Part shown: one piece after another, positions 1-16,793 of the stretch
Layout: every line of letters starts with the position of its first letter
Numbering within the stretch: the stretch's first letter is position 1
IMG/VR virus record: IMGVR_UViG_2571042372_000009
Direction: 5' to 3' (one strand)
Source of the DNA: a virus
Lineage: Duplodnaviria > Heunggongvirae > Uroviricota > Caudoviricetes
Length of the DNA stretch: 16,793 nt
Program-made: the position numbers and the translations under genes
The notes under the pieces: model-generated
Databases searched by the model: none
What the model was told of the DNA's origin: nothing
What the model saw: only the letters and a program-made list of their open reading frames with translations

Positions 1-1131
1 TCAAATGACCAGTTTTTTCCATTCCTTACCGCGTGCGTCGTTGTAAATATCGGTCATTTTTTGATTCGAATGGCCCAGCAAAATTTTGGTATCAACCCCC
101 TGCTCTCTGAACAATCGCTCTGATAAAGATCTCTGCTCATGGAAAGAGGGTGGGGTGCCATTAGCACGCCAGTTGTAATCCACAGAATCCCGGGCTTTTT
201 TAAATGCAACGGTTAATGTTGCTGGCTTAACCATCCCGCCGCGCTTAGCTGTCCCTTTCGCGTGATGGTGGTGCAATAGCCACGGACTAAGAACGCAATC
301 GCGGCAGGATGACACCACATCATCTAGGGTGAGATTTAATTTATCGCAACGCAGAGCCAGAGGGATGGCAATCCGGGTTCCTGTTTTTTGCTGTTCGACA
401 TGAAGATAACCATCCCGGATATCCGAAAATTGCATTTTGCAAATATCTGAAAGGCGCTGGCCTGTCATCAGTGCCAGCAGCATACCGCGCTGTAAAAAGT
501 AACCATCCTTTTCCGCTGCGTTATAAATCATCATCCACTCATCAAAAGTCAGTCGCTGTCTTGATATCCGCACCTGCGGTTTTTTTGCCGATTCTGCAGG
601 GTTAAAGCCTGGCGGGACATCGCCCGTTTGCTGAGCTTCCCGGAAAACATCGATCAGTACTTTCCTGAAAATTTGTCCCATTCTGTTATGTCCTCTGGCC
701 TTGTACTCTTCCAGTACTGATACCACATCTTTTACGGTTATGGCATCTAACGGTCTGGTGCCAAAACGTTCATCAAATACCCTGAGAGGGGCCGCTTTCT
801 GTTTCAGCGTGTTGAGTTTGATCTCGCCGTTTTCATATCTTTCCTGTTGAATTTTTCTGTAATTATTCAGAAAAATGGTAACGGTTGATGAACCGCCGGT
901 GTCACTAATAATTTTCTCCTGCAGACTGAGCATTTGTTCCATTTGCTGCCGGGCAAGACGGCTGTTCGCTTCTGCTGCAATAGTTTCTGCCAGTTTCTGG
1001 TCAATACTGCCGAGACCGTGATTTTTGCCTGTTATGGGATGCCTGTAACGCCAGTAAACTTTGTTATTTCTTTTGTCAAAATATGGAGATAATCCCGGAA
1101 CATCGGTTTTATATTTTCGCGGGCGCGCCAT
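1..1131 (-). CDS. int: Phage integrase, tyrosine recombinase (lambda Int family), 376 aa
   Basis: Full ORF with stop at 1-3. C-terminal ...LLGHSNQKMTDIYNDARGKEW... matches the conserved His/Tyr catalytic tail of lambda-family integrases. An excisionase-like ORF overlaps its start. Basis: sequence plus recalled family motif. Confidence 0.9.
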   Translation of the reverse strand: MARPRKYKTDVPGLSPYFDKRNNKVYWRYRHPITGKNHGLGSIDQKLAETIAAEANSRLARQQMEQMLSLQEKIISDTGGSSTVTIFLNNYRKIQQERYENGEIKLNTLKQKAAPLRVFDERFGTRPLDAITVKDVVSVLEEYKARGHNRMGQIFRKVLIDVFREAQQTGDVPPGFNPAESAKKPQVRISRQRLTFDEWMMIYNAAEKDGYFLQRGMLLALMTGQRLSDICKMQFSDIRDGYLHVEQQKTGTRIAIPLALRCDKLNLTLDDVVSSCRDCVLSPWLLHHHHAKGTAKRGGMVKPATLTVAFKKARDSVDYNWRANGTPPSFHEQRSLSERLFREQGVDTKILLGHSNQKMTDIYNDARGKEWKKLVI

Positions 1132-1357
1132 CTTCCAGTATCCTCTTCAAAGCAGGGTGATCTGTGGCGATCACCTCCGGCTTGTTTACCATTCCGACAA
1201 AGCGAGCTTGCGGATCCACTCGCCAGCGTCTTCCAACTTTTTTGGGGAGAGGAAATATCATTCCGGCTTTAGCGTATTTACTTAACGTACTCGGAGTAGG
1301 GACCGGTTCACTGAATTCCTCCTTTGTCCACTCAGTGAGCAGAATAAGTCTTGCCAT
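1109..1357 (-). CDS. xis: Excisionase (Xis-like), 82 aa
   Basis: Small ORF overlapping the int start by 23 nt on the same strand. LTEWTKEE...FPLPKKVGRRWRV resembles the winged-helix excisionase motif. Position is classic for int-xis. Confidence 0.75.
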   Translation of the reverse strand: MARLILLTEWTKEEFSEPVPTPSTLSKYAKAGMIFPLPKKVGRRWRVDPQARFVGMVNKPEVIATDHPALKRILEDGAPAKI

Positions 1358-1421
1358 GAGCGTCGTTCGCTAATCATGGTCGCCGCCACTATAGCTGGTG
1401 GGCAACGACCGGGGTTGAACA

Positions 1422-3893
1422 TTAAAAATCAGCCTGATTTGGGATCAGTTTTTGCCAGATAGCTGAAACGTATTTTGCCTGGTAACGGGCGTCATCAAGT
1501 GCATTATGGCGCTCACCTTCGAATGGAATAGCCGTTCTGGCATCGAAGTCTATGGCTTTCCCCAGCTCAACGATTGTGCGTACATCGCGATCGTTGTAGT
1601 AACGCCACGGGCAGGGGATCCCCTGCCGTTCGTATGAACGGCGCAAAATCGTGTTGTCGAAGTTGGCTCCATTTCCCCAAACCTGAACAAAAAATTCACC
1701 GGAGTTTTCGTCGATAAATTCCCGCAATTGTAACAGTGCATCATCTAACGGGATTTCATCGGTCATAATGGCAGATTGCGCTTCGCGTGATTGCTTAAGC
1801 CACCATTTAATGGTGTCCCGATCAATGACTCCGCCAGCAGTTTCCAGATCGATAGTCTTACTAAATTCCGGTCCCATATCTCCGGTTTGCGGATCGAAAA
1901 ATATTGCACCTATTGAGATGATCGGGGCATCAGGATTTTTTCCCATGGTTTCAAGGTCGATCATTAGATGGTCACACGTCCTGCTGGTGGATGTGATTTC
2001 GTGATGACCGTTCACCTTAATTGGGTGATCTGCCGTCTCGCCAGTTTCATTATCGCTATTGTGATGCTGATTGCCGCCAGTGTTCTCCTTGTGTGGATGT
2101 TCAGCGCCTTCCATTTCCTCCGGATCATCTTCCTGAACTTCAACCTGATACTCTTCATCGAATGTTTCTTGGTATGTTGCGTCGCCCATCACCGCGCCAC
2201 AATCAGGACAGTTGCCGCCGCCGGTCTGACCGCAGGCGGTGCAGGCTTTTTCCACTTCCTGGTGCGCCACTGGTTCAGGCTGTTTCGTTTCTGGCTCGTT
2301 TTGTAACGCATTTGGACTGTTTTGTTCCGCTTTTTGGTAGTTCCGTTCCGATTCATGCTGGTTCTGGCTCACAGAATCGCGGGTCTGGATCCCCTTAATC
2401 CATTTCGGATCATTCGGGTCACTAATCCCTTCAACAAATTCACCACGTGATGCAGCAAGCAACTTATCGGCGTCAGGCTGGCTGATATTGGCTGCCTGCA
2501 TAATTTTGTTTACTTCGTCAGCGGTAACTTTTATCGGCTCTGGTTGTTCTGAATCTTCAGCGGTATCTACATTTTGCGGTAAGCCCGTGTATGTGCCATT
2601 TTTTCGGGCAAAATATTCTTCTTTTGTGATTTCAGTGGCGCCAGCAGCCAGTGCCTTATCCAGACCAGAAAGTTTGTTTGCGCGACCGTATTTTTCTCCG
2701 TCCTTATCTGCGAAGAGGAAATAGAACGGCCCCTCACGCTCTACAGATGGTTCAGCTTCCGGCGCGGTTTCATTTTTTGGGATATCAGATACCTCAGTTT
2801 CCACTGCATCAGTTTGTGTTTCTGATGACTGGAGAACATCAACAGTGCCCAGGTCTGTTTCTTCATTCTCAAACACGCCCTTTGTCGTCAGGTATTCGCA
2901 GATATATTTGTTCAGTGCTACGGGATCTTTGTGAATGTCGATCGGACGCTCACGGACAAGGCCAAAAATAGTTTGGCGGTCGTAGCGAAGGGCATCAGGC
3001 TGTTTGCGCATTGATGCCGAGATACGCTTCCAGTCTTCGCGGTCGTTGTCGATAACTTCTTTTTTTGCCCAGCGATGGATGCTGCCGTCAATGTTTCCGG
3101 CATCCACATCACCAGGCCAGAGAGCGTAGGCCAGTTCGTCATCCAGTGTTTTCCATGTCTGCTTGTATTCGCGATGAATGGCAGCAATGACCGGGCTGAT
3201 TTTTCCTGTTGAATTTTCAGTGTACTGTTGATTGGCTCTGGCGCGGGCGAGATCAACAACAGACGTGTATTTTCCGGTTTCCTTGCGTTCACCTTCGCGA
3301 CGTTTTTTCCAGATGCGCATCTCTGCCTGAATTTCGGGCCATTTAGCACCAGGAATACATTTATGCTTAACCCACCCAATGGCGTGCAACTTAAGCTCCG
3401 GATACATGGCGTTAACTTCTGGCATTTTCATCAACGCTTCAACGATATGTCCGTCGAATGTTGCCATGTCTTCCTGCAACAATTCCTGTGCGCTAATAAC
3501 CATATCAACGGTGATGTTTTCACATGTGTCGAACTTAACCATGACAGCGTTCTGTACTTCAGGGGCCAGCTTGTCAAAAGTGACGTTCATCGGATCGGAT
3601 TCAGTCTCGACCGGAACAAAGGAAGCAGACGCCTCATCCCAGCGGTTTTCCTGCATATATTCAGCATCCCAGGAATCGAGGGCAGGGCGGGGTATACCGG
3701 GTTTATCCTCGCAAACAAGAAATTTATAAGCGCAGTCCTGAGCAGCCGGATAATGTTCCAGGAATTGCCAGTGAAATTTTGCGCGGGCGCGACGTTCATC
3801 ACCGGCTTCAATGGCAGTGGCTACAGCGACGGCACCTTCTTCCTTTATTGCCTGTTCGTCCGGAATGGCGGCGCAAATAAAGACTTTACTCAT
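1422..3893 (-). CDS. Large prophage exonuclease (DEDDh / DnaQ-like 3'-5' exonuclease C-terminal domain), 823 aa
   Basis: C-terminal region carries Exo I/II/III-like motifs (MIDLETMG; WGNGANFD; HNALDDARY). There is an internal acidic/Q-rich linker and a CxxC-x7-CxxC zinc-ribbon-like motif (CTACGQTGGGNCPDCG). SD-like GAGGT lies upstream of the ATG. It occupies the recombination/exo slot next to xis. Confidence 0.85.
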   Translation of the reverse strand: MSKVFICAAIPDEQAIKEEGAVAVATAIEAGDERRARAKFHWQFLEHYPAAQDCAYKFLVCEDKPGIPRPALDSWDAEYMQENRWDEASASFVPVETESDPMNVTFDKLAPEVQNAVMVKFDTCENITVDMVISAQELLQEDMATFDGHIVEALMKMPEVNAMYPELKLHAIGWVKHKCIPGAKWPEIQAEMRIWKKRREGERKETGKYTSVVDLARARANQQYTENSTGKISPVIAAIHREYKQTWKTLDDELAYALWPGDVDAGNIDGSIHRWAKKEVIDNDREDWKRISASMRKQPDALRYDRQTIFGLVRERPIDIHKDPVALNKYICEYLTTKGVFENEETDLGTVDVLQSSETQTDAVETEVSDIPKNETAPEAEPSVEREGPFYFLFADKDGEKYGRANKLSGLDKALAAGATEITKEEYFARKNGTYTGLPQNVDTAEDSEQPEPIKVTADEVNKIMQAANISQPDADKLLAASRGEFVEGISDPNDPKWIKGIQTRDSVSQNQHESERNYQKAEQNSPNALQNEPETKQPEPVAHQEVEKACTACGQTGGGNCPDCGAVMGDATYQETFDEEYQVEVQEDDPEEMEGAEHPHKENTGGNQHHNSDNETGETADHPIKVNGHHEITSTSRTCDHLMIDLETMGKNPDAPIISIGAIFFDPQTGDMGPEFSKTIDLETAGGVIDRDTIKWWLKQSREAQSAIMTDEIPLDDALLQLREFIDENSGEFFVQVWGNGANFDNTILRRSYERQGIPCPWRYYNDRDVRTIVELGKAIDFDARTAIPFEGERHNALDDARYQAKYVSAIWQKLIPNQADF

Positions 3894-3993
3894 TTTGTTT
3901 TACCTCATTACAGATTTAAGGGTGAACAAATCCCTGCCGGTGATGCTGCCAACTTACTGATTTAGTGTATGATGGTGTTTTTGAGGTGCTCCA

Positions 3994-4269
3994 GTGGCTT
4001 CTGTTTCTATCAGCTGTCCCTCCTGTTCAGCTACTGACGGGGTGGTGCGTAACGGCAAAAGCACCGCCGGACATCAGCGCTATCTCTGCTCTCACTGCCG
4101 TAAAACATGGCAACTGCAGTTCACTTACACCGCTTCTCAACCCGGTACGTACCAGAAAATCATTGATATGGCCATGAATGGCGTTGGATGCCGGGCAACT
4201 GCCCGCATTATGGGCGTTGGCCTCAACACGATTTTACGTCACTTAAAAAACTCAGGCCGCAGTCGGTAA
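3994..4269 (+). CDS. insA: IS1 InsA (transposition inhibitor / N-terminal part of InsAB' transposase), 91 aa
   Basis: [23 protein letters not shown]... zinc-finger N-terminus characteristic of IS1 InsA; lies inside the IS1 boundaries. Confidence 0.9.
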
Positions 4270-4691
4270 CCTCGCGCATACAGCCGGGCAGTGACGTCAT
4301 CGTCTGCGCGGAAATGGACGAACAGTGGGGCTATGTCGGGGCTAAATCGCGCCAGCGCTGGCTGTTTTACGCGTATGACAGTCTCCGGAAGACGGTTGTT
4401 GCGCACGTATTCGGTGAACGCACTATGGCGACGCTGGGGCGTCTTATGAGCCTGCTGTCACCCTTTGACGTGGTGATATGGATGACGGATGGCTGGCCGC
4501 TGTATGAATCCCGCCTGAAGGGAAAGCTGCACGTAATCAGCAAGCGATATACGCAGCGAATTGAGCGGCATAACCTGAATCTGAGGCAGCACCTGGCACG
4601 GCTGGGACGGAAGTCGCTGTCGTTCTCAAAATCGGTGGAGCTGCATGACAAAGTCATCGGGCATTATCTGAACATAAAACACTATCAATAA
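4188..4691 (+). CDS. insB: IS1 InsB (expressed as InsAB' transposase by -1 frameshift), 167 aa
   Basis: Overlaps the insA 3' end in the -1 frame downstream of the A-run slippery site; length and position as in IS1. Confidence 0.85.
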
Positions 4692-4706
4692 GTTGGAGTC
4701 ATTACC

Positions 4707-5159
4707 GAGAAAGATGATGTCTACATAGCCAATTGTATAGAAAAAGGTAAGACTGAATTTAAAGTAAGCAAAGATATTGCTGCGTTGCCTTTCAAGGGTG
4801 AACCCATCGAGAAAATTAGGGGAGAGCTAATCAGGTCAATCAAGGAACACTTGATCAGTGCAAGCTGGCATAGCACTAAAAAGGTAATCGACCGCTATGA
4901 AGCTACATTCGATATAAAAGTACAAAAAGACTGTCCGATAGAAGCTATTGAATTGGCAACCCTCAATCGAAATCACTTAGTGCATCGTGGTGGAAAGGAT
5001 AAAGAAGGGAACCTCGTAGTGATTACAGACCAGGATCTTGAAACGCTGATTGAAAATGCATCGAACCTGGCAATTATGCTCTACAACAGTTTAAATGTAG
5101 CAACGAATAAAACCACCATTTTGCAACCAGATGACAAACCGTTCATTCATGAATTTTAA
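4707..5159 (+). pseudogene. 5'-truncated ORF interrupted by IS1; product carries a HEPN-like R-x4-H motif (RNHLVH)
   Basis: The reading frame is open from the IS1 right end to TAA at 5157-5159 with no in-frame ATG/GTG. The first possible start is TTG at 4785 with no SD. Motif ...IEAIELATLNRNHLVHRGG... (R codon at 4968-4970, H codon at 4983-4985). Visibly AT-rich relative to flanking phage genes. Confidence 0.5.
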
Positions 5160-5174
5160 TAGCGCAGGTCATAC

Positions 5175-6176
5175 ATGGATATTCGCACACGAAAGACAAA
5201 ATTTTTAGAGTCGTTAGATTCAACTGAAGTGATACGCAAAGCAGTAAGTCTCGCTATAGATTGCATTATTGATAATCATAATAGTAATGAAGATACCCCC
5301 TTAGTTATTACCAGCTATGATGATCTCTGTAGAATCCAGGTGCTAAATTATGTACAGGAGTTTTGCGAAGCTGCATTCCCTGATATGGATGAATATTACT
5401 TTAGTCCTAACATACTTCGCATCAACGGCAAGACTAGTGAAGAAGCTTGTATTAACTTAATTAAACTCTTAAGAAGTACAAAAGGCATGCTATTCTGGTC
5501 CGATGCCCCATCGTGGTTCGCTAGCCTCCCCGACGGATTATTCCATGTTGTTAACATTGATCAAAAAATCGTTACTCGCGGCCTTAATAAGAAAAACTCT
5601 AAGCCGACAATAATCAATAAAGATTACAGTGTAGATACACTACTATCAGAGCTATTTTTGAATGGCGCACACATGGAGCAACCCAACGTACACAACGTTT
5701 CTGAGGGAAACATGAAGTTCTATGATGAATGCCATGCTGGATTAATCAGACCAATACCCGCTCCAATAGGCGCGTCATACGATGAAGAGATCACAATTAA
5801 TTCTCCAGATTGGCAAAAGCTCGCGTGTGTAGCTTTACGCCGCTATCAGTCGAAGGAATGTCATGACGGAATGCAATGGGATACAACCGATCATGGTTGG
5901 ACTGATGTAATCGCGTATCCATTCGTCGAAGAAATACAATCAATGGATAATAGTGGTTATCGACAATGTTTAGTTGGGCTGGTCACAATAAACAATTCAA
6001 ATGCAAATTCTCCGTACCTATCTACCGTTTGGATACATCCATTTTATCGCAGGAGAGGGTTATTAAGTAAGTTATGGCCAAAATTACAAGAGTTATATGG
6101 AAGTAACTTCGAAATTGAGCGACCTAATGAAAATATGAAAGCATTTCTGAAAAGTGCGAAACACGCAGATTACTAA
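5175..6176 (+). CDS. Hypothetical protein, 333 aa, C-terminal GNAT-like acetyltransferase-fold motif
   Basis: ATG at 5175 lies 15 nt after the upstream stop, with AGGT upstream. AT-rich codon usage. C-terminal ...VWIHPFYRRRGLLSKLW... resembles GNAT motif A (h-x-P-x-Y-R-x-x-G-h-x-x-x-L), and NENMKAFLKSAKH resembles motif B. The N-terminal about 170 aa is unassigned. Confidence 0.7.
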   Translation: MDIRTRKTKFLESLDSTEVIRKAVSLAIDCIIDNHNSNEDTPLVITSYDDLCRIQVLNYVQEFCEAAFPDMDEYYFSPNILRINGKTSEEACINLIKLLRSTKGMLFWSDAPSWFASLPDGLFHVVNIDQKIVTRGLNKKNSKPTIINKDYSVDTLLSELFLNGAHMEQPNVHNVSEGNMKFYDECHAGLIRPIPAPIGASYDEEITINSPDWQKLACVALRRYQSKECHDGMQWDTTDHGWTDVIAYPFVEEIQSMDNSGYRQCLVGLVTINNSNANSPYLSTVWIHPFYRRRGLLSKLWPKLQELYGSNFEIERPNENMKAFLKSAKHADY

Positions 6177-6492
6177 TTTATGAATCAGTCTGTGGAGTTA
6201 GGGTTGGTGTCAACAAGTAGGGTAAGAGCCTCAACGTGATGCTATGCCGACCTGCTCCCTGAGAATTCACACAGAAGGCTGCTAGCAATGTCTGCAGATC
6301 GCTCAAAGCGGACTAGAAGGTTAGCTTGCGTCGGACTTGGCGTATTTAAAGAAGTGCTGGTGGTGACTGGTTGTTGTGTTCCATTTCTACAGAACAAAAT
6401 CACAGAAACTATACCCAATAGTTATATTGAATCAATGATGAGACAGCCTCATATTTATCAGAACTGGTGTACGTCCAATACAGGAGGTTGTC

Positions 6493-6582
6493 GTGCTGGT
6501 TCTCAAATGTGCGCTAGCTATTGCGGCTGTAATGGCAATTTATTGTCTTGCTGTTGTTCTTATGGATCGCCTTTCTGATTGA
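6493..6582 (+). CDS. Candidate small hydrophobic peptide, 29 aa (GTG start)
   Basis: Consensus SD AGGAGG at 6483-6488, four nt before GTG. Product VLVLKCALAIAAVMAIYCLAVVLMDRLSD is one predicted transmembrane helix. A possible TTGAAT-17-CATATT promoter lies upstream. Not in the ORF track because it is under 60 aa. Confidence 0.3.
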   Translation: MLVLKCALAIAAVMAIYCLAVVLMDRLSD

Positions 6583-6636
6583 TTTTATATTGGCGAGGTG
6601 ACGGGAGTTAAGTAGAATTGCTGCGGGTGCTTGAGG

Positions 6637-6672
6637 CTATCTGCCTCAGGCATGAACACCAAAGGCAGATAG
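6637..6672 (+). promoter_or_regulatory. Perfect 10-bp inverted repeat (CTATCTGCCT ... AGGCAGATAG) in the hok/mok leader
   Basis: Arms at 6637-6646 and 6663-6672 with a 16-nt spacer. Candidate hok mRNA fold-back or antisense-target element, or a protein operator. Confidence 0.4.
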
Positions 6673-6793
6673 AGAAAAGCCCCAGTTAATATTACGCGTC
6701 CTGCAAGACGCTTAACATTAATCTGAGGCTCAATCTATGAACGGCAAATCTAGGTTAGCCTCTTACGTGCCGAAAGGCAAGGAGAAGCAGGCT

Positions 6794-6949
6794 ATGAAGC
6801 AGCAAAAGGCGATGTTAATCGCCCTGATCGTCATCTGTTTAACCGTCATAGTGACGGCACTGGTAACGAGGAAAGACCTCTGCGAGGTACGAATCCGAAC
6901 CGGCCAGACGGAGGTCGCTGTCTTCACAGTTTACGAACCTGAGGAGTAA
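6794..6949 (+). CDS. hokD: Hok/Gef family type I toxin (HokD/RelF-like), 51 aa, nested in the mok frame that starts at 6737
   Basis: MKQQKAMLIALIVICLTVIVTALVTRKDLCEVRIRTGQTEVAVFTVYEPEE matches the Hok/Gef family as recalled. The overlapping upstream in-frame extension (70-aa ORF from 6737) is mok-like. A stable 3' hairpin follows. Confidence 0.85.
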   Translation: MKQQKAMLIALIVICLTVIVTALVTRKDLCEVRIRTGQTEVAVFTVYEPEE

Positions 6950-7019
6950 GAGACCCGGCGAGGGAGAAATCCCTCGCCACCTCTGATGTGTCAGGCATCC
7001 TCAACGCACCCGCACGTAA

Positions 7020-7044
7020 CCCGCTTCGGCGGGTTTTGTTTTTT
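7020..7044 (+). terminator. Intrinsic terminator downstream of hok
   Basis: CCCGC-ttcg-GCGGG hairpin followed by TTTTGTTTTTT. Confidence 0.7.
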
Positions 7045-7116
7045 CCTGGCATTCTGGTTTACAATTCGCACGCCAGCCTGAACAACTGGCACCTGCTGCG
7101 CCAGCAGAGACAACCG

Positions 7117-7395
7117 ATGGCGCACGATACCAAATTACACAATTCTGATGATTCTGCCGTCTTTGCCAGCAGGCACGGGCGGCGTTCCCGCACTTTCAAA
7201 TCTGACTGGTTCCAGCATCCCCCATGCACTGAAGAACAGGCCGAGTGGCTAATTCAGTGCTACCGCAGACACGGATACGAGATTAAGAAAGCCCTCAGCC
7301 TCGATTATCGTCACTGGATAATCTCCGTCAGGCTTCCTTACTCCGAACGATCACCGCGTCCGTCCCGCACATTCCAGCAACGCATCTGGAGGTAA
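7117..7395 (+). CDS. Hypothetical protein, about 92 aa; positional analogue of rem in Qin-type prophages
   Basis: First ATG downstream of the hok terminator in the 6988-7395 frame. Its stop TAA at 7393-7395 lies just before the GTG start of the next gene. No motif recognised. Confidence 0.4.
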   Translation: MAHDTKLHNSDDSAVFASRHGRRSRTFKSDWFQHPPCTEEQAEWLIQCYRRHGYEIKKALSLDYRHWIISVRLPYSERSPRPSRTFQQRIWR

Positions 7396-7396
7396 C

Positions 7397-8443
7397 GTGC
7401 GAGTATTACTTCGACCTGTTCTGGTACCGGAACTCGGGCTGGTGATCGTTAAGCCGGGCCGTGAATCCATGCCGGTATTCCACAATACCCGGGTACTGGT
7501 GGAGCCGGAACCGAAAAGCATGCGTAATCTGCCGTCCGGGGTTGTTCCTGCCGTTCGCCAGCCGCTAGTGGAAGACAAAACATTGCTGCCGTTTTTCAGT
7601 AACGCACGGGTGATTCGTGCTGCTGGTGGTGCTGGTGCATTGTCTGACTGGCTGTTGCGCCATATTAAATCCTGCCAGTGGCCACACGGCGATTATCATC
7701 ACAGCGAAACCGTCATTCACCGTTATGGTACCGGCGCAATGGTGTTGTGCTGGCACTGCGACAACCAGCTGCGTGACCAGACATCCGAATCACTCGAGCA
7801 ACTTGCTCATCAAAACCTGTCAGCATGGATGATTGACGTCATACTCCATGCAATGAATGGCTCGCAGGAACGGGAATTATCGCTGGCTGAATTATCCTGG
7901 TGGGCGGTCCGCAATCAGGTGGCGGACGCGCTACCGGAAGCGGTATTACGTCGTTCGCTGGGGTTGCGTGCGGAAAAAATCCGCTCAATGTACCGTGAAA
8001 GCGACATCGTACCGGGAGAGCAGACCGCCACCAGCATACTGAAGCAGCGCACAAAAAATCTTGCGCCGCTGCCTCACGCCCACCAGCAAAACCCGCCACA
8101 GGAAGAGACGGTGGTCAGCATTGCCGTTGATCCTGAGTCTCCGGAATCTTTCATGAAACGACCTAAACGTCGCCGCTGGGTTAACGAGAAATACACACGC
8201 TGGGTGAAGACACAGCCGTGTGCGTGTTGTGGTAAGCCAGCCGACGATCCCCATCACCTGATTGGTCATGGTCAGGGCGGAATGGGGACAAAATCTCACG
8301 ATATTTTCACGCTACCGCTGTGTCGGGAGCATCACAACGAGCTTCATGCGGATCCTCTGGCGTTCGAAGAAAAGCATGGTTCTCAGGTTGATTTAATTTT
8401 TCGTTTTCTTGATCACGCCTTTGCAACTGGCGTGCTTGGGTAA
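7397..8443 (+). CDS. DUF968-like prophage protein (YdfU-like), 348 aa
   Basis: GTG start coupled to the upstream stop, with GGAGG upstream. Cys/His-rich C-terminus (CACCGKPADDPHHLIGHG...CREHHNELH). Lies immediately upstream of rusA-Q, as recalled for DUF968 genes in lambdoid prophages. Confidence 0.7.
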   Translation: MRVLLRPVLVPELGLVIVKPGRESMPVFHNTRVLVEPEPKSMRNLPSGVVPAVRQPLVEDKTLLPFFSNARVIRAAGGAGALSDWLLRHIKSCQWPHGDYHHSETVIHRYGTGAMVLCWHCDNQLRDQTSESLEQLAHQNLSAWMIDVILHAMNGSQERELSLAELSWWAVRNQVADALPEAVLRRSLGLRAEKIRSMYRESDIVPGEQTATSILKQRTKNLAPLPHAHQQNPPQEETVVSIAVDPESPESFMKRPKRRRWVNEKYTRWVKTQPCACCGKPADDPHHLIGHGQGGMGTKSHDIFTLPLCREHHNELHADPLAFEEKHGSQVDLIFRFLDHAFATGVLG

Positions 8444-8455
8444 AAGAGGTGACTG

Positions 8456-8830
8456 ATGCTCATAGATTTGGTTTTACCTTACCCGCCGACGGTGAACACT
8501 TACTGGCGACGCCGTGGCAGCACATATTTTATCTCGGAGGAGGGAAAGCGTTATCGCCGGGCTGTGGCGCTTATTGTTCGCCAGCAGCGGCTGAAATTAA
8601 GCCTGTCCGGAAGGCTGGCGATAAAGGTGATTGCAGAGCCACCGGATAAGCGTCGTCGCGACCTGGACAATATCCTGAAAGCACCGCTGGATGCGCTGAC
8701 GCATGCGGGAGTGTTAATGGACGATGAGCAGTTTGATGAAATCAATATCGTTCGTGGTCAGCCAGTATCTGGTGGACGTATGGGGGTGAAGATTTACCCC
8801 ATAATGCATGAAGAGCAGGTCAAAAAATGA
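8456..8830 (+). CDS. rusA: Holliday junction resolvase RusA, 124 aa
   Basis: SD AAGAGGTGA upstream of the ATG. Conserved PDKRRRDLDN motif as in the RusA family. Stop overlaps the next start (ATGA). Confidence 0.9.
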   Translation: MLIDLVLPYPPTVNTYWRRRGSTYFISEEGKRYRRAVALIVRQQRLKLSLSGRLAIKVIAEPPDKRRRDLDNILKAPLDALTHAGVLMDDEQFDEINIVRGQPVSGGRMGVKIYPIMHEEQVKK

Positions 8831-9648
8831 AACTGGAAGATTTACCGAAATACTACTCCCCAAAATCCCCTGGCCTGACCGATGCATCGGCCTCAACGTC
8901 AAAAGATGCGCTGAGTATCACTGATGTGATGGCCGCGCAGGGCATGACACAGAATCGGGCTGAGATGGGGTTTTCTGCGTTCCTGGGGAAAATGGGCATC
9001 AGTATGAATGACAGGGCGCGGGCAACAGAATTACTGGCAGATTATGCACTCAGTCGGTGCGATCGTGTGGCGGCGTTGAGAAAACTTCCGGCAGAAATAA
9101 AACCGGTAGTGATGCGCATTATGGCTTCGTATGCGTTTGAAGATTATGCCCGTAGCGCGGCGAGCAAAAAACAGTGCCCTTGCTGTCACGGAAAAAAATT
9201 TATTGAAAGCGAGGTTTTTACAAACAAGATCCAGTATCCGGATGGTAAGCCACCAGTGTGGGCAAAGTGCACAAAAGGCGTGTATCCGTCTTACTGGGAA
9301 GAATGGAAAAAAGTCAGGGAGGTGGTAAAAGTTGCCTGTCCGGAGTGTGGCGGAAAGGGTGAGGTTTCCACCGCCTGTAAGGATTGCCGTGGGCGTGGTG
9401 TCGCCATTCATCGTGAAGAGTCGGTAAAACGTGGTATGCCTGTTATCAGAGATTGCCAGCGTTGTGGTGGTCGTGGCTGTGAAAGGCTGCCATCAACGGA
9501 GGCATTTAATGCCATATGCAAAGTGACGAGTGCTATCACGCTTGATACGTGGAAAAAATCAGTGAAACGCTTTTACGATACGTTGGTGGTTCGGTTTGAC
9601 ATTGAAGAGGCATGGGCGGAGCGGCAGTTAAAGAGGGTAACGCGATAG
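8827..9648 (+). CDS. Late-gene antitermination protein Q (phage 82/Qin QuuQ-like), 273 aa
   Basis: N-terminal LPKYYSPKSP and multiple CxxC zinc-binding motifs (CPCCHGKK, CPECGGKGEVSTACKDCRGRG). Followed directly by a lambda-like pR'-tR' pair. Confidence 0.8.
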   Translation: MKLEDLPKYYSPKSPGLTDASASTSKDALSITDVMAAQGMTQNRAEMGFSAFLGKMGISMNDRARATELLADYALSRCDRVAALRKLPAEIKPVVMRIMASYAFEDYARSAASKKQCPCCHGKKFIESEVFTNKIQYPDGKPPVWAKCTKGVYPSYWEEWKKVREVVKVACPECGGKGEVSTACKDCRGRGVAIHREESVKRGMPVIRDCQRCGGRGCERLPSTEAFNAICKVTSAITLDTWKKSVKRFYDTLVVRFDIEEAWAERQLKRVTR

Positions 9649-9653
9649 TGTTG

Positions 9654-9681
9654 TTGATTTTTCCCGAATCTGTGGTAAATT
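9654..9681 (+). promoter_or_regulatory. Late promoter pR'-like (TTGATT - 16 nt - TAAATT) with qut-like initial transcribed region
   Basis: The -10 and downstream TGCTCTAACGATGGG closely resemble recalled lambda pR' (TAAATT TGACTCAACGATGGG). Immediately downstream of Q. Confidence 0.65.
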
Positions 9682-9728
9682 TGCTCTAACGATGGGCGTT
9701 TTATGCCTGACGTTAGAAGATTTTTTAC

Positions 9729-9754
9729 ACCCCGCCGCCTGGCGGGTTTTTTAT
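9729..9754 (+). terminator. tR'-like intrinsic terminator
   Basis: CCCGCC-gcct-GGCGGG hairpin followed by TTTTTTAT, about 65 nt downstream of the predicted pR' start. Confidence 0.75.
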
Positions 9755-9872
9755 GACTGAAATCGCGTCAGTACAGTAAACGCGCTGGTGGCGGTGAATA
9801 CCTGTCTTTCAGCTTGCTGGCTTTTTCGACAAGAGTTATTGGTGTGTCACGTTAACCGGAAAAGGAAAAGAC

Positions 9873-10070
9873 ATGCTAAAACAGCAGGATATGACAGAAA
9901 CCGCCAGAGTGGTGTTTAATGAATTAAGCGTTACCGACCCGGCGACAGTCGGGGAGATAGCGCAGAATACTTACCTTTCACGCGAACGCTGCCAGTTAAT
10001 ACTGACTCAGCTGGTTATGGCGGGTCTGGCAGACTATCAGTTCGGTTGTTACAGACGCCTTCCGCAGTGA
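9873..10070 (+). CDS. Small hypothetical protein with winged-helix/HTH-like segment, 65 aa
   Basis: SD AGGA six nt upstream of the ATG. ...TVGEIAQNTYLSRERCQLILTQLVMAGL... looks like a recognition-helix region. The stop is embedded in a terminator hairpin. Confidence 0.5.
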   Translation: MLKQQDMTETARVVFNELSVTDPATVGEIAQNTYLSRERCQLILTQLVMAGLADYQFGCYRRLPQ

Positions 10071-10082
10071 AGGCTTTTTTAT
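10057..10082 (+). terminator. Intrinsic terminator
   Basis: GCCTTC-cgcagt-GAAGGC hairpin followed by TTTTTTA. Confidence 0.7.
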
Positions 10083-10220
10083 TTGTGGTAAATGGGCGGC
10101 TGGTGGGTGTTAGGGGCACCCACCAGCCATCTGCTCATGCGTCCGGATCACAAGCAAACCTCAGGCCCACTGCTTTGCGCAAAAGCAGAATGAGCCTATC
10201 AGAGACAGGCTTAATGATCC

Positions 10221-11270
10221 ATGCTTAATACTGTAAAAATATCCAGTTGTGAGTTAATCAACGCCGACTGCCTGGAATTTATCCGGTCGTTACCCGAAAA
10301 TTCTGTTGACCTGATAGTCACGGACCCGCCGTACTTTAAAGTGAAGCCTGAGGGCTGGGATAACCAGTGGAAGGGCGACGATGATTACCTGAAGTGGCTG
10401 GACCAGTGTCTGGCGCAGTTCTGGCGGGTGCTGAAACCTGCCGGAAGTCTTTACCTGTTCTGTGGTCATCGCCTGGCATCTGATATCGAAATCATGATGC
10501 GTGAACGCTTCAGTGTGCTGAACCATATTATCTGGGCGAAGCCGTCCGGACGCTGGAACGGATGCAACAAGGAAAGGCTGCGGGCGTATTTCCCCGCCAC
10601 AGAGCGCATTCTGTTCGCGGAACATTATCAGGGGCCGTATCGTCCGAAAGATGCCGGGTATGCGGCGAAGGGCAGTGCACTGAAACAGCATGTGATGGCC
10701 CCGCTGATTTCTTACTTTCGTGATGCGCGCGCGGCCCTGGGGATAACGGCAAAACAGATTGCAGATGCCACAGGAAAGAAAAACATGGTGTCGCACTGGT
10801 TCAGTGCCAGTCAGTGGCAGCTACCGAATGAAAGCGATTATCTGAAATTACAGGCGCTGTTTGCCCGGGTGGCAGAAGAGAAGCATCGGCGTGGTGAACT
10901 GGAAAAGCTCCACCACCAGCTGGTGGATACGTATACCTCACTGAACCGGCAGTATGCGGAGCTGCTGAGTGAATATAAACATCTGCGGCGGTATTTTGGC
11001 GTGACGGTGCAGGTGCCGTATACCGATGTGTGGACGCATAAACCGGTGCAGTTCTATCCCGGGAAACATCCGTGCGAAAAACCGGCAGAAATGCTGCAGC
11101 AGATAATCAGCGCAAGTAGCCGTCCTGGTGATCTGGTTGCGGATTTTTTCATGGGGTCGGGTTCAACGGTAAAAGCGGCGATGGCACTGGGGCGTCGTGC
11201 GATTGGTGTTGAGCTGGAGACCGGACGTTTTGAGCAGACAGTCAGGGAAGTTCAGGATTTAATCGTTTGA
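10221..11270 (+). CDS. Orphan DNA amino-methyltransferase, beta class (N6-adenine or N4-cytosine; DPPY motif), 349 aa
   Basis: Motif IV DPPY near the N-terminus (LIVTDPPYF) and motif I FxGxG near the C-terminus (DLVADFFMGSGSTVKAA). No restriction endonuclease partner in the window. No clear SD. Confidence 0.9.
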   Translation: MLNTVKISSCELINADCLEFIRSLPENSVDLIVTDPPYFKVKPEGWDNQWKGDDDYLKWLDQCLAQFWRVLKPAGSLYLFCGHRLASDIEIMMRERFSVLNHIIWAKPSGRWNGCNKERLRAYFPATERILFAEHYQGPYRPKDAGYAAKGSALKQHVMAPLISYFRDARAALGITAKQIADATGKKNMVSHWFSASQWQLPNESDYLKLQALFARVAEEKHRRGELEKLHHQLVDTYTSLNRQYAELLSEYKHLRRYFGVTVQVPYTDVWTHKPVQFYPGKHPCEKPAEMLQQIISASSRPGDLVADFFMGSGSTVKAAMALGRRAIGVELETGRFEQTVREVQDLIV

Positions 11271-11319
11271 AACGGATGAGATTGCAGAATTAATTACGCA
11301 CCATTATTATTCTGCTCCC

Positions 11320-11395
11320 GGCCCTTTAGCTCAGTGGTGAGAGCGAGCGACTCATAATCGCCAGGTCGCTGGTTCAAATCCAGCAAGGGCCACCA
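11320..11395 (+). tRNA. tRNA with CAU anticodon (Ile2/lysidine type or Met), 76 nt
   Basis: Manual fold: acceptor GGCCCTT/AAGGGCC, D-arm GCTC/GAGC, anticodon loop CTCATAA, T-loop TTCAAAT, 3' CCA encoded. Resembles ileX/ileZ-type genes as recalled. Confidence 0.85.
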
Positions 11396-11402
11396 TCACA
11401 TA

Positions 11403-11479
11403 CCGCCATTAGCTCATCAGGAAAGAGCGCCAGCCTTCGAAGCTGGTTGCGCGGAGTTCGGGTCCCCGAAGGCGGTCCA
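11403..11479 (+). tRNA. tRNA-Arg (UCG anticodon), atypical, 77 nt
   Basis: Manual fold: anticodon stem CCAGC/GCTGG with loop CTTCGAA. One acceptor-stem mismatch (A6/A67), one T-stem mismatch, and T-loop TTCGGGT with G at the usually conserved A58 position. CCA encoded. Confidence 0.6.
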
Positions 11480-11492
11480 TTATCTGTATCCT

Positions 11493-11569
11493 GCGTTGTT
11501 AGCTCAGCCGGACAGAGCAATTGCCTTCTAAGCAATCGGTCACTGGTTCGAATCCAGTACAACGCGCCA
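11493..11569 (+). tRNA. tRNA-Arg (UCU anticodon), 77 nt
   Basis: Manual fold: perfect acceptor stem GCGTTGT/ACAACGC, anticodon stem ATTGC/GCAAT with loop CTTCTAA, T-loop TTCGAAT, CCA encoded. Confidence 0.85.
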
Positions 11570-11584
11570 CACTTATTTTCCCTG

Positions 11585-11608
11585 GCTCGCTTTTGCGGGC
11601 TTTTTTTT
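11585..11608 (+). terminator. Intrinsic terminator after the tRNA cluster
   Basis: GCTCGC-tttt-GCGGGC hairpin (one G-U pair) followed by T8. Confidence 0.65.
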
Positions 11609-11614
11609 AAATGT

Positions 11615-11830
11615 CTCACAATTCAGGCGGTTGACTGTTGTCTGGTTTGCGGGGAGTTTGTTAAAAGAAACTGGCATGGTGAATCCCCCTGTGCGGAGGG
11701 GCAATCAGCGAGTAGGTATATGGGATAATCGCGGATTCAGGTGCTGGTACTGAATTCACCGGGAGGCACCCGGCACCATGCAATGGCACATAGCGCCACT
11801 CTCCAGCCCCTCTCCGGAGGGGCTTTTCTG
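11615..11830 (+). ncRNA. Candidate structured noncoding RNA module, copy A
   Basis: Begins just after a terminator with CTCACAATTCAG...TTGACT. Contains three hairpins (CCCCCT-gtgcgg-AGGGG; CCGGG-aggca-CCCGG; GCCCCTC-tccg-GAGGGGC followed by TTTTCT). The same architecture recurs in copy B while the ORFs are not conserved. Confidence 0.4.
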
Positions 11831-12082
11831 TGCCGGATACATCACAGTTTCTGGAACCTTAGGTACTACAGTATCAGTCAGGGTGCTATATTTTCAGATG
11901 TGATGAAAGCCTGTCAGCAGGCAGGGCGTATCGGAAATGACCCAGTAGAGAAAACGTTGACTCAGATACCGGTGCTGAGTTACCGGGAAACCGGCATCAC
12001 ATGACCGCTATCCTTCCAGGCCCATCCGCTCCGGTGGGCCTTTTTACTGCAGAAAACAGGTTCCCCGTTAAATGCTATGTTG

Positions 12083-12317
12083 CTCACAATTCAGTAAGTT
12101 GACAGTTGCCTGTCAGACTGGGCATTTGTTAAAAAAATTTCGCATGGTGAATCCCCCTGAGCGGAGGGGCGACTGGTGACGGTATAATCTCTGATTATCA
12201 AAACGAGAATGACGCGGGTTTAGTGGCACCGGGCTGAACTCACCGGGAGGCACCCGGCACCATGTGCATGATGATACAGATACGCGGCTTTAGCCCCTCT
12301 CCGGAGGGGTTTTCTTG
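12083..12317 (+). ncRNA. Candidate structured noncoding RNA module, copy B (divergent paralogue of copy A)
   Basis: CTCACAATTCAG...TTGACA start, the same three hairpins with conserved stems, and a terminal GCCCCTC-tccg-GAGGGG + TTTTCTT terminator. Preceded by another terminator (GGCCCA...TGGGCC + T5 at about 12019-12045). Confidence 0.4.
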
Positions 12318-12544
12318 TGGGCAAAAAAAGCCCGCGCTGGGAGACGCGGGCGGCAAGGAATAAACAATAAAACGTGAAGTAATATTTCAGCTGGCGAATA
12401 ATACCCCATAGTAATCACTCTGCGCAACTGCGCGGTCTTTTTCGAATTGCGGGCTGTCGTCTCTCTTCTGCCATTGTCCTGTAACTTCCGGACTTCAGCC
12501 CGCTCCTTATTTTACTCACAATATTATCCCGGCCGGGAGGATTC

Positions 12545-12772
12545 ATGGCATTTAAACACTATGACGTGGTCAGGGCGGTATCGCCGTCAGACCTTGCGAA
12601 ACGACTGACACAAAAACTGAAGGAGGGCTGGCAGCCGTTTGGTAGTCCGGTGGCCATAACCCCTTATACCCTGATGCAGGCGATTGCAGCAGAAGGTGAT
12701 GTGGTGGTCAGTGGTGCAACTGAGCCGGATTGGTACTACGTCATCGTACTGGCCCGGCATTCCAGGCCATAA
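12545..12772 (+). CDS. Small conserved-looking hypothetical phage protein, 75 aa
   Basis: Strong SD GGGAGG five nt upstream of the ATG. Located just upstream of the holin gene. Confidence 0.6.
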   Translation: MAFKHYDVVRAVSPSDLAKRLTQKLKEGWQPFGSPVAITPYTLMQAIAAEGDVVVSGATEPDWYYVIVLARHSRP

Positions 12773-13040
12773 AAGACAGTCTGGCAGTGGGACTAAATGC
12801 ACTGACGCTGATGGATATTACCAAAAATGTAACGTATGGCGTTGAGATAGAAAGTCTGGCGCTGGAGATAAATGCACCGGCATCATCATAAAAAGTGAGC
12901 CAGTCAAATGGAAGGTATCGTTAAACTCACCGGTAGTGTCAGTGGGTCGTCTGAGACGCTTGCATGAGTTATCAGAGCCATCAGTAGTTAACTGGTGGCT
13001 TTTTTATTGTTTTCAGCTTCCGGATAACGGGAGACGGGGT

Positions 13041-13256
13041 ATGGACCAGATGGAAAAAATCACAACAGGTGTGTCATACACCACGTCAGCGGTGGGAACG
13101 GGCTACTGGTTCCTGCAGTTGCTGGACAGGGTTTCCCCGTCTCAGTGGGCGGCAATAGGCGTGCTGGGGAGTCTGCTGTTTGGGCTGCTGACATATCTGA
13201 CTAACCTGTATTTCAAAATCAGAGAGGACCGTCGTAAGGCGGCACGGGGAGAGTAA
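13041..13256 (+). CDS. S: Holin, class II pinholin (phage 21 S-like), 71 aa with dual-start motif
   Basis: MDQMEK... gives Met1 and Met4 starts (71 and 68 aa), as recalled for S21. Two hydrophobic segments and a charged C-terminus [13 protein letters not shown]. Followed by a SAR endolysin. Confidence 0.85.
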
Positions 13257-13260
13257 TTCA

Positions 13261-13605
13261 ATGACTCAAAACTATGAACTGATTGTGAAAGGGATCCGCA
13301 ATTTTGAGAATAAAGTTACGGTAACTTTAGCATTACAGGACAAAGAACGCTTTGACGGTGAAATTTTTGACCTGGACATCTCGCTGGACCGTGTTGAAGG
13401 TGCTGCGCTGGAGTTTTATGAGGCAGCGGCCAGAAGGAGCATCAGACAGGTCTTCCTGGATGTCGCTGCCGGGTTATGTGAAGGGGATGAGCAGTCGCCG
13501 GAAAAGCGCCCCGTAATTTTAGAGGCGCAGAATGTATGGATAACCTACAAAGGAAAGCTACCGGGAAGGATTACTGGTTCCCTGAAGACTCCGCCGAAAT
13601 GGTAG
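13261..13605 (+). CDS. Hypothetical protein between holin and endolysin (YdfR/DUF1327-like by position), 114 aa
   Basis: ATG four nt after the holin stop, with GGGAGAG upstream. Naming is from recall of the essQ-ydfR-rrrQ arrangement and is tentative. Confidence 0.55.
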   Translation: MTQNYELIVKGIRNFENKVTVTLALQDKERFDGEIFDLDISLDRVEGAALEFYEAAARRSIRQVFLDVAAGLCEGDEQSPEKRPVILEAQNVWITYKGKLPGRITGSLKTPPKW

Positions 13606-13843
13606 TTTTGCCAGCATAATTTTCTTCCAGCAATGCCGCCAGCCACTTGAAAGAATTTTGTTGTTCCTGGGACCATTTGGGGTTGCGTGATTCAAAATGA
13701 ATGGATGCCAGCGTTGGCAGCATTTGCTCCCTGGGAATTGATAAGGCCAGATGTGAAAATGCAACAGTGAGGGCATTTACATCATCCCGAAGCCTGGAAA
13801 TGCAGTCGAGCAACTCCTGTAGAGAAATGGTGCTATTGTCCAT
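13571..13843 (-). CDS. Hypothetical protein, 90 aa, convergent with and overlapping the 3' end of the previous gene
   Basis: Good SD (AAGAGGA) upstream of the ATG on the minus strand. Helical-looking product. Overlaps 13571-13605 of the plus-strand ORF, so one of the two may be spurious. Confidence 0.35.
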   Translation of the reverse strand: MDNSTISLQELLDCISRLRDDVNALTVAFSHLALSIPREQMLPTLASIHFESRNPKWSQEQQNSFKWLAALLEENYAGKTTISAESSGNQ

Positions 13844-13948
13844 AAATAATCCTCTTGATTGTCTTTACCTTTTCCCCGCCTGATTCAACAGGCCGGGACA
13901 GATAAACATATCCAGGGTTCAGAAACCGATAAATCCTGATAAATATCC

Positions 13949-14482
13949 ATGAACGCAAAAATCAAATACGGCCTGTCAGCTGCAGTTCTGGCGCTGATTG
14001 GAGCAGGCGCATCAGCTCCTCAGATACTTGACCAGTTTCTGGATGAAAAAGAGGGTAACCACACTACGGCATACCGCGATGGTTCCGGCAACTGGACCAT
14101 CTGTCGGGGGGCCACGATGGTGGATGGAAAACCCGTTTTTCCCGGTATGAAACTGTCGAAGGAAAAATGCGACCAGGTCAACGCCATTGAGCGTGATAAG
14201 GCGCTGGCATGGGTGGAGAAAAACATCAAAGTGCCATTGAGCGAACCCCAGAAAGCGGGGATCGCGTCATTCTGTCCGTACAACATTGGTCCCGGTAAGT
14301 GTTTCCCGTCGACGTTTTATAAACGAATTAATGCAGGTGATCGCAGGGGAGCGTGTGAGGCGATTCGCTGGTGGATTAAGGACGGTGGCAGAGACTGCCG
14401 TATTCGTTCAAACAACTGCTACGGTCAGGTATCCCGTCGTGACCAGGAGAGCGCGCTGGCGTGCTGGGGTATCGACAGATAA
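13949..14482 (+). CDS. R: SAR endolysin (T4-lysozyme-like muramidase, phage 21 R-like), 177 aa
   Basis: N-terminal signal-anchor-release segment KYGLSAAVLALIGAGASAP and catalytic E-x8-D-x5-T triad (EGNHTTAYRDGSGNWT). Confidence 0.9.
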   Translation: MNAKIKYGLSAAVLALIGAGASAPQILDQFLDEKEGNHTTAYRDGSGNWTICRGATMVDGKPVFPGMKLSKEKCDQVNAIERDKALAWVEKNIKVPLSEPQKAGIASFCPYNIGPGKCFPSTFYKRINAGDRRGACEAIRWWIKDGGRDCRIRSNNCYGQVSRRDQESALACWGIDR

Positions 14483-14575
14483 GCAGAATATTTTGCTGAA
14501 AAATAAGGCATGGCCACGCGGGCGGATAACATGAAATCCTGCGAAGTGGCGAAACGTAAGTGAATAAAAGTAAAA

Positions 14576-14610
14576 ACCCCGTTTGTTGGCACCAAGCGGG
14601 GTTTTGTGTT
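14576..14610 (+). terminator. Putative intrinsic terminator after the endolysin gene
   Basis: ACCCCG...CGGGGT hairpin with a long loop, followed by TTTTGTGTTT. Confidence 0.45.
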
Positions 14611-14680
14611 TCCTGACTCCGGAAAAGTCAAAGGAGAAAGTGTGTTTGATTTTAGCAAACTGATTCGGGAGATTCGAGTG

Positions 14681-14779
14681 ATGGCTGAAAAATTATCCAC
14701 CTGGAAGTTCATTCTTATCTGGCTGGTGTTTGTGATTATGGCCTCTGGTTATTTCATCGGTCAGATACGCTGGTGGTGA
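14681..14779 (+). CDS. Candidate small membrane peptide, 32 aa, between endolysin and Rz
   Basis: ATG with GGGAG nine nt upstream. Product [32 protein letters not shown] is one transmembrane helix. Its stop TGA is followed one nt later by the Rz ATG (TGAAATG). Under 60 aa, so absent from the ORF track. Confidence 0.35.
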
Positions 14780-14780
14780 A

Positions 14781-15245
14781 ATGAACCGCGTACTGTGCGT
14801 GGTCATCATTGCCCTGCTGGTGGCCTGTGGTGCGCTTAGTCTGGGGCTGAATCATTACCGTGATAACGCCATTACCTACAAAGCCCAGCGCGACAAAAAT
14901 GTCAGAGAACTGAAGCTGGCGAACGCGGCAATTACTGACATGCAGATGCGTCAGCGTGATGTTGCTGCGCTCGATGCAAAATACACGAAGGAGTTAGCTG
15001 ATGCGAAAGCTGAAAATGATGCTCTGCGTGATGATGTTGCCGCTGGTCGTCGTCGGTTGCACATCAAAGCAGTCTGTCAGTCAGTGCGTGAAGCCACCAC
15101 CGCCTCCGGCGTGGATAATGCAGCCTCCCCCCGACTGGCAGACACCGCTGAACGGGATTATTTCACCCTCAGAGCGCGACTGATAATAATGCAAAAACAA
15201 CTTGAAGGGGCACAGCTATACATTCGAGAGCAATGCCTCAGATAA
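14781..15245 (+). CDS. Rz: Spanin inner-membrane subunit Rz (i-spanin), 154 aa
   Basis: N-terminal transmembrane segment, coiled-coil-like body, and an embedded Rz1 gene in the +1 frame. Confidence 0.85.
15001..15183 (+). CDS. Rz1: Spanin outer-membrane lipoprotein subunit Rz1 (o-spanin), 60 aa, embedded in Rz
   Basis: Signal peptide with lipobox VVGC and a proline-rich mature region ([13 protein letters not shown]), entirely inside Rz in another frame. Confidence 0.8.
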
Positions 15246-15552
15246 AAACCGGCCAAGGATAATCCGCTGAAGATTCGCCGGTGGCTAAAGTGTGCCAAGA
15301 GTTCAATTTACGCAATTACTCCTGTCGATGCTATGTACCGTCTTTGTGAAGTCAATGGATACCTGATTTATTTCTGTGCGCTGTATCGTCGCTGTACTCT
15401 TGCATTAATTATGACTGTAGCCTGACGGGGAACTCCTTCTGCACAAGTGTGGGGGAATAATCAAAAACGATGCACACCGGGGTTACCGGGTACACATATT
15501 TCATCATGCCAGCGAGTCCGGTTCTGGCACGGAAGAAACCGGACGTTATGAT

Positions 15553-15978
15553 TTAGTGCGGAAATATTTGTGTAGTGTTCTGAATGTTCTCAGTAAAGAG
15601 TAATGAATTATCAAAGGTATAGTAATACCTTTTGTTTTCGTGGATATTTGTAATCCATCTGAAAACCCCTGCTGTAGCAAGATTTTTCCTGTATTCGTAA
15701 AATGATAACTCTCCTGATTTGAATCCTTTTAAGGTGGCTTCTATAAGGCATTTATTTTTTGAAAATCTTACATTTACAACCTTACCCTGTCCTTTTATTA
15801 AAACCGTATTATCGTTTTCAAGAACAAGATGAATATTCTCTGTGGCTAAATAGTAAATGTAATGTGAGACATTGTGACGTTTTAGTTCAGAATAAAACCA
15901 GTGATAGTTTAAATTATTTCGCACTTTATCGAATATTTGTTTAAAAATGGCAATCTGAGCCATTGTAGTACCTTCCAT
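15553..15978 (-). CDS. Hypothetical AT-rich moron protein (possibly YbcV/DUF1398-like), 136-141 aa
   Basis: AT-rich minus-strand ORF. The second ATG (15961-15963) has SD GGAAGG upstream and is the more likely start. Family naming is tentative recall. Confidence 0.55.
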
Positions 15979-16020
15979 GTGATATGAGGGGGGGTAGTCT
16001 GCACGATTATCTAAATTGCT

Positions 16021-16254
16021 TCAATCTGGTCTGACCTGTTTTCTGAGCAATTCAGTAATGTCACTCTTTTCTTTGTTTGCTTCAGGCGAAACTCTTTTTT
16101 CTGAGCACAGTCTCCGGCGGCAGGCTTCAATGACCCAGGCTGAGAAATTCCCGGACCCTTTTTGAACAAGAGCGATGTTAATTTGTTCAATCATTTGGTT
16201 AGGAAAGCGGATGTTGCGGGTTGTTGTTCTGCGGGTTCTGTTCTTCGTTGACAT
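16021..16254 (-). CDS. Ribbon-helix-helix (Arc/CopG-like) small DNA-binding protein, 77 aa
   Basis: ...RNIRFPNQMIEQINIALVQKGSGNFSAWVIEACRRRL fits the beta-strand/helix/helix RHH pattern. Located 42 bp upstream of the 141-aa ORF on the same strand. Confidence 0.55.
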   Translation of the reverse strand: MSTKNRTRRTTTRNIRFPNQMIEQINIALVQKGSGNFSAWVIEACRRRLCSEKRVSPEANKEKSDITELLRKQVRPD

Positions 16255-16453
16255 GAGGTTGCCCTGTATTCAGTGTCGCTGATTTGTATTGTCTGAAGTT
16301 GTTTTTACGTTAGGTTGATGCAGATCAATTAATACGATACCTGCGTCATAATTGATTATTTGACGTGGTTTGATGGCCTCCACGCACGTTGTGATATGTA
16401 GATGATAATCATTATCGCTTTACGGGTCCTTTCCGGTGATCCGACAGGTTACG

Positions 16454-16465
16454 GGGCGGCGACCT
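16454..16465. other. cosN cohesive-end sequence GGGCGGCGACCT
   Basis: Exact match to the recalled lambda 12-nt cohesive end. The preceding about 180 nt (16270-16453) resemble the lambda right end (cosQ region); downstream diverges. Confidence 0.8.
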
Positions 16466-16561
16466 CGCGGTTTTTCACTATTTATGAAAATTTTTCAGGG
16501 AAAATCGTGTCGGTACTTCTCGAATATAACTTTTTGTTTTTTTTAATATTGCATTCATAAA

Positions 16562-16616
16562 TGTCCGACATGAAAGTGTCCGAAAATGCCTTTTTCTGGC
16601 GTTTTCATGTCGGGCC
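16562..16616. promoter_or_regulatory. cosB-like region with three R-type repeats for terminase small-subunit binding
   Basis: TGTCCGACATG (16562-16572), TGTCCGAAAATG (16577-16588) and inverted CATGTCGGGCC (16606-16616), between cosN and the terminase small-subunit start. Confidence 0.55.
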
Positions 16617-16640
16617 TTGTATTTGATAATGGGTTGTTCT

Positions 16641-16793
16641 ATGAAGGTTAATAAAAAGAGGCTTGCCGAAATTTTTAACGTGGACCCGCGGACGATTGAA
16701 CGCTGGCAGTCTCAGGGGCTCCCTTGCGTCTCCAAAGGCAGTAAGGGCATTGAATCTGTATTTGATACTGCCATGGCAATTCAGTGGTATGCG
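16641..16793 (+). CDS. Terminase small subunit (Nu1 / phage 21 gp1-like), N-terminal fragment truncated by window end
   Basis: [29 protein letters not shown]... parallels recalled lambda Nu1 (MEVNKKQLADIF...TIQNWQEQGMP), a winged-HTH N-terminus. Lies immediately downstream of cos. Confidence 0.85.

Follow-up and report, generated by a model that had tools for sequence, protein, structure and literature searches.

An IS1 element marking a 5,506-bp internal deletion that removed the immunity and replication genes of a lambdoid prophage at ompW in Escherichia coli

Qin, Rac, and DLP12 of E. coli K-12 are defective lambdoid prophages, and IS629 erodes the prophages of O157. IS1 prefers AT-rich DNA in its choice of target. 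Adjacent deletions mediated by IS1 were reportedly described by Reif and Saedler in 1975, and Turlan and Chandler (1995) and the model of Grindley and Sherratt are said to treat such adjacent deletions as replicative or abortive events.

A simple insertion of IS1 creates a duplication of 8–9 bp (PMC12428005). An insertion sequence without a duplication has two standard causes, namely adjacent deletion and recombination between two IS copies (PMC11708052). In a long-term evolution experiment, all 14 of the 14 traced cases of an IS combined with a deletion had arisen by insertion followed by an adjacent deletion (PMC11708052). Duplication-less movement of an IS coupled to rearrangement has also been proposed, from laboratory observations on IS5 and IS481 (PMC11708052). 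In the clinical E. coli studied by Wan et al. (2023), IS1 deletions covered 11–66 kb, with one end fixed at IS1 and the other end at variable points within genes (PMC10569738).

In this study, the window (the whole stretch of 16,793 nucleotides of the IMG/VR record IMGVR_UViG_2571042372_000009) was identified as the left two-fifths of a lambdoid prophage of ~42 kb integrated at ompW. Like Qin, Rac, and DLP12, this prophage has lost essential early functions and has kept int/xis, hok/sok, Q, and the lysis genes. The block that it lacks is a Qin-type one (dicB, DicF, and ydfABCD). In contrast to those three prophages, its loss amounts to only 5.5 kb, and the set of head and tail genes is still complete. 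The intact prophage at the ompW site of E. coli ATCC 11775 is 99.95–99.98% identical to it outside the deletion, and the window has an IS1 in place of a 5,506-bp module. The features in common with the IS1 adjacent deletions of clinical isolates (PMC10569738) were a complete IS1 at the junction, no duplication, one end at an IS1 terminus, the other end inside a coding sequence, and a size in the kilobase range. The difference from those cases is that the event was rebuilt here by comparison with a relative, from which we infer the fixed end and the mechanism.

The IS1 element and its flanks

The IS1 of the window is an IS1A-like element of 768 bp at positions 3939–4706 on the plus strand. Its terminal inverted repeats lie at 3939–3961 (IRL, on the exonuclease side) and 4684–4706 (IRR). 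Both reading frames are open and on the plus strand: insA (3994–4269, 91 aa) contains the Pfam domains Zn_ribbon_InsA and HTH_Tnp_IS1, and the insB' frame (4188–4691, 167 aa) contains DDE_Tnp_IS1 with an E value of 5.9e-78. The A6C frameshift motif AAAAAAC was found at 4245–4251, where a −1 frameshift fuses insA to insB'. The length, the imperfect terminal inverted repeats of ~23 bp, and the insA/insB' frames with the A6C motif are those of the IS1A type of the IS1 family. Only 2 of the 768 positions differ between K-12 IS1A and this element. In genomes with identical junctions, PGAP labels the element 'IS1-like element IS1A family transposase, programmed frameshift'.

The first-pass annotation had described a complete IS1 with differing 9-bp flanks, its left end 45 bp upstream of the exonuclease start and its right end inside an ORF. 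It had assigned these features to 3894–4715, a range that runs from the 45-bp spacer across the IS1 to the end of the 9-bp right flank. The completeness of the element was borne out by its 768 bp, its two inverted repeats, and its open insA and insB' frames. The left flank is ATCCCTGCC (3930–3938) and the right flank is GAGAAAGAT (4707–4715); only 1 of the 9 positions is the same in both, and re-inspection revealed no 9-bp repeat. Direct repeats of at least 9 nt, and offset or shorter repeats bracketing the IS1, were also searched for, and none were found. Thus, the 8–9-bp target duplication on both sides that marks a simple IS1 insertion is missing from the element in the window. As a positive control, strain 94EC carries an IS1 140 bp upstream of a homologous exonuclease gene, with a perfect 9-bp duplication (AACTTTATC) and without an associated deletion.

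The placement of both ends also agreed with the earlier description. The start codon of the exonuclease gene is at 3893 on the minus strand, and the spacer between it and the IS1 is 45 bp long (3894–3938). On the right side, a remnant on the plus strand at 4707–5159 (150 codons and a stop) represents the 3' part of a 320-aa gene (phrog_17908). By tblastn, positions 4707–5156 corresponded to residues 171–320 of the 320-aa protein at 100% identity. PGAP calls this remnant 'incomplete; missing N-terminus', a pseudogene. The full 320-aa gene is at 13047–14009 of the ATCC 11775 stretch that was compared.

The deleted block and the retained genes

Each flank of the IS1 was used as a separate query in a search of 5,426 complete E. 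coli genomes. In the E. coli type strain ATCC 11775 (NZ_CP033092.2), both flanks were 100% identical to the queries (~540 bp each), on the same strand, and 5.5 kb apart. ATCC 11775 and the window contain the same lambdoid prophage, integrated beside ompW. Prophages at the ompW site are labelled 'PPompW' in record LC567818. In the alignment, window positions 1–3938 matched ATCC 11775 at 99.95% identity (3,938 bp) and positions 4707–16793 at 99.98% (12,088 bp), and the two parts were collinear. ATCC 11775 has exactly 5,506 bp where the window has IS1. Collinear flanks on the same strand, with extra DNA between them in an undeleted relative, are the pattern of an IS-associated deletion. The IS1 of the window therefore marks the point at which 5,506 bp have been deleted from within the prophage.

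The end points were located to the base. The left breakpoint is after position 3938, the last base of ATCCCTGCC, and the right breakpoint is before position 4707, the first base of GAGAAAGAT. In ATCC 11775, ATCCCTGCC is followed directly by ATTGCTGG at the left junction, and TTCTATA is followed directly by GAGAAAGAT at the right junction. The ATCC 11775 sequence past the left breakpoint runs on as ATTGCTGGCATATAAG… into ydfD. The GC content within ±50 bp was 35% at the left breakpoint and 31% at the right one, and both sites are AT-rich.

The genes of the lost block were assigned by annotation, Pfam, PHROG, and Rfam, and are given here from the exonuclease side. The block begins with ydfD (DUF1482) and dicB, followed by the DicF sRNA (Rfam, 76.7 bits), a small ORF, and then ydfC, ydfB, and ydfA. 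The next gene encodes a cI-like repressor of 212 aa with HTH and Peptidase_S24 domains, in an ORF that starts from the ATG at 16549 of the ATCC 11775 stretch. A P22-Cro-like gene is divergent from the repressor gene. It is followed by a YdaT/cII-like gene (phrog_163), a gene for an O-like replication initiator of 356 aa with a DnaD-like loader domain (phrog_3729 and phrog_1701), and a DUF977/Ren-like gene. The block ends with the first 170 codons of the 320-aa gene. In the annotation of ATCC 11775, PGAP calls the cI-like repressor as 112 aa; the longer ORF encodes 212 aa.

In deposited phage genomes, regions annotated as cI, cII, and replication protein O were 97–99% identical to the lost block. 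Phages with a matching immunity and replication module were Escherichia phage 204576, vB_EcoS-813R8, Tritos, and Evi. When the 12 proteins of the lost block were searched against the window by tblastn, only the C-terminal remnant matched, and the next best hit had an E value of 0.045. The 11 fully deleted proteins were without a match in the window, and DicF was also absent from the window by Rfam.

The first-pass annotation had proposed that a deletion at the IS1 removed the early, immunity, and replication regions, and had suggested whole-genome alignment to a related intact prophage as a check. ATCC 11775 is such a relative, and its 5,506-bp block holds the regions in question. It had also reported that the interval from the exonuclease gene to DUF968 lacks ORFs for a repressor, cro, cII, or replication; likewise, the family search (Pfam and PHROG) found no ORF there that matched the repressor, Cro, cII, or replication families. 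Its list of lost genes was correct in part. The repressor, Cro, the cII-like protein, and a replication initiator were recovered in the block, and bet, gam, N, and P were not. The lost genes are of the Qin/P22 type, and nothing shows that bet, gam, N, or P was ever present.

The retained left end of the prophage is formed by three genes on the minus strand. The lambda-type tyrosine integrase (1–1131, 376 aa; Pfam Arm-DNA-bind_1 and Phage_integrase) marks the prophage end, and ompW lies immediately outside it in the genomes with identical junctions. The excisionase gene is at 1109–1357 (82 aa; Pfam Exc, E value of 3.4e-7). The prophage exonuclease gene (1422–3893, 823 aa) encodes a protein with an Rv2179c-like 3'-5' exonuclease domain (Pfam) and a full-length match to phrog_2082. 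It is the last surviving gene of the early-left operon and is now separated from the upstream part of that operon.

The genes to the right of the IS1 are on the plus strand. The truncated gene is followed by its partner, an intact 333-aa gene (5175–6176; phrog_16994) of unknown function. For the pair as a whole, Pfam gave only sub-threshold hints of function and PADLOC gave nothing. A hok/sok type I toxin-antitoxin locus is at 6625–6949 (Rfam sok, 113 bits), with the hokD coding sequence at 6794–6949 as annotated in FDAARGOS_1301, a genome with identical junctions. The retained nin/late-control region at 7397–9648 contains DUF968, RusA, and antiterminator Q (8827–9648; Pfam DUF968, RusA, and Antiterm). 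A DNA methyltransferase gene (10221–11270; Pfam N6_N4_Mtase, PADLOC MTase_II) and three tRNA genes (11320–11569; ARAGORN) follow. The lysis cassette is at 13041–15245 (Pfam Phage_holin_2_1, DUF1327, Phage_lysozyme, and Phage_lysis). It consists of a class II holin, YdfR/DUF1327, an intact lysozyme gene (13949–14482), and Rz (14781–15245).

The retention of hok, the methyltransferase, the tRNAs, and the lysis genes had been noted earlier, and hok/sok, the methyltransferase gene, the holin, lysozyme, and Rz genes, and the three tRNA genes were found to be intact. The earlier view that int-xis-exo had been joined to a cargo block was not upheld: the gene pair, hok/sok, and DUF968-rusA-Q are native to this prophage and stand in their original order. 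Repressor and replication genes just outside the window, which had been considered as a sign that the prophage is intact, were not found there. In FDAARGOS_1301, the remainder of the prophage consists of terminase, head, and tail genes up to a partial copy of ompW (attR), and no second immunity or replication module is annotated in this part, up to attR.

Distribution of the junctions and origin of the deletion

Both IS1 junctions, always together, were found in 4 of the 5,426 complete genomes: FDAARGOS_1301 (USA), B20123 (Irish seawater), AH20K059 (Australia), and AHB12 (UK). There were 0 differences among the four genomes over 23.3 kb spanning chromosome, prophage, and IS1. Outside the IS1, the four genomes were identical to the window (16,025 bp of flanks). 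The right flank was present in 209 genomes, of which 205 carry the uninterrupted 320-aa gene, so an intact gene at the right junction is the usual state. The adjacent 544 bp of the deleted segment was present in 205 genomes, and the difference of 4 is made up by the junction-bearing genomes. Since the counts of 209 and 205 differ by exactly 4, the junction genomes lack the deleted segment genome-wide, and relocation of the 5.5 kb to another place in the genome was ruled out. This evidence from counts is indirect; it indicates that the missing DNA is absent from the four genomes and has probably been neither translocated nor inverted. A second IS1 with a matching half-duplication elsewhere in the genome, which the first-pass annotation had suggested looking for, is not expected for a deletion, and the counts show DNA that is absent, not moved.

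The interior of the IS1 was compared between the window and the four genomes. Six sites differ, all within 4200–4382. The substitution 4150T (relative to K-12 IS1A) is common to the window and the four genomes, and is unique to them among the seven IS1 copies compared. To this the window IS1 adds 4200T, and the IS1 of the four genomes adds a five-site patch (4295–4382) identical to a divergent type of IS1. The simplest reading is that all are the same IS1 copy by descent and that one lineage may have received a gene-conversion tract; the difference could also stem from a polishing artefact in one of the assemblies. With K-12 IS1A as reference, two independent crossovers between a pair of non-identical IS1 copies could also give the six-site difference, and were considered less economical. 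On the basis of 0 differences in 23.3 kb and the shared IS1 substitution 4150T, the deletion is a single event inherited in one clone.

An IMG/VR contig (IMGVR_UViG_2576861205_000011) was identical to window positions 1–7986 over all bases compared, including the IS1 interior. It was dropped as an independent confirmation, because full identity means that it probably comes from the same source as the window.

These data also bear on the idea that no deletion took place, in which the window would be ancestral and its relatives would have gained a 5.5-kb module, or the assembly would have collapsed two IS1 copies. In favour of this idea, module exchange does occur among lambdoid phages, short-read assemblers have difficulty with IS1 repeats, and the IS1 interior of the window differs from that of the complete genomes. 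However, the gene at the right junction is N-terminally truncated in the window and intact in 205 genomes, and the flanks are ~99.95–99.98% identical to the undeleted relative right up to both breakpoints. Moreover, four independently sequenced complete genomes from four countries have identical junctions and lack the segment genome-wide. Therefore, both an ancestral state and an artefact are effectively refuted.

An adjacent deletion by a single resident IS1 is the mechanism considered most probable, with a probability of roughly 0.6. In this scheme, ordinary transposition would first have placed one IS1 at either the present left junction or the present right one, both of which are AT-rich. 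In a later intramolecular (or abortive) transposition, one end of this IS1 would have been linked to a target close by in the same chromosome, and the intervening DNA would have been discarded together with one of the two 9-bp repeats made by the original insertion. The product would be a complete IS1 between unrelated flanks. This route is favoured by the documented behaviour of IS1, the small number of IS1 copies in three of the four junction genomes, and the AT-rich breakpoints. An IS1 with a duplication at only the left or only the right site was not found in the 5,426 complete genomes, IMG/VR, or the JGI metagenomes; as no such one-site ancestor appeared in the collections searched, which sample this lineage thinly, the route with one IS1 is preferred on priors.

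Alternatively, two IS1 copies in the same orientation, each with its own 9-bp duplication, may have inserted independently at the left and right junctions, and RecA-dependent recombination between them may have removed the 5.5 kb and one IS1. This predicts the exact product that was observed, with the left flank from one copy and the right flank from the other, and, together with adjacent deletion, it is a standard cause of an absent duplication (PMC11708052). Both sites are AT-rich, as expected from the established target preference of IS1. Signs of sequence exchange with other IS1 copies were also seen, in that the window and the four genomes differ in a central region of 183 bp of the element, and differing crossovers between two non-identical IS1 copies could give this difference too. 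However, the central patch is explained more simply by one gene-conversion tract (4295–4382) and one substitution. Neither two directly repeated IS1 copies at both end points nor one copy with its duplication was found in the complete genomes, IMG/VR, or the JGI metagenomes. The IS1 copy number was only ~3–6 in three of the four junction genomes, and with so few copies, two independent insertions in the same orientation within 5.5 kb are less likely a priori. Recombination between two copies was considered less likely than the adjacent deletion, and is its main rival.

It could also be supposed that the arrival of IS1 and the loss of 5.5 kb occurred in a single duplication-less event, with no IS1 resident at either end before. 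The collections searched contained no intermediate of any kind, and the possibility of such events was raised in PMC11708052. However, for a clone present in only 4 of 5,426 genomes, missing intermediates are weak evidence. Such a mechanism has not been established for IS1, and the natural IS1 cases compared all fit adjacent deletion from a resident copy (PMC10569738). This origin is very improbable; if true, it would be an IS1 example, from a natural isolate, of IS movement coupled to rearrangement.

Three other lineages were found with an IS1 without duplication beside a homologous exonuclease gene and with different downstream joins, a signature like that of the window, which also speaks for adjacent deletion. 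Their IS1 copies are different variants, with 26–42 differences. In strain 3045, which has the same ompW prophage, IS1 is 25 bp upstream of the exonuclease gene and is joined directly to the tail gene J region. In NT1N31, the prophage is next to ynfA/rspAB; its IS1 lies 66 bp upstream of the exonuclease gene, and the join leads into a truncated gene that precedes DUF977. In 23CRST007, also at the ynfA/rspAB site, IS1 is in dicB and joined to a truncated flxA-like gene. The possibility of an IS1 hot spot upstream of the exonuclease gene, driving convergent disabling of prophages, was examined over 7,436 copies of the region. Within ~650 bp upstream of the exonuclease gene, 11 IS1 in the same orientation and 4 in the opposite orientation were counted, and ~13 were expected from a genome-wide density of roughly 13 per 5 Mb. 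With ~15 observed vs. ~13 expected there was no enrichment, and the hot-spot idea was rejected. The recurrence therefore reflects how common IS1 and IS1-linked deletions are.

State of the prophage

The gene content suggests how the deletion would affect transcription of the remaining genes. On the left side, exo-xis-int appear to be cut off from the early-left promoter. On the right side, early-right transcription, which normally extends to Q, appears no longer to reach Q or the late and lysis genes. The divergent repressor/Cro region is gone, and by analogy it would have held the early promoters and operators. A consensus scan, which is weak evidence, for an outward promoter from IS1 found only the element's own inward promoter in IRL. 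The loss also includes dicB, DicF, and ydfD, whose annotated functions are cell-division inhibition and lysis.

An inducible lambdoid prophage has a repressor/Cro region and a replication initiator, and here the initiator is absent as well. With the initiator lost and the early promoters probably gone too, the prophage should be able neither to replicate nor to enter a lytic cycle alone. From its gene content, it is predicted to be non-inducible. Helper prophages could supply the lost functions in trans. In AHB12, an IS3 has since been acquired in the holin gene, which is further decay.

IS1-mediated deletion and IS-driven decay of prophages are already well known, and the result is nothing new in kind; knowledge of IS1 or of prophages is unchanged by it. 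The prophage represents an early-stage defective lambdoid prophage in which the cause of decay can be read precisely. The base-exact reconstruction describes how one IS1 event turned a near-complete temperate phage into a prophage that is likely unable to go lytic. It is useful for annotating a clone found in four countries and provides a worked example of early prophage decay.

Sequence differences within IS1

The IS1 copy in the window was compared with the IS1 copies at the identical junctions in the four complete genomes of the clone. Six substitutions were found, all between window positions 4200 and 4382, and the flanks of the element were identical in the window and in all four genomes. 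At five of the six sites (4295–4382), the four complete genomes agreed with a divergent IS1 type. The pattern points to gene conversion between IS1 copies, or to an assembly or polishing artefact.

Cassette and repressor genes

A cassette of two genes, encoding a 320-aa phrog_17908 protein and a 333-aa phrog_16994 protein, occupied window 4707–6176, and the full pair was located at 12030–14009 in the undeleted ATCC 11775 relative (L001). The first gene (phrog_17908) was cut short by the IS1 event. The cassette was bordered by replication genes on one side and by hok on the other. It was carried by just 209 of the 5,426 complete E. coli genomes. Pfam gave only sub-threshold hints for the pair, HEPN_RES_NTD1 (E 1.9e-4) and GNAT (E 9e-4), and PADLOC returned no convincing match for the cassette.

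The repressor of the ATCC 11775 prophage (L001 16549–17187) was annotated by PGAP as a 112-aa "LexA family protein" with an S24 domain only. The ORF starting from an upstream ATG was 212 aa; since it included the HTH domain, the repressor looks full length.

tRNA, sRNA and lysis genes

The tRNA gene with a CAT anticodon at window 11320–11395 was called tRNA-Met by ARAGORN and tRNA-Ile by PGAP. The tRNA-Ile call agrees with the ileZ-argN-argO-type tRNA cluster familiar in lambdoid phages. Rfam gave two strong matches to the STnc100 sRNA family, at window 11645–11835 (136 bits) and 12113–12322 (161 bits). Both lay in the stretch that separates the tRNA cluster from the holin gene, amid pseudogene fragments (DUF1737).

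The window and all four genomes that carry the two junctions had an intact lysozyme gene (window 13949–14482). In the record of ATCC 11775, one additional G was present at window ~14105, and the gene was annotated there as a frameshifted rrrQ. In AHB12, a member of the clone, an extra IS3-family element was present within the holin gene (L006 ~23316–24626, corresponding to window ~13101), a second IS strike on the same prophage.

Target duplications and recurrent IS1-linked loss

The reference IS1A of K-12 MG1655, between nhaR and rpsT (L012 797–1564), was flanked by GTAATTGCT and TACCTCAAT, also without a 9-bp duplication. Therefore, the absence of a duplication is not unusual among resident IS1 copies. 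Three independent IS1 copies, likewise without target duplication, were found 25 bp (strain 3045, L007 7131–7898), 66 bp (NT1N31, L008 7171–7938) and 408 bp (23CRST007, L009 7513–8280) upstream of homologous exonuclease genes. The downstream joining point differed in each, and in strain 3045 it was the tail gene J region. Early-region loss linked to IS1 is recurrent, at a frequency not above that predicted from genome-wide IS1 density.

Follow-up and report, generated by a model that had tools for sequence, protein, structure and literature searches.

The window, by which we mean the whole stretch of 16,793 nucleotides that was analyzed, belongs to a lambdoid prophage that is inserted next to ompW in E. 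coli. It carries the following features:

1-1131, minus strand: integrase gene, with the excisionase next in order
1422-3893, minus strand: gene for an 823-aa exonuclease
3938-3939, no strand: left deletion junction, where the left end of IS1 directly follows the prophage sequence that lies downstream of the exonuclease gene (...AAATCCCTGCC)
3939-4706, plus strand: IS1A element of 768 bp, with insA at 3994-4269 and insB' at 4188-4691, annotated by PGAP as IS1-like element IS1A family transposase
4707-5159, plus strand: pseudogene remnant, matching base for base codons 171-320 and the stop of a 320-codon NTD1-HEPN gene (WP_014639476.1)
4866-4871, plus strand: codons for W224-H225, residues invariant in the family
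4968-4985, plus strand: predicted catalytic motif R-x4-H (R258 N H L V H263; CGA = R258, CAT = H263), followed by the invariant R264
5175-6176, plus strand: intact downstream gene of 333 aa (WP_000354966.1), with an N-terminal alpha/beta domain and a C-terminal GNAT fold
downstream of the 333-codon frame, in this order: hokD/sok, DUF968, rusA, Q antiterminator, DNA methyltransferase, three tRNAs, lysis genes
6625-6799: sok antitoxin RNA (Rfam match, 113 bits), adjoining and overlapping the hokD ORF region
11320-11569: three prophage tRNA genes, Met (CAT), Arg-TCG and Arg-TCT
11645-11835 and 12113-12322: two copies of the sRNA family STnc100 (136 and 161 bits)

Several of these features deserve a brief comment in their own right. 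A hok/sok type I toxin-antitoxin locus lies directly downstream of the cassette formed by the HEPN and GNAT-like genes, and the STnc100 copies are located 3' of the tRNA cluster, before the lysis region. The first prophage tRNA is called Met (anticodon CAT) by ARAGORN, whereas the RefSeq annotation of the UTI89 equivalent gives tRNA-Ile.

The stretch between IS1 and the GNAT-like gene had been described, in a sequence-only reading, as a frame open from the right end of IS1 to a stop at 5157-5159, with no usable start codon or Shine-Dalgarno sequence, and the translation bears this out. Read from 4692 to 5159, it gives VGVIT, then EKDDVY...LATLNRNHLVHRGG...FIHEF and the stop; the fragment proper begins EKDDVYIANC, and its frame, entered directly behind the insB stop (4689-4691), stays open until the TAA at 5157-5159. 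As in-frame starts, only TTG and GTG codons (4785, 4851, 4953, 4980, and 5019) come into question, none with a convincing Shine-Dalgarno sequence; AGGA lies upstream of the TTG at 4851, and the earliest in-frame ATG, at 5076, is 27 codons from the stop. The insB stop codon is indeed in frame with the fragment, as had been pointed out and put down to coincidence, which has a one-in-three chance of producing such an arrangement. In four complete genomes, this 453-bp segment is listed by PGAP as a pseudogene "missing N-terminus".

Two of the checks proposed in that reading, a homologue search with the fragment and a comparison with the same prophage lacking IS1, lead to full-length proteins and to an intact 320-codon gene. 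Megablast against complete E. coli genomes recovers the same DNA without IS1 in UTI89, S88, APEC O1, IHE3034, NU14, and many more strains. In UTI89, the frame runs upstream for another 170 codons to a GTG start, yielding the 320-aa protein WP_014639476.1, to which the fragment is identical over codons 171-320. A chance open reading frame, the alternative that had been allowed for, is refuted by this identity to an intact gene and by the existence of a family of thousands of homologues. The intact two-gene cassette is present in approximately 205 of the 5,426 complete E. coli genomes (matches to at least 80% of the cassette query). Some gene callers place the start 20 codons further upstream, at an ATG preceded by the Shine-Dalgarno sequence AAGGAGG (positions 5431-5490 of the UTI89 locus, L001; the resulting 340-aa form is denoted P0001). 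The homologues start at the GTG, and the 20-codon extension holds a perfect extended -10 element (TGGTATAAT, L001 5448-5456); the 320-aa form probably has the right start. A scan for consensus promoters upstream of the intact gene found no match, and the extended -10, which was seen by eye 35 nt before the GTG start and is not accompanied by a -35 element, is a candidate only.

What remains of this gene in the window includes W224-H225, the R-x4-H motif, and most of the HEPN domain, in a frame that is intact and free of secondary mutations. The cut, at residue 170/171, falls exactly where the first long helix of the modeled C-terminal helical domain ends (P0001 residues 160-190, that is, UTI89 residues 140-170), a helix that includes the invariant E159; with this helix gone, the four-helix bundle of the remnant could not form as modeled. 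Because the N-terminal domain, the first long helix, the promoter and upstream region, and a usable start codon are all missing, the segment 4707-5159 is very likely a non-functional, IS1-truncated remnant of an NTD1-HEPN gene, and it should not be expected to fold or to be expressed.

That the gene was cut by IS1 had been recognized from the sequence, and this part of the claim stands, the 3' portion (codons 171-320) being what survives; the event, however, was not a plain insertion but an IS1-associated deletion of 5.5 kb. On the left, window positions 3445-3938 correspond to positions 1-494 of the UTI89 locus with 100% identity and, on the right, positions 4707-12300 correspond to L001 6001-13594 with 99.99% identity, that is, one mismatch in 7,594 nt. 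Between them, IS1, with its inverted ends GGTGATGCTGCCAACTTA.../GGTAATGACTCCAACTTA..., replaces 5,506 bp of a UTI89-type lambdoid prophage (L001 495-6000). At the left junction, UTI89 reads on as ATTGCTGGC... toward ydfD. The 9-mers that flank IS1 differ (ATCCCTGCC vs GAGAAAGAT), so that a target-site duplication is absent. A simple IS1 insertion is ruled out by the 5,506 missing base pairs, the non-contiguous flanks, and the lack of a target-site duplication. By the UTI89 annotation, the deletion removed ydfD, dicB, ydfC/B/A, the gene for a LexA-family (cI-like) repressor, cro, and ydaT, together with a replication gene, a DUF977 gene, and, from the HEPN gene, its promoter region and codons 1-170.

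Adjacent deletion is classical IS1 behavior, and the present case resembles it in that a complete IS1 joins parental sites 5.5 kb apart without an 8-9 bp target duplication; it differs in that no intermediate, in which IS1 occupied one junction while the 5.5 kb was retained, was found among the complete E. coli genomes. The combination of a complete IS1, non-contiguous flanks, and no target-site duplication points either to an IS1-associated adjacent deletion or to recombination between two IS1 copies, and the two routes are equally possible. Each of the exact junctions occurs in only four complete genomes, the same four in both cases. The single mismatch in 7.6 kb indicates that the event is recent, which accounts for the lack of decay in the remnant and says nothing for selection acting on it. 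After the event, int, xis, and exo are kept on one side of IS1, and Q with the lysis genes on the other. The outcome is a prophage immobilized in one step and devoid of its immunity region.

IS1 has struck elsewhere in this neighborhood as well. In strains 94EC, 33-6, 58-3, 23CRST007, and 23CRST012, IS1 lies within a few hundred base pairs of the exo/ydfD junction, and this part of the prophage is a repeated IS1 target. In E. coli SF-173, an independent IS1A splits the downstream gene for the 333-aa GNAT-like protein (L083 9046-9743).

In E. coli, the HEPN gene lies between the replication genes and hokD, in a slot whose cargo varies. In approximately 785 genomes, the match to the cassette query is limited to its first ~90-98 bases and, given the unrelated cargo that follows, the slot can be considered a variable accessory-gene hotspot. 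Between DUF977 and hokD, AMA1167 carries genes for hypothetical proteins of 314 aa and 449 aa along with an integrase fragment (L084 4501-7500), and CREC-591 carries one for a hypothetical protein of 269 aa (L085 4501-6100).

The assignment of the intact protein to the HEPN superfamily is supported by transitive homology and by a predicted structure. Taken by itself, the E. coli protein matches the Pfam family PF18870 (HEPN_RES_NTD1) over aa 26-92 with 22.2 bits (E 1.9e-4), below the gathering threshold of 27.4 bits, and neither it nor the 150-aa fragment matches PF18735 (HEPN_RiboL-PSP; gathering threshold 28.4 bits), even at E<=1. Its full-length homologues do exceed these thresholds: PF18735 is scored at 36.1, 36.4, and 29.0 bits in P0101, P0083, and P0113, which cover 87-92% of the query with E-values of 1e-28 to 1e-53, and PF18870 at 29.6, 28.7, 28.7, and 27.7 bits in P0113, P0116, P0117, and P0118, respectively. 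Among the 51 aligned members, 34 match PF18870 and 25 match PF18735 at E<=1e-3 (best PF18735 E-value, 7e-11). A search of 5.8 billion proteins yielded 122 clusters ranging from 99% down to ~30% identity, nearly full-length, many of which come with precomputed labels for PF18870 and PF18735. When 1.84 billion representatives were searched exhaustively with a profile, 3,609 clusters at 50% identity were obtained with E<=1e-3, including 849 with E<=1e-30; the best 150 of these clusters all have E-values below 1e-70 and are mostly 270-320 aa long. Judging by these searches, the family is large and its architecture is constant. Only two distant matches were obtained in the collection of sequenced phages.

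The layout that emerges for the intact protein consists of a putative N-terminal HEPN/RES-NTD1 domain (~aa 6-95), followed at the C-terminus by a four-helix HEPN domain of RiboL-PSP type (AbiD/AbiF-related). When 32 and 51 sequences, reaching down to 26% identity, are aligned, E159, W224-H225, R258, H263, and R264 prove invariant. The HEPN reading of the R-x4-H motif that had been spotted in the fragment is supported by homologues that pass the PF18870 and PF18735 thresholds and by the invariance of R258 and H263, R-x4-H being the only motif of this domain with strict conservation. The residue that follows R258 is N or H throughout the alignment, and in catalytic HEPN domains the arginine is typically followed by a polar N, D, or H (PMC3710099). 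The structure was modeled on P0001, the same protein at 99% identity with the 20-aa N-terminal extension from the upstream ATG. The AF2 model has a pLDDT of 87.5; its C-terminal domain is predicted to be an all-alpha, four-helix up-and-down bundle, as expected of a HEPN fold, with the R-x4-H motif at the C-terminal end of a helix spanning residues 268-283 (P0001 numbering). Foldseek returned nothing significant from the PDB, and a sequence-profile search of the PDB retrieved no HEPN chain at E<=10, the only hit being a chance match to ribosomal protein eL20 (E 0.018). On the strength of the conserved motif, the intact protein is likely a catalytic HEPN RNase.

PADLOC, NCBIfam, and PHROGs offered no informative name for either the HEPN or the GNAT-like protein, the PHROG of the former being one of unknown function; no PADLOC model, including those that would represent PD-T7-4 and ApeA, matched; and a literature search by protein accessions, locus tag, and PHROG identifier retrieved nothing, with no experimental work on the family found. 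The domain architecture itself is not without precedent. Anantharaman et al. (2013) reported fusions of NTD1 to HEPN, RES, and further domains, and the protein analyzed here agrees with that architecture in having ~100 aa of N-terminal domain and then, at the C-terminus, a HEPN domain in which R-x4-6-H is conserved. It differs in that, in the 2013 table, NTD1 is fused to the MAE_18760 HEPN (MAE_28990 group), whereas the present family matches RiboL-PSP, and in that the E. coli protein scores under the threshold of either Pfam model and carries no annotation beyond "hypothetical protein". With the architecture cataloged since 2013 and Pfam models available for both domains, this is not a new kind of protein; by sequence comparison, the NTD1-HEPN family is one that was previously predicted computationally, and the E. 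coli protein is an unrecognized member of it.

The natural comparison is with aRES, with which the protein analyzed here is predicted to share its N-terminal domain and from which it differs in the effector. aRES (Osterman et al.) is a stand-alone protein that combines PF18870 with a RES NADase, protects E. coli as a single gene, is found in defense islands, and is expected to arrest growth upon infection (bioRxiv 10.64898/2026.01.28.702374). The likeness lies in the PF18870 N-terminal domain and in the single gene that has no operon partner (bioRxiv 10.64898/2026.01.28.702374); the difference lies in the effector, a RES NADase in aRES and a predicted HEPN RNase here, and neither the E. coli protein nor any of the 51 homologues showed a RES domain. 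In both aRES and NTD1-HEPN proteins, NTD1 would be the presumed sensor. In homologue P0117, NTD1 is combined with a PIN nuclease.

Two other defense proteins provide instructive parallels. HepS, from the Salmonella prophage Gifsy-1, is inactive by default, is triggered by a tail-tip protein, and acts as an anticodon nuclease that causes abortive infection (PMC13043305). Like the protein considered here, it is a solo HEPN protein with an R-x4-H motif, encoded in the lambdoid accessory region downstream of the replication genes and lacking a conserved partner (PMC13043305); the HepS family (STM14_3211) is described as stand-alone and shorter than 250 aa, and the present protein, with 320 aa and an extra domain, probably lies outside it. 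RAZR/PD-T7-4 joins an N-terminal zinc-finger sensor to a DUF4145 HEPN domain and is activated by phage ring proteins (PMC13017515); it is non-toxic until triggered by the phage protein, and its HEPN dimers form a composite active site (PMC13017515). The arrangement of an N-terminal recognition domain and a C-terminal HEPN RNase, predicted in our case, is similar, and ApeA and Tha are further single-protein HEPN defenses. The family analyzed here differs from RAZR in the absence of a Cys4 zinc ribbon, NTD1 having one partly conserved Cys, and in belonging to another HEPN subfamily.

Deletion and truncation, homology, HEPN fold, invariance of the motif, and the stand-alone behavior in genomes are established by the comparisons above; RNase activity, activation by infection, and a role in defense are what we infer for the intact protein, largely by analogy with these systems. 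It would be a single polypeptide, a predicted metal-independent HEPN endoribonuclease encoded by an accessory gene of lambdoid prophages, that is synthesized constitutively in the lysogen from its own promoter and held inactive. A phage-derived cue would be sensed via the N-terminal domain, whereupon the paired HEPN domains would reposition so as to bring their two R-x4-H motifs together in a composite active site; cleavage of cellular RNA, either tRNA or mRNA, would then arrest the infected cell and abort the infection. In the window, IS1A and the 5,506-bp deletion took away the promoter, the start codon, NTD1, and the first long helix, leaving the gene dead. The explanation as a whole, namely, a dead remnant of a stand-alone HEPN endoribonuclease gene the intact form of which has an infection-triggered, abortive-infection role, has, in our estimate, a probability of roughly 80%. 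Considered separately and argued by analogy, the anti-phage, abortive-infection role of the intact protein is plausible, with the odds leaning slightly in its favor. The more specific proposition that the intact 320-aa protein (UTI89_RS07075 type) is a widespread single-gene anti-phage system, in which NTD1 is joined to a HEPN RNase as it is joined to an NADase in aRES, is tentative and, in our judgment, falls a little short of an even chance.

This reading has to be weighed against others, one of which concerns the neighbor of the remnant. The downstream gene had been called GNAT-like from the sequence, and rightly so: the 333-aa protein possesses a GNAT fold (~aa 205-333, window ~5787-6173) and an acetyl-CoA-binding motif. 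Together with the HEPN gene, it could constitute one two-component unit, be it toxin-antitoxin-like, with the RNase regulated or neutralized by the acetyltransferase, or a defense pair, with the whole module inactivated by IS1. The two genes are on the same strand, 15 bp apart, and all 205 E. coli genomes that match at least 80% of the cassette query contain the two; the pair is kept in Serratia grimesii (98% and 95% identity) and, in a different mobile element, in Aeromonas caviae (86% and 79%); and independent IS1 events strike each of the genes. The occurrence of the pair in E. coli, Serratia, and Aeromonas in different elements implies that it moves as a cassette. In the wider family, however, a relative of the GNAT-like gene is missing from 76 of 80 species-level HEPN loci (tblastn, E<=1e-3), among them loci of Aeromonas taiwanensis and Yersinia, the HEPN proteins of which are as close as 75-76% identity, and no alternative conserved neighbor takes its place in the 80 HEPN loci across many phyla; the partner was present in four of the first 82 loci (three from E. 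coli, counting UTI89 and the IS1-cut strain, and one from S. grimesii) and was found further in A. caviae. Six of the seven diverged GNAT-like homologues examined have no HEPN gene alongside, these six (39-62% identity) being from Shewanella, Marinomonas, Neptunicella, Idiomarina, Motilimonas, and a Serratia ICE. The GNAT-like gene also survives intact without the HEPN gene in the window and in four sister genomes and, accordingly, is no addictive toxin dependent on the HEPN protein. The HEPN loci that lack the partner and the partner homologues that lack a HEPN gene, taken together, argue against an obligate two-component system, and a single unit is unlikely; inactivation by IS1 applies to the HEPN gene and not to the GNAT-like frame, which is intact. 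By these comparisons, the two form a mobile cassette of separable genes, which may be functionally coupled within the E. coli/Serratia/Aeromonas clade, where the 15-bp pairing is constant.

It is also conceivable that the remnant is still expressed, by read-out from IS1 or from an internal TTG, and that the truncated product is, for instance, dominant-negative or a constitutively active nuclease. The frame is unbroken by secondary mutations, AGGA precedes the TTG at 4851, and R-x4-H is kept; but the first long helix with E159 is missing, so that the bundle could not form as modeled, the deletion of the native upstream region leaves the remnant without a promoter of its own, promoter-like matches around the remnant occur at chance level only in a scan of the region, and the single mismatch in 7.6 kb reflects recency, not selection. 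We regard continued expression with such effects as extremely unlikely. The remaining alternative bears on the intact form: a HEPN-fold protein might serve the prophage itself, in RNA processing, regulation, or another superinfection-independent role, or might be a non-catalytic binding domain, as in nucleotidyltransferase-attached HEPN. No defense phenotype is reported in the literature found, nuclease-inactive HEPN domains do exist (PMC3710099), and many neighbors of distant homologues are ordinary metabolic genes. Yet, non-catalytic HEPN domains typically lose the R-x4-6-H motif (PMC3710099), whereas here the R and H are invariant and the polar residue is conserved down to 26% identity; NTD1 is common to RES and PIN effector proteins, a pattern typical of conflict systems; and the family is patchily distributed across phyla, often beside integrases and known defense genes. 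A non-defense function therefore seems quite unlikely. The immediate neighbors across the HEPN loci include integrases, transposases, pAgo with SIR2, GajA, HerA, RmrA, CapP, a type II restriction enzyme, and AbiJ-NTD3; with housekeeping or metabolic genes being many of the neighbors of distant homologues, the defense-island signal is modest.

Two neighborhoods can be mentioned separately. In A. caviae, the HEPN/GNAT-like pair (L089 7212-8293) is carried by an element with a relaxase, and its immediate neighbors are SIR2 and cREC-REC genes, a defense island-like setting. In Marinomonas epiphytica (L088 4038-4679), the GNAT-like homologue (51% identity) adjoins a divergently oriented gene with a weak Pfam match to Abi_2 (AbiD/AbiF-type HEPN), which may be a second, independent GNAT-like/HEPN pairing or else a coincidence.

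Returning to the preferred reading, that of a dead remnant of a stand-alone HEPN endoribonuclease gene, the remnant itself is of little importance, being a recent, IS1-generated pseudogene already flagged by annotation pipelines. The IS1 event is an example of one-step prophage immobilization, in which the repressor, cro, the replication genes, and dicB are gone. Of use as well is the intact gene, a "hypothetical protein" in ~4% of complete E. coli genomes for which a reading as an NTD1-HEPN protein is now available. The gene resides in a prophage accessory-gene region where solo HEPN defenses, such as HepS, occur, and it is a concrete candidate for phage challenge, for which the four IS1 strains are natural knock-outs. 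If the intact protein does function as a single-gene anti-phage system, HEPN/RES-NTD1 would amount to a portable domain for infection sensing or regulation, used with several effectors (HEPN, RES, and PIN), and the GNAT-like neighbor in enterobacteria might add a second, cooperating layer.

Follow-up and report, generated by a model that had tools for sequence, protein, structure and literature searches.

Background

HepS, which is encoded by the Salmonella prophage Gifsy-1, is a solo HEPN anticodon nuclease that acts in abortive infection and has no inhibitory partner (PMC13043305). The domain PF18870 marks the aRES defence proteins, in which a PF18870 N-terminal domain is fused to a RES NADase (bioRxiv 10.64898/2026.01.28.702374).

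Three further groups of proteins are relevant for comparison: 1) the type VII pairs (HEPN-MNT), for which obligate co-occurrence of the HEPN gene with its partner is the hallmark, 2) the type II GNAT toxins (AtaT, TacT, ItaT and KacT), which acetylate aminoacyl-tRNA, and 3) TmcA and NAT10 (Kre33), in which a helicase-like P-loop domain lies N-terminal to a GNAT domain. Here, a stretch of 16,793 nucleotides from IMG/VR record IMGVR_UViG_2571042372_000009, referred to as the window, was analysed around a gene coding for a 333-aa protein with a GNAT-like C-terminus, which is preceded by the remains of a HEPN gene.

Results and discussion

Prophage setting and base composition

The window proved to be a lambdoid prophage integrated beside ompW in E. 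coli, identical to strain FDAARGOS_1301. Genes for integrase, excisionase and exonuclease lie to the left of the unit formed by the HEPN remnant and the 333-aa gene, and hokD/sok, DUF968, RusA, Q antiterminator, DNA methylase, tRNAs, holin, lysozyme and Rz lie to its right; the prophage is defective. The ORF list and translation gave a complete CDS for the 333-aa two-domain protein from ATG to stop (bp 5175–6176, plus strand) with a GC content of 0.391, the same value as that of the upstream remnant (bp 4707–5159), versus 0.485 for the whole window and 0.514 for the downstream phage genes. When all 1470-nt segments sampled every 50 nt were compared, the 1470-nt unit consisting of the remnant and the 333-aa gene had the lowest GC content. 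These values agree with the first-pass annotation, made from the sequence alone, which had described an AT-rich two-gene stretch differing from its flanks and had seen in this a sign of horizontally acquired cargo; the 333-aa gene is indeed AT-rich cargo acquired by a prophage.

The upstream ORF had also been taken for a truncated partner gene, and comparison with strain UTI89 identified the cause of the truncation. An IS1A element of 768 bp (bp 3939–4706, plus strand), delimited by annotation, comparison with UTI89 and junction mapping, stands in for 5,506 bp of the UTI89-type prophage, with loss of ydfD, dicB, ydfABC, the repressor gene, cro, ydaT, the replication genes, DUF977 and codons 1–170 of the HEPN gene. 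The element adjoins codon 171 of this gene, which is intact in UTI89 (320 aa, WP_014639476.1), and the last 150 codons survive as a 3′ remnant (codons 171–320 plus stop, bp 4707–5159, plus strand; tblastn, 100% identity over residues 171–320) that is listed by NCBI as a pseudogene. Only 4 of 5,426 complete E. coli genomes have this IS1 deletion in common.

Using blastn and alignment of the upstream regions of 11 loci, a stretch of ~85–105 nt before the start codon was found to be conserved (bp 5070–5174, plus strand), containing the last HEPN codons, a 15-nt spacer and an AGG ribosome-binding site. None of the close homologues lacked this upstream ~100 nt, including those that had lost the remainder of the HEPN gene, and the stretch is therefore a candidate for an own promoter and translation-initiation region of the 333-aa gene. 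A promoter scan returned one weak sigma-70-like match (bp 5050–5077), no more than shuffled sequence gives. The 3′ flank of the cassette (bp 6177–6313, plus strand), examined by blastn and alignment, was 80–95% conserved in Enterobacterales loci only. A structured RNA was considered for this flank and rejected on account of a fold z-score of -0.26, no match to any Rfam family and no conservation outside Enterobacterales.

The upstream HEPN gene

The remnant still encodes the HEPN catalytic motif R258-N-H-L-V-H263-R264 (Rx4H, bp 4968–4988, plus strand), in which R258, H263 and R264 are invariant in 23 HEPN homologues down to 26% identity, and the upstream gene thus has the Rx4-6H motif of the HEPN superfamily in the form R258-x4-H263. 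Many of the homologues carry PF18870 (HEPN/RES NTD1) and PF18735 (RiboL-PSP HEPN), and the UTI89 protein itself scored 22.2 bits against PF18870, below the Pfam cut-off of 27.4 bits. Because these two domains occur on homologues and the R258-x4-H263 motif is invariant, the upstream gene is read as a HEPN ribonuclease candidate; it is a separate candidate abortive-infection nuclease with a PF18870-type N-domain and an Rx4H HEPN domain. PADLOC gave only insignificant matches to the HEPN protein (RTasHEPN, weak, E = 0.015), and no solved relative was found by sequence when the HEPN profile was searched against PDB. Homologues form more than 120 clusters and extend to Acidobacteriota and Desulfobacterota. 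This family may be a stronger defence candidate than the 333-aa gene, but it is destroyed in the window.

The 333-aa protein and its N-terminal domain

The 333-aa protein is identical to WP_000354966.1, labelled hypothetical protein in E. coli genomes, and falls into PHROG 16994 of unknown function (phrog_16994, E = 4.5e-246). NCBI labels for the family are likewise "hypothetical", and fragments of the protein are labelled "GNAT family N-acetyltransferase". Among 5.8 billion proteins the family comprises 66 clusters, all of its members being ~330 aa long and from Gammaproteobacteria with identities of 38% to 99%, and the fused two-domain architecture is strictly conserved throughout. No defence-protein family of PADLOC-DB v2.0.0 matched the 333-aa protein at E ≤ 1, NCBIfam gave insignificant matches only (E = 0.048 or worse), and PDB sequence-profile searches with the whole protein, a C-domain profile and a divergent member returned nothing meaningful. 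A homologue was absent from the phage collection by both megablast and tblastn, only weak single-domain GNAT matches were obtained in BFVD, and no description of the family was found in the library of papers searched by accessions and for GNAT/HEPN prophage systems.

Structure prediction by AF2 yielded a confident model of the protein (pLDDT 90.1, pTM 0.82), and the folds of both domains were shown by such predicted models. Residues 1–172 (bp 5175–5690, plus strand) are predicted to form an alpha/beta domain of P-loop-NTPase-like topology with no Walker A motif; since this motif is missing, the N-domain is presumably no NTPase. Its conserved residues are D29, C30, I32, N34, W108, D110, R135, G136 and N138. 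The first ~170 residues had been left unassigned by the first-pass annotation, and they stay so at the sequence level, being unmatched by Pfam, NCBIfam, PADLOC or PDB sequence profiles. A profile of the N-domain retrieved 22 representatives among 1.84 billion proteins, all of which had the same architecture or were fragments thereof; the N-domain is thus an orphan that is obligatorily fused to the GNAT core.

It was also noticed that on a phage contig a stand-alone C-domain homologue is preceded by a DUF3987 P-loop protein. Origin of the N-domain from such a DUF3987 protein was rejected (hhalign probability 0.2%).

The C-terminal GNAT-fold domain

From about residue 203 to residue 333 (bp 5781–6173, plus strand), the confident AF2 models show a GNAT core, a mixed alpha/beta fold with the order beta1-alpha1-alpha2-beta2-beta3-beta4-alpha3-beta5-alpha4, as had been expected from a resemblance to the acetyl-CoA-binding motif A. 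That resemblance is genuine and, at the sequence level, weak: Pfam Acetyltransf_1 (PF00583) matched residues 264–311 of the 333-aa protein with 19.9 bits (E = 9e-4; gathering cut-off, 20.7 bits), and 16 of 41 family members were matched at E ≤ 0.01, the best with E = 6e-6. The motif A equivalent, LSTVWIHPFYRRRGLLSKLW, spans L282–W301 (bp 6018–6077, plus strand) and covers beta4 and the start of alpha3; it was located by family alignment, its register and that of the catalytic Tyr being set by hhalign against RimI.

Alignment of the 41 members revealed that T284, W286, H288, P289 and R292 of motif A are invariant, with R292 present in 41/41 and G295 in 33/41, and that position 297 is L, M or I in all 41 and never the canonical G or A. 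The canonical pyrophosphate-binding loop Q/R-x-x-G-x-G/A was thus not found in the C-domain of any of the 41 members. In addition, the position of the RimI-type catalytic Tyr is taken by an aliphatic residue (L, M, I or V) in the family, and all members terminate 5–9 residues past the invariant F324 of alpha4. Therefore beta6 and beta7 are absent, and every member is without the C-terminal strands beta6(-beta7) needed for a complete sheet and acceptor site.

With a degenerate motif A, an aliphatic residue at the Tyr position and missing beta6-beta7, the C-domain could be non-catalytic. The protein would then be a GNAT-fold pseudoenzyme, its trimmed core serving as a binding module (for instance as a decoy for a phage or host factor, or as its inhibitor or sensor), which would also fit the loss of G295 in 8/41 members, the PF00583 score just under the cut-off and the lack of any PDB profile match. 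However, invariant polar residues are numerous around the beta4/alpha3/alpha4 cleft and in alpha1, including T284, W286, H288, R292, Y308 and N318 as well as W213, K215, R222, Q225, E228, C218 and C265, which argues for a functional site. A dense part of this set (T284, W286, H288, R292, Y308, N318/N320) lies where GNATs bind CoA and catalyse, and the invariance of both C218 and C265 likewise speaks for activity. Moreover, many true GNATs depart from motif A and employ other catalytic residues. We therefore regard a pseudoenzyme as rather unlikely, while still giving it some weight.

The top structural neighbours of the C-domain include spermidine/thialysine and aminoglycoside acetyltransferases, as would be expected if the gene coded for an ordinary small-molecule acetyltransferase (for an antibiotic, a polyamine or a metabolite) carried as a fitness gene. 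However, these are generic GNAT neighbours with 10–18% identity, the strands that would bind the acceptor are missing, and resistance or metabolic genes did not recur beside family members in the loci surveyed. The obligatory extra domain and the unusual degree of conservation of helix alpha1 count against a small acceptor and point to a macromolecular partner. An enzyme of this ordinary kind appears very improbable.

Distribution and genomic context

The family is confined to prophages, plasmids and islands of Gammaproteobacteria. In E. coli, the 333-aa gene was present in 209 of 5,426 complete genomes (about 4%), mostly of ExPEC and APEC strains such as UTI89, S88, APEC O1 and IHE3034, and 205 of these 209 carriers also have the 5′ part of the HEPN gene. 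In E. coli the gene sits in the accessory slot that separates the replication genes of the lambdoid prophage from nin/Q; elsewhere the family occupies prophage ends, plasmids and a relaxase island adjoining SIR2/cREC. Neighbours of distant GNAT-like homologues were a CbeA antitoxin, a DUF4400 ICE gene, HTH, PolA, beta-lactamase-like and SIR2_2 genes, and 1 of 10 neighbours tested matched a defence model. This survey of homologues, which the first-pass annotation had called for with the question of whether an intact partner co-occurs, thus bore out the mobile-element setting and found an intact partner in some loci; on the other side, the GNAT-like homologues of 38–62% identity had unrelated neighbours and no HEPN remnant.

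One system or two separable genes

An intact pair with the same 15-nt spacer was found in E. coli prophages, Serratia grimesii, a Citrobacter IncFIB plasmid, a mobilisable relaxase island of Aeromonas caviae beside SIR2/cREC, and a metagenomic contig. The HEPN gene, however, has been inactivated at least 6 independent times, the window included, and the GNAT-like gene was full-length each time: truncations with differing breakpoints were seen in the window, Citrobacter (L033-36), Enterobacter/Rahnella (L005 and L028-30), Mangrovibacter (L038) and A. salmonicida (L037), and a frameshift in a Providencia plasmid (L041). The GNAT-like gene is under purifying selection, with dN/dS of 0.13–0.53, solo-versus-solo comparisons included. 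Conversely, HEPN homologues of 56–75% identity stand alone in a P2-like Yersinia prophage slot between gpA and ogr, in Dickeya next to a ParE/HTH pair, and at one end of an Aeromonas prophage, and a 320-aa HEPN gene of the paired clade itself (77% identity) lies alone between housekeeping genes. In E. coli SF-173 the HEPN gene is intact and the GNAT-like gene is split by IS1, with N-domain codons 1–187 still intact. The tally is 6 HEPN inactivations versus 1 GNAT-like disruption plus 1 HEPN-only locus.

Either gene was thus found without the other, and obligate co-occurrence with a partner of the HEPN-MNT type was not observed. Of the two-gene unit proposed in the first-pass annotation, the mobile cassette with its 15-nt spacer stands, whereas interdependence is not supported, given the six or more HEPN losses, the low dN/dS, the unrelated neighbours of the 38–62% identical homologues and the solo HEPN loci. 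What emerges is a pair of modules that can be separated and are carried jointly in one sublineage. The uneven losses and the identical 15-nt spacer across very different elements nevertheless leave room for a functional link.

Such a link would be closest if the two genes formed one system, with the HEPN RNase as toxin or abortive-infection effector and the GNAT-like protein as its enzymatic neutraliser or regulator. By analogy with the type VII pairs (HEPN-MNT), the latter might acetylate HEPN or its RNA substrate, and the GNAT-like genes that stand alone would represent orphan antitoxins whose toxin has been lost. Conservation of the cassette and its spacer from E. coli, Serratia and Citrobacter to Aeromonas and the metagenomic contig, the presence of both genes in nearly all E. 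coli carriers, and the sparing of the GNAT-like gene in all six HEPN inactivations, with a single reverse case that kept the N-domain codons, would be in line with this. It is countered by the same-clade HEPN gene alone between housekeeping genes, by the solo HEPN homologues in P2-like and other prophages, by the conservation of the 38–62% GNAT-like homologues, which are never beside HEPN, by purifying selection that persists on the GNAT-like gene long past HEPN loss, and by SF-173, a viable strain in which the HEPN gene is intact while the GNAT-like gene is split. Solo HEPN defence proteins are, furthermore, inactive by default (PMC13043305). A single system therefore seems unlikely on the whole. 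Its more specific form, a two-gene immunity module in which the acetyltransferase restrains the HEPN ribonuclease by acetylating the nuclease or its RNA target, is to be considered quite unlikely as well; if true, acetylation of the RNA target would be an RNA-level analogue of restriction-modification, and the GNAT-like genes without HEPN would be protective modifiers kept as orphans once the toxin had been lost.

The same loci bear on the suggestion that the protein resembles the GNAT toxins which acetylate aminoacyl-tRNA (AtaT/TacT/ItaT/KacT type), with the upstream gene as antitoxin. The GNAT fold, the location on mobile elements and the weak motif A match would fit such a toxin. However, the protein has 333 aa and two domains versus ~170 aa and one domain, the gene upstream codes for a 320-aa HEPN protein in place of a DUF1778 or RHH antitoxin, an aliphatic residue occupies the position of the catalytic Tyr, and no PADLOC, Pfam or NCBIfam toxin model matched. 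The repeated loss of the upstream gene with the GNAT-like gene intact also argues against its being an antitoxin, as the loss of one would be lethal. The classical toxin reading is thus largely refuted by the context data and must be regarded as highly improbable, and the likeness suggested earlier is contradicted by size, architecture, the missing small antitoxin gene and the aliphatic Tyr position.

Proposed function of the 333-aa protein

In the explanation that we prefer, the 333-aa gene would be a self-sufficient, moron-type cargo gene of mobile elements encoding a compact two-domain protein, in which a trimmed GNAT acyltransferase core follows a family-specific P-loop-like N-domain lacking Walker A. 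Acetyl- or acyl-CoA would be used in the beta4/beta5 cleft, with T284, W286, H288, R292, Y308, N318/N320, C218 and C265 as the residues concerned, and the target, a conserved macromolecule, would be recognised by the N-domain together with helix alpha1, which is itself highly conserved. In the lysogen, expression would be driven by the gene's own promoter, and the product may benefit the element in conflicts with other elements, either as a phage-defence effector encoded by a single gene or as a counter-defence factor. Taken together, a stand-alone cargo acyltransferase of mobile elements with a conflict role, as opposed to a classical toxin-antitoxin partner, has in our judgement about an even chance of being correct. 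Genomic context, on which the assignment of a defence or conflict role solely depends, makes such a role plausible, although the support is modest, with a single defence-model match among the ten neighbours tested and none in PADLOC for the protein itself, and a distribution over prophages, plasmids and islands is typical of phage-host or inter-element conflict genes. As about 4% of complete E. coli genomes, mostly ExPEC/APEC, carry the gene, it is together with HEPN a cheap, testable prophage-defence candidate.

Comparison with known systems

Type II GNAT toxins are single-domain proteins of ~160–180 aa, and next to the toxin gene lies a small DUF1778/RHH antitoxin gene that is indispensable; the 333-aa protein does not conform to this plan, its upstream gene having been inactivated at least 6 times with dN/dS of the GNAT-like gene well below 1. 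It has the GNAT fold and carriage on mobile elements in common with AtaT, TacT, ItaT and KacT, and differs from them in size, architecture, partner and Tyr position. The likeness to TmcA/NAT10 is architectural only: the 333-aa protein is half the size and has no Walker A motif, the Pfam models Helicase_RecD, GNAT_acetyltr_2 and tRNA_bind_2 do not match it, and NAT10 is outscored by AAA+, STAND and ORC domains.

For the upstream gene, HepS appears by analogy to be the closest counterpart, and it offers a precedent for a HEPN abortive-infection protein that acts from this slot with no partner. Both have an Rx4-6H motif, a position in the lambdoid accessory slot after the replication genes and homologues with no conserved partner; in contrast, HepS and the homologues curated with it stay below 250 aa and have the motif at R100-H105, whereas the upstream protein has 320 aa, a PF18870-type N-domain and its motif at R258-H263. 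The aRES proteins and the upstream-gene family both possess PF18870, the effector being RES in the former and HEPN in the latter. The upstream HEPN family is thus one that also fills the P2 gpA-ogr slot and has an N-domain in common with the aRES system.

Compared with the GNAT superfamily (PF00583), the 333-aa protein has no PDB sequence relative, carries L, M or I at position 297, does not have the usual catalytic Tyr, ends after alpha4 and contains an obligatory N-terminal domain of 170 residues. It is a variant within this known superfamily, carrying an orphan partner domain. If active, it would represent a new GNAT subfamily, set apart by its trimmed core, by a P-loop-like partner domain that is an orphan, and by its confinement to mobile elements.

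Structure of the window prophage and its accessory genes

Comparison of window positions 3894-4706 with the UTI89-type prophage locus (L001, positions 1495-7000) revealed that 5,506 bp had been lost at the IS1A copy, including ydfD, dicB, ydfABC, the repressor gene, cro, ydaT, the replication genes and a DUF977 gene. Relative to L001, the entire immunity and replication region is absent. The window copy should be defective and non-inducible. In a set of 5,426 complete genomes of E. coli, only four had this deletion junction.

Downstream of the GNAT-like gene (window 5175-6176, plus strand), the window sequence past about position 6313 was present in E. coli-type loci only. The unannotated spacer between this gene and sok contains a 96-aa ORF (6288-6578, plus strand) with a Cys-rich C-terminus (…CRAGSQMCASYCGCNGNLLSCCCSYGSPF), for which a Pfam search gave no match. 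Some 450 nt past the 3′ end of the GNAT-like gene is a hokD/sok type I toxin-antitoxin locus (6625-6949), with an Rfam match to sok over 6625-6799 (113 bits) and the hokD coding sequence at approximately 6794-6949. A second AT-rich patch (15400-16200, GC 0.32-0.38), located 3′ of the lysis genes, carries on the opposite strand a DUF1398 gene (15553-15978) that is probably a further cargo gene.

Three prophage tRNA genes (11320-11569) follow the DNA methylase gene, with the anticodons CAT (tRNA-Ile according to NCBI), Arg-TCG and Arg-TCT. Since phage-borne tRNAs can offset tRNA-cleaving nucleases, and the same element, when intact, also has a HEPN nuclease candidate, these genes are noteworthy.

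Homologues of the HEPN and GNAT-like genes in other loci

In E. coli SF-173 (L039, 1969-3747), the GNAT-like gene is split near codon 187 by an IS1A insertion distinct from that in the window, with an intact HEPN gene upstream; the 3′ fragment is named "GNAT family N-acetyltransferase" by NCBI. In Yersinia P2-like prophages (L018-L020, 4001-4945), a 314-aa HEPN homologue, 69% identical to the HEPN protein encoded upstream of the GNAT-like gene, occurs alone, flanked by the gpA replication gene and ogr/portal, an interval that is an accessory slot in P2-like prophages. Therefore, the HEPN family is in its own right a defence candidate.

A 3.3-kb contig labelled Collinsella sp. MAG (L003, JAIHTM010000277.1) was 100% identical to the E. 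coli HEPN/GNAT-like pair, most likely reflecting a binning or contamination artefact rather than occurrence of the pair in Actinomycetota. A partial match labelled Mycobacterium tuberculosis (P0213) looks like a similar case.

Relatives of the C-domain were also found as stand-alone proteins of 160-165 aa (30-38% identity) on a phage contig (L046, 3619-5411) and a Cupriavidus plasmid (L042, 3935-4432). One of these is encoded within a phage replication module, where its gene overlaps a DUF3987 primase/helicase-like gene at the stop codon of the latter; upon comparison, no relation was found between the DUF3987 protein and the N-domain of the GNAT-like protein. A distant homologue of the GNAT-like gene (43% identity) was located in a Psychrosphaera MAG (L013, 10-2483), where, 15 nt past it, begins the gene for a 504-aa SIR2_2 protein matching the defence models ThsA and LmuA (E = 1e-19).

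What the first reader, a model, noticed from the sequence alone, without database searches (positions are those of the whole stretch)
6483..6582. Strongly initiated 29-aa hydrophobic mini-ORF upstream of hok
A consensus AGGAGG SD precedes a GTG start for a 29-residue, almost entirely hydrophobic peptide with a charged tail (MDRLSD), about 200 bp upstream of hok. Size, hydrophobicity and strong SD resemble type I toxins or small membrane-acting phage peptides. It overlaps the implausible Cys-rich 96-aa ORF from the track in another frame. If real, the locus would carry two small membrane peptides in tandem.
Basis: seen in the sequence. Interest (0 to 1): 0.45.

Follow-up and report, generated by a model that had tools for sequence, protein, structure and literature searches.

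The report
Conserved 29-aa membrane peptide gene beside hokD
The small ORF is a real, evolutionarily conserved gene for a 29-residue single-helix membrane peptide that sits just upstream of the hokD toxin promoter in many E. coli prophages and on Shigella virulence plasmids, but nothing found here shows it is a toxin and its function is untested.

Summary
AGGAGG lies at 6482-6487, a 5-nt spacer follows, and a GTG-started 29-codon ORF runs 6493-6582. It is the only strong SD-plus-ORF combination in the window and the most hydrophobic short ORF.

It is a gene, not chance. It was intact in 118/118 loci sampled through their flanks. The Shigella plasmid copy gives dN/dS about 0.16, and synonymous changes are in excess (P about 0.0008). 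The SD is kept in four unrelated upstream contexts. The overlapping 96-aa ORF is not coding.

A 34-aa paralogue (54% identical) occupies the same position in EHEC prophages. It was reported as XECs145, with strong ribosome footprints in growing Sakai cells.

The peptide has no Pfam, NCBIfam or PHROG family and no similarity to Hok. The family was found only in Escherichia and Shigella.

The type I toxin reading is not supported. I found no conserved antisense promoter, terminator or RNA structure, and no antisense start site in Shigella dRNA-seq. The paralogue is translated freely in growing cells. Peptide and hok each occur without the other.

Best reading: an independent, prophage-borne small inner-membrane protein of unknown target. 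This is a new member of a known kind and of moderate interest.

The parts
6427..6432 (+). Putative -35 hexamer TTGAAT of a promoter for the mini-ORF (inferred)
   Evidence: TTGAA(T/G) or TTGAGT sits exactly 17 nt from CATATT in five upstream contexts whose spacer sequences differ strongly. It is an 8/12 consensus match, below the scan tool's threshold. It is lost in some lineages (L035 group, L021, L011). No TSS was seen at the equivalent place in Shigella pWR100.
6450..6455 (+). Putative -10 hexamer CATATT (inferred); also roughly the left edge of the block conserved in all upstream contexts
   Evidence: CATATT is invariant in the 7-sequence alignment of divergent contexts.
6482..6487 (+). 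Shine-Dalgarno AGGAGG, 5 nt before the start codon
   Evidence: A strong SD is kept in unrelated contexts: AGGAGG, AGGAGA, GGGAGG, and AAGGAGGG in the 34-aa paralogue.
6493..6582 (+). Mini-ORF: GTG start, 29 codons, TGA stop. Predicted single transmembrane helix (about residues 6-24) with a D-R-L-S-D tail
   Evidence: It is intact in 118/118 flank-anchored loci. dN/dS is 0.16 against the Shigella plasmid copy. There are 32 synonymous and 32 nonsynonymous changes on the haplotype tree, against 19.4 +/- 3.7 synonymous expected (P about 0.0008).
6590..6618 (+). hokD mRNA promoter (-35 TTGGCG, 17-nt spacer, -10 TAGAAT). It begins 7 nt after the mini-ORF stop
   Evidence: The hok leader homology starts just downstream.
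6625..6799 (+). hok mRNA leader / sok region
   Evidence: Rfam RF01794, 113 bits, E 1e-25.
6794..6949 (+). hokD coding sequence (51 aa). An in-frame upstream extension from 6737 is the mok-like ORF
   Evidence: RefSeq annotation of the identical UTI89 sequence. Pfam HOK_GEF E 6e-22.
7018..7045 (+). Intrinsic terminator ending the hok transcript. It is the first convincing terminator downstream of the mini-ORF
   Evidence: 7-bp stem, 5 G-C pairs, then a T run.

Best explanation
The mini-ORF is a real protein-coding gene. It belongs to an unnamed, Escherichia/Shigella-restricted family of 29-34-aa peptides carried by lambdoid prophages.

What the sequence shows. The product is one hydrophobic helix, about residues 6-24, with small residues at positions 7, 9, 12 and 15. 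It carries an invariant Tyr17 and a near-invariant Cys18. A conserved juxtamembrane motif L-M-(D/E)-R follows, then a short polar tail.

Shown. The coding frame is under purifying selection. A strong ribosome-binding site is maintained in unrelated upstream contexts. The 34-aa paralogue carries dense ribosome footprints in growing EHEC.

Inferred. The peptide inserts into the inner membrane. It acts through helix-helix contacts, with itself or with a host or phage membrane protein. In this it resembles other small bacterial membrane proteins, not a Hok-type killer.

Inferred expression. The gene is a compact cassette of about 150-175 bp wedged between the variable cargo region and the hokD promoter. 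In this window IS1 has removed the immunity and replication region. Expression therefore probably depends on the weak conserved promoter TTGAAT-17-CATATT. No terminator precedes the hok terminator, so transcripts would read through the hok locus.

The link to hok looks positional and inherited, not functional. Each element occurs without the other, and the same HokD protein is found beside both peptide types.
For: Coding signature.
- Against the Shigella plasmid copy there are 10 synonymous and 7 nonsynonymous differences (dN/dS 0.16). Against the 34-aa type dN/dS is 0.17. The frame of the 96-aa ORF gives about 5.
- On a spanning tree of 30 haplotypes there are 32 synonymous changes, against 19.4 +/- 3.7 expected (P about 0.0008). 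The other two frames give 18/46 and 9/55.

Integrity. The ORF is intact in 118/118 loci found through flanks only. All 143 plasmid hits cover at least 80% of the peptide.

Initiation signals. The SD is retained in four different upstream contexts. The start is GTG in 97 of 101 loci and ATG in the three Shigella-type plasmid copies.

Paralogue. MSDDISLAMEGALAVIAVVGVYCLVVFLMDRLGN is 54% identical (pairwise E 5e-10). It lies at the same place, before hokD-DUF968-rusA-Q. It occurs in 674 genomes, at a median of 3 matching places per genome with any match, and PGAP annotates it.

Translation of the paralogue. XECs145 in Huecker et al. 2017 (PMC5597208, S2 Table) has, in LB, RNA RPKM 79, ribosome RPKM 346, RCV 4.35 and coverage 0.99. 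The mean RCV of short annotated genes is 1.55. It was predicted to be an inner-membrane protein with one helix.

Independence from hok.
- The peptide persists intact where hok is truncated (Shigella plasmids, before icsP) or absent (L008, L017).
- Most hok-bearing phage records lack it: 4 of 102.
- HokD WP_000813254.1 accompanies both peptide types.

Promoter. The two hexamers are kept at fixed spacing while the spacer diverges. The window lacks the early operon.
Against: - There is no direct translation, localisation or phenotype data for the 29-aa form itself.
- The XECs145 interval also covers the end of a neighbouring 27-aa ORF in another frame, so some footprints may belong to that ORF.
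- The proposed promoter matches only 8 of 12 consensus positions. It is absent in some lineages. No TSS was reported at the equivalent position in Shigella M90T; the nearest same-strand TSS lies 321 nt upstream.
- Within the shallow haplotype tree half of the changes are nonsynonymous, so constraint is moderate.
- Window and Shigella copies differ synonymously only in the 5' half of the ORF. This points to a recombinant history and makes a single dN/dS value approximate.
- No interaction partner is known. The claim that it acts by helix contacts and is not a toxin rests on sequence features and on tolerated translation of the paralogue.
Confidence: 0.55

Rival explanations
1. It is a second membrane toxin of the type I kind. 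The peptide depolarises or permeabilises the inner membrane when made, and an RNA not yet recognised keeps it in check.
For: - Size, hydrophobicity and prophage location fit the class.
- It sits beside a bona fide type I toxin.
- In the window haplotype a promoter-like site TTAACT-18-TAAAAT (6611 to 6582) would give an RNA antisense to the 3' end of the ORF.
- RNAalifold can pair the SD with CCUUUCUG in the last codons.
Against: - The antisense -10 needs T6586. Of 118 loci, 51 have C and 3 have G there.
- There is no minus-strand terminator.
- Folding z-scores are -0.6 and -0.5. The covariation term is only -1.2 kcal/mol, and the SD/anti-SD pairing is absent in the 34-aa type.
- No Rfam family and no toxin family matches.
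- No antisense TSS was found at the Shigella copy.
- The paralogue is translated above average in growing cells.
- The tail is net acidic or neutral. Many type I toxins have a basic tail (my own knowledge, not tested here).
Confidence: 0.2
2. It is a functional partner of hok. Either the peptide modulates Hok in the membrane, or transcription and translation of the mini-ORF running into the hok promoter 7 nt downstream alters hok/sok expression or hok mRNA folding.
For: - About 97% of sampled 29-aa loci are followed by the hok promoter and leader.
- Both diverged peptide types keep the same position.
- Other hok-bearing phages carry different small hydrophobic ORFs at that spot: 27 aa in 933W-type phages and 72 aa in vB_EcoS-640R1.
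- No terminator separates the two genes.
Against: - The peptide is kept intact in 135 or more Shigella-type plasmids where hok is truncated, and in L008/L017 where it is absent.
- Ninety-eight of 102 hok-bearing phage records lack it.
- The same HokD protein pairs with either peptide type, so there is no co-variation.
- The two proteins share no sequence similarity.
Confidence: 0.1
3. It is translated but functionless. The ORF persists because the cassette spreads with a successful prophage segment and is too small and too young to have decayed.
For: - The family is confined to Escherichia and Shigella.
- Most copies are more than 90% identical.
- Half of the recent changes are nonsynonymous.
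- One natural 11-nt deletion exists.
Against: - Synonymous divergence is near saturation in the 5' half against the Shigella copy and across the whole ORF against the 34-aa type. The helix, Tyr-Cys and LM(D/E)R motifs, length and SD are nevertheless preserved.
- Flanking non-coding DNA at the same divergence is largely unalignable.
- No frameshift or stop was seen in 118 flank-anchored loci.
Confidence: 0.1
4. It is a leader peptide or regulatory upstream ORF. Only the act of translating it matters, to control downstream transcription.
For: The ORF is short, has a strong SD and lies immediately upstream of another gene's control region.
Against: - Selection acts on the amino-acid sequence along the whole helix, not on a short stalling motif.
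- No terminator/antiterminator alternative structures are present.
- The downstream gene has its own promoter.
- The ORF is maintained before unrelated downstream genes: icsP, and a gene on the opposite strand in L008.
Confidence: 0.03

Closest known systems
XECs145 / WP_001278450.1 family: 34-aa hypothetical protein of EHEC O157:H7 prophages (Huecker et al. 2017, PMC5597208)
   Same: It is homologous: 15 of 28 residues identical, with the same Y-C-L-x-V-x-L-M-D-R-L tail. It has the same length class and one predicted helix. It occupies the same position, immediately upstream of the hokD promoter and before DUF968-rusA-Q. It is also uncharacterised.
   Different: It has five extra acidic N-terminal residues and an ATG start. 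A roughly 35-nt palindromic insert lies between its stop and the hok -35. I saw no obvious own promoter, and a further 27-aa hydrophobic ORF precedes it. PGAP annotates it and Ribo-seq supports it. The 29-aa form has neither in the records seen here.
Hok/Gef type I toxins with Sok antisense RNA (the adjacent hokD locus)
   Same: Both are small hydrophobic inner-membrane peptides encoded on prophages and plasmids, and here they are direct neighbours.
   Different: There is no sequence similarity and no PF01848 match. The peptide has 29 aa against 51 and lacks a periplasmic domain. It has no mok-like coupling ORF, no long folded leader, no Sok-like RNA and no Rfam hit.
Other short type I toxins of E. 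coli, such as ZorO (29 aa), TisB, ShoB, Ibs and DinQ
   Same: Similar size and a single hydrophobic helix. ZorO is likewise absent from K-12 and present in pathogenic strains (Fozo et al. 2010, PMC2887945).
   Different: Those loci are defined by a demonstrated antitoxin RNA and a translationally inert primary mRNA. Neither was found here. No family match was found.
Small single-pass regulatory membrane proteins of enterobacteria (MgtS, AcrZ, MgrB, PmrR and similar)
   Same: They are about 30-50 aa with one helix. They are efficiently translated in growing cells without harm and have specific conserved residues within or next to the helix. This is the class whose mode of action I infer by analogy.
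   Different: There is no sequence relationship, and no partner or regulon is known. This peptide is carried on mobile prophage DNA and is not a core-genome gene.

Membership tests
Type I toxin-antitoxin system | Small (under 60 aa) hydrophobic membrane peptide | tested here: met
   29 aa, GRAVY 1.81, and a 19-residue hydrophobic stretch.
Type I toxin-antitoxin system | Cis-antisense or divergent small RNA that pairs with the toxin mRNA | tested here: not met
   The only antisense promoter-like site depends on a polymorphic base. There is no minus-strand terminator, no Rfam hit and no antisense TSS at the Shigella copy. Absence in silico is not proof.
Type I toxin-antitoxin system | Structured, translationally inert primary mRNA with a sequestered SD | tested here: not met
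   The folding z-score is -0.6. The window's local stem around the SD is broken in relatives. The alifold covariation term is -1.2 kcal/mol.
Type I toxin-antitoxin system | Toxin translation repressed during normal growth | tested here: not met
   Paralogue only. XECs145 has RCV 4.35 in LB, against a mean of 1.55 for short annotated genes. There are no data for the 29-aa form.
Type I toxin-antitoxin system | Growth arrest or killing on overexpression | not testable with these tools
   This needs an inducible-expression experiment.
Hok/Gef family (PF01848) | Match to the family profile or alignment with Hok | tested here: not met
   There is no Pfam or NCBIfam hit at E up to 10. BLASTP against the window's HokD gives no alignment.
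29-34-aa hokD-upstream peptide family (XECs145 / WP_001278450.1; unnamed) | Sequence homology, including the Y-C-L-x-V-x-L-M-(D/E)-R tail | tested here: met
   54% identity, pairwise E 5e-10; alignment A1.
29-34-aa hokD-upstream peptide family (XECs145 / WP_001278450.1; unnamed) | Position immediately upstream of the hokD promoter in a lambdoid prophage | tested here: met
   Window; IncY plasmid, pNJS001-2 and EDL933.
Prophage moron (autonomously expressed accessory cassette) | Own promoter and terminator, and expression from the repressed prophage | tested here: inconclusive
   Conserved weak hexamers sit at fixed spacing, but no TSS was seen in Shigella. The peptide has no terminator of its own and shares the hok terminator. 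The paralogue is transcribed and translated in uninduced EHEC.
Leader peptide / attenuator | Alternative terminator/antiterminator structures downstream of a short ORF | tested here: not met
   There is no terminator between the ORF and hok, and no significant structure.

The most novel reading that the evidence does not exclude
The 29-34-aa peptides, and the unrelated 27-aa and 72-aa hydrophobic ORFs found at the same spot in other hok-bearing phages, could be functional companions of Hok. One possibility is a membrane partner that tunes or gates Hok killing. Another is a second effector that turns the hok locus into a two-peptide membrane module. If so, a component of one of the best-studied toxin systems has been overlooked. 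It would be present in over 40% of complete E. coli genomes if the carriers of the two peptide types barely overlap (1769 with the 29-aa form and 674 with the 34-aa form, of 5426; overlap not checked), and in the Shigella virulence plasmid upstream of icsP.
Probability: 0.1. Interest if true: 0.6.

Novelty: new member of a known kind. Interest (0 to 1): 0.35.

Why it matters
About a third of complete E. coli genomes (1769 of 5426) carry the 29-aa form, and RefSeq leaves it unannotated in the records examined here. Another 674 carry the 34-aa paralogue. At least 135 Shigella-type virulence plasmids keep an intact copy about 290 bp upstream of icsP.

A conserved, probably well-translated membrane peptide of unknown function in pathogen prophages is a concrete and cheap target for small-protein work. 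Suitable assays include tagging, deletion, phage exclusion and membrane stress.

The result also warns that the DNA just upstream of hokD is not an empty promoter region. This matters for anyone cloning or deleting hok loci or dissecting the icsP regulatory region. It is not a new principle: small single-pass membrane proteins and prophage accessory genes are well-known categories.

Tried and rejected
- Family searches. Pfam, NCBIfam, PHROGs and PADLOC gave nothing for the peptide.
- Rfam. Scans at gathering and permissive thresholds found nothing in 6400-6600.
- Large protein database. The 29-aa query was too short. A 40-aa in-frame extension returned only Escherichia hypothetical or 'membrane protein' entries.
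- Species representatives. The GTDB search found only Escherichia and Shigella, plus three short contigs binned into non-Escherichia metagenome assemblies, which I read as mis-binned E. coli DNA.
- Literature. Searches for the peptide strings and WP accessions found nothing in main texts. The small membrane proteins of the CFT073 Ribo-seq preprint are other genes. The Pro-SMP finder paper, the BLASTn type I TA paper and Fozo 2010 do not mention this ORF.
- SD-sequestering stem. The window has an 11-bp stem, but it is broken in the L002 and Shigella versions, so I dropped it.
- Remnant of the Hok helix. I considered this, but no alignment exists.
- The 96-aa ORF as the real gene. I rejected it because it is frameshifted by indels in L003, L006 and L007, and dN/dS in its frame is about 5.

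Full report
**1. The observation**

- AGGAGG lies at 6482-6487, followed by a 5-nt spacer.
- GTG is at 6493 and TGA at 6580-6582.
- The product is MLVLKCALAIAAVMAIYCLAVVLMDRLSD.
- The stop lies 7 nt before the -35 of the hokD promoter (TTGGCG 6590-6595, TAGAAT 6613-6618).
- It lies 211 nt before the hokD ATG at 6794.

Five AGGAGG sites occur on the two strands of the window. This is the only one followed at 4-9 nt by a start codon and an ORF of at least 20 aa. The ORF is also the most hydrophobic of 112 ORFs of 25-40 aa.

**2. Context**

The stretch 6180-7060 is 100% identical to prophage DNA of UTI89, ATCC 11775, APEC O1 and many other E. coli. RefSeq annotates only hokD there.

The window is a degraded lambdoid prophage. 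In order it carries:
- an integrase;
- an 823-aa exonuclease-like gene;
- IS1;
- a truncated hypothetical gene;
- a 333-aa protein with a weak, sub-threshold GNAT match;
- the mini-ORF and hokD;
- DUF968, rusA and Q;
- a methyltransferase, tRNAs and lysis genes.

IS1 has removed the immunity and replication region. No early-operon promoter lies upstream.

**3. Is it a gene?**

The 211-bp segment around the ORF occurs at 80% coverage or more in 1769 of 5426 complete E. coli genomes, at 91-100% identity. The left-hand neighbours vary widely: an acetyltransferase, DUF4209, SIR2, QueH, IS5 and DUF977.

In 11 loci sampled by DNA similarity the ORF is intact in 10. One has an 11-nt deletion. I also took a sample that did not depend on the ORF, anchored on CAGGAGGTT and ATATTGGCGAG with a free gap. 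All 118 homologous IMG/VR loci kept GTG, 29 codons and the stop. They comprised 23 DNA haplotypes and 15 peptide variants, mostly with conservative changes.

On a minimum spanning tree of 30 haplotypes there are 32 synonymous and 32 nonsynonymous changes. Random placement of the same transitions and transversions gives 19.4 +/- 3.7 synonymous (P about 0.0008). The other two forward frames give 18/46 and 9/55.

**4. Deep comparisons**

tblastn found an intact copy on 135 or more Shigella and EIEC virulence plasmids. In pWR501 it lies at 220153-220239 and reads MLVLKGTLAIAAVMTIYCLIVVLMERFSD.
- It has an ATG start and the identical AGGAGGTTGTC spacer.
- It is followed by the hok promoter and the first 65 nt or so of the hok leader.
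- AT-rich DNA and icsP come next, so hok itself is gone.

Against the window there are 10 synonymous and 7 nonsynonymous differences (dN/dS 0.16). The frame of the 96-aa ORF gives about 5. The synonymous differences are all in the 5' half, where nearly every silent site differs. This suggests a mosaic history.

A more distant relative of 34 aa was found on an IncY plasmid, on pNJS001-2 and in EDL933 prophages: MSDDISLAMEGALAVIAVVGVYCLVVFLMDRLGN.
- It is 54% identical, with pairwise E 5e-10.
- Against the window dN/dS is 0.17, with silent sites saturated.
- It sits at exactly the same place, upstream of the hokD promoter and DUF968-rusA-Q.
- It occurs in 674 genomes. Genomes with any match to that query have a median of 3 matching places. 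PGAP annotates it as a hypothetical protein.

A strong SD is retained in four unrelated upstream contexts. The 96-aa ORF is broken by indels in relatives.

I conclude that the mini-ORF is a protein-coding gene under purifying selection.

**5. Experimental evidence in the literature**

Huecker et al. 2017 (PMC5597208) list the paralogue as novel gene XECs145, called from an upstream ATG (Sakai 1550761-1550922). Values are:

| Condition | RNA RPKM | Ribosome RPKM | RCV | Coverage |
|---|---|---|---|---|
| LB | 79.1 | 346.1 | 4.35 | 0.99 |
| BHI | 121.3 | 150.1 | 1.14 | 0.84 |
| BHI stress | 73.3 | 1.1 | 0.01 | 0.37 |

The mean RCV of short annotated genes in LB was 1.55. XECs145 was predicted to be an inner-membrane protein with one helix. 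One caveat applies. The XECs145 interval also overlaps the end of a 27-aa ORF in another frame.

For the Shigella copy, Cervantes-Rivera et al. 2020 (PMC7132871) annotate it with Prokka as CP037924_00134. None of the sequences I searched in or beside the ORF appears in the 100-bp upstream column of their TSS table, on either strand. The icsP TSSs at 90709 and 90726 served as a positive control for the search. A 'novel' primary TSS lies 321 nt upstream on the same strand.

I found nothing on the 29-aa form itself.

**6. What it is not**

It has no Pfam, NCBIfam, PHROG or PADLOC family. It does not align with HokD and gives no Rfam hit.

The type I reading needs an antitoxin RNA and a silenced mRNA.
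- The one antisense promoter-like site (6611 to 6582) relies on T6586. Of 118 loci, 51 have C and 3 have G there.
- There is no minus-strand terminator.
- Both strands fold no better than shuffles, with z-scores of -0.6 and -0.5.
- The consensus fold has almost no covariation.
- The stem enclosing the SD in the window is broken in relatives.
- Free translation of the paralogue in growing cells also argues against a potent toxin.

**7. Relation to hok**

About 97% of sampled 29-aa loci are followed by the hok promoter. Even so, the association looks positional.
- The peptide survives without hok on the Shigella plasmids and in L008/L017.
- Only 4 of 102 hok-bearing phage records have it.
- The same HokD protein accompanies either peptide type.

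Other hok-bearing phages carry different small hydrophobic ORFs at that spot: 27 aa in 933W-type phages and 72 aa in vB_EcoS-640R1. A functional link is therefore not excluded.

**8. Expression model (inferred)**

The hexamers TTGAAT (6427-6432) and CATATT (6450-6455) are 17 nt apart. They are kept in five upstream contexts whose spacers differ. The match is weak, at 8 of 12 positions. It is absent in some lineages and unconfirmed in Shigella.

No terminator precedes the hok terminator at 7018-7045. Transcripts would therefore run through the hok locus.

**9. Verdict**

The ORF is a genuine member of an unnamed, Escherichia/Shigella-restricted family of prophage small membrane peptides. The toxin interpretation is not supported, though toxicity remains untested. 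This is a new member of a known kind, of moderate interest.

Noticed in passing
L012 (pWR501) 2900-3400; CP037924 c(90908..90997): An intact copy of the mini-ORF, plus the hok promoter and about 65 nt of the hok leader, lies about 290 bp upstream of icsP on Shigella/EIEC virulence plasmids. hok and sok are lost. This region lies upstream of icsP, whose upstream DNA has been studied for VirB/H-NS control (my own knowledge; the extent of the studied interval was not checked). It therefore holds a prophage relic with a conserved small gene.
   Followed up: partly
L103 (EDL933) 2926-3009; L104 (Stx2 phage I) 796-879: A second family of 27-aa hydrophobic ORFs was seen: MIWPEAFAITGVAIAIDFLVYVICRWG and MTWPEAFANVGTVMAVVLVVYSICRWR. 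Their ATG overlaps the stop of the preceding gene (ATGA). The ORF lies directly before the hok -35 in 933W-type phages and before the 34-aa ORF in EDL933. Some EHEC prophages therefore have three small membrane ORFs in a row.
   Followed up: partly
L103 3005-3190 compared with L104 870-900: Relative to the 933W-type arrangement, the 34-aa ORF sits in an insert of about 190 bp bounded by a repeated GGTAAAAACG. The insert also carries a perfect 22-bp palindrome, CGATATGGGAATTCCCATATCG, after the stop. This suggests a discrete inserted cassette.
   Followed up: no
window 6427-6445 equivalents in L035, L034, L037 and L050 (17 loci): In one lineage the putative -35 TTGAAT is replaced by CTCATC. This creates a perfect palindrome, TCTCATCAATGATGAGA, which looks like a hairpin-templated conversion.
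   Followed up: no
window 3994-4691 and flanks: An IS1 element sits where the immunity and replication genes (cI/cro, ydaT, O/P-like) lie in the UTI89 version of this prophage. It is followed by a truncated ORF (4785-5159). The prophage in the window is therefore a deletion derivative without its early promoters.
   Followed up: partly
left of the mini-ORF in related loci (L004-L011): The position just upstream of the mini-ORF is a cargo hotspot. Different strains carry an acetyltransferase, DUF4209, a SIR2-family protein, QueH, IS5 or DUF977 there, all abutting the same conserved block.
   Followed up: partly
window 11645-11835 and 12113-12322; 11320-11566: Two copies of the sRNA STnc100 (136 and 161 bits) and three tRNA genes lie downstream of the Q/methyltransferase region.
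   Followed up: no
window 6958-7039: A sub-threshold Rfam match to IsrK (27.8 bits; gathering score 50) overlaps the hok 3' end and terminator. It is probably driven by the terminator.
   Followed up: no
L105 (PPompW / Stx2a phage) 820-900: Only the last few codons and the 3' palindrome of the 34-aa ORF remain, directly after the paa/adfO adhesin gene. This shows loss of the peptide gene through cargo insertion.
   Followed up: no

Follow-up and report, generated by a model that had tools for sequence, protein, structure and literature searches.

A hokD/hokW-subgroup locus in a defective lambdoid prophage of Escherichia coli, probably a complete hok/mok/sok type I toxin-antitoxin module

In the scheme published for the hok/sok locus (parB) of plasmid R1, the full-length mRNA is shut by a stem between tac (translational activator element) at the 5' end and fbi (fold-back inhibitory element) at the 3' end, and the mok Shine-Dalgarno (SD) sequence is sequestered by ucb. 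The nascent chain makes a metastable 5' hairpin, 3' processing leads to tac/ucb and SD/dcb stems, and a terminal hairpin shields the processed 3' end (PMC9841398). [quoted passage not shown] In E. coli K-12, hokD (relF, prophage Qin) forms the third gene of the relBEF transcript (PMC3598666, PMC6379469), relBE having integrated into an ancestral 70-codon hokD (PMC6379469). K-12 HokD is toxic in overexpression assays, and hok genes are about fourfold enriched in prophages (bioRxiv 10.1101/2025.08.07.668861).

Here we describe a locus of this kind in a 16.8-kb stretch of DNA (IMG/VR record IMGVR_UViG_2571042372_000009), referred to below as the window. We consider it very likely (probability about 0.9) that the region constitutes a hok/mok/sok type I toxin-antitoxin module, complete and belonging to the hokD/hokW subgroup; its features are collected in Table 1. 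The family assignment of the preliminary description, a hok/mok type I toxin locus, is borne out by both protein and RNA models. Hok matches Pfam HOK_GEF (PF01848) with E = 6.4e-22 and 77.3 bits against a cut-off of 22, and Rfam RF01794 ('sok') matches positions 6625-6799 with 113.3 bits against a gathering score of 59 (E = 1.4e-25). The latter match is full-length (model 1-157) and on the plus strand. Since this is the hok-sense strand and the consensus ends at the hok AUG, the model depicts the mRNA leader and not Sok itself.

Table 1 Positions of the module's elements and of selected neighbouring features in the window
Feature	Position	Strand	Details
IS1A	3939-4706		In place of ~5.5 kb found in UTI89
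Putative mini-ORF promoter	6429-6457	+	TTGAAT-17-CATATT; at start of HannyBb homology
Mini-ORF	6493-6582	+	29 codons; GTG start at 6493; SD AGGAGG at 6482-6487
Predicted hok/mok mRNA promoter	6590-6618	+	-35 TTGGCG, 17-nt spacer, -10 TAGAAT
tac	6623-6636	+	mRNA 5' end; partner in the minimum free energy (MFE) fold 6999-7013
Leader hairpin	6637-6672	+	10-bp perfect inverted repeat, 6637-6646 (CTATCTGCCT) with 6663-6672 (AGGCAGATAG); 16-nt loop; inner part of tac stem
Metastable tac partner	6643-6652	+	From inverted-repeat list and nascent-transcript folds
ucb, anti-SD box	6675-6683	+	AAAAGCCCC; in MFE fold 6678-6683 pairs with 6725-6730
Sok antisense RNA gene (by annotation transfer from sokW/sokC)	6745-6675	-	~71 nt; 3' end possibly 6669
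mok SD	6725-6728	+	GAGG, 8 nt 5' of mok ATG
mok	6737-6949	+	70 codons; frame and stop codon in common with hok
Predicted Sok promoter	6780-6752	-	-35 TTGCCT (6780-6775), 17-nt spacer, -10 TAACCT (6757-6752); start G6745
dcb	6758-6762	+	GCCUC; pairs with mok SD region in open form; Rfam consensus structure
hok	6794-6949	+	51 aa; SD AAGGAG at 6779-6784
GAAA hairpin	6957-6978	+	GC-rich 9-bp stem, 6957-6965 (GGCGAGGGA) with 6970-6978 (TCCCTCGCC)
fbi	6999-7013	+	Complementary to tac; one bulged C at 7005
Intrinsic terminator of hok mRNA	7018-7045	+	Stem 7018-7035, AACCCGC-TTCG-GCGGGTT, 7 bp, UUCG loop, then TTGTTTTTT; in common with K-12 hokD

The preliminary description had placed the Hok peptide inside a mok-like upstream frame, and this is indeed a same-frame mok, which aligns with the annotated mokW and mokC. 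It had also described Hok as nearly identical to its K-12 counterpart; the toxin, named HokD in RefSeq (WP_000813256.1), differs from K-12 HokD by a single residue, V46 for A (GCT to GTT). The exact Hok and Mok proteins are each found in at least 1000 contigs. Directly 3' of the codon for this A46V change, the hok Tyr47 codon lies in a UACG context (6932-6935; UUUACGAA). TadA A-to-I editing (Tyr to Cys) has been reported at the UACG motif in hokB, hokC, hokD and hokE mRNAs (bioRxiv 10.1101/2025.08.07.668861).

In a consensus scan the predicted hok/mok promoter has 9 of 12 consensus matches, its -10 hexamer is conserved among related loci, and the hok mRNA is expected from the sequence to start near G6625. 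The tac sequence (GCGGGTGCTTGAGG) is almost invariant across Escherichia loci and has three alternative partners, namely fbi, ucb and the local metastable partner. Downstream of tac, the perfect leader inverted repeat, the 9-bp GNRA-type hairpin at the 3' end and the separate intrinsic terminator behind it are all present as first described. In 1000 dinucleotide shuffles of 6600-7045, with loops of 3-40 nt allowed, perfect inverted repeats of 10 bp or longer appeared in 0.8% and those of 9 bp or longer in 4.7%, and the inverted-repeat and hairpin features are thus unlikely to be due to chance. By analogy with R1 (PMC9841398), the GAAA hairpin probably shields the 3' terminus of the hok mRNA once this has been processed and shortened.

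Folding of 6622-7045 recovered the long-range tac/fbi pairing that had been proposed as a check on the locus: in the MFE structure (z = -8.85) tac is closed on fbi by 14 pairs with one bulged C, and the mok SD is bound to ucb. For the full-length RNA this closed form (-175.4 kcal/mol) is favoured by 9.8 kcal/mol over the open form (-165.6 kcal/mol). When the RNA is truncated at 6985 (6625-6985) it refolds in silico, the MFE structure (-141.2 kcal/mol) now being the open form with tac/ucb and SD/dcb stems; in these folds ucb exchanges the mok SD for tac and the SD exchanges ucb for dcb, while the leader hairpin is present in both conformations. The Rfam consensus structure likewise has ucb paired with tac. 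For an RNA ending at 6992 the MFE is 0.5 kcal/mol below the open form, and the predicted switch therefore hinges on the end point of processing. A nascent RNA of 36 nt folds the metastable hairpin, and the tac/ucb stem emerges at 56-76 nt. Positions in the window can be assigned to all regulatory elements of the R1 scheme.

In a scan of one genome per species, we found 62 related loci, belonging to Escherichia, Shigella, Photorhabdus, Pantoea, Citrobacter, Kluyvera, Erwinia and other genera. The window, 34 of these loci with intact ends and two phage copies were aligned (n = 37; Escherichia, Photorhabdus, Pantoea, Citrobacter, Kluyvera and others), and pairing was counted for four helices, namely the tac/fbi stem, the inverted repeat of the leader, the sokT/Sok hairpin and the GAAA hairpin. 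A standard pair was found in 88.1% of cells for the given structure, compared with 40-46% when the partners were slid by 1-3 columns, and 16 pairs were changed on both sides, compared with 4-8 in the slid versions; none of 500 shuffles matched the observed pairing, double-change or covariation values, although these are related sequences with the structure derived from one of them, and the controls are somewhat inflated. The leader hairpin (helix 2) is 92.7% paired and the GAAA hairpin (helix 4) 97.4% paired, each with three pairs altered on both sides. In the tac/fbi stem the pair U6628-A7008 (alignment columns 15/420) is replaced by a compensatory C-G pair in eight loci. The Photorhabdus rows, which lack the bulged C, are misaligned by one column over the distal part (half) of fbi, so that the counts of unpaired cells in columns 18-23 are overestimated and pairing is understated. 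The mok SD GAGG and the GCCTCTT around dcb are unchanged in all 37 loci. Compensatory changes across genera argue that selection acts on the RNA structure.

The preliminary description had regarded the antisense Sok RNA and its promoter as not identifiable by eye and had left in doubt whether the toxin is still controlled, a view that we revise here, since both can be placed by homology and sequence on the minus strand. When sokW (933W) and sokC (K-12), as annotated in GenBank/RefSeq, were carried through alignments to the window, sokW mapped to 6745-6675 and sokC to 6745-6669. In the 933W record (AF125520) sokW is a 71-nt misc_RNA antisense to mokW, and in K-12 sokC is annotated as antisense to mokC. 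Both hexamers of the predicted Sok promoter are those of 933W sokW, the promoter shown to be functional by mutation. The -10 TAACCT fits the consensus at only three of six positions, which is why the promoter falls below the threshold of a generic scan. The predicted Sok fold has a free 14-nt 5' tail (GCCGUUCAUAGAUU), complementary to the mok start region and covering the mok AUG, followed by a long hairpin and a CUUUU tract; the model thus has the architecture expected for a Sok RNA. Homology and sequence together point to a cis-encoded antisense RNA with its own promoter that overlaps the mok initiation region. The UTI89 sRNA paper (PMC4546395), in which evidence for Sok expression was sought, has hok/sok in its reference list only.

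One of the closest known systems is hokW-mokW-sokW, with ~93% DNA identity over 6605-7021. The two loci have in common the order of elements, the in-frame 70-codon mok, the Sok promoter hexamers, the lambdoid prophage setting and a Sok/sokT hairpin that is 18 nt longer than in K-12 hokC; this longer hairpin also occurs in P1-like phages and plasmid copies and is therefore a common variant. They differ in the sequence 3' of fbi, where the window has its terminator, and in their flanks, the 933W locus lying near the prophage end and the window locus between a moron and the DUF968/rusA/Q genes. They also differ in the Sok 5' tail, at about half of its 14 positions (GCCGUUCAUAGAUU in the window vs. 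GUUCAGCAUGGAUU in 933W). This divergence of tail and target lies at 6732-6745, the remaining Sok being nearly identical, and it makes cross-repression between the window locus and hokW-sokW doubtful.

With respect to the published R1 scheme, tac, fbi, ucb, dcb and the metastable 5' hairpin all have counterparts in the window, as do the presumed mok-coupled translation, the 3' protective hairpin and the free 5' tail of Sok, and the closed-to-open switch is reproduced in silico; the R1 locus is plasmid-borne, whereas that in the window is chromosomal and carried by a prophage. The hokC (gef)-mokC-sokC locus of K-12 has a nearly identical leader (6620-6690), a mokC that is an in-frame extension of hokC, and sokC annotated at the position of Sok in the window. 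In contrast, it lacks the 18-nt hairpin extension, and IS186 about 20 bp past the stop codon cuts off its 3' end and fbi site. In K-12 hokC and plasmid p1540-3, which are independent loci, the ends of IS186/IS421 adjoin the GC-rich 3' hairpin (aligned to ~6965-6975) and remove fbi. IS186 seems to insert preferentially at this hairpin, and hok loci to be inactivated repeatedly in this way.

The locus had also been characterized as detached from any relBE-like partner. It is true that no relBE is annotated within the 16.8 kb (annotation of an identical genome), and hok is not in a relBE-hokD operon arrangement but has its native leader in the window. As a peculiarity of this locus, however, the description does not stand, the K-12 locus being the rearranged copy and the relBE-free form the commoner one. 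K-12 hokD is homologous to the window from ~6781, just 5' of the hok SD, through the terminator at 7045, with 95-100% identity per 20-nt block; the similarity covers the coding region, the GAAA hairpin, fbi and the terminator, and the downstream synteny, DUF968 (ydfU) and Q, is also alike. Unlike the window, K-12 hokD has no hok promoter, tac, leader hairpin, ucb or mok start and lacks the entire Sok gene, because the 3' end of relE replaces them. Among 5426 complete E. coli genomes, the relE-hokD junction was found in 1165 and the intact leader-mok-hok stretch in 4036, about 3.5 times the number with the relBE form. Together with the reported integration of relBE into an ancestral hokD (PMC6379469), these counts mean that the relBE-free state is no oddity: by sequence it is the ancestral and commoner one, and the K-12 arrangement is derived and in the minority.

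The window is a lambdoid, Qin/Rac-like prophage of E. coli, identical at 100% over its whole length to the chromosome of strain FDAARGOS_1301 and a few other strains. Its genes are, in order, integrase, excisionase, exonuclease, IS1A, a truncated gene, a gene for a 333-aa hypothetical protein and hokD, followed by a hypothetical gene, DUF968, rusA, Q, a methyltransferase gene, three tRNAs and lysis genes, which places hok in the early-right (nin-side) region. The ~5.5 kb that IS1A replaces relative to UTI89 contains dicB, ydfABC, a cI-like repressor gene, cro, ydaT and replication genes, and IS1A also truncates the gene at 4707-5159. Relatives otherwise identical to the window retain the full immunity and replication region. 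With IS1 standing where these genes are gone, the prophage is defective and no longer normally inducible. The 551 bases surrounding hok are 100% identical in UTI89, S88, APEC O1, IHE3034, NU14, the E. coli type strain and others, and the records of these named strains carry the annotation 'type I toxin-antitoxin system toxin HokD'; many ExPEC genomes have the identical locus annotated as hokD. Genomes carrying the locus have a median of two, and up to 11, related places.

Some further features of the prophage were noted. The segment 4707-6176, with 36-43% G+C compared to 52-57% downstream, comprises the truncated gene and the gene for the 333-aa protein. Residues 264-311 of this protein match a GNAT acetyltransferase domain below threshold (E = 9e-4), the lone domain hint. 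The segment resembles a moron; phage Evi has other cargo at the equivalent position, a putative acetyltransferase gene on the opposite strand. Neither the 96-aa ORF at 6288-6578 nor the 92-aa ORF at 7117-7395 has a match in Pfam or NCBIfam. A tRNA Ile-Arg-Arg cluster (11320-11569) and two copies of the STnc100 sRNA family (11645-11835 and 12113-12322; 136 and 161 bits) sit downstream of the Q antiterminator and DNA methyltransferase genes, and only pseudogene fragments, including one of DUF1737, lie between this region and the lysis genes.

We have high confidence that the module follows the standard hok/sok mechanism, with transcription, 3' processing, Sok action and toxicity inferred from R1 and hokW-sokW. 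An mRNA of ~420 nt (roughly 6625-7045) would be made from its own promoter and closed by tac-fbi pairing, with the mok ribosome binding site bound to ucb, and would not be translated. Slow trimming of the 3' end toward the GAAA hairpin would then remove fbi, upon which tac would join ucb and mok would become translatable, hok translation being coupled to that of mok. Sok RNA, expressed from its own promoter, would pair with the processed mRNA over the mok start and block or destroy it. Hok, a small inner-membrane toxin, would therefore be made only upon failure of the Sok supply. Structurally the module is intact, and it is probably still self-regulated.

It is possible, if on balance unlikely, that the locus is structurally intact yet functionally silent, a passenger maintained by hitch-hiking and recent descent. 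It would in that case resemble chromosomal hok loci that do not kill after loss or rifampicin; the hokA, hokB and hokC loci gave no post-segregational killing, as summarized in bioRxiv 10.1101/2025.08.07.668861. Replacement of ~5.5 kb of immunity and replication genes by IS1 fits such a view, since in a defective prophage the locus passes vertically with the chromosome and no longer has anything to stabilise or release. Nevertheless, no inactivating lesion was found: both promoters are intact, as are tac, ucb, SD, dcb and fbi, the two reading frames (mok and hok) and the hairpin of Sok, whereas the K-12 copies are disrupted by relBE or IS186. The compensatory changes, as evidence of selection on the RNA structure across genera, and the activity of the 93%-identical hokW-sokW (PMC8621323) likewise speak against a silent passenger.

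Another possibility, which we regard as rather unlikely, is that the main role of the locus is related to phage and not to addiction, either in lysis and release upon induction or in abortive infection against other phages. R1 hok/sok reportedly acts as an abortive-infection defence against T4. The position and orientation of the locus in the lambdoid early-right region are common to other hok-carrying phages, and both the doubling of Sp5 release by hokW-sokW after mitomycin C (PMC8621323) and the prophage enrichment of hok genes agree with such a role. However, the prophage in the window has no repressor, cro or replication genes, so a role tied to induction cannot operate here, and a survey found no enrichment of hok beside defence systems (bioRxiv 10.1101/2025.08.07.668861). 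This alternative concerns the role of the module and not its mechanism, and is compatible with the self-regulated hok/mok/sok module favoured above.

The upstream neighbours are as first described, a mini-ORF and an AT-rich cassette, here a 29-codon frame and the stretch of 36-43% G+C. The mini-ORF ends 8 nt 5' of the hok -35 hexamer and encodes a single hydrophobic helix (MLVLKCALAIAAVMAIYCLAVVLMDRLSD). It is intact in the four lambdoid phages mEp460, HannyBb, Tritos and Evi, with synonymous changes only in Tritos and Evi, three synonymous and two conservative non-synonymous changes in mEp460, and two and five, respectively, in HannyBb. The exact protein occurs in 146 contigs, where its name is invariably 'hypothetical', is unannotated in RefSeq and has no match in Pfam or NCBIfam. 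It seems quite improbable that the mini-ORF product works together with the module, as another small membrane peptide inherited along with hok, and that its transcript, started at the putative promoter at 6429-6457, continues into the locus. Such read-through might extend the hok mRNA at its 5' end or disturb the hok and Sok promoters, and would add a tier of control with no described precedent among hok/sok systems. An antisense promoter-like site at 6611-6582, which might have made the mini-ORF a type I toxin gene with an antisense RNA of its own, was set aside as a chance match because its -10 is not conserved in three of the four related phages.

It is most improbable that the inverted repeat and hairpins serve protein binding or recombination and have no part in hok RNA regulation, as the coincidence of the GC-rich 3' hairpin with IS186/IS421 insertions in K-12 hokC and p1540-3 might suggest. 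Compensatory substitutions preserve the pairing of both helices, a sign of selection on the RNA, and both correspond to named helices of the Rfam and R1 structures.

A complete hok/mok/sok module at this position is not a novelty, as the locus is common and already annotated, and experiments have been done on a close relative. It is a textbook module, and the weight of the finding lies mostly in annotation quality: the RefSeq entry here consists of hokD alone, with mok and Sok missing. The relBE-hokD layout of K-12, which many remember, is the derived and minority form of the locus. Divergent Sok tails would limit cross-repression between co-resident hok/sok copies. The intact hokD-type locus of UTI89-like ExPEC strains may serve as a wild-type comparator for the crippled copy of K-12.

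Follow-up and report, generated by a model that had tools for sequence, protein, structure and literature searches.

A spacer of about 150 nt, lying between a small winged-helix gene and an orphan adenine methyltransferase gene in a lambdoid E. coli prophage, is a selected, conserved and previously uncatalogued two-domain RNA structure, and the novelty of this locus lies in the spacer, the methyltransferase gene being already known. The prophage was analysed as a single window, i.e. the whole stretch of 16,793 nucleotides. Its locus is the standard module of lambdoid prophages, in which a tR'-like terminator is followed by the small winged-helix gene, the leader, and the methyltransferase gene. 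All features called in an initial annotation were confirmed at their positions, and the folding score and the conservation of the stems, both given below, go beyond what chance would produce. The features are as follows:

8827..9648, + strand, gene of the Q antiterminator, which marks the late operon (Pfam PF03589 Antiterm, 2e-49)
9731..9756, + strand, tR'-like intrinsic terminator, left edge of the shared module (CCCGCCGCCTGGCGGG then TTTTTTATGA)
9873..10070, + strand, gene of the 65-aa winged-helix protein (phrog_331, match 2.8e-37)
10057..10084, + strand, P0, a lineage-specific hairpin with the small-ORF stop codon in its loop, then a U run; second terminator (terminator-like call)
10082..10229, + strand, whole conserved mRNA leader (covariance model R1, 112.9 bits, E 1.3e-24)
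10092..10139, + strand, Domain I: P1a (10092-10097/10133-10138) stacked on P1b (10098-10109/10117-10128), from the structure-fitted alignment
10132..10156, + strand, P2, alternative helix (10132-10139/10149-10156), mutually exclusive with P1a and P5
10145..10220, + strand, Domain II, a long imperfect hairpin: P5 (10145-10150/10215-10220) and P3 (10163-10174/10183-10197), from the thermodynamic consensus
10221..11270, + strand, orphan beta-class N6-adenine DNA (and RNA) methyltransferase of the M.EcoGII family (PF01555, 349 aa)

The late-operon setting resembles that of lambda and Stx phages, where late control involves pR', a short 6S/StxS transcript, tR', and Q antitermination (PMC7547250). 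Here too, the Q gene (labelled 'antitermination protein' in the identical RefSeq locus) is followed just downstream by a strong terminator stem (9731-9746) with its T run, and then by late genes. The leader, by contrast, is an RNA distinct from 6S/StxS, encoded downstream of tR'. A keyword search in the main text of a study devoted to the pR' regions of Stx phages (PMC6266700) found no mention of a methyltransferase, tRNA, hypothetical protein, or stem-loop. A pR' could be recognized by eye only (TTGATT, about 16 nt, TGGTAAATT); it was not called by a consensus promoter scan, which found no promoter-like site within 9400-11700, including the interval between tR' and the methyltransferase gene. 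Given this and the position of the gene between Q/tR' and the lysis genes, expression of the methyltransferase most likely depends entirely on the Q-antiterminated late transcript, in agreement with the earlier proposal of an orphan enzyme under Q control. The order Q, terminator, small ORF, methyltransferase, and then lysis genes or tRNAs recurs in SfV, cdtI, phiNP, and phiP27, as well as in phages of Morganella and Providencia whose Q genes are unrelated. Homology to most other phages begins at the tR'-like terminator (query position 132-133 of 9600-11700), the Q genes being different. The module is present in about 60% of complete E. coli genomes (3,346/5,426). In Stx phages, it lies upstream of the ileZ-argN-argO tRNAs and stx, and in many Shiga-toxin phages directly 5' of stx; stx is absent from the studied prophage.

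On its sequence, the enzyme is a member of the M.EcoGII family of sequence-non-specific adenine methyltransferases. It matches PF01555 (N6_N4_Mtase, 3.6e-43) over residues 29-340, and shares 330 of 350 positions (about 94%) with M.EcoGII over the full length, a value probably slightly below the true identity, since the reference was a machine-read copy of Table S1 of PMC11551740 containing a few misreads. The DPPY motif near the N terminus (residues 35-38) and FMGSGS near the C terminus (residues 310-315) define the beta-class motif order that had been read initially, the nearest solved structures are likewise beta-class MTases, and the order DPPY, target recognition domain, FxGxG is shared with M.EcoGII. 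The reported lack of a Shine-Dalgarno sequence also holds, the nearest AGG being located 13–15 nt 5' of the ATG, beyond normal spacing. As for a partner endonuclease, none had been seen in the window, and the identical RefSeq locus lists no nuclease other than a RusA resolvase in the 9 kb flanking the gene on each side. Only the 65-aa ORF upstream and three tRNA genes downstream adjoin the gene, so that the adjacent cognate endonuclease of a Type II restriction-modification system is missing.

M.EcoGII itself, a prophage-borne enzyme of 349 aa with no partner nuclease, was described together with its paralogue M.EcoGI in E. coli O104:H4 C227-11 (Murray et al. 2018, PMC5778455). Its methylation of adenine is independent of sequence context, and the enzyme is silent in the lysogen and harmful under constitutive expression (PMC5778455). 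A review groups it with Mu Mom for these last two properties. The role proposed for it is self-protection against restriction (PMC5778455), which is what had been suggested for the present gene from its sequence. Relatives occur in other enterobacterial phages and in phage 1720a-02, which was named as the carrier of an enzyme very similar to M.EcoGII (PMC5778455) and is one of the two best phage matches found here (second by coverage, and first by identity, with 94.3% at the DNA level). The studied allele differs from M.EcoGII at about 20 positions, most of which lie in the central target-recognition region, and its activity is putative. With about 94% identity to a context-independent enzyme, it is not expected to have a recognition motif; the initial annotation, which would have taken the lack of a new methylated motif as a refutation, thus started from a wrong premise, and the expectation attached to this gene has to be corrected. 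M.EcoGII is widely used as a reagent for chromatin and RNA footprinting. That the prophage gene is not expressed in the lysogen seems probable from its location after Q and tR' and from the M.EcoGII report (PMC5778455).

The 65-aa ORF, initially described as HTH-like, is a real and conserved winged-helix protein. It has its own AAGGA Shine-Dalgarno sequence and lies 5' of the methyltransferase gene in 146 of 154 protein-retrieved loci (about 95%). Its AlphaFold2 model (mean pLDDT 92.5) has an a1-b1-a2-a3-b2-b3 topology, with elements H9-16, H26-33, H37-49, E53-56, and E59-62, and Foldseek relates it to MarR/OhrR/IclR winged helices (TMq at most 0.81, with OhrR) and also to winged-helix domains of methyltransferases. 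The RefSeq label 'TrmB family transcriptional regulator' is loose, since the Pfam winged-helix families (TrmB, MarR_2, and HTH_24) all score below threshold, the best being TrmB with 17.3 bits for a cut-off of 25.6; no NCBIfam match was found. Several phages carry the leader without the small ORF (Flotzy L010, L213, L219, and L223), so the small protein is not an obligatory cis partner. In the parts of two M.EcoGII papers covered by a keyword search (PMC5778455, PMC7544214), no mention of an upstream small ORF or of the leader was found. The terminator proposed at the end of this ORF is real in the window: P0 (GCCTTC/GAAGGC, 10057-10074) overlaps the stop codon, is followed by TTTTTTATTT (T6), and has the features of an intrinsic terminator. 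Its stem covaries among E. coli-type relatives, and it is missing (no fold, dG 0) in 25 of 67 distinct upstream regions, i.e. about a third of the distinct relatives. As it is missing from Proteus/Providencia-type loci, P0 was ruled out as a part of the RNA core.

Between these two genes, the spacer is conserved above both of its neighbours, in phages of Escherichia, Shigella, Klebsiella, Citrobacter, Morganella, and Providencia. Its folding z-score is -5.06 relative to dinucleotide shuffles. Model R1 finds exactly one match per related locus, each reaching 9 nt into the methyltransferase ORF, and no match in about 84 unrelated loci. Both palindromes pointed out initially, the perfect 12-bp inverted repeat and the near-palindrome at 10170-10188, are present and are kept as base-paired stems in dozens of related phages. 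In the structure-fitted alignment, 90.7% of the cells are paired (slid controls, 31–41%), and both partners have changed in 16 of the 42 pairs, although the alignment consists of two main clades and many of these 'covariations' represent few independent events. Many G·U alternatives in the stems are valid in the plus-strand RNA only. These compensatory changes and plus-strand G·U pairs argue for selection on the leader as an RNA. Against Rfam 15, nothing reached the gathering thresholds in the window, only sub-threshold matches at chance level were obtained with E up to 10 over 9640-10300, and no match covers the leader in three relatives (L234, L002, and L291).

Invariance is assessed here from BLAST- and protein-retrieved sets. 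A first protein-based locus search returned only enzymes 95–100% identical and brought no gain in diversity. An exact-18-mer scan with one genome per species gave mostly chance matches in G+C-rich genomes, along with about 25 real Enterobacterales loci; this set was left out of the invariance claims because it was selected on the invariant block. RNAalifold found Domain I in the first alignment and missed most of Domain II, whose fold was obtained from a per-sequence thermodynamic consensus. Coding readings of the spacer were rejected. A 60-aa ORF (10046-10228) has no family match and is disrupted in relatives by 1-nt indels that shift its frame. Inspected by eye, frames starting from an AUG at 10092 range from 7 to 33 codons across phages, with AUA in L291, and thus do not form a conserved leader peptide.

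Domain I contains the perfect inverted repeat as P1b (GGCTGGTGGGTG at 10098-10109 and CACCCACCAGCC at 10117-10128), with 7 nt between the arms. The six pairs at the base of P1b are 100% paired, the five distal pairs 97.5%, and P1a 95%. Base pairs show compensatory shifts from G-C to A-U or U-A in 13 sequences. Stems are wholly replaced with complementarity kept in L224, L274, and L291, and P1b is replaced and still complementary in loci retrieved through protein similarity only. Domain II has the near-palindrome CTGCTTTGCGCAAAAGCAG as the tip of P3; P3 is paired at about 91–95% and P5 at 92.5%. The predicted P5 ends at position -1 of the methyltransferase AUG in all lineages, including L291, which closes Domain II with another sequence (GGAGAGU:AUUUUCC) abutting the AUG and keeps the two-domain fold with P1b and P5 sequences that are both different. 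P5 varies mainly on one side, and its support comes from conservation and from this one divergent lineage. In the consensus, the AUG itself is unpaired, the buried part being its 5' flank only. P1 and P3 are followed by AUCUGC and AAUGAG, respectively, and for want of U tracts they are not intrinsic terminators.

The third element is the alternative helix P2. Changes on both sides affect 5 of its 8 pairs (pair 53-79 is UA in 17 sequences, CG in 12, and AU in 7; pair 54-78 is GC in 49 and AU in 10), and 69.9% of its cells are paired versus 23–46% in slid controls. The E. coli clade has a 2x2 mismatch in P2, and L291 retains both P1a and P2 through a three-way change from G:C:G to A:U:A. Forcing P2 costs 5.1 kcal/mol on average (range 0–13) and leaves 8.0 instead of 4.7 of the 15 bases around the AUG unpaired. 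The covariation of P2 suggests a four-segment switch in the leader.

From this predicted pairing, the reading retained here, to which even chances are given, is that the leader, in analogy to Mu com-mom, gates the translation of a toxic enzyme encoded by a late gene, on top of its Q-dependent transcription. The enzyme would be harmful to the host and of use to the phage only late in the lytic cycle, when progeny DNA would be methylated against restriction. At the level of transcription, the gene lies behind tR', and here also behind P0, and has no promoter of its own, so it would be transcribed only by Q-modified polymerase. At the level of translation, the 150-nt leader would fold into its two hairpin domains. 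In the OFF state, segments 1:2 and 3:4 would be paired, and pairing of 10215-10220 with 10145-10150 would bury the initiation region; in the ON state, P2 (segments 2:3) would compete and free the AUG region. The leader could pass from OFF to ON only if Domain I were opened, which might be done by a ribosome completing the small ORF, by the winged-helix protein if it acts on RNA like Mu Com, or by an RNase III cut in the Domain I helix of about 20 bp. A more specific version, put forward tentatively, is that the leader represents a new family of bistable riboregulators specific to M.EcoGII-type genes, in which Domain I is opened either as the winged-helix ORF is translated or when its product binds the RNA, and P2 then forms and releases the start codon. 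If so, the small protein, the leader, and the enzyme would form one device by which adenines across the genome become methylated only in the final minutes of the lytic cycle. The M.EcoGII literature consulted reports only silence in lysogens and toxicity and does not describe the means by which phages achieve this control, for which a conserved, covarying leader abutting the start codon offers a concrete and testable mechanism. The leader is also a candidate family for the catalogue of phage cis-regulatory RNAs.

Two known systems can be compared with the proposed gate. In Mu com-mom, the product of a small upstream ORF opens a stem that holds the mom start codon. Both systems have an ORF of about 60 aa directly 5' of a toxic, lysogen-silent DNA-modifying enzyme and a hairpin beside a stem occluding the start site of the enzyme (as predicted in the present case), and the purpose proposed for both is the protection of progeny DNA from restriction. 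By contrast, Com is a zinc-finger protein acting on RNA, whereas the small protein studied here is a winged helix whose RNA binding is putative; the start codon is inside the Mu stem, whereas the studied stem stops one base before it; and the studied leader is larger, with two domains and four competing segments, and has no sequence or RNA similarity to the Mu one. In ermC-type attenuation, as predicted for the present leader, the initiation region is masked as long as segments 1:2 and 3:4 are paired and becomes free when 2:3 pair, and the upstream ORF ends near segment 1 (about 10 nt in Proteus/Providencia-type leaders). However, the studied leader has no conserved leader peptide over segment 1, no evident inducer of the antibiotic type, and no Shine-Dalgarno sequence in segment 4.

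Covariation shows that a structure is selected and is silent on its purpose, and the leader could instead be an element of RNA processing, stability, or insulation, which is considered rather unlikely. Domain I, with about 20 bp and an internal loop, has the size and shape of an RNase III substrate, and its cleavage would split the small-ORF message from that of the methyltransferase and tRNAs, three tRNA genes that require processing lying after the methyltransferase gene. Alternatively, the hairpins would shield the RNA after them from exonucleases, or would provide further termination when Q is absent; P0 is a terminator in this window. However, P0 is missing in a third of the distinct relatives, P1 and P3 are not intrinsic terminators, and the leader persists in SfV, cdtI, and phiNP, which have no downstream tRNAs. 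Processing would not call for a covarying P2, or for a closing helix whose end coincides with the AUG in all lineages.

It is also possible, though very unlikely, that the leader is an independent small RNA or a riboswitch sensing a ligand such as SAM or SAH. SAM is used by the gene product, two conformers are nearly isoenergetic (ddG down to 0), and several unpaired stretches of the leader are invariant (CUGUGAAA, AACC, and GGCCCA). Yet no Rfam riboswitch or sRNA matches it, permissive thresholds included, no terminator or promoter delimits an independent sRNA, and the two long hairpins show no obvious multi-helix ligand pocket.

The initial annotation offered two options for the palindromes, as RNA attenuation or processing structures or as operators for the small HTH protein; the comparative data favour the former. 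The latter, according to which the winged-helix protein controls methyltransferase transcription through DNA operators, is given a slightly smaller chance still than the riboswitch. It has in its favour a confident fold typical of MarR/IclR-type DNA binders, a gene almost always adjoining that of the methyltransferase, and a repeat that is a perfect 12-bp palindrome here. In most relatives, however, the repeat is imperfect as DNA and still pairs as plus-strand RNA through G·U pairs and small bulges, and stems are replaced wholesale by compensatory changes. Identical small proteins occur beside unrelated P1 stems (L234 versus L231, and L257 versus L274), so no co-variation links the protein to the stem. 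Moreover, no predicted promoter lies nearby to be controlled, and the leader outlives deletion of the small gene.

Finally, it is highly improbable that the inverted repeat exists to place Chi (GCTGGTGG) on both strands, as a recombination hotspot or as a RecBCD-attenuating element protecting rolling-circle or packaging intermediates: the octamer does occur in both arms (at 10099 on the plus strand and at 10120 on the minus strand), Chi sites number 14 in the window where shuffles predict 0.5, and two natural deletion or mosaic joints flank the block (PhiR5_1 and Flotzy), but the minus-strand octamer is gone from most relatives, at least 13 of 62 distinct leaders have another sequence in place of the plus-strand one and still pair (its loss with pairing preserved is seen in the GACUGUAAAAGUG, L274, L291, L243, and L264 variants), so that a 'double Chi' was rejected as the conserved feature, and the conserved stretch of 150 nt is far longer than an octamer. 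The Chi-bearing 5' arm is nevertheless invariant in 49 of the 62 distinct leaders while the 3' arm drifts. This asymmetry between the two strands of Domain I shows an additional constraint outside the gate model, and Chi is at most a secondary constraint on the 5' arm.

The spacer between the small ORF and the methyltransferase gene appears to be an undescribed mRNA leader, supported by covariation, that runs right up to the start codon in M.EcoGII-type genes (M.EcoGII being a characterised prophage adenine methyltransferase active in any sequence context). The window is the regulatory-to-lysis portion of a lambdoid E. coli prophage. Its gene order starts with hok/sok, DUF968 and RusA and ends with two STnc100 sRNA copies, then holin and lysozyme; between them lie the following features.

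8827-9648: Q antiterminator (Pfam Antiterm, 2e-49)
9731-9746: strong terminator (tR'), followed by a T run
9873-10070: 65-aa ORF
150 nt between the 65-aa ORF and the methyltransferase: spacer (the leader)
10221-11270: methyltransferase
11320-11569: three tRNA genes

Positions 9600-11700 are matched in 3,346 of 5,426 complete E. coli genomes, at least 80% being covered in 1,754 of these, and occur at 100% identity in many human and avian extra-intestinal genomes. In a phage collection, 300 records matched, chiefly Stx2-converting phages, at 82-94% identity. A likely pR', identified by eye, lies within 9650-9756 (TTGATT, about 16 nt, TGGTAAATT) with tR' ~60 nt further on, and the pair would yield a short, constitutively transcribed RNA comparable to lambda 6S or StxS. 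In phages with other Q types, homology to the window starts exactly at the terminator, at position 9731. Promoter prediction found none from tR' to the methyltransferase, and the gene would be transcribed solely by Q-modified polymerase.

The methyltransferase has the beta-class motif order, with DPPY at residues 35-38 and FMGSGS near the C-terminus (PF01555, 3.6e-43), and there is neither a Shine-Dalgarno sequence at normal spacing before it nor a nuclease gene partnering it. Judged by its sequence, it is an already known enzyme: its 349 aa equal the length of M.EcoGII, to which it is identical at 330 of 350 positions (reference from Supplementary Table S1 of PMC11551740, machine-read, with a few obvious misreads). 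The initial annotation was thus right in its general idea of a late-gene orphan methyltransferase for self-protection, but the enzyme is not new, and the recognition-motif hunt it proposed had the wrong premise. M.EcoGII is prophage-resident and silent in the lysogen (Murray et al., PMC5778455), harms the cell under constitutive expression, and belongs to a family that is very large in E. coli prophages, 'including phage 1720a-02' (PMC5778455). Phage 1720a-02 ranks among the top two phage matches to this region, second by coverage and first by identity (94.3%). Within the ORF, a perfect 14-bp palindrome (CCACCAGCTGGTGG, 10913-10926) with overlapping Chi octamers on both strands encodes a conserved HHQLV.

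The product of the 65-aa ORF matched phrog_331 (unknown function; 2.8e-37) and has 333 relatives in a large protein collection, many named 'TrmB family transcriptional regulator'; Pfam winged-helix families gave sub-threshold scores only (TrmB, 17.3 bits; cut-off 25.6). The HTH-like character first ascribed to this ORF agrees with an AlphaFold2 model built from 20 homologues (pLDDT 92.5), which predicts a winged helix of topology a1-b1-a2-a3-b2-b3. Among the Foldseek matches to the model were winged helices of MarR/OhrR, of the IclR type and associated with methyltransferases (TMq 0.6-0.8), their E-values marginal, in keeping with a length of 65 residues. The terminator noted at the end of the ORF is likewise present, as a GCCTTC/GAAGGC hairpin (P0) with a T6 run that overlaps the stop codon. 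Each of the features in the initial annotation was confirmed at the coordinates it gave. The small gene also lies directly 5' of the methyltransferase in SfV, cdtI, phiNP, phiP27, Klebsiella, Morganella and Providencia phages, whose Q genes are unrelated, and in 74 of 75 and 72 of 79 non-independent loci from two sets retrieved by methyltransferase protein similarity only. It is not an obligatory cis partner, since the leader is kept and the small gene lost in phage Flotzy (L010) and in loci L213, L219 and L223.

The spacer folds strongly (-77.6 kcal/mol for 10050-10240; z = -5.06 versus shuffles) and, in an alignment of ten phages in which it measures 138-150 nt, is more conserved than either flanking gene. 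Morganella and Providencia phages are 48% identical to the window in the small protein and 62% in the enzyme, and spacer blocks such as AAATGGGCGGCTGGTGGGTGTT are unchanged. Rfam, searched down to permissive thresholds with the window's leader and those of three relatives, gave no matching family. Its architecture was derived from 62 distinct leaders (alignment A4) by per-sequence partition-function consensus.

10092-10097 with 10133-10138: P1a, Domain I, stacked on P1b
10098-10109 with 10117-10128: P1b, Domain I, the perfect 12-bp inverted repeat
10145-10150 with 10215-10220: P5, closing helix of Domain II, its 3' strand being the six bases right before ATG 10221
10163-10174 with 10183-10197: P3, upper part of Domain II, with the near-palindrome (10170-10188) at its tip
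10132-10139 with 10149-10156: P2, alternative helix of the P1a 3' strand with the Domain II 5' strand

Domain II is a long imperfect hairpin. In the MAFFT alignment, standard pairs fill 88.2% of cells versus 31-42% in slid controls (partners displaced by 1-3 columns). Realignment of 91 hits with a covariance model of the leader gave 90.7% versus 31-41%, a structure-fitted alignment that leans towards the model by construction; in it, 16 of 42 pairs change on both sides, and P1b is paired in 100% of cells at its base (6 pairs) and 97.5% distally (5 pairs). The alignment comprises two main clades, and independent compensatory events are far fewer than such cell counts suggest: P1b was fully replaced in at least three to four of them, and P2 pair 53-79 changed in several. 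The model hits each locus exactly once, every hit stopping at the ninth nucleotide of the methyltransferase ORF, and gave no hits in about 84 unrelated G+C-rich loci sharing an 18-mer by chance. In L291, which diverges most among the full-length members, both domains persist with other sequences in P1b and in the closing helix (GGAGAGU:AUUUUCC), and this helix also abuts the AUG; support for P5 comes mainly from conservation plus this locus.

The initial annotation had suggested that the palindromes could be operators for the small protein or RNA processing or attenuation structures, and the comparative data favour RNA structures: they form two leader stems whose pairing is kept across relatives. 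The 3' arm of the inverted repeat varies: phiP27, SfV, cdtI and the Stx2c phage have CACCTGCCAGCC there, and U·G and G·U pairs preserve its complementarity to the 5' arm, in plus-strand RNA only. To counter selection bias, 80 further loci were retrieved by similarity to the Morganella-clade enzyme. Most have the same leader, many with a wholly different yet complementary stem in place of P1b (GACUGUAAAAGUG / CACUCUUACAGUC in the L224 type, GACAGUGAGGAUG / CAUCCCCACUGUC in L274, GACCGAUGAGUG / CACACAUCGGUC in L291). The conserved feature is therefore not the stem sequence, Chi octamers included, and on comparative grounds this settles that the repeat is a base-paired stem.

The evidence argues against DNA operators of the winged-helix protein, as G·U pairs and bulges in the stems would be mismatches in DNA and no promoter is nearby. 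Moreover, identical small proteins stand beside different P1 stems (GGCTGGTGGGTG in L234 versus GACTGTAAAAGTG in L231; GACTGTAAAAGTG in L257 versus GACAGTGAGGATG in L274), so the stem sequence is not what the protein reads; any binding to the leader would have to depend on shape or on CUGUGAAAAUGGGCG, a single-stranded flank that is invariant. Nor does the repeat exist for Chi, the octamer recognised by RecBCD (GCTGGTGG): each arm contains one, but the minus-strand site is lost in most relatives and the plus-strand site wherever the stem is replaced. The window has 14 Chi sites in 16.8 kb (1394-14823), about fourfold the mean density in the E. coli genome, versus 0.5 expected in shuffles; 10 of the 14 are on the plus strand, the orientation in which they would presumably act on RecBCD that enters at the cos/lysis side. 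Of the 62 distinct leaders, 49 share an unchanged Chi-bearing 5' strand of the stem, whereas the 3' strand drifts, which points to an extra constraint on the 5' strand, with Chi as one candidate and protein recognition as another.

P2 is mutually exclusive with both P1a and P5. Its cells are paired in 69.9% of cases versus 23-46% in slid controls, less well than the main stems, and 5 of its 8 pairs change on both sides. Pair 53-79 is U-A in 17, C-G in 12 and A-U in 7 sequences, and pair 54-78 is G-C in 49 and A-U in 10. An A at column 54 breaks P1a in 13 sequences; 10 of these 13 have U at column 78, which keeps P2. In L291, a triple change at columns 13:57:75 (G:C:G to A:U:A) preserves P1a and P2 together. 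Forcing P2 costs a mean of 5.1 kcal/mol (range 0-13.1) and raises the unpaired bases around the AUG (-12 to +3) from 4.7 to 8.0 of 15. The alternative pairing suggests a four-segment attenuator, in which 1:2 and 3:4 would be stable and bury the initiation region and 2:3 would free it, and in these folding models the leader shows hallmarks of a translational switch.

Domain II would restrain translation of the Shine-Dalgarno-less methyltransferase, and opening of Domain I would release it. One candidate trigger is a ribosome terminating on the small ORF, whose stop lies about 10 nt 5' of segment 1 in Proteus/Providencia-type loci and 21 nt in the window, with P0 between. Another is the winged-helix protein, which might act on the leader RNA by analogy with Com of phage Mu: in the mom leader, Com, the upstream small-gene product, binds a hairpin that adjoins a 'translation inhibition structure' with the start codon (PMC6483171). 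Com is, however, a zinc-finger protein. A third candidate is RNase III cleavage of the roughly 20-bp Domain I.

A short leader form (23-29 bits with the covariance model) lies about 90 nt before the methyltransferase ATG in L280, L282-L286, L288 and L290 (IMG/VR). It keeps GUGAAAUGG and a P1b-like stem (GGCUGGUG/CACCAGCC), is without P3 and most of Domain II, and may be a reduced or ancestral version. Phage PhiR5_1 (L005, 2720-2900) retains the small ORF and 25 nt from the 5' end of the leader, joined directly to the post-tRNA sequence of the window, methyltransferase and tRNAs being deleted. Of the small ORF, Flotzy (1780-2040) retains only about the last 40 nt, together with the hairpin and a complete leader. 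The joints in both phages flank the invariant block that carries Chi.

Further downstream, the tRNA cluster is the ileZ-argN-argO of Stx phages, in a prophage with tRNAs and methyltransferase but without stx genes. Its first gene is tRNA-Met (CAT) in ARAGORN versus tRNA-Ile in RefSeq, the latter implying lysidine modification. The tandem STnc100 copies (11645-11835 and 12113-12322; 136 and 161 bits) follow the tRNA cluster and precede the lysis genes, in a region where RefSeq has pseudogene fragments only, and a sok antisense RNA (6625-6799, 113 bits) adjoins hokD in the early region.

Follow-up and report, generated by a model that had tools for sequence, protein, structure and literature searches.

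The tRNA gene cluster ileZ-argN-argO, with the anticodons CAU, UCG and UCU in that order, is known from Stx and other lambdoid phages. Its gene names reportedly go back to the work of Plunkett et al. in 1999 on phage 933W. The cluster is annotated, for example, in the records AP012536, AM072972 and NC_049941. In phage Stx2a_1447 the order runs from Q, by way of further sequence, to a methylase gene, ileZ, argN, argO, stx2A and stx2B, while in Nil3 the three tRNA genes come after Q and tR'. A full-text literature search returned nothing specific on the ileZ, argN and argO tRNAs, and a Stx-phage paper merely restates the general idea of codon compensation (PMC7946995).

The window analysed here, by which we mean the whole 16,793-nucleotide stretch of the IMG/VR virus record IMGVR_UViG_2571042372_000009, carries a trio of the same kind. 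ARAGORN, run on the whole 16.8-kb window, finds exactly three tRNAs, all on the + strand, and thereby confirms the coordinates and the anticodons (CAU, UCG, UCU) that an earlier note on this DNA had proposed. These are ileZ, an intact gene of tRNA-Ile2 type with anticodon CAU (11320..11395, + strand; Rfam 72.5 bits, E = 1.6e-14), argN, an eroded allele of a tRNA-Arg(UCG) gene (11403..11479, + strand; 43.4 bits, E = 1.7e-06), and argO, an intact tRNA-Arg(UCU) gene (11493..11569, + strand; 70.1 bits, E = 7.9e-14). The scores were obtained with the Rfam model RF00005 (gathering score 29), and the E-values put a chance match out of the question for each of the three genes. RefSeq (PGAP) labels them tRNA-Ile, tRNA-Arg and tRNA-Arg, with a pseudogene flag on none. 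ARAGORN labels the CAU gene as Met, from the anticodon alone. Its acceptor stem GGCCCUU/AAGGGCC provides the pairs C4-G69 and C5-G68, which we take to be TilS determinants, and its best host homologue in genomes without an exact copy, found in 5,426 of 5,426 genomes at 89-92% identity, is annotated as tRNA-Ile. By these sequence features the CAU gene is of tRNA-Ile2 type rather than tRNA-Met, and lysidine modification of its anticodon is predicted.

With the 401-nt region of the trio as query, 297 phage records match, mostly Stx2-converting phages, at 80-99% identity (92-94% overall), with a query coverage of at least 80% in 273 of them. Many of these records carry the names ileZ, argN and argO, the arrangement to which the earlier note had likened the trio. 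The window shares with the Stx and lambdoid cluster the gene order and the anticodons, the sequence of ileZ and argO (identical), the position between Q and the lysis genes, in many phages the methyltransferase gene on the 5' side, and the terminator after argO. We identify the trio as the ileZ-argN-argO cassette that Stx and other lambdoid phages are already known to carry; as a discovery it is minor, the cassette having been known since the 933W genome and its exact sequence being annotated in hundreds of RefSeq genomes. Unlike in Stx phages, it is followed by two STnc100 copies and a lysis cassette; the stx genes directly downstream, which are typical of Stx phages without defining the cassette, are absent here. 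The window Q is of the two-repeat PF03589 type, as opposed to the Q type of 933W or lambda, and the window argN differs from the canonical Stx2-phage alleles by A58G, A6.A67 and A52.C62. We consider it likely, on comparative sequence data, that the outer two tRNAs are functional and selected, while argN of the window is a degraded, weakened or inactive member of a known cassette.

The window is a Qin-like, non-Stx lambdoid prophage with the gene order cro, ydaT, replication genes, hokD/sok, a DUF968 gene, rusA and Q, followed by a 65-aa ORF, the methyltransferase gene, the three tRNA genes, a terminator and the two STnc100 copies, and then by holin, ydfR, lysozyme, Rz and terminase genes. The 4.5 kb around the tRNAs are 100% identical to many ExPEC and APEC E. 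coli chromosomes, including that of the type strain ATCC 11775. The antiterminator gene Q (8827..9648, + strand, 273 aa; Pfam PF03589 Antiterm, E = 2e-49; 'antitermination protein' in RefSeq) is followed straight after its stop codon by a lambda-like pR' (9654..9696, + strand), consisting of TTGATT (9654-9659), a 16-nt spacer, TAAATT (9676-9681) and the early-transcribed AACGATGGG (9688-9696). In alignment, TAAATT and AACGATGGG are identical to the region right after lambda Q, a stretch that we take to be pR' with its pause-inducing element, the lambda record carrying no such annotation. About 45 nt 3' of the pR'-like start, the terminator scan places a strong intrinsic, tR'-like terminator (9731..9752, + strand; CCCGCCGCCTGGCGGG then TTTTTT), and over the interval 9600-13000 it counts 14 terminator-like sites against 3.5 expected, as would be anticipated for a Q-antiterminated leader region. 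The 65-aa ORF and the DNA methyltransferase gene (10221..11270, + strand; Pfam PF01555, E = 3.6e-43), a neighbour also found in many Stx2 phages, separate Q from the trio, with the methyltransferase gene directly 5' of the cassette, and the holin, lysozyme and Rz genes occupy 12936-15245, which puts the tRNAs between Q/pR' and the lysis genes. The window contains no stx or other toxin cargo; the two STnc100 copies and a DUF1737 fragment lie 3' of the cassette. The cassette would be an insertion in the late region, 3' of Q and the lambda-like pR', of a Qin-like prophage of extraintestinal E. coli.

Within this region the trio is bounded by what look like signals of its own. A putative sigma-70-like promoter (11282..11310, + strand; TTGCAG at 11282-11287, a 17-nt spacer and TATTAT at 11305-11310) ends 9 nt 5' of the mature 5' end of ileZ. 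When the 90 nt upstream of ileZ were aligned from 153 listed loci, a TTGnnn-(16-17)-TAT[T/C]AT element was present in all 153, with the 17-nt spacer in 151 and TATCAT in four. The element is kept across at least four unrelated upstream contexts (the methylase 3' end, a terminator and other genes), and it is at the -35 TTG hexamer that homology between these contexts begins. A generic promoter scan of 9600-13000 found no promoter on the + strand, and it missed the cassette element because the -35 hexamer matches only three of the six consensus bases; both promoters proposed here, pR'-like and cassette, rest on homology or conservation. On the 3' side the cassette is closed by an intrinsic terminator (11584..11609, + strand; GGCTCGCTTTTGCGGGCT then T8), found by the terminator scan and common to Stx2a_1447 and Nil3; homology to Stx2a_1447 stops just past it, and the end coordinate 11609 given earlier for the trio includes it. 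A matching hairpin lies 3' of argO in 81 of the 129 loci listed, with variants in about a dozen more and a different downstream context in about 30. By its sequence the cassette packs a promoter-like element, the three tRNA genes and the terminator into about 330 bp, and it looks like a self-contained, moron-like unit that could be active in lysogens and gain further from Q-dependent read-through. The earlier placement downstream of Q in the late operon thus holds for position, with Q and a lambda-like pR' upstream, but not for passive membership: given its own promoter-like element and terminator, the cassette is probably more than a passive stretch of the late transcript.

Inspection and a position-by-position script locate three lesions in the window argN: the mismatch A6.A67 in the acceptor stem, the mismatch A52.C62 in the T stem, and a T loop UUCGGGU that places G at position 58. 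All three features had been pointed out from the letters alone and are upheld here; the cmscan alignment, too, flags pairs in both the acceptor and the T stem as non-standard and leaves the consensus T-loop A58 unmatched. Standard pairs make up 19 of the 21 in the stems, short of complete 7/4/5/5-bp pairing, and with G58 in place the T54-A58 reverse-Hoogsteen pair is absent. Covariance scoring likewise finds the middle tRNA less than fully canonical (43.4 bits, against 72.5 and 70.1 for ileZ and argO); its score is above the gathering value of 29, but 13-15 bits under that of intact alleles and 27-29 bits under that of its neighbours. The minimum free energy (MFE) structure of the window allele (-27.0 kcal/mol, z = -0.45 against shuffles) is no better than that of shuffled sequence and is not a cloverleaf: two acceptor pairs are lost, as is the canonical T arm. 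The Stx2a_1447 argN, in comparison, folds into a cloverleaf-like structure at -36.0 kcal/mol (z = -1.9), which makes the window allele about 9 kcal/mol less stable. An intact argN would be a canonical tRNA-Arg(UCG), with CGA as the codon it reads directly. With A58G, which removes the T-loop T54-A58 reverse-Hoogsteen pair, and with its two stem mismatches, the window argN is probably poorly folded, processed or charged.

The most serious alternative, which we regard as rather unlikely, is that the window argN is still a working tRNA-Arg(UCG), its lesions being tolerated and CGA and CGG being decoded as by the intact alleles. The 77-nt gene is still called by ARAGORN, by Rfam (43.4 against 29 bits) and by PGAP, and it retains U8, A14, G18, G19, U33, G53, T54 (U54), U55, C56 and C61, together with A20, C35, an intact anticodon loop CUUCGAA and an encoded CCA end. 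E. coli ArgRS recognises A20, C35, U or G at position 36 and a purine at position 73 as identity elements; in argN, A20, C35 and G36 are present and invariant, and the discriminator is U73 in every allele, intact ones included, while argO has G73. Functional tRNAs may tolerate single mismatches, and a protonated A.C can pair, which counts against inactivation. The exact 97-nt argN allele (with spacers) is moreover fixed in 230 of the 5,426 complete E. coli genomes, under the annotation tRNA-Arg; it is common and stable in these 230 genomes, for which a recent spread of the whole prophage may be the explanation. Against a working gene stand the 13-15 bits lost relative to intact alleles, the loss of about 9 kcal/mol along with the cloverleaf MFE structure, and the lack of A58, a base invariant in all 22 intact haplotypes listed.

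The allele series of the middle slot bears on the same question. IMG/VR was searched with exact 41-nt probes in argO and, reciprocally, in ileZ, yielding at least about 160 loci; with the probes lying only in the outer genes, argN was sampled without bias. When the window, Stx2a_1447 and Nil3 are aligned, all three agree in every letter of ileZ and argO but differ at 7-8 positions in argN. The oddities are absent from the argN of Stx2a_1447, which is fully canonical (A6-U67, G52-C62, A58), and are hence a property of the window allele and not of the argN family. The classed set comprises at least 132 loci that have an argO-like gene and extend far enough upstream, including five leftover loci that are single cases, and the Rfam scores given for each class are those of representative sequences. 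Among the approximately 132 loci listed, 51 have an intact cloverleaf with A58 (55.9-58.4 bits), four have G58 only (54.0 bits), and 27 are of the window type with A6.A67, A52.C62 and G58 (43.4 or 42.9 bits); Nil3, outside the 132, has A52.C62 only (50.4 bits). A further seven listed loci are of the 'GGCAATCCA' type, with additional lesions in the acceptor stem, in the anticodon stem, at G19 and at T54, and score below threshold (26.4 bits). The anticodon arm is replaced, with a variable poly-G run, in 33 listed loci and deleted in four (leaving 61 nt), with no Rfam hit for either class, and in two loci among those listed a 3' fragment alone remains, which was not scored. ARAGORN finds no tRNA in the arm-replaced or arm-deleted classes and fails on some loci of the 'GGCAATCCA' type. 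The argN scores drop stepwise through these classes, but those of ileZ and argO at these loci remain at about 72 and 70 bits. One of the intact haplotypes differs from the window argN at just four sites, all inside a 16-nt span covering the T arm and the 3' strand of the acceptor stem, which identifies the window allele as a close derivative of an intact gene. A single origin of G58 followed by decay is plausible, and we do not claim it, G58 being found on at least three backgrounds and recombination being possible.

The three genes also differ in the constraint acting on them. Among listed loci with a recognisable argN anticodon arm, a filter that drops a few argO variants and so slightly underestimates argO, nucleotide diversity is 0.082 in argN, 0.001-0.002 in ileZ and 0.006-0.008 in argO, compared with 0.19 in the argN-argO spacer and 0.17-0.18 in the flanks. 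Without the filter, 59 argO sequences are identical, most of the others have one to three changes, and a few have their 3' half replaced; ileZ is identical in about 104 of 116 argO-anchored loci among those listed. By this measure ileZ and argO are intact and under strong purifying selection. Within argN the picture depends on position 58. In the 22 distinct A58 haplotypes among those listed, 99.4% of stem cells are paired, A58 is present in 22 of 22, and the common changes are G.U-compatible stem transitions or fall at positions 17, 20a, 57 and 60 or in the variable loop, all of which usually vary in tRNAs; the pattern is that expected of a functional tRNA under purifying selection. In the 16 distinct G58 haplotypes among those listed, 89.6% of stem cells are paired, and there are entire sub-clades in which the mismatches are fixed. 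One or more stem mismatches are found in three of the 22 A58 and in 13 of the 16 G58 haplotypes listed (Fisher p = 4e-5, a value that overstates independence, the haplotypes being related). A covariation check found zero double compensatory changes in either argN class, and covariation is mute on argN structure because the family is too young.

For the window allele itself, the segregating sites in its clade (four new in argN, two in ileZ and two in argO) put the changes in argN not significantly above those in its neighbours, a result that is underpowered and can be claimed for a working gene. Against this, the G58 class carries more disruptive changes, and the derivatives in the window allele's own clade include CCA -> UCA, G10U and G50A. 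At the family level, argN combines two marks of a pseudogene, relaxed constraint and disruptive lesions. The comparative data (allele series, scores, diversity, pairing and folding) speak in favour of the suggestion in the earlier note that the middle tRNA may be a pseudogene or non-canonical.

Retention of argN is associated with stx2 without depending on it. Linkage was counted on listed loci with at least 600 nt of downstream sequence. Where stx2 is linked to a locus of the intact class, in 10 loci, argN is intact every time, and L025, a further stx2-linked locus, is a T54G variant; stx2 lies downstream in none of the 62 eroded loci listed (Fisher p = 1.4e-4, with independence overstated, the loci being related and redundant). 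Conversely, stx2 is absent from 38 of the 48 intact-argN loci listed with enough downstream sequence, which indicates that stx is not needed for argN retention. In stx2A itself, ATA (15 of 319 codons) and AGA (six) are very frequent, but CGA occurs just twice. The best-supported reading of these sequences is that argN loss would be a family-wide pattern outside Stx2 phages.

Codon demand in the prophage is consistent with a supply role for the outer genes. In 28 annotated prophage genes (5,191 codons), as compared with 39 host core genes (13,669 codons), the frequencies per 1,000 are 11.2 against 3.4 for ATA (3.2-fold), 7.9 against 1.7 for AGA (4.7-fold), 7.3 against 0.9 for AGG (8.3-fold), 6.7 against 3.2 for CGA (2.1-fold) and 12.3 against 3.5 for CGG (3.5-fold), and all five differences are significant. 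The enrichment supports the idea of codon supply by ileZ and argO. Most likely, ileZ, its CAU anticodon made into one with lysidine, would supplement a scarce host tRNA for AUA, and argO a scarce host tRNA for AGA and AGG, provided that both tRNAs are expressed and charged. Among the relevant codons enrichment is weakest for CGA, which fits argN as the most dispensable of the three and counts against a gene still at work in the window. The suggestion that the rare-codon tRNAs may boost translation of late genes or cargo survives in part: the prophage is enriched in the expected codons, but early genes and morons are richer in rare codons than late genes (ATA and CGA at 14.6 and 9.7 per 1,000 in early genes against 6.2 and 5.2 in lysis and morphogenesis genes), and there is no stx-like cargo downstream.

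Two further readings treat the variability of the middle slot as something other than erosion. The first, to which we attach very little credence, is that the slot acts as a hotspot for tRNA turnover, where anticodon arms are swapped or lost and the 3' part with acceptor and T-arm sequence is always kept, and that it has a second role. If this were so, the slot would serve, for example, as a tRNA-like processing signal for argO, or as a decoy or variant tRNA in conflicts with tRNA-targeting toxins, and the window argN would be one functional state of the slot element. The second, which we hold to be very improbable, is that the slot is under diversifying selection, as a decoy or resistant stand-in for host tRNAs that anticodon nucleases or colicin D attack, or is a tRNA-like processing or regulatory element, in which case the 3' part with acceptor and T-arm sequence would be what matters. 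Here one could cite that the slot is far more variable than ileZ and argO, that alternative anticodons occur in it (UCU, GCG and a UUU form with C33), and that its 3' 25 nt (GGGTCCCCGATGGCGGTCCA) are kept even in remnants without the anticodon arm or without ileZ. However, the anticodon stem-loop, the usual nuclease target, is the most conserved part of the 77-nt argN alleles, and in the window allele it is the acceptor and T arms that carry structural lesions. Many of the variants, moreover, go unrecognised by any tRNA finder, being deletions, arm replacements or stretches of slippage-prone poly-G, and the intact alleles vary at normally variable or G.U-compatible sites, as expected under ordinary purifying selection. 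A chance match or an assembly artefact, for which only the lower score could be cited, is refuted as the origin of the middle tRNA, and is so improbable as to need no further discussion, by its E-value (1.7e-06 for the whole window, 1.2e-08 locally), by clear homology to annotated argN genes and by the identical sequence in 230 independent complete genomes.

Erosion of argN between two conserved neighbours, the reading we prefer, has consequences for how such genes are counted. Roughly half or more of the middle-slot copies listed are damaged or unrecognisable remnants, and eroded argN genes are annotated as ordinary tRNA-Arg, suggesting that the number of 'phage-supplied tRNAs' counted in E. 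coli is higher than the functional capacity. The contrast within 250 bp, with ileZ and argO frozen and argN eroding, would provide a natural readout of which phage tRNAs are needed by prophage or host. By this readout the supply for AUA and for AGA and AGG appears to be needed, while that for CGA appears to be needed only in some phages.

Set beside other known systems, the window genes have both counterparts and distinguishing features. Host E. coli has tRNA genes of the same kinds as the outer two, namely ileX and ileY (tRNA-Ile2, CAU), the window ileZ being 89-92% identical to the host tRNA-Ile gene, and argU (tRNA-Arg, UCU), with which the window argO shares its anticodon and its reading of AGA and AGG; the window tRNAs differ from these in being phage-borne extras with their own putative promoter and terminator. 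To our knowledge, the E. coli K-12 tRNA set has no counterpart with a UCG anticodon, CGA being read by an inosine tRNA. The architecture of the cassette resembles that of phage morons, autonomous inserts of promoter, gene and terminator in lambdoid late regions: in the cassette a conserved -35/-10 element stands at the 5' break in homology and a terminator at the 3' break. Morons carry a protein gene, whereas the window cassette carries tRNA genes and its promoter is putative. Finally, the window argN resembles tRNA pseudogenes and remnants in having lost a near-invariant base, in its stem mismatches and in a covariance score lower than that of its orthologues, and the argN family shares with them a relaxed constraint accompanied by deletions. 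It differs from them in scoring above detection thresholds and in being annotated as a functional gene, and its loss of function is one that we infer from the lesions and from the fate of its relatives.

All argN alleles, the intact and the eroded alike, have U73 as discriminator base (window position 11476), as against G73 in argO. tRNA-Arg species of E. coli generally carry a purine at position 73, and set against this background the uniform U73 of the phage gene raises the possibility that argN, even where intact, may be a sub-optimal substrate for ArgRS. Intact argN alleles also score only 56-58 bits, compared with about 70 for the neighbouring tRNAs.

The argN position between ileZ and argO takes several further forms in other IMG/VR loci. 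Among L023 and L094, middle-slot anticodons UCU and GCG occur in one locus each; the UCU gene is otherwise intact and its anticodon would duplicate the specificity of argO, while the GCG gene has an anticodon-stem mismatch and lies in a locus from which ileZ is absent. In about 30 loci besides L106, L058 and L048, what lies between ileZ and argO is an argN remnant in which unrelated sequence replaces the anticodon arm, and which is recognized by no tRNA finder. These remnants contain a poly-G run of 5 to about 13 G, differing by locus, which suggests slipped-strand variation. A separate phage tRNA cluster, found in L124 (approximately 7190-7560), L126, L132 and 14 other loci, contains a clear argN homolog after ileZ, followed by tRNA-Thr(UGU) and tRNA-Gly(UCC). 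This homolog differs in its anticodon arm and is called tRNA-Lys(UUU) by ARAGORN; position 33 is C instead of U, and its T stem contains an A.C mismatch.

Two pseudogenes annotated in RefSeq lie between the tRNAs and the holin gene: a truncated DUF1737 gene (approximately 12545-12763, plus strand) and a partial gene for a hypothetical protein (RefSeq/PGAP; approximately 11664-11789, minus strand). The prophage has thus undergone some degradation here, although ileZ and argO are perfect. The window also carries a full type I toxin-antitoxin module of the hok/sok type, with both sok RNA (6625-6799, plus strand; RF01794, 113 bits) and the hokD coding sequence (approximately 6794-6949, plus strand).

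Immediately 3' of the PF03589-type Q gene is a lambda-like pR', together with a terminator (9654-9752, plus strand). It reads TTGATT-16-TAAATT, then AACGATGGG, with -10 and pause elements identical to those of lambda, and the strong terminator lies about 45 nt downstream. Terminator-like sites number 14 at window positions 9600-13000, against 3.5 expected.

Immediately 3' of the tRNA cassette are two copies of the prophage sRNA STnc100 (RF02076), at 11645-11835 (136 bits; PGAP sets the hypothetical-protein pseudogene on the strand opposite this copy) and 12113-12322 (161 bits), both on the plus strand and each ending in a terminator-like hairpin. A 2026 preprint links STnc100 with the PasD sRNAs. 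In the related loci L029 (2840-2901) and L038 (966-1027), STnc100 is adjoined by the anti-sRNA AgvB (RF02702, 96.5 bits), overlapped by a sub-threshold AsxR match; the window has no counterpart of this. The Stx2 phage Stx2a_1447, in contrast to the window with its two copies 3' of the tRNA cassette, has a single STnc100 copy, located 3' of stx2B.

Follow-up and report, generated by a model that had tools for sequence, protein, structure and literature searches.

STnc100 is a prophage-encoded sRNA, of which 11 copies are transcribed in EDL933, with one (STnc100_4) confirmed by northern blot (PMC5331693). In Stx2 phages, one STnc100 copy is located 75 nt downstream of stx2B and overlaps the Hfq-bound EcOnc27 (i.e., sRNA103) (PMC12370729; PMC12711010); EcOnc05, EcOnc06, and EcOnc27 have been recovered by Hfq crosslinking in strain Sakai and are visible on northern blots (PMC4104026). 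In eight Sakai prophages (Sp3, 4, 5, 9, 10, 11, 15, and 17), convergent pairs of Hfq-bound sRNAs occupy the moron slot 3′ of PR′ (Tree et al. 2014, PMC4104026). What has been reported for sRNA103 is limited to an effect of its overexpression on fimZ and espA (PMC7873438). A second sRNA, PasD, carries a seed (UGUGAG) that is complementary to its RIL-seq targets and is located in the linker just before the terminator (PMC8550237, Fig. S5); that PasD and STnc100 represent one lineage with a common ancestry has already been proposed (Zhu, Shabalina and Storz, bioRxiv 10.64898/2026.05.13.724894). In our Rfam search of Sakai Sp5, an STnc100 copy on the plus strand (L002:6423–6628) adjoins AsxR on the minus strand (6630–6682); STnc100 copies were also found 3′ of stx2B and at other positions. 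To our knowledge, no member of STnc100 proper has a proven direct target.

The locus described here is part of a 16,793-nt stretch of DNA (IMG/VR record IMGVR_UViG_2571042372_000009; hereafter, the window) that represents a lambdoid prophage of extraintestinal E. coli and is 100% identical to UTI89. The gene order, based on the UTI89 RefSeq annotation and Pfam, is RusA, Q, a 65-aa ORF, a methyltransferase, tRNAs, a gene-free segment of ~0.95 kb, DUF1737, holin, lysozyme, and spanin; together with a lambda-like PR′ and a tR′-like terminator (Table 1), this order places the flagged stretch inside the Q-dependent late transcription unit, in the slot that holds stxAB in Stx phages. Between 9600 and 13100, 16 terminator-like sites were identified, as compared to 3.5 ± 1.9 in shuffled sequences (an approximately four- to fivefold excess), and six plus-strand intrinsic terminators are located between the tRNAs and the holin gene. 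We consider it likely (probability of about 0.8) that the gene-free segment, at the moron slot of a lambdoid late operon, contains three autonomous sRNA genes of an STnc100/PasD superfamily in tandem, as well as a convergent EcOnc08-type gene. RefSeq marks none of these four sRNA genes in UTI89-like extraintestinal E. coli. The original prediction had described ~0.9 kb without a credible ORF and with two modules; the lack of a credible ORF and both modules were borne out, while the spacer between the modules contains a third, diverged copy (11898–12048), and the end of the region (12323–12540) contains the convergent minus-strand gene.

Table 1. Features of the prophage late region, with positions in the window; RNA ends, promoter elements, and seeds are predicted.
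Feature	Position	Strand	Basis or sequence
Antiterminator Q, PF03589	8827–9648		Pfam
Lambda-like late promoter PR′, directly after Q	~9654–9682		TTGATT...TAAATT, then TGCTCTAACGATGGG
Strong terminator after PR′ (lambda-like tR′)	9731–9746 + T run		terminator scan
DNA methyltransferase	10221–11270		RefSeq UTI89/Pfam
tRNA-Ile2, tRNA-Arg, tRNA-Arg	11320–11569		RefSeq UTI89
Intrinsic terminator closing the tRNA cluster, module 1 directly after	11584–11601 (element 11584..11609)	+	terminator scan
Module 1 upstream region	11615..11673	+	sequence; equivalent layout upstream of homologues
Conserved box, module 1	11615–11626	+	CTCACAATTCAG
TTGACT, module 1 upstream region	11631–11636	+	
-35-like hexamer, module 1	11638–11643	+	TTGTCT
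Extended -10, module 1	11659–11667	+	TGtTAAAAG
Module 1 RNA, EcOnc05/06-type STnc100, ~159 nt	11674..11832	+	Rfam, model R1, minimum-energy fold, probe
P1 of module 1	11674–11681 paired with 11774–11781	+	
Variable linker (putative seed), module 1	11782–11804	+	AAUGGCACAUAGCGCCACUCUCC
Terminator, module 1	11805–11824 + U tract	+	
Extended -10, middle module (TATATT at 11887–11892)	11884..11897	+	TGcTATATT; sequence
Middle module, diverged unnamed paralogue, ~151 nt	11898..12048	+	Rfam, R1, fold
Linker, middle module	12003–12017	+	GACCGCUAUCCUUCC
Terminator, middle module	12018–12041	+	
Module 3 upstream region	12083..12141	+	sequence
Conserved box, module 3	12083–12094	+	CTCACAATTCAG
TTGACA, module 3 upstream region	12099–12104	+	
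-35-like hexamer, module 3	12106–12111	+	TTGCCT
Extended -10, module 3	12127–12135	+	TGtTAAAAA
Module 3 RNA, EcOnc27/sRNA103-type STnc100, ~178 nt	12142..12319	+	Rfam, R1, fold
Closing base of P1, module 3	12265	+	
Linker, module 3	12266–12291	+	GCAUGAUGAUACAGAUACGCGGCUUU
Terminator, module 3	12292–12311	+	
Convergent sRNA gene, EcOnc08/21/42 type	12323..12551	-	promoter/terminator scan, EPEC identity, Sakai probe
Promoter-like site of the minus-strand gene	12551 to 12523	-	ATGCCA-17-GATAAT; scan
Ends of the minus-strand RNA	5′ ~12516–12504, 3′ ~12323	-	
Strong terminator of the minus-strand gene	12351 to 12330	-	scan
Terminator-like hairpin inside the minus-strand RNA	12420..12442	+	CTGCGCAACTGCGCGG, then TCTTTTT; scan; conserved at the Sakai Sp5 AsxR locus
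Truncated DUF1737 gene	starts 12545		RefSeq UTI89/Pfam

Modules 1 and 3 are members of the described prophage family STnc100 (EcOnc05/06/27, sRNA103) and, as such, are already known. In an Rfam search (cmscan), module 1 presented a match to RF02076 at 11645–11835 (136.3 bits, E = 1.9e-30) and module 3 at 12113–12322 (161 bits, E = 8.7e-37), both above the STnc100 gathering score of 47 bits; the search that the original prediction had proposed as a check thus recovered the two paralogous modules where they had been placed, and the identity that it had left open can be given as STnc100, with PasD as a relative. The northern probe for EcOnc05 from O157 Sakai matches module 1 exactly (35/35 bases, 11703–11737), and the EcOnc06 probe matches it at 34 of 35 bases. 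Pairwise alignment of modules 1 and 3 (81% mean column identity; four indels of 15, 1, 3, and 3 nt) confirmed the shared blocks that had been noted between the two copies (i.e., the conserved upstream box, GTTGAC, the hairpins, and identical terminators), and each of the two modules is, as had been described, preceded as well as closed by a terminator (Table 1). The likeness to STnc100 comprises full-length matches, a shared fold, and a position in the prophage late region; the locus differs in that it lies in an stx-less prophage of extraintestinal E. coli and in that three copies are found in tandem.

For a closer comparison, a covariance model (R1) was built from module 1, module 3, and Sakai EcOnc27 and trimmed to the predicted RNA; R1 contains 34 base pairs distributed over P1, P2, P4, P5, and the terminator, and was searched against the window, three reference loci, and ~96 IMG/VR contigs fetched with a 15-base pattern. 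This search yielded 118 matches (65 distinct) at E up to 1e-5; module 1 and module 3 scored 161.7 and 181.9 bits, respectively. A third full-length match was found in the window at 11898–12048 (36 bits, E = 7.6e-7), where Rfam, at a permissive threshold, also presented an STnc100 match (11874–12047, 30.1 bits, E = 2.6e-4) that is below the gathering score. This middle copy forms 32 of the 34 R1 pairs despite largely different stem sequences, and its minimum-energy structure, when folded alone, is exactly the architecture of the family (z = -2.79); the array thus consists of three copies rather than two. P1, which is GCAUGGUG/CACCAUGC in modules 1 and 3, is AUGUGAUG/CAUCACAU in the middle copy, and corresponding replacements are found in P2 (CCCCU/AGGGG versus GCCUG/CAGGC), P4 (GGAUUCAG/CUGAAUUC versus UGACUCAG/CUGAGUUA), and the terminator stem (AGCCCCUC/GAGGGGCU versus GGCCCAUC/GGUGGGCC); P5 of the middle copy is CCGG/CCGG. 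The middle copy shares the fold of STnc100; by its Rfam score on its own, it would not be assigned to the family. No prior name for this copy was found, and no mention of it was found in the UTI89 Hfq co-immunoprecipitation paper (PMC4546395).

Modules 1, middle, and 3, each folded alone, present the same architecture, in which the long-range helix P1 encloses P2, a variable P3, P4, and P5 and is followed by a linker and the terminator; single-sequence folding z-scores were modest (-1.3 to -2.8). The count of three hairpins per module in the original prediction has to be replaced accordingly by one long-range helix around four hairpins, a single-stranded linker, and a terminator. Among the 65 distinct homologues, 98.5% of alignment cells pair, as compared to 92.4% in shuffles, in an alignment fitted to the R1 model, and 25 of the 34 pairs are changed on both sides (versus 6.4 in shuffles and 4–10 when partners were slid by 1–3 columns); none of 500 shuffles reached any of the observed pairing measures. 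Covarying pairs include all eight in P4, all eight in the terminator, and five of eight in P1. P5 presents no covariation and is almost invariant in sequence. The fetch pattern is located within P1/P2, and the conservation of their 5′ strands is therefore partly by construction. Stems are thus maintained through compensatory changes, as expected from the earlier reading of structured RNAs. We also considered a riboswitch-like alternative pairing, as CCCCU/AGGGG is common to P2 and the terminator in modules 1 and 3; this candidate was rejected because neither the middle copy nor PasD has this likeness, and EcOnc27 lacks part of it.

The published 5′ ends of PasD provide a reference for the 5′ ends of these RNAs. 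PasD1 and PasD2 were mapped by RNA-seq and northern blot to 1060260–1060432 and 741157–741328, respectively (Pearl Mizrahi et al., PMC8550237, Table S6); their starts (1060260 and 741157) fall exactly on R1 position 1, the G of GCAUGGUG and first base of P1. In all 46 distinct upstream regions, a -10-like hexamer that begins with TA ends at -8 to -6 relative to R1 position 1; a TG extension is found in 30 of these 46, and a TTGnnn -35-like hexamer is located 17–19 nt upstream in nearly all. Based on this layout, we take TTG(T/C)CT with TAAAA(A/G), separated by an 18-nt spacer, as the putative shared promoter of modules 1 and 3, and transcription would, by analogy with PasD, start at 11674 (module 1), ~11898 (middle module), and 12142 (module 3). 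The first ~28 positions of the Rfam STnc100 model likewise appear to represent promoter DNA, judged from the PasD 5′ end. In the modules as delimited by the original prediction, the first ~60 nt (from the conserved box to TTGAC) are most likely upstream or promoter DNA, outside the short RNA form. TTGAC(A/T) itself was rejected as a -35 element; it has only weak -10 partners (GAGTTT and GCATTT) at 17 nt, and the single TTGACT in PasD aligns with the downstream TTG(T/C)CT. Northern blots in Sakai showed sizes of ~222 nt for EcOnc05 (Sp4), ~177 nt for EcOnc06 (Sp17), and ~235/247 nt for EcOnc27 (PMC4104026); because these bands exceed the predicted short form, longer isoforms starting ~60 nt upstream, at the conserved box, may also be made.

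PasD1 and PasD2 (E2348/69; EcOnc13 in Sakai) have in common with the modules described here the promoter layout, the 5′ end, P1, P2, and P4, as well as a position downstream of Q and a single-stranded linker that precedes the terminator; PasD differs in that it lacks P5, has a longer linker with UGUGAG, and ends in a different terminator. UGUGAG, by which, together with a PasD-type terminator, membership in PasD was judged, is absent from all three linkers of the window (Table 1). Variability within the family is highest in the linker and in P3, with majority frequencies of 0.52 and 0.63, respectively, as compared to 0.94–0.98 for P5 and the P1 3′ strand; the 118 matches include 31 distinct linkers, which cluster at 75% identity into 21 types. 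Modules 1, middle, and 3 carry mutually unrelated linkers, and two of these are C/U-rich (…CACUCUCC and …CUAUCCUUCC), which would suit pairing with purine-rich ribosome-binding regions. The module 1 P3 type occurs with seven linker types, the module 3 linker type occurs with five P3 types, and all four combinations of P3 types 1 and 8 with linker types 1 and 2 exist, although clustering at 75% identity is coarse and the homologue sample is biased. These combinations suggest crossing-over in the invariant P5/P1 block. As a tentative extension, which we regard as possible but rather doubtful, genes of the STnc100 family may represent recombining cassettes in which a fixed promoter, junction, and terminator frame a hypervariable P3 and linker (the seed), with the middle copy forming an unrecognised third clade next to STnc100 and PasD. 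If this were true, tandem stacking at the moron site and crossing over in the ~24-nt invariant block (P5 and the P1 3′ strand) would reshuffle seeds, and lambdoid phages would retarget host regulation by such reshuffling.

The minus-strand gene, which is convergent with module 3, presents 95% identity over 260 nt to the E2348C_1409-1408 intergenic sRNA locus of EPEC, which is likewise convergent with an STnc100 copy. The EPEC RNA has an estimated length of 182 nt (PMC8550237, Table S6), represents a RIL-seq hub with partners that include the cfa and dppA leaders, and was equated by its authors with Sakai EcOnc08/21/42 (PMC8550237); the Sakai EcOnc08/21/42 probe maps to 12397–12427 in the window. 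This gene completes the published "convergent sRNA dyad" of the moron site. As in the dyads of Tree et al. (PMC4104026), a long plus-strand sRNA directly adjoins one on the minus strand, and both are located between the cargo and a conserved DUF1737-type ORF; however, the minus-strand partner is here of the longer EcOnc08/21/42 type, and the plus-strand side is triplicated. An AsxR/AgvB anti-sRNA, defined by a length of 51–60 nt, a conserved 3′ region of ~42 nt, and a match to RF02703 or RF02702, was considered and rejected, since Rfam presented no such match at E up to 1 in 11560–13060, while AsxR at Sakai Sp5, used as a control, scored 88 bits; the body of the minus-strand RNA differs from AsxR, and its upstream and promoter region is homologous to that of AsxR. 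A weak minus-strand match to OmrA-B (12323–12411, 25 bits) is below threshold and reflects the terminator-containing EcOnc08-type RNA rather than a homologue of OmrA/B.

By analogy with the described relatives, we infer that the RNAs of this locus are expressed, bind Hfq, and act in trans, with the seed located in the linker. Each plus-strand module would have a sigma-70-type promoter, with a -35 and an extended -10, from which an RNA of ~150–180 nt would be made; its first eight bases would form P1 and close a four-hairpin junction, to be followed by a single-stranded linker of 15–26 nt, wholly different between modules, and by a Rho-independent terminator with a U tail. Transcription would be separate for each unit in the lysogen and would stop at that unit's own terminator; the resulting RNAs would contact Hfq via the terminator hairpin and U tail, and the hypervariable linker would serve as the seed for pairing in trans. 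The three modules would thereby have three different target sets, with the conserved junction as a stabilising or protein-binding scaffold. Upon induction, Q-modified RNA polymerase from PR′ would read through all terminators; the stacked terminators would probably also, as a compatible lesser role, prevent stray transcripts from running into the lysis genes before Q acts. The family, the structure, and the position between PR′/Q and the lysis genes agree with what would be expected of regulatory sRNAs encoded by a phage at the Stx cargo (moron) position, and the earlier reading of paralogous, structured, non-coding phage sRNAs is supported.

The same terminators may also be read differently, in that the modules would be cis-acting parts of the late operon (i.e., a terminator stack or insulator, or a Q-dependent modifier or stabiliser of the transcript) and the released RNAs would be by-products. 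Both the terminator excess, including the six plus-strand terminators between the tRNAs and holin, and the location of the array inside the PR′-to-lysis transcription unit are consistent with such a role; yet a terminator alone needs neither a conserved junction of 110 nt, nor a promoter of its own, nor covariation in P1 and P4. Uninduced lysogens contain homologues as abundant RNAs bound to Hfq, PasD engages in many trans contacts mediated by Hfq, and copies are also found 3′ of stx2B and elsewhere; we regard a purely cis-acting role as unlikely. It appears quite improbable, too, that the conserved junction (P1, P2, and P5) serves as a platform for a phage or host protein other than Hfq, which the RNAs would titrate or guide instead of pairing through a seed. 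Such a platform would fit the sequence conservation of P5 and the P1 3′ strand, the lack of covariation in P5, and the GGAGG-like motifs that can be read at the stem-loop boundaries of P2 and P5; against it, the middle copy and PasD change or lose the P2 and P5 sequence while the fold is kept, recombination between copies could instead maintain the invariant block, and we know of no junction-binding protein of this kind.

A decayed protein-coding gene, or a small peptide translated from the conserved ATG (MVNPP...), would be compatible with a minus-strand pseudogene (partial "hypothetical protein") that RefSeq annotates opposite module 1, with a 132-aa ORF annotated by RefSeq antisense to PasD1 in E2348/69, and with ribosome footprints reported on some STnc100 copies of EDL933 (PMC5331693). 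The ORF that starts at this ATG, however, varies from 8 to >57 codons across homologues and is unrelated past approximately nine residues, in agreement with the argument against coding that the original prediction had drawn from the differing frames; homologue lengths (134–188 nt) differ by non-multiples of three, the ATG is located inside P1 and is not preceded by a Shine-Dalgarno sequence, and substitutions are compensatory in helices rather than codon-patterned. Pfam presented no match above cut-off for the local ORFs on either strand, including the RefSeq minus-strand "hypothetical protein" fragments. Without a conserved frame or a Pfam match, the locus is non-coding as judged by these measures, and a degraded gene, which had been named as the outcome that would overturn the earlier reading, is very hard to credit. 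Three autonomous sRNA genes in tandem with a convergent fourth continue to be our preferred reading.

The finding represents no new kind of system. What it adds is minor: a middle paralogue that is diverged and has no name, three tandem copies in extraintestinal E. coli, and signs that seeds may be shuffled. For annotation, it shows that ~0.9 kb of "empty" prophage DNA holds four sRNA genes, of which the middle copy also escapes the Rfam threshold. These sRNA families have so far been studied in enterohaemorrhagic and enteropathogenic strains; the presence of the same cassettes, with different putative seeds, in uropathogenic and meningitis-associated lineages suggests that phage riboregulation extends beyond the Stx context. 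The 991-bp segment 11570–12560 presented 100% identity to UTI89, S88, IHE3034, ATCC 11775, and many other extraintestinal strains, and was present at ≥80% coverage in 353 of 5426 complete E. coli genomes. The middle copy was found in 673 of the 5426 genomes, as two variants (100% and ~91% identity), with no annotation on it in any listed record holding the whole copy; the matches listed come from hospital wastewater and from isolates of human, dog, and poultry origin, with no O157:H7 label among them, which may explain why no name was found for this copy. Minus-strand-RNA-like DNA was found in 1067 of the 5426 genomes, with O157:H7 strains among the matches listed. A scan of genome contigs with the pattern GCATGGTGAATCCNCC yielded, among the matches listed, only chance ones in unrelated phyla. 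Module 3 shares ~87% identity with the copies located 3′ of stx2 in Stx2 phages, and module-3-like DNA was found in 353 phage records, mostly of Stx1- or Stx2-converting phages, being unannotated in nearly all records listed. Arrays of two to four copies are present in several viral contigs; the three-copy arrangement (module 1 type, middle type, module 3 type) recurs in at least nine IMG/VR contigs, and one contig (L129) contains four copies.

The box CTCACAATTCAG and the GTTGAC that follows it after 4 nt form a conserved element, located roughly at -59 to -38 relative to the predicted start (the first base of helix P1). Most homologues of the STnc100 clade also carry the box upstream. PasD (a related EPEC sRNA) and the middle copy lack it. 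The box would be part of the longer EcOnc05 and EcOnc27 isoforms (222-247 nt) seen on northern blots. CUCACA is precisely the motif targeted by UGUGAG, the PasD seed.

Features of the window and of loci L001 and L129
Feature	Location	Strand	Basis or remark
hok/sok-type toxin-antitoxin locus	window 6625-6799		Rfam sok match, 113 bits
Lambda-like late promoter PR' and terminator	window 9654-9752		directly after Q
tRNA	window 11320-11395		ARAGORN: Met(CAT)
Box CTCACAATTCAG	window 11615-11626 and 12083-12094		upstream of modules 1 and 3
Convergent sRNA gene, EcOnc08/21/42 type	window 12323-12551	minus	95% identity to EPEC E2348C_1409-1408 intergenic RIL-seq sRNA
DUF1737 gene, truncated	window 12545-12772		RefSeq: pseudogene missing C-terminus
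STnc100-like match	L001:65-209 (UTI89 1392942-1393086)	minus	model R1, full-length, 36.3 bits, E 2e-8
Four tandem STnc100-family copies	L129:2268-3350		IMG/VR contig 2861053794_000003

A full-length match to R1, our STnc100 covariance model, was also found in L001, approximately 220-370 nt before the window start, where it occupies the interval separating the terminator of DicF from the start codon of dicB; P1 (GAUGCGGUG/CACCGCAUC) and P5 (CCUGG/CCAGG) are visible in this match, which has no terminator of its own. The DicF-dicB spacer looks like an STnc100-like scaffold serving as an mRNA leader. The largest array encountered was the four-copy array on contig L129, in which the promoters and linkers of the four copies are strongly diverged.

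The convergent sRNA gene on the minus strand is not annotated in RefSeq, and its promoter-like -35 overlaps the start codon of the DUF1737 gene on the opposite strand. The DUF1737 domain is retained in the 75-aa ORF of the truncated gene; a DUF1737 gene usually follows the sRNA dyad, and the window carries this truncated form.

The late promoter comprises TTGATT...TAAATT, then TGCTCTAACGATGGG. Next comes a strong terminator (9731-9746 and the T run after it), an arrangement that predicts a short leader transcript, approximately 65 nt long and analogous to lambda 6S RNA or StxS. RefSeq labels the UTI89 gene identical to the tRNA in the window as tRNA-Ile (lysidine-modified Ile2 type), and likewise its Sakai counterpart, ileZ2; Stx phages also carry an Ile2-type tRNA-Ile. 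At the UTI89 position equivalent to the hok/sok-type locus, RefSeq annotates hokD.

What the first reader, a model, noticed from the sequence alone, without database searches (positions are those of the whole stretch)
14681..14779. Unannotated 32-aa transmembrane mini-ORF inserted between endolysin and Rz
Between the endolysin terminator-like hairpin and Rz there is a 32-codon ORF with an SD. Its product is a single hydrophobic helix, and its stop is followed one nt later by the Rz start (TGAAATG), which suggests translational coupling. Canonical phage 21 and lambda cassettes have no gene here as far as I recall. It could be an extra lysis regulator or a membrane-acting moron.
Basis: seen in the sequence. 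Interest (0 to 1): 0.4.

Follow-up and report, generated by a model that had tools for sequence, protein, structure and literature searches.

The report
Phage small membrane protein cassette
The mini-ORF is real but is probably the last 32 codons of a conserved 45-residue phage membrane protein of unknown function, carried on a small portable cassette whose sequence strongly suggests control by a short, still undetected antisense RNA.

Summary
ATG 14681 to TGA 14779 encodes 32 hydrophobic residues, and the Rz start follows one base after the stop.

The conserved gene is longer. GTG 14642, behind a strong SD, gives 45 aa. This matches PHROG 6632 (unknown function) end to end, and some RefSeq genomes annotate it as a hypothetical protein. 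Homologues of 44-51 aa occur across Enterobacterales and in an Azoarcus genome. The frame is kept and selection is purifying (codons 18-45: pS 0.76, pN 0.25).

The gene is not specific to lysis cassettes. The same cassette sits:
- between endolysin and spanin in at least three cassette types;
- in baseplate and tail operons;
- in toxin-antitoxin-rich prophage islands.

The cassette has a two-way terminator hairpin, an SD-pairing stem, the SD and then the ORF. Both stems covary. Synonymous change is suppressed in codons 2-17. Codons 3-6 hold a minus-strand extended -10 (TGCTAAAAT) that persists where the amino acids differ, and a -10-like hexamer sits at the same spot before unrelated small membrane ORFs that share the leader.

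I infer an antisense RNA of about 80 nt covering the SD and start codon, a layout like a type I toxin-antitoxin. The RNA, any toxicity and the biological role are all untested. No Rfam, Pfam or literature match was found.

The parts
14483..14780 (.). 298-bp insert between the endolysin stop and the Rz start. It is absent from K-12 DLP12 and Qin, where R and Rz overlap.
   Evidence: GC is 0.44 against 0.53 for R and Rz. A match is found in 2134 of 5426 complete E. coli genomes, and 1337 hold at least 80% of it.
14573..14605 (.). GC-rich hairpin with U-runs on both strands (a two-way intrinsic terminator). It marks the left end of the conserved cassette.
   Evidence: 13 pairs, + strand tail TTTTGTGTTT. 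The minus-strand tail is TTTTTACTTT. The stem covaries across homologues.
14609..14637 (+). Leader stem in which UUUCCU/GACU pairs with AGUC/AGGAGA, so the SD is sequestered. Most homologues have CCUUG-7 nt-CAAGG instead.
   Evidence: Fold. Helix 1 covaries: 3 of 5 pairs change on both sides and 100% of cells pair. Coordinated variants are CCUG/CAGG in L180 and CCUUCUG/CAGAAGG in L190.
14632..14637 (+). Shine-Dalgarno AGGAGA, with GGAG 5 nt before GTG 14642.
   Evidence: Conserved as CAAGG(G)AGAA in all homologues.
14642..14779 (+). Conserved 45-aa ORF with a GTG start: [45 protein letters not shown]. It has an N-terminal amphipathic helix, a kink, a TM helix and a C-terminal RWW.
   Evidence: PGAP CDS WP_000459345.1. 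phrog_6632 matched 45/45. Homologues. Codon analysis. AlphaFold2 helices 4-17 and 20-44, pLDDT 81.5. Five K/R before the TM and one after.
14681..14779 (+). It may be a second start.
   Evidence: M14 is invariant in alignments A4 and A6. It is shifted or absent in several distant homologues. SD-like GGGAG at 14668-14672.
14649..14657 (-). Predicted extended -10 promoter TGCTAAAAT, embedded in codons 3-6 (GAT TTT AGC AAA).
   Evidence: It is the only TGNTAAAAT in the window. It is conserved as TGCTAAAAT, TGATAAAAT, TGCTAATAT, TGCTAATGT or TGCTAGAAT although the residues differ. TATACT or TAAAAT sits at the same spot in unrelated ORFs that share the leader. The Ser codon is AGC in 26 of 26 copies.
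14563..14643 (-). Predicted cis-antisense RNA of about 80 nt: a 5' anti-SD tail, a stem-loop and a terminator. It has not been detected experimentally.
   Evidence: Fold -23.2 kcal/mol, z -3.4. Covariance model R1 scores it 71.5 bits. Pair counts. No Rfam family matches.
13041..13256 (+). Context: phage 21-type class II holin.
   Evidence: PF04971, E 3.7e-32. Annotated.
13949..14482 (+). Context: endolysin R (phage lysozyme family) with a hydrophobic N-terminal segment that resembles a signal-anchor-release (SAR) domain. SAR function was not tested.
   Evidence: PF00959, E 4e-24. Translation.
14781..15245 (+). Context: Rz (i-spanin). The embedded Rz1 lipoprotein ORF lies at 15001-15183.
   Evidence: PF03245, E 1.4e-52. 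Rz1-like ORF with an LVVVGC lipobox.

Best explanation
The region is a portable cassette of about 220 bp that rides in phage late operons.

Its protein product is a 45-residue single-pass inner-membrane protein (PHROG 6632). The N-terminal amphipathic helix should face the cytoplasm, with one TM helix and the C-terminal RWW at the periplasmic face.

Expression appears to be gated at the RNA level in three ways:
- a two-way terminator immediately upstream;
- a leader stem that hides the SD;
- most likely, a cis-antisense RNA of about 80 nt. It would start from an extended -10 promoter inside codons 3-6, run across the start codon and SD, and end at the same hairpin.

In a lysogen the antisense RNA and the terminator would keep the protein off. 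During late, antiterminated transcription the sense RNA would outrun the antisense RNA and run over its promoter, and the protein would be made.

This is the layout of a type I toxin-antitoxin, or of P22 sar/ant. I therefore take the protein to be a potentially harmful membrane-active accessory protein rather than a core lysis component.

Shown here: coding and conservation, the 45-aa extent, cassette mobility, covarying stems, and the excess nucleotide constraint with its promoter motif.
Inferred only: that the RNA exists, how it regulates, the topology, any toxicity, and the biological role.
For: Coding:
- Homologues of 44-51 aa occur in Escherichia, Shigella, Enterobacter, Citrobacter, Klebsiella, Salmonella, Yersinia, Pantoea, Brenneria, Symbiopectobacterium and an Azoarcus genome.
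- 177 of 183 copies held are intact.
- Codons 18-45 have pS 0.76 against pN 0.25. For example, window against L008 shows 10 synonymous and 5 non-synonymous differences.

Start site:
- Protein conservation begins at the GTG, and the upstream in-frame sequence diverges.
- GTG is the start in 26 of 26 unique copies.
- The PGAP call and the phrog_6632 profile both span 45 aa.

Mobility:
- The cassette lies between lysozyme, GH19 or M15 endolysins and Rz or DUF2570 spanins; between baseplate spike and gp25-like genes; in a tail-tip region; next to podovirus-like virion genes; and in ParE/RelB/YafQ/HicB/BrnT islands.
- GC is 0.44 against 0.53 in the flanks.

RNA level:
- Codons 2-17 have pS 0.28 against 0.76 downstream.
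- Ser5 is always AGC and Arg12 always CGA, whereas Arg43 uses four codons.
- The minus-strand T-A-n-n-n-T hexamer with a TG upstream is kept across changes of amino acid. In Azoarcus, Ser to Ile changes only the free 'n' base.
- Covariance model R1 finds the same leader in front of four ORFs unrelated to this family. Three of them (L009, the L190 second copy, the L192 second copy) carry TATACT or TAAAAT at the same spot. In the fourth (L010) TATACT lies about 25 nt further away, after an insertion.
- Both stems pair in 96.8% of cells, with 8 pairs changed on both sides; 0 of 500 shuffles reach this, and slid controls reach at most 63%.
- The left boundary of conservation coincides with the minus-strand U-tract.
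- G-U pairs that are tolerated only in the minus-strand RNA occur in L017 (two) and L191 (one).

In L190 the unit is tandemly duplicated, with a promoter-like site about 350 nt upstream. This is the usual look of type I loci.

Precedent: PasB is an 83-nt antisense sRNA between late tail genes that is expressed in EPEC lysogens (PMC8550237 Table S6).
Against: - I found no experimental detection of the antisense RNA or of the protein. It is absent from the Hfq-CRAC sRNA list for Sakai, where no peak in the table fell near the positions expected for an R-Rz gap. Only the two peaks beside Rz in Sp9 and Sp10 were fetched, and the cassette itself was not located in Sakai. It is also absent from the Sakai small-gene supplements, and E2348/69 lacks the cassette at the two prophages checked.
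- The -35 is weak (TCGAAT, 3 of 6).
- TGNTAAAAT occurs about 0.85 times by chance in a window of this size, so the case rests on positional conservation.
- AU-rich early codons are favoured for translation initiation and could mimic a -10.
- Hairpins are strand-symmetric, and most are as stable or more stable on the + strand, so covariation does not choose the strand.
- In the window there is no room for a sense promoter between hairpin and SD, unlike classical type I toxins.
- A + strand terminator in the middle of baseplate operons is unexplained.
- Toxicity is untested.
Confidence: 0.5

Rival explanations
1. It is an ordinary membrane moron, for example a superinfection-exclusion or envelope-modifying protein. 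The leader would work only in the sense direction: the hairpin stops upstream read-through and the stem lowers translation. There would be no antisense RNA, and the -10-like motif would be a by-product of AU-rich early codons.
For: Presence/absence polymorphism and low GC. Locations in late operons resemble known morons. Hairpins are at least as stable on the + strand in most copies, with good + strand U-tails. No sRNA has been reported here.
Against: A moron normally has its promoter upstream and its terminator downstream of the gene; here the terminator is upstream and no sense promoter fits. Synonymous constraint is specific to codons 2-17. The T-A-n-n-n-T pattern sits at a fixed distance in four unrelated ORF families. 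The Azoarcus copy has a poor + strand terminator (-12.1 against -22.2 kcal/mol; 3 against 6 U).
Confidence: 0.25
2. It is a dedicated lysis-cassette component: a regulator of pinholin, endolysin or spanin function or timing, translationally coupled to Rz. It might have long (45 aa) and short (32 aa) isoforms like a holin/antiholin pair.
For: 153 of 183 copies lie between R and Rz with a stop, one base, then ATG. The cassette sits between endolysin and i-spanin in at least three cassette types. Met14 is invariant in close homologues and has an SD-like GGGAG upstream. The R-Rz gap also hosts other small TM ORFs.
Against: Intact copies lie in baseplate, tail and virion operons and in toxin-antitoxin islands with no lysis genes nearby. 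K-12 DLP12 and Qin carry cassettes of this type without it. There is no charged C-terminal domain and no holin family match. The count of 153 reflects oversampling of E. coli prophages.
Confidence: 0.15
3. The main functional product is the small RNA, acting in trans on host or phage mRNAs as PasB, AgvB or AsxR do. The ORF would matter only secondarily.
For: The leader RNA is better conserved than the ORFs behind it and is shared by unrelated ORFs. Prophage late-region antisense sRNAs with many targets are known (PMC8550237, PMC4104026). The spacer between the stems is A/G-rich.
Against: The ORF is under clear purifying selection along its whole length, including codons 18-45 that lie outside the promoter and the RNA. 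No Hfq peak at an R-Rz gap appears in the Sakai table.
Confidence: 0.07
4. It is a chance ORF in a non-coding spacer.
For: It is short, unannotated in many records, and has frameshifted copies.
Against: Length, frame and motifs are conserved across genera at 35-60% identity, with synonymous sites saturated and pN 0.25.
Confidence: 0.03

Closest known systems
SymE/SymR of E. coli (type I toxin-antitoxin; Kawano, Aravind and Storz 2007; from my own knowledge, cited in PMC3326304 ref 12)
   Same: A short cis-antisense RNA (about 77 nt) has its promoter inside the first codons of the target gene. It covers the SD and start codon and ends at a terminator just upstream.
   Different: SymE is a 113-aa soluble nuclease-like protein with its own SOS promoter. 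Here the target is a 45-aa membrane protein without its own promoter in the window. There is no sequence or Rfam similarity.
Small hydrophobic type I toxins with antisense RNAs (Hok/Sok, Ldr/Rdl, Ibs/Sib, ZorO/OrzO, TisB/IstR). A hok/sok copy lies in this same window at 6625-6799.
   Same: A hydrophobic single-TM peptide under 60 aa, a structured leader that hides the SD, a predicted antisense RNA of 60-100 nt, tandem duplicated copies in some genomes (L190), and a location in prophages and toxin-antitoxin islands.
   Different: No homology to any of them by Pfam or Rfam. Toxicity is untested. The terminator lies directly upstream of the SD. In phages the gene is fed by late-operon read-through rather than by its own promoter. 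The same leader is shared by several unrelated ORF families.
Phage P22 sar RNA / ant (from my own knowledge)
   Same: A phage antisense RNA of 68-69 nt, made from a promoter in the 5' end of the target gene. It is complementary to the RBS in an intercistronic region, and it interacts with convergent transcription from the strong sense promoter.
   Different: Ant is a soluble antirepressor in the immI region, not a small membrane protein in a late operon. The sequences are unrelated.
PasB sRNA of EPEC E2348/69 (PMC8550237; bioRxiv 10.64898/2026.05.13.724894)
   Same: An 83-nt RNA with a terminator, antisense to the late operon, in an intergenic gap between two late genes (tail I and J). It is expressed in the lysogen (Northern blot).
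   Different: The sequence and position differ. It lies opposite a 22-codon non-hydrophobic ORF, is Hfq-dependent and has many trans partners. Model R1 did not hit that locus, L186.
Morons of lambdoid phages, e.g. HK97 gp15, an inner-membrane superinfection-exclusion protein (from my own knowledge)
   Same: A small membrane protein gene inserted between late genes, present in some phages and absent in others, with deviant GC.
   Different: Classical morons have a promoter upstream and a terminator downstream and are expressed from the prophage. Here the terminator is upstream and the only promoter-like element points the other way.
Dual-start holin/antiholin pairs (lambda S107/S105, phage 21 S71/S68; from my own knowledge)
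   Same: Two in-frame starts (GTG 14642 and ATG 14681) would give long and short forms that differ in a charged N-terminal segment. The window copy lies in a lysis cassette.
   Different: The starts are 13 codons apart rather than 2-3. There is one TM helix and no charged C-terminal tail. There is no holin family match, and the gene also occurs outside lysis cassettes.

Membership tests
PHROG 6632 (45-aa phage protein family, unknown function) | Full-length match to the family profile | tested here: met
   E 1.2e-29, residues 1-45 on profile positions 1-45 of 45. The Pantoea-type homologue also matches (E 2.7e-22).
PHROG 6632 (45-aa phage protein family, unknown function) | Shared architecture: N-terminal xDFSKLIRExRxMxEKLxxW(K/R)F, one TM helix, C-terminal (I/V)RWW | tested here: met
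   Alignments A1-A4 and A6. Distant members.
Type I toxin-antitoxin system | Small (under 60 aa) hydrophobic protein with a TM helix | tested here: met
   45 aa. Kyte-Doolittle mean 2.13 over residues 24-42. AlphaFold2 helix 20-44.
Type I toxin-antitoxin system | An antisense RNA that base-pairs with the toxin mRNA | tested here: inconclusive
   A conserved minus-strand extended -10, a terminator and synonymous-site constraint predict one. No transcript data were found.
Type I toxin-antitoxin system | Toxin gene with its own promoter and a long structured 5' UTR | tested here: not met
   In the window only about 36 nt separate the hairpin from the start codon, and no + strand promoter-like site lies upstream of the ORF. 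In L190 a promoter-like site lies about 350 nt upstream, so this feature depends on context.
Type I toxin-antitoxin system | Growth arrest or membrane damage on overexpression, relieved by the RNA | not testable with these tools
   Needs experiments.
Type I toxin-antitoxin system | Homology to a described toxin or antitoxin family | tested here: not met
   No Pfam, NCBIfam or PADLOC match for the protein. No Rfam match for the RNA in the window or in 12 loci.
Holin / antiholin | Match to a holin family, with TM helices plus a charged hydrophilic C-terminal tail | tested here: not met
   No holin family match. The C-terminus is only RWW.
Holin / antiholin | Obligate location in a lysis cassette | tested here: not met
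   Intact copies lie in baseplate, tail and virion operons and in toxin-antitoxin islands.
Moron (autonomous promoter-gene-terminator unit in a late operon) | Insertion between two late genes, present or absent among related phages, with deviant base composition | tested here: met
Moron (autonomous promoter-gene-terminator unit in a late operon) | Own sense promoter upstream and terminator downstream of the gene | tested here: not met
   The terminator is upstream. The stop is followed after one base by the Rz start. No upstream sense promoter-like site was found.

The most novel reading that the evidence does not exclude
The conserved unit is not the protein but an RNA gate of about 80 nt (antisense promoter, anti-SD, stem-loop and two-way terminator). 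It would act as a universal holder for interchangeable small membrane proteins from at least four unrelated ORF families. That would let temperate phages carry otherwise harmful membrane-active peptides inside late operons, silent in the lysogen and released only when late transcription overwhelms the gate. This would be an undescribed, widespread superfamily of type I toxin-antitoxin-like modules. A match to the cassette occurs in about 39% of complete E. coli genomes, and it is also present outside Enterobacterales. Its payloads might tune lysis timing or abort superinfection.
Probability: 0.3. Interest if true: 0.75.

Novelty: new member of a known kind. Interest (0 to 1): 0.55.

Why it matters
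A match to this insert occurs in about 39% of complete E. coli genomes, including Shiga-toxin phages, UPEC and APEC prophages, and about 25% hold at least 80% of it. It is often unannotated or called at three different lengths, and nothing is known about its function.

If the antisense gating is real, it adds a new and very common family to the type I toxin-antitoxin-like systems. It would also be an example of phages insulating a membrane-active peptide within a late operon. It further implies that the endolysin-spanin junction of phage 21-type cassettes is a docking site for a set of small membrane proteins that share one RNA leader.

In practical terms, it argues for annotating the 45-aa GTG-start CDS consistently, and for looking for an sRNA here in STEC and ExPEC transcriptomes.

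Tried and rejected
- Pfam, NCBIfam and PADLOC gave nothing for the protein. The only Pfam hit was a spurious TM match to Epiglycanin_C, E 0.07.
- Rfam gave nothing for the region beyond weak terminator-like hits (rimP leader 24.7 bits, RsmY 12.6 bits), and nothing in 12 related loci.
- The scanner's minus-strand promoter-like site inside the ORF (CTGACC-18-CATAAT, 14764 to 14735) was rejected, because the hexamers are not conserved in homologues.
- I asked whether the predicted RNA is PasB, PasA or PasC of EPEC, or an EcOnc sRNA of Sakai. PasB lies between tail genes I and J and has a different sequence. PasA and PasC lie upstream of the holin. E2348/69 prophages PP2 and PP5 have R overlapping Rz with no cassette. 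EcOnc11 and EcOnc12 lie just downstream of Rz.
- Literature searches by protein accession, peptide strings, type I toxin-antitoxin with lysis cassette, and small membrane protein with spanin or moron found no description. The peptide is absent from the Sakai small-gene supplements.
- Using G-U pairs and hairpin energies to decide the transcribed strand gave only weak support for the minus strand: three G-U pairs, and only Azoarcus is clearly asymmetric.
- The HMMER scan of 1.84 billion representatives found no fusion to a larger domain that could hint at function.
- The AlphaFold2 model is a helix-kink-helix. I did not run a fold search, because matches to a 45-residue helix pair would be meaningless.
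Full report
**1. The observation**

- ATG 14681 opens a 32-codon frame, [32 protein letters not shown].
- The frame ends at TGA 14777-14779. One A follows, then the Rz ATG at 14781 (TGAAATG).
- A GGGAG lies 8 nt upstream of the ATG.
- A 13-pair hairpin with a U-run lies at 14573-14605.
- The flanking genes are a phage 21-type holin (PF04971), a phage lysozyme and Rz (PF03245).
- In K-12 DLP12 and Qin, R and Rz overlap, so this 298-bp spacer is an insert. Its GC is 0.44 against 0.53 for both neighbours.

**2. The gene is longer than 32 codons and is not wholly unannotated**

- The frame stays open upstream. GTG 14642 lies 5 nt after the GGAG of AAAGGAGAA and gives 45 aa.
- PGAP annotates exactly this CDS (WP_000459345.1, hypothetical protein) in ATCC 11775. 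One Stx2a phage record calls a 72-aa version. H-19B and many genomes call nothing.
- The 45-aa form matches phrog_6632 (unknown function) over all 45 profile positions, E 1e-29.
- Pfam, NCBIfam and PADLOC have nothing.
- In alignments of database proteins called at different lengths, similarity starts at the residue after the GTG and is lost upstream.
- All 26 unique intact DNA copies begin with GTG, and two divergent ones begin with TTG.
A second, shorter isoform cannot be excluded.

**3. It is a real protein-coding gene**

- Word-indexed and exhaustive HMMER searches find a small family of 44-51-aa proteins. There are 54 clusters at 50% identity, and none is fused to anything larger.
- Members occur in Escherichia, Shigella, Enterobacter, Citrobacter, Klebsiella, Salmonella, Yersinia, Pantoea, Brenneria, Symbiopectobacterium and an Azoarcus MAG.
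- Length and frame are kept without indels in the Enterobacterales copies. Of 183 copies held, 177 are intact.
- Among 11 divergent representatives, codons 18-45 have synonymous sites near saturation (pS 0.76) and pN 0.25.
- The product has five K/R before the hydrophobic stretch and one after it, an amphipathic N-terminal segment (hydrophobic moment 0.59 for residues 4-21), and one TM segment.
- AlphaFold2 gives helix 4-17, a break at 18-19 (Pro-Asn in most homologues), and helix 20-44, with mean pLDDT 81.5.
- An N-in/C-out topology is inferred from the positive-inside rule. It was not tested.

**4. It is a portable cassette, not a lysis-cassette fixture**

A match to the insert occurs in 2134 of 5426 complete E. 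coli genomes, and 1337 hold at least 80% of it. It also occurs in Stx1 and Stx2 phages.

Most copies held (153 of 183) lie between R and Rz with the same one-base spacing. This reflects heavy sampling of E. coli. The same cassette also lies:
- between GH19 or M15 endolysins and other spanins (Rz, DUF2570/LysC);
- between baseplate spike and gp25-like genes in E. coli, Yersinia, Salmonella and Pantoea prophages;
- in a tail-tip region;
- beside podovirus-like virion genes in Azoarcus;
- for distant members, in prophage islands full of ParE/RelB, YafQ/RelB, HicB and BrnT genes.

A role tied specifically to pinholin, endolysin or spanin function is therefore unlikely.

**5. RNA-level features**

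The conserved block starts about 75 nt before the start codon, at an A-tract. It runs through the hairpin, a short stem (usually CCUUG-7 nt-CAAGG; in the window UUUCCU/GACU with AGUC/AGGAGA) that pairs part of the SD, the SD itself, and then the ORF.

On a 13-sequence alignment the two stems pair in 96.8% of cells. Eight of 17 pairs change on both sides. None of 500 shuffles reaches the observed pairing or covariation score, and slid controls pair in at most 63% of cells. Coordinated variants include CCUG/CAGG (L180) and CCUUCUG/CAGAAGG (L190).

The 5' part of the ORF has far fewer synonymous changes than the rest.
- pS is 0.28 in codons 2-17 against 0.76 in codons 18-45.
- Asp3 is always GAT, Ser5 always AGC and Arg12 always CGA. 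Arg43 uses CGC, CGA, CGT and AGG, and the TM-region Ser, Gly, Val and Leu codons vary freely.

Read on the minus strand, codons 3-6 spell TGCTAAAAT, an extended -10. It is the only TGNTAAAAT in the window. The motif survives where the protein changes:
- TGATAAAAT in Azoarcus, where Ser to Ile alters only the unconstrained base;
- TGCTAATAT in L185 (DISK);
- TGCTAATGT in L189 (HISR);
- TGCTAGAAT in L190 (NSSK).

A covariance model of the leader (R1) also finds it in front of small membrane ORFs that are unrelated in sequence:

| Locus | ORF | Model score | Minus-strand -10-like hexamer |
|---|---|---|---|
| L009 | 60 aa, phrog_1115 | 68 bits | TATACT at the same distance |
| L190, second copy | 58 aa | 77 bits | TATACT at the same distance |
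| L192, second copy | 51 aa | 57 bits | TAAAAT at the same distance |
| L010 | 37 aa (further downstream) | 80 bits | TATACT about 25 nt further away, after an insertion |

A transcript from this promoter would start at about the start codon (14641-14643). It would be fully complementary to the start codon, the SD and the leader, and it would end at the hairpin's minus-strand U-tract (about 14563). The predicted RNA of about 80 nt folds into a free 5' anti-SD tail, a stem-loop and a terminator (-23.2 kcal/mol, z -3.4; homologues z -3.3 to -6.3).

**6. How it most likely works**

The layout is that of SymR/symE and of P22 sar/ant (my own knowledge). More loosely, it is that of the small hydrophobic type I toxins, one of which (hok/sok) sits in this same window.

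I therefore propose the following.
- In the lysogen, the upstream terminator, the SD-pairing stem and a constitutively made antisense RNA keep the 45-aa protein off.
- During Q-antiterminated late transcription, the sense RNA exceeds the antisense RNA and runs over its promoter, and the protein is made and inserted into the inner membrane.
- The tandem duplicated unit in L190, with a promoter-like site about 350 nt upstream, and the toxin-antitoxin-rich neighbourhoods fit a toxin-like payload.

What the protein does is not shown. Membrane depolarisation that sharpens or advances holin triggering, abortive infection, exclusion, or something else all remain open.

**7. Weak points**

- No experiment I could find shows the RNA or the protein. 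No Hfq-CRAC peak in the Sakai table fell near the positions expected for an R-Rz gap. Only the two peaks beside Rz in Sp9 and Sp10 were fetched, and they lie just downstream of Rz. I did not locate the cassette in Sakai.
- The peptide is not in the Sakai small-gene supplements, and EPEC E2348/69 lacks the cassette where I checked.
- The -35 is weak, and AU-rich early codons could imitate a -10.
- Hairpins are strand-symmetric, and most are as stable or more stable on the + strand. Only Azoarcus (-22.2 against -12.1 kcal/mol) and three G-U pairs favour the minus strand.
- A good + strand terminator in the middle of baseplate operons is unexplained.
- In the window the ORF has no promoter of its own, unlike classical type I toxins.

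**8. Comparison with known systems, and novelty**

- The protein belongs to PHROG 6632, which has no known function.
- No Rfam family covers the RNA, in the window or in 12 related loci.
- Literature searches found no description.
- PasB of EPEC is a different sequence at a different place. It does show that late-operon antisense sRNAs of this size are made in lysogens.
- I file the finding as a new, uncharacterised member of the kind 'small membrane protein with cis-antisense RNA control (type I toxin-antitoxin-like)'. Membership in type I toxin-antitoxins is not established: two defining features are untested or inconclusive, and two were not met (own promoter; homology).

**9. Verdict**

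'Unannotated' and '32 aa' need correcting.
- My rough sub-confidences are: coding gene above 0.9; 45-aa GTG start about 0.75; antisense RNA about 0.55; toxin-like function about 0.3.
- Interest is 0.55. The cassette is common, conserved and unstudied, and it offers a clear and cheap experimental test.

Noticed in passing
window 13261-13605 (+) and 13571-13843 (-): Between the holin and the endolysin lie a YdfR/DUF1327 gene (114 aa, phrog_406) and a convergent 90-aa ORF on the other strand that overlaps its 3' end (phrog_2411, annotated as hypothetical). The pair recurs in other prophages (L001, L007). This is a second insert inside the lysis cassette, of unknown function.
   Followed up: partly
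L009 1657-1985; L010 1722-1835; L007 1793-2141; L187 825-971: Other phage 21-type R-Rz gaps carry different small TM ORFs, sometimes in tandem: phrog_1115/4493/3246, phrog_4906, and 28-37-aa peptides. Several end in IRWW just before Rz, and some sit behind the same hairpin and leader. In Sakai Sp9 and Sp10 an antirepressor plus a 48-aa TM ORF occupy the gap.
   Followed up: partly
L190 1626-2135 and 2330-2879: A tandem duplicated unit of about 704 bp, of unknown source organism. Each copy has a promoter-like TTTACA-17-TATCAT site, about 350 nt of leader, the hairpin and leader element, and a small TM ORF ending in IRWW (44 and 58 aa). The N-termini are unrelated. ParE, RelB and YafQ genes flank the units.
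   Followed up: partly
L184, L015, L013, L008 (about 80 nt upstream of the ORF): The cassette places a hairpin with a good + strand U-tail between baseplate spike and gp25-like genes of apparently intact P2/Mu-like tail operons. How the downstream baseplate genes are transcribed past it is unexplained.
   Followed up: no
window 6625-6799: A sok antitoxin RNA match (113 bits) lies next to ORF 6737-6949, so a hok/sok-type type I module appears to sit in the early region of the same prophage.
   Followed up: no
window 11320-11566, 11645-11835, 12113-12322: Three tRNA genes are followed by two copies of the sRNA family STnc100 (136 and 161 bits), upstream of the holin. A 2026 preprint relates STnc100 to the EPEC sRNA PasD.
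   Followed up: no
L186 1962-2044 (NC_011601.1 1466261-1466343, minus strand): The validated EPEC sRNA PasB lies between tail genes I and J, antisense to the late operon, opposite a 22-codon ORF (MKINVKELFLLLGQKNTNAAKL). Its terminator abuts the stop of the upstream gene. The architecture parallels the cassette studied here.
   Followed up: partly
L187 1519-1567 and L188 1522-1569 (Sakai Sp10 and Sp9): The strong Hfq-CRAC peaks EcOnc11 and EcOnc12 of Tree et al. 2014 map antisense to the late operon, about 75 nt downstream of the Rz stop. This is a different late-region antisense RNA site.
   Followed up: no
L001 1969-2503 compared with window 13949-14482: RefSeq marks the endolysin of the ATCC 11775 prophage as a frameshifted pseudogene (535 nt). 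The window's copy is an intact 177-codon ORF, although the two sequences are identical over 14480-14800.
   Followed up: no

Follow-up and report, generated by a model that had tools for sequence, protein, structure and literature searches.

The ynfO and DUF1398 genes beside cos in a lambdoid prophage of Escherichia coli: likely two separate accessory genes rather than a co-evolved pair

Two short minus-strand genes lie between the spanin genes and the cohesive-end site of a lambdoid prophage, and their arrangement raises the question of whether they form one functional unit, such as a toxin-antitoxin pair, or are separate genes that share a site. We address this question in a window of 16,793 nucleotides (IMG/VR record IMGVR_UViG_2571042372_000009), by which we mean the whole stretch of DNA that was analyzed. 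An earlier note on this DNA had described two minus-strand genes 42 bp apart between Rz and cos, and both points were confirmed: the two ORFs are present at that spacing, with Rz and Rz1 on one side of the pair and cosN on the other (Table 1). The position of cosN shows that the right end of the phage genome is where the pair lies. The description of the site as a classic moron slot was likewise borne out, as ynfO, like bor, occupies that slot in antisense orientation to late transcription. The statement that both genes are AT rich held for the DUF1398 gene, which has a GC content of 31%, but not for ynfO (45%).

Table 1. Features of the ynfO/DUF1398 locus and its neighbors, in window coordinates
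Feature	Position	Strand	Size	Remarks
Lysozyme gene	13949-14482			5' of Rz in the window
Rz	14781-15245			Rz1 embedded
Rz1	15001-15183			Embedded in Rz
8-bp perfect inverted repeat (GTCCGGTT/AACCGGAC)	15516..15544		8 bp	Just 3' of the DUF1398 stop codon; conserved in lambda
DUF1398 gene (ydfO/ybcV family), longest ORF	15553-15978	minus	141 aa	
DUF1398 gene, probable extent	15553..15963	minus	136 aa	From the second ATG
Candidate -10 hexamer GATAAT	16006-16011	minus		
ynfO/ylcI-family gene (DUF3950, NCBIfam YlcI_YnfO_N)	16021-16254	minus	77 aa	
Hypervariable C-terminal tail of YnfO	16021..16104	minus		Qin type, ...SPEANKEKSDITELLRKQVRPD; marks a mosaic junction; from alignments; GC 38%
PdhR-box-like palindrome AACAGGTCAGACCAGAT	16024..16040	minus		Shares bases with the ynfO stop codon; the DUF1398 start lies about 45-60 bp downstream
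ynfO codons 1-50, conserved probable ribbon-helix-helix domain	16105..16254	minus		Basic arm MSTKNRTRRTTTRN, IRFP strand, helix 19-32, G33 turn, helix 34-54
ynfO upstream region, extreme right end of the lambda-type genome	16255..16452			Matches the final 200 bp of lambda at ~99% identity
Imperfect inverted repeat	16324-16356		13 nt	In the ynfO upstream region
cosQ	about 16423-16429			Homology to the annotated cosQ of phage 434
cosN cohesive-end sequence GGGCGGCGACCT	16453-16464	plus		From sequence and alignment to lambda
nu1	start 16642			Past cosN

The window is a lambdoid prophage of E. coli. Several complete genomes match the entire 16.8 kb at 100% identity, and the 1.45 kb around ynfO and the DUF1398 gene is 100% identical to the corresponding DNA of UTI89, S88, IHE3034, ATCC 11775, and other strains.

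Two catalogued gene families

Both genes belong to families that are already catalogued, YnfO/YlcI (DUF3950) and YdfO/YbcV (DUF1398). The 77-aa protein matched Pfam PF13132 (DUF3950) with 72.8 bits against a cutoff of 25 (E 2e-20) and NCBIfam NF041551 (YlcI_YnfO_N) with 35.2 bits against a cutoff of 30, and in the 100%-identical genomes the PGAP/RefSeq name of the gene is "ynfO: YlcI/YnfO family protein." Its identity is 99% to ynfO of the K-12 Qin prophage and 81% to a 64-aa ORF of lambda, a ylcI homologue that lies on the complementary strand at about 48.1-48.3 kb (about 48110-48303) and is unannotated in the classical lambda records. The larger protein matched Pfam PF07166 (DUF1398) with 147 bits against a cutoff of 22 (E 3e-43, model positions 1-119 of 119), and the 136/141-aa sequence matched the NMR structure of YdfO (PDB 2HH8) with an E value of 2e-69. 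Its lambda counterpart, lambdap78, is 74% identical, and RefSeq names an identical sequence "DUF1398 domain-containing protein." The second proposal of the earlier note, that these are the YlcI/YbcV-type genes of DLP12-like prophages, is thus correct, on the DUF3950 and DUF1398 family matches, the PGAP names, and the identity to Qin.

Both are genuine genes. The DUF1398 gene probably starts, to judge from the sequence, at the second ATG (15963), which gives 136 aa and a spacer of 57 bp; a GGAAGG Shine-Dalgarno sequence lies 6-7 nt 5' of this codon, the first ATG has none, and PGAP places the start at the second ATG in UTI89 and K-12. Purifying selection was evident in comparisons with lambda and K-12 (omega 0.22-0.33). 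Codons 1-50 of ynfO are under strong purifying selection: when the window or lambda was compared with an Stx2a phage, dS was 0.81-0.90, dN was 0.07-0.08, and omega was about 0.1. These codons have a GC content of 48.7%, against a window average of 48.5%.

We found no signal peptide or membrane segment in the DUF1398 protein, which is soluble and cytoplasmic and has an alpha/beta fold of its own (2HH8). When a low-confidence predicted model was used as the query, 2HH8 was the sole fold neighbor. Comparisons with toxin, Pfam enzyme, and PADLOC models yielded nothing above noise. Three candidate identities were rejected: HEPN_AbiA_CTD (E 0.013) and Csx23 in PADLOC-DB 2.0 (E 0.026) were sub-threshold, and anthranilate synthase (E 8.5e-4) scored 18 bits against a cutoff of 576. 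The labels "head protein" and "envelope protein" that DUF1398 carries in some phage records are unsupported, and apparent DUF3950-DUF1398 fusion proteins in databases (P0014 and P0010) are gene-calling artifacts.

Published work bears on the function of the family in several ways. CRISPRi knock-down of lambdap78 left lambda plating unaffected, with an efficiency of plating of about 1.9 (PMC10695390); the gene is dispensable for lytic growth of lambda. ASKA over-expression of ybcV produced a glycogen phenotype, in a list that also holds the toxins YoeB and HokA, and growth effects of the DUF1398 family would be compatible with this phenotype (PMC2853380). A reported increase in resistance to oxidative stress on YdfO over-expression (PMC4077768) goes back to Wang et al. 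2010, whose subject is yfdO of CPS-53, not ydfO, and the report was rejected as evidence. A prophage relationship has been noted for ycgX, a K-12 paralog (PMC3509220).

The earlier note also saw a ribbon-helix-helix (RHH) signature in YnfO. AlphaFold2 predicted an extended basic N terminus followed by helices 19-32 and 34-54 hinged at G33 (pLDDT 83-86), and the motif RNIRFPNQMIEQI resembles, by eye, FNLRWPREVLDLV of Arc and FNFRMPMEVREKL of Mnt. Profile comparisons gave no significant RHH match. By hhalign, residues 12-33 of YnfO aligned with residues 9-30 of Arc in the register of the motif at an E value of only 0.016, and the alignments to Mnt (E 0.23) and CopG (E 0.69) were not significant. 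Pfam RHH families matched none of 20 YnfO family members at E<=10, a PDB profile search and Foldseek returned nothing relevant, and PADLOC-DB 2.0 defense models gave zero matches for YnfO. An RHH fold is plausible but statistically unproven, and it is our best guess, which we hold to be likely. Arc and Mnt (phage P22 immI) and CopG may be the nearest functional analogues, as distinct from proven relatives within the RHH superfamily. Like the predicted YnfO domain, theirs has a size of about 50 aa with a basic N-terminal arm, an N-[ILF]-R-[FWM]-P strand motif, and then a helix, a Gly turn, and a second helix, and arc and mnt, like ynfO, lie inside the late-gene region of a temperate phage. Unlike that shared architecture, their sequences and profiles have no significant match to YnfO.

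Distribution and mosaic structure of the two genes

The two genes differ widely in abundance. By tblastn in 50,697 phage records, YnfO was found in 153 and DUF1398 in 43. A YnfO match in Pasteurella phage Pmp7, at a gene named "transcriptional repressor," lies on the opposite strand to that gene and was discarded. Across 5426 complete E. coli genomes, the totals per gene were 8362 places for the conserved 155-bp part of ynfO and 3411 for DUF1398. We also compared 80 IMG/VR loci that carry ynfO, a deliberately diverse sample, and DUF1398 was absent from 57 of them. In phages 434 and ev207, ynfO is followed by bor, and in the Stx2a phage WGPS6 it stands alone, 41 bp from a divergent HNH gene.

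DUF1398 also occurs without ynfO. A scan that covered one genome per species, based on an alignment of 6 sequences, recovered about 35 loci with DUF1398 genes of <=53% identity, and none had ynfO within 4 kb. These ynfO-free loci include E. coli ycgX and genes of Citrobacter, Klebsiella, Kluyvera, Raoultella, Pseudocitrobacter, and Salmonella diarizonae; their chromosomal contexts are unrelated, and no conserved small gene lies upstream of DUF1398 across them. DUF1398 genes of the ydfO/ybcV type (>=70% identity) in a lambdoid context always have ynfO upstream on the same strand.

Conservation of YnfO is confined to its N-terminal domain. Between lambda-type and Stx-type phages, homology starts at the ynfO start codon and stops near codon 50, and beyond this point the 80 IMG/VR loci hold at least eight unrelated types of tail. 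The Qin-type tail alone is linked to an adjacent DUF1398 gene, and in this sample the linkage is perfect.

The closest known case is ynfO-ydfO of the K-12 Qin prophage (b4533 and b1549), which has the architecture of the window: divergent nohA/nu1, ynfO, a 57-bp spacer, and a DUF1398 gene. The Qin and window loci have the same type of YnfO tail, and ynfO together with the spacer, including the PdhR box, is about 99% identical. Exactly at the DUF1398 start codon, nucleotide identity falls to about 85%, such that the two prophages carry different DUF1398 alleles. On this nucleotide comparison, the start codon is a mosaic breakpoint, and together with the GC contrast (45% versus 31%) it points to separate origins of ynfO and DUF1398. 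Unlike Qin, the window prophage still has intact lysis genes and cos.

The next closest cases are the right-end ORFs of lambda and DLP12, where the order is bor, lambdap78/ybcV, lambdap79/ybcW, the 64-aa ylcI homologue, and cos. Both families are present there on the same strand and at the same end of the genome, the ~200 bp that lead up to cosN match the window at about 99% identity, and residues 1-50 of YnfO are nearly identical. However, in lambda and DLP12 about 570 bp with ybcW (lambdap79), on the opposite strand, separate ylcI from DUF1398 and are absent from the window; bor lies downstream, and the window has neither bor nor ybcW; and the YlcI tail is short (AYTSIKSDEE), unlike the Qin-type tail of the window. 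In an RNA-seq survey of K-12, ybcW-ylcI is one of the transcript pairs that overlap convergently (PMC12288877).

On its other side, ynfO has a far more regular neighbor. At all informative loci in the sample of 80, it is divergent from the first packaging gene. In lambda-type loci this gene is nu1, which lies 389-539 bp away on the far side of cos; in loci with an HNH-TerS-TerL system it is the HNH endonuclease gene, and the distance is then exactly 42 bp. The two packaging types have no conserved DNA in common upstream of ynfO, so that no shared promoter or operator can be assigned.

Expression signals and host control

Scans of the minus strand found no consensus sigma-70 promoter for ynfO or DUF1398 and no terminator between them. 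With neither a terminator nor a clear consensus promoter between the genes, co-transcription is possible. The perfect repeat just beyond the DUF1398 stop codon could form a hairpin at the transcript end but is not a canonical terminator; its fold of -17.7 kcal/mol is not significant (z only -1.3), and a U-run is absent on the minus strand. An Rfam search of positions 15000-16793 returned zero RNA families.

The spacer holds a more specific signal. The PdhR-box-like palindrome AACAGGTCAGACCAGAT has one exact copy in the window and is identical to the K-12 Qin site between ynfO and ydfO, where a PdhR genomic-SELEX (gSELEX) peak has been reported (PMC7660256). In the same work, a related PdhR site was located in DLP12 between ybcV and ybcW, and ybcV mRNA was down 10-fold in a pdhR mutant (PMC7660256). 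The core of the box, GGTCAGACC, was present at only 2 of the 80 sampled IMG/VR loci, whichever gene follows ynfO, and is degenerate in many Qin-type loci. The PdhR site in the spacer suggests host control of DUF1398 that is independent of ynfO.

Silencing by nucleoid proteins is suggested by two published observations. When MotB of T4, which binds DNA and copurifies with H-NS, was over-expressed, ybcV and ybcW of DLP12 went up more than 1000-fold, although prophage genes were induced as well (PMC7827196), and a response to Hha/YdgT has been described for ycgX (PMC3686432). DUF1398 thus probably has host-controlled expression of its own, with a PdhR box, likely nucleoid-protein silencing, and presumably a separate promoter.

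Alternative readings and implications

We consider it likely that ynfO and DUF1398 are two separate accessory ("moron") genes and not a co-evolved two-gene system. The proposal of the earlier note that they form a toxin-antitoxin, addiction, or exclusion pair did not survive the survey of conservation, in which each gene was found without the other among homologous phages and genomes. In a type II toxin-antitoxin, addiction, or abortive-infection module, DUF1398 would be the toxin and YnfO an RHH antitoxin and autorepressor, a reading that we regard as highly improbable. The layout does recall systems with RHH antitoxins (ParDE, RelBE, MazEF of M. tuberculosis, and TacAT), in which a small RHH-like gene lies directly 5' of a larger same-strand gene, as it does here, and whose antitoxins bear a weak structural resemblance to the N-terminal domain of YnfO; a weak PHROG match of a HicB-like family (E 0.055) and the linkage of the Qin-type tail to DUF1398 point the same way. 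However, the locus lacks three testable features of type II systems: paired inheritance, a toxin-family partner, and a conserved neutralizing region. The YnfO tail, which would be expected to neutralize the toxin, is not conserved, and DUF1398 of lambda is accompanied by a different, 14-residue tail. Paralogs of DUF1398 such as K-12 ycgX stand alone, and the family matches neither toxin families nor PADLOC models, with 2HH8 as its only fold neighbor. YdfO was produced alone for the NMR structure, which by inference argues against strong toxicity, and the knock-down of lambdap78 was neutral. The two genes also differ in base composition (45% versus 31% GC) and in mosaic history.

Without being a toxin-antitoxin system, the pair could still be one functional unit, for example with a conditional lysogenic-conversion or exclusion function, in which YnfO would be a dedicated repressor of DUF1398 in the Qin/window arrangement, possibly acting through the GGTCAGACC palindrome. 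We judge this regulator-effector cassette unlikely. It would account for the shared strand, the 42-57 bp gap with no terminator, the palindrome just upstream of DUF1398, and the constant position of ynfO 5' of ydfO/ybcV-type DUF1398 genes in lambdoid contexts. Against it, most copies of ynfO have no DUF1398 downstream, so that the conserved function of YnfO cannot be the control of DUF1398; lambda and DLP12 have an opposite-strand gene between the two; and the palindrome is a documented PdhR site that is degenerate in many Qin-type loci. The same-strand position of ynfO, the linkage of the Qin-type tail, and the absence of a terminator are also explained by physical linkage in one mosaic block. 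Another possibility, which we rate as very unlikely, is that YnfO has a function linked to DNA packaging or to read-through of the late operon across cos, perhaps as a DNA-binding accessory factor or a regulator where the lysis and packaging genes meet, with DUF1398 as an unrelated passenger. Such a role would fit the strong purifying selection on the 50-residue domain and the invariable position of ynfO, which lies divergently beside the first packaging gene both in the lambda Nu1/cos system and, at a fixed 42 bp, in the unrelated HNH-TerS-TerL system. To our knowledge, no YnfO-like factor has been needed in decades of genetic work on lambda packaging or for packaging in vitro, which argues against this role. 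Moreover, ynfO runs antisense to late transcription, it occupies what is also the classic moron slot, and its upstream DNA is not conserved between the packaging types. A 2026 survey identified YlcI/YnfO genes in capsid-forming PICIs of Enterobacter, and the presence of these genes in elements with their own TerS/TerL would favor a packaging role (PMC13612085).

If ynfO and DUF1398 are separate accessory genes, as we favor, the locus could be understood as follows. The first ~50 residues of YnfO would most likely form an Arc/CopG-like RHH domain, and the protein would presumably act as a dimeric DNA-binding regulator. The ynfO gene is a fixed feature of the boundary between lysis and packaging genes, always transcribed against the late operon. 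Downstream of it, DUF1398 is an optional, AT-rich, horizontally acquired insert that is probably under host control, exerted by PdhR and possibly by nucleoid-protein silencing.

We see a small chance that the YnfO domain is an Arc-like protein that nearly all lambda-like phages keep for a specific, conserved role. Its carriers include lambda, Stx phages with the unrelated HNH-TerS-TerL packaging system, and capsid-forming PICIs. If such a role exists, YnfO might control, according to the prophage state, read-through into the packaging genes, or it might control a host target; where the genes are arranged as in Qin and the window, YnfO might also gate DUF1398 as an exclusion or stress effector.

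As a discovery, the pair carries little weight, as both genes belong to annotated families that lambda, K-12 prophages, and thousands of E. coli genomes carry. In a 2024 review of the E. coli y-ome, ynfO and ydfO are still counted as uncharacterized genes (PMC11551758). A toxin-antitoxin annotation of ynfO-DUF1398 is tempting and should not be propagated. The ~50-residue YnfO domain beside the packaging genes offers a concrete and cheap experimental target in lambda.

Doubtful records of DUF1398 proteins

In many phage records (NC_001416, NC_019711, and NC_042057, among others), DUF1398 proteins are named "head protein" or "putative envelope protein." The former label goes with PHROG 413, which is placed in the category head and packaging. 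Neither name has any support for the product of the DUF1398 gene of the window (15553-15963). This is a soluble protein (NMR structure 2HH8) that lacks signal and membrane segments, and plating was unaffected by knock-down of lambdap78, the lambda homologue. These labels are probably an annotation error that has been passed between records. A report that cells overexpressing YdfO better withstand oxidative stress (PMC4077768, citing PMC3105296) was set aside as a mis-citation; the cited study deals with three proteins of prophage CPS-53, YfdK, YfdO, and YfdS, and nowhere mentions ydfO.

Apparent DUF3950-DUF1398 fusions were found in two metagenome protein clusters, P0014 (233 aa, 761 members) and P0010. 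In the window, ynfO and the 141-aa ORF lie in the same reading frame (15553-16254, minus strand), separated by one TGA and no further stop. Because a tryptophan stands at the position of that TGA in both clusters, we rejected them as natural fusions and regard them as gene-calling artefacts that arose when AT-rich contigs were translated with table 4.

Lambda DNA in unrelated genomes

A search of genome contigs recovered lambda DNA within dozens of "genomes" and MAGs from unrelated organisms (L012-L033 and L045-L048), for example in Pseudomonas, Kitasatospora, Brevibacillus, Flavobacterium, Bradyrhizobium, and Arcanobacterium "plasmids." The lambda DNA in these entries takes the form of contigs of either ~3.5 kb or ~48.5 kb. 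The most likely explanation is contamination by sequencing control DNA, namely, the nanopore 3.6-kb lambda amplicon and the lambda spike-in. The lambda right end is also present in the record "Campylobacter phage CJLB-4."

Noncoding features of the window and DNA upstream of ynfO

Noncoding features of the window, with coordinates and context
Feature	Position	Strand	Description
Three tRNA genes	11320-11569		Downstream of DNA-methyltransferase gene, upstream of lysis genes
Non-coding spacer, Rz to DUF1398 stop codon	15246-15552		307 bp; site of bor in lambda
TTGTCTGAAGTTGT	16288-16301	+	Match to CII-box consensus TTGYN6TTGY
ATCAATTAATACG / CGTCATAATTGAT	16324-16356		13-nt imperfect inverted repeat; 85% complementary, 7 nt apart

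ARAGORN assigned the three tRNA genes to Met(CAT), Arg(TCG), and Arg(TCT); the first of them is annotated by PGAP as tRNA-Ile in UTI89. An isoleucine assignment is the expectation for a lysidine-modified CAT anticodon. In the spacer between Rz and the DUF1398 gene, ~130 bp is unique and homology to lambda picks up again only at ~15377, from which we conclude that bor is absent from the window. No Rfam family matched this spacer.

Upstream of ynfO, the CII-box match, which is a consensus match only, runs antisense to the ynfO 5' leader, and a consensus CII site is marked at the equivalent position in the curated phage 434 record. The inverted repeat lies ~70 to 100 bp upstream of the ynfO start and is wholly kept in lambda, 434, and ev207; it is absent upstream of ynfO in Stx-type phages, which carry HNH-TerS-TerL packaging genes. 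A protein might bind at this repeat, which would then serve as an operator or, given a role in packaging, as a site left of cosQ.

In the HNH-TerS-TerL phages, the start codons of ynfO and of the divergent HNH gene are always 42 bp apart, a spacing seen at locus L154 (2094-2728) and in 37 of the 80 classified IMG/VR loci. Any ynfO promoter must therefore fall within the HNH coding region, and hardly any space is left in these phages for regulatory DNA that belongs to ynfO alone.
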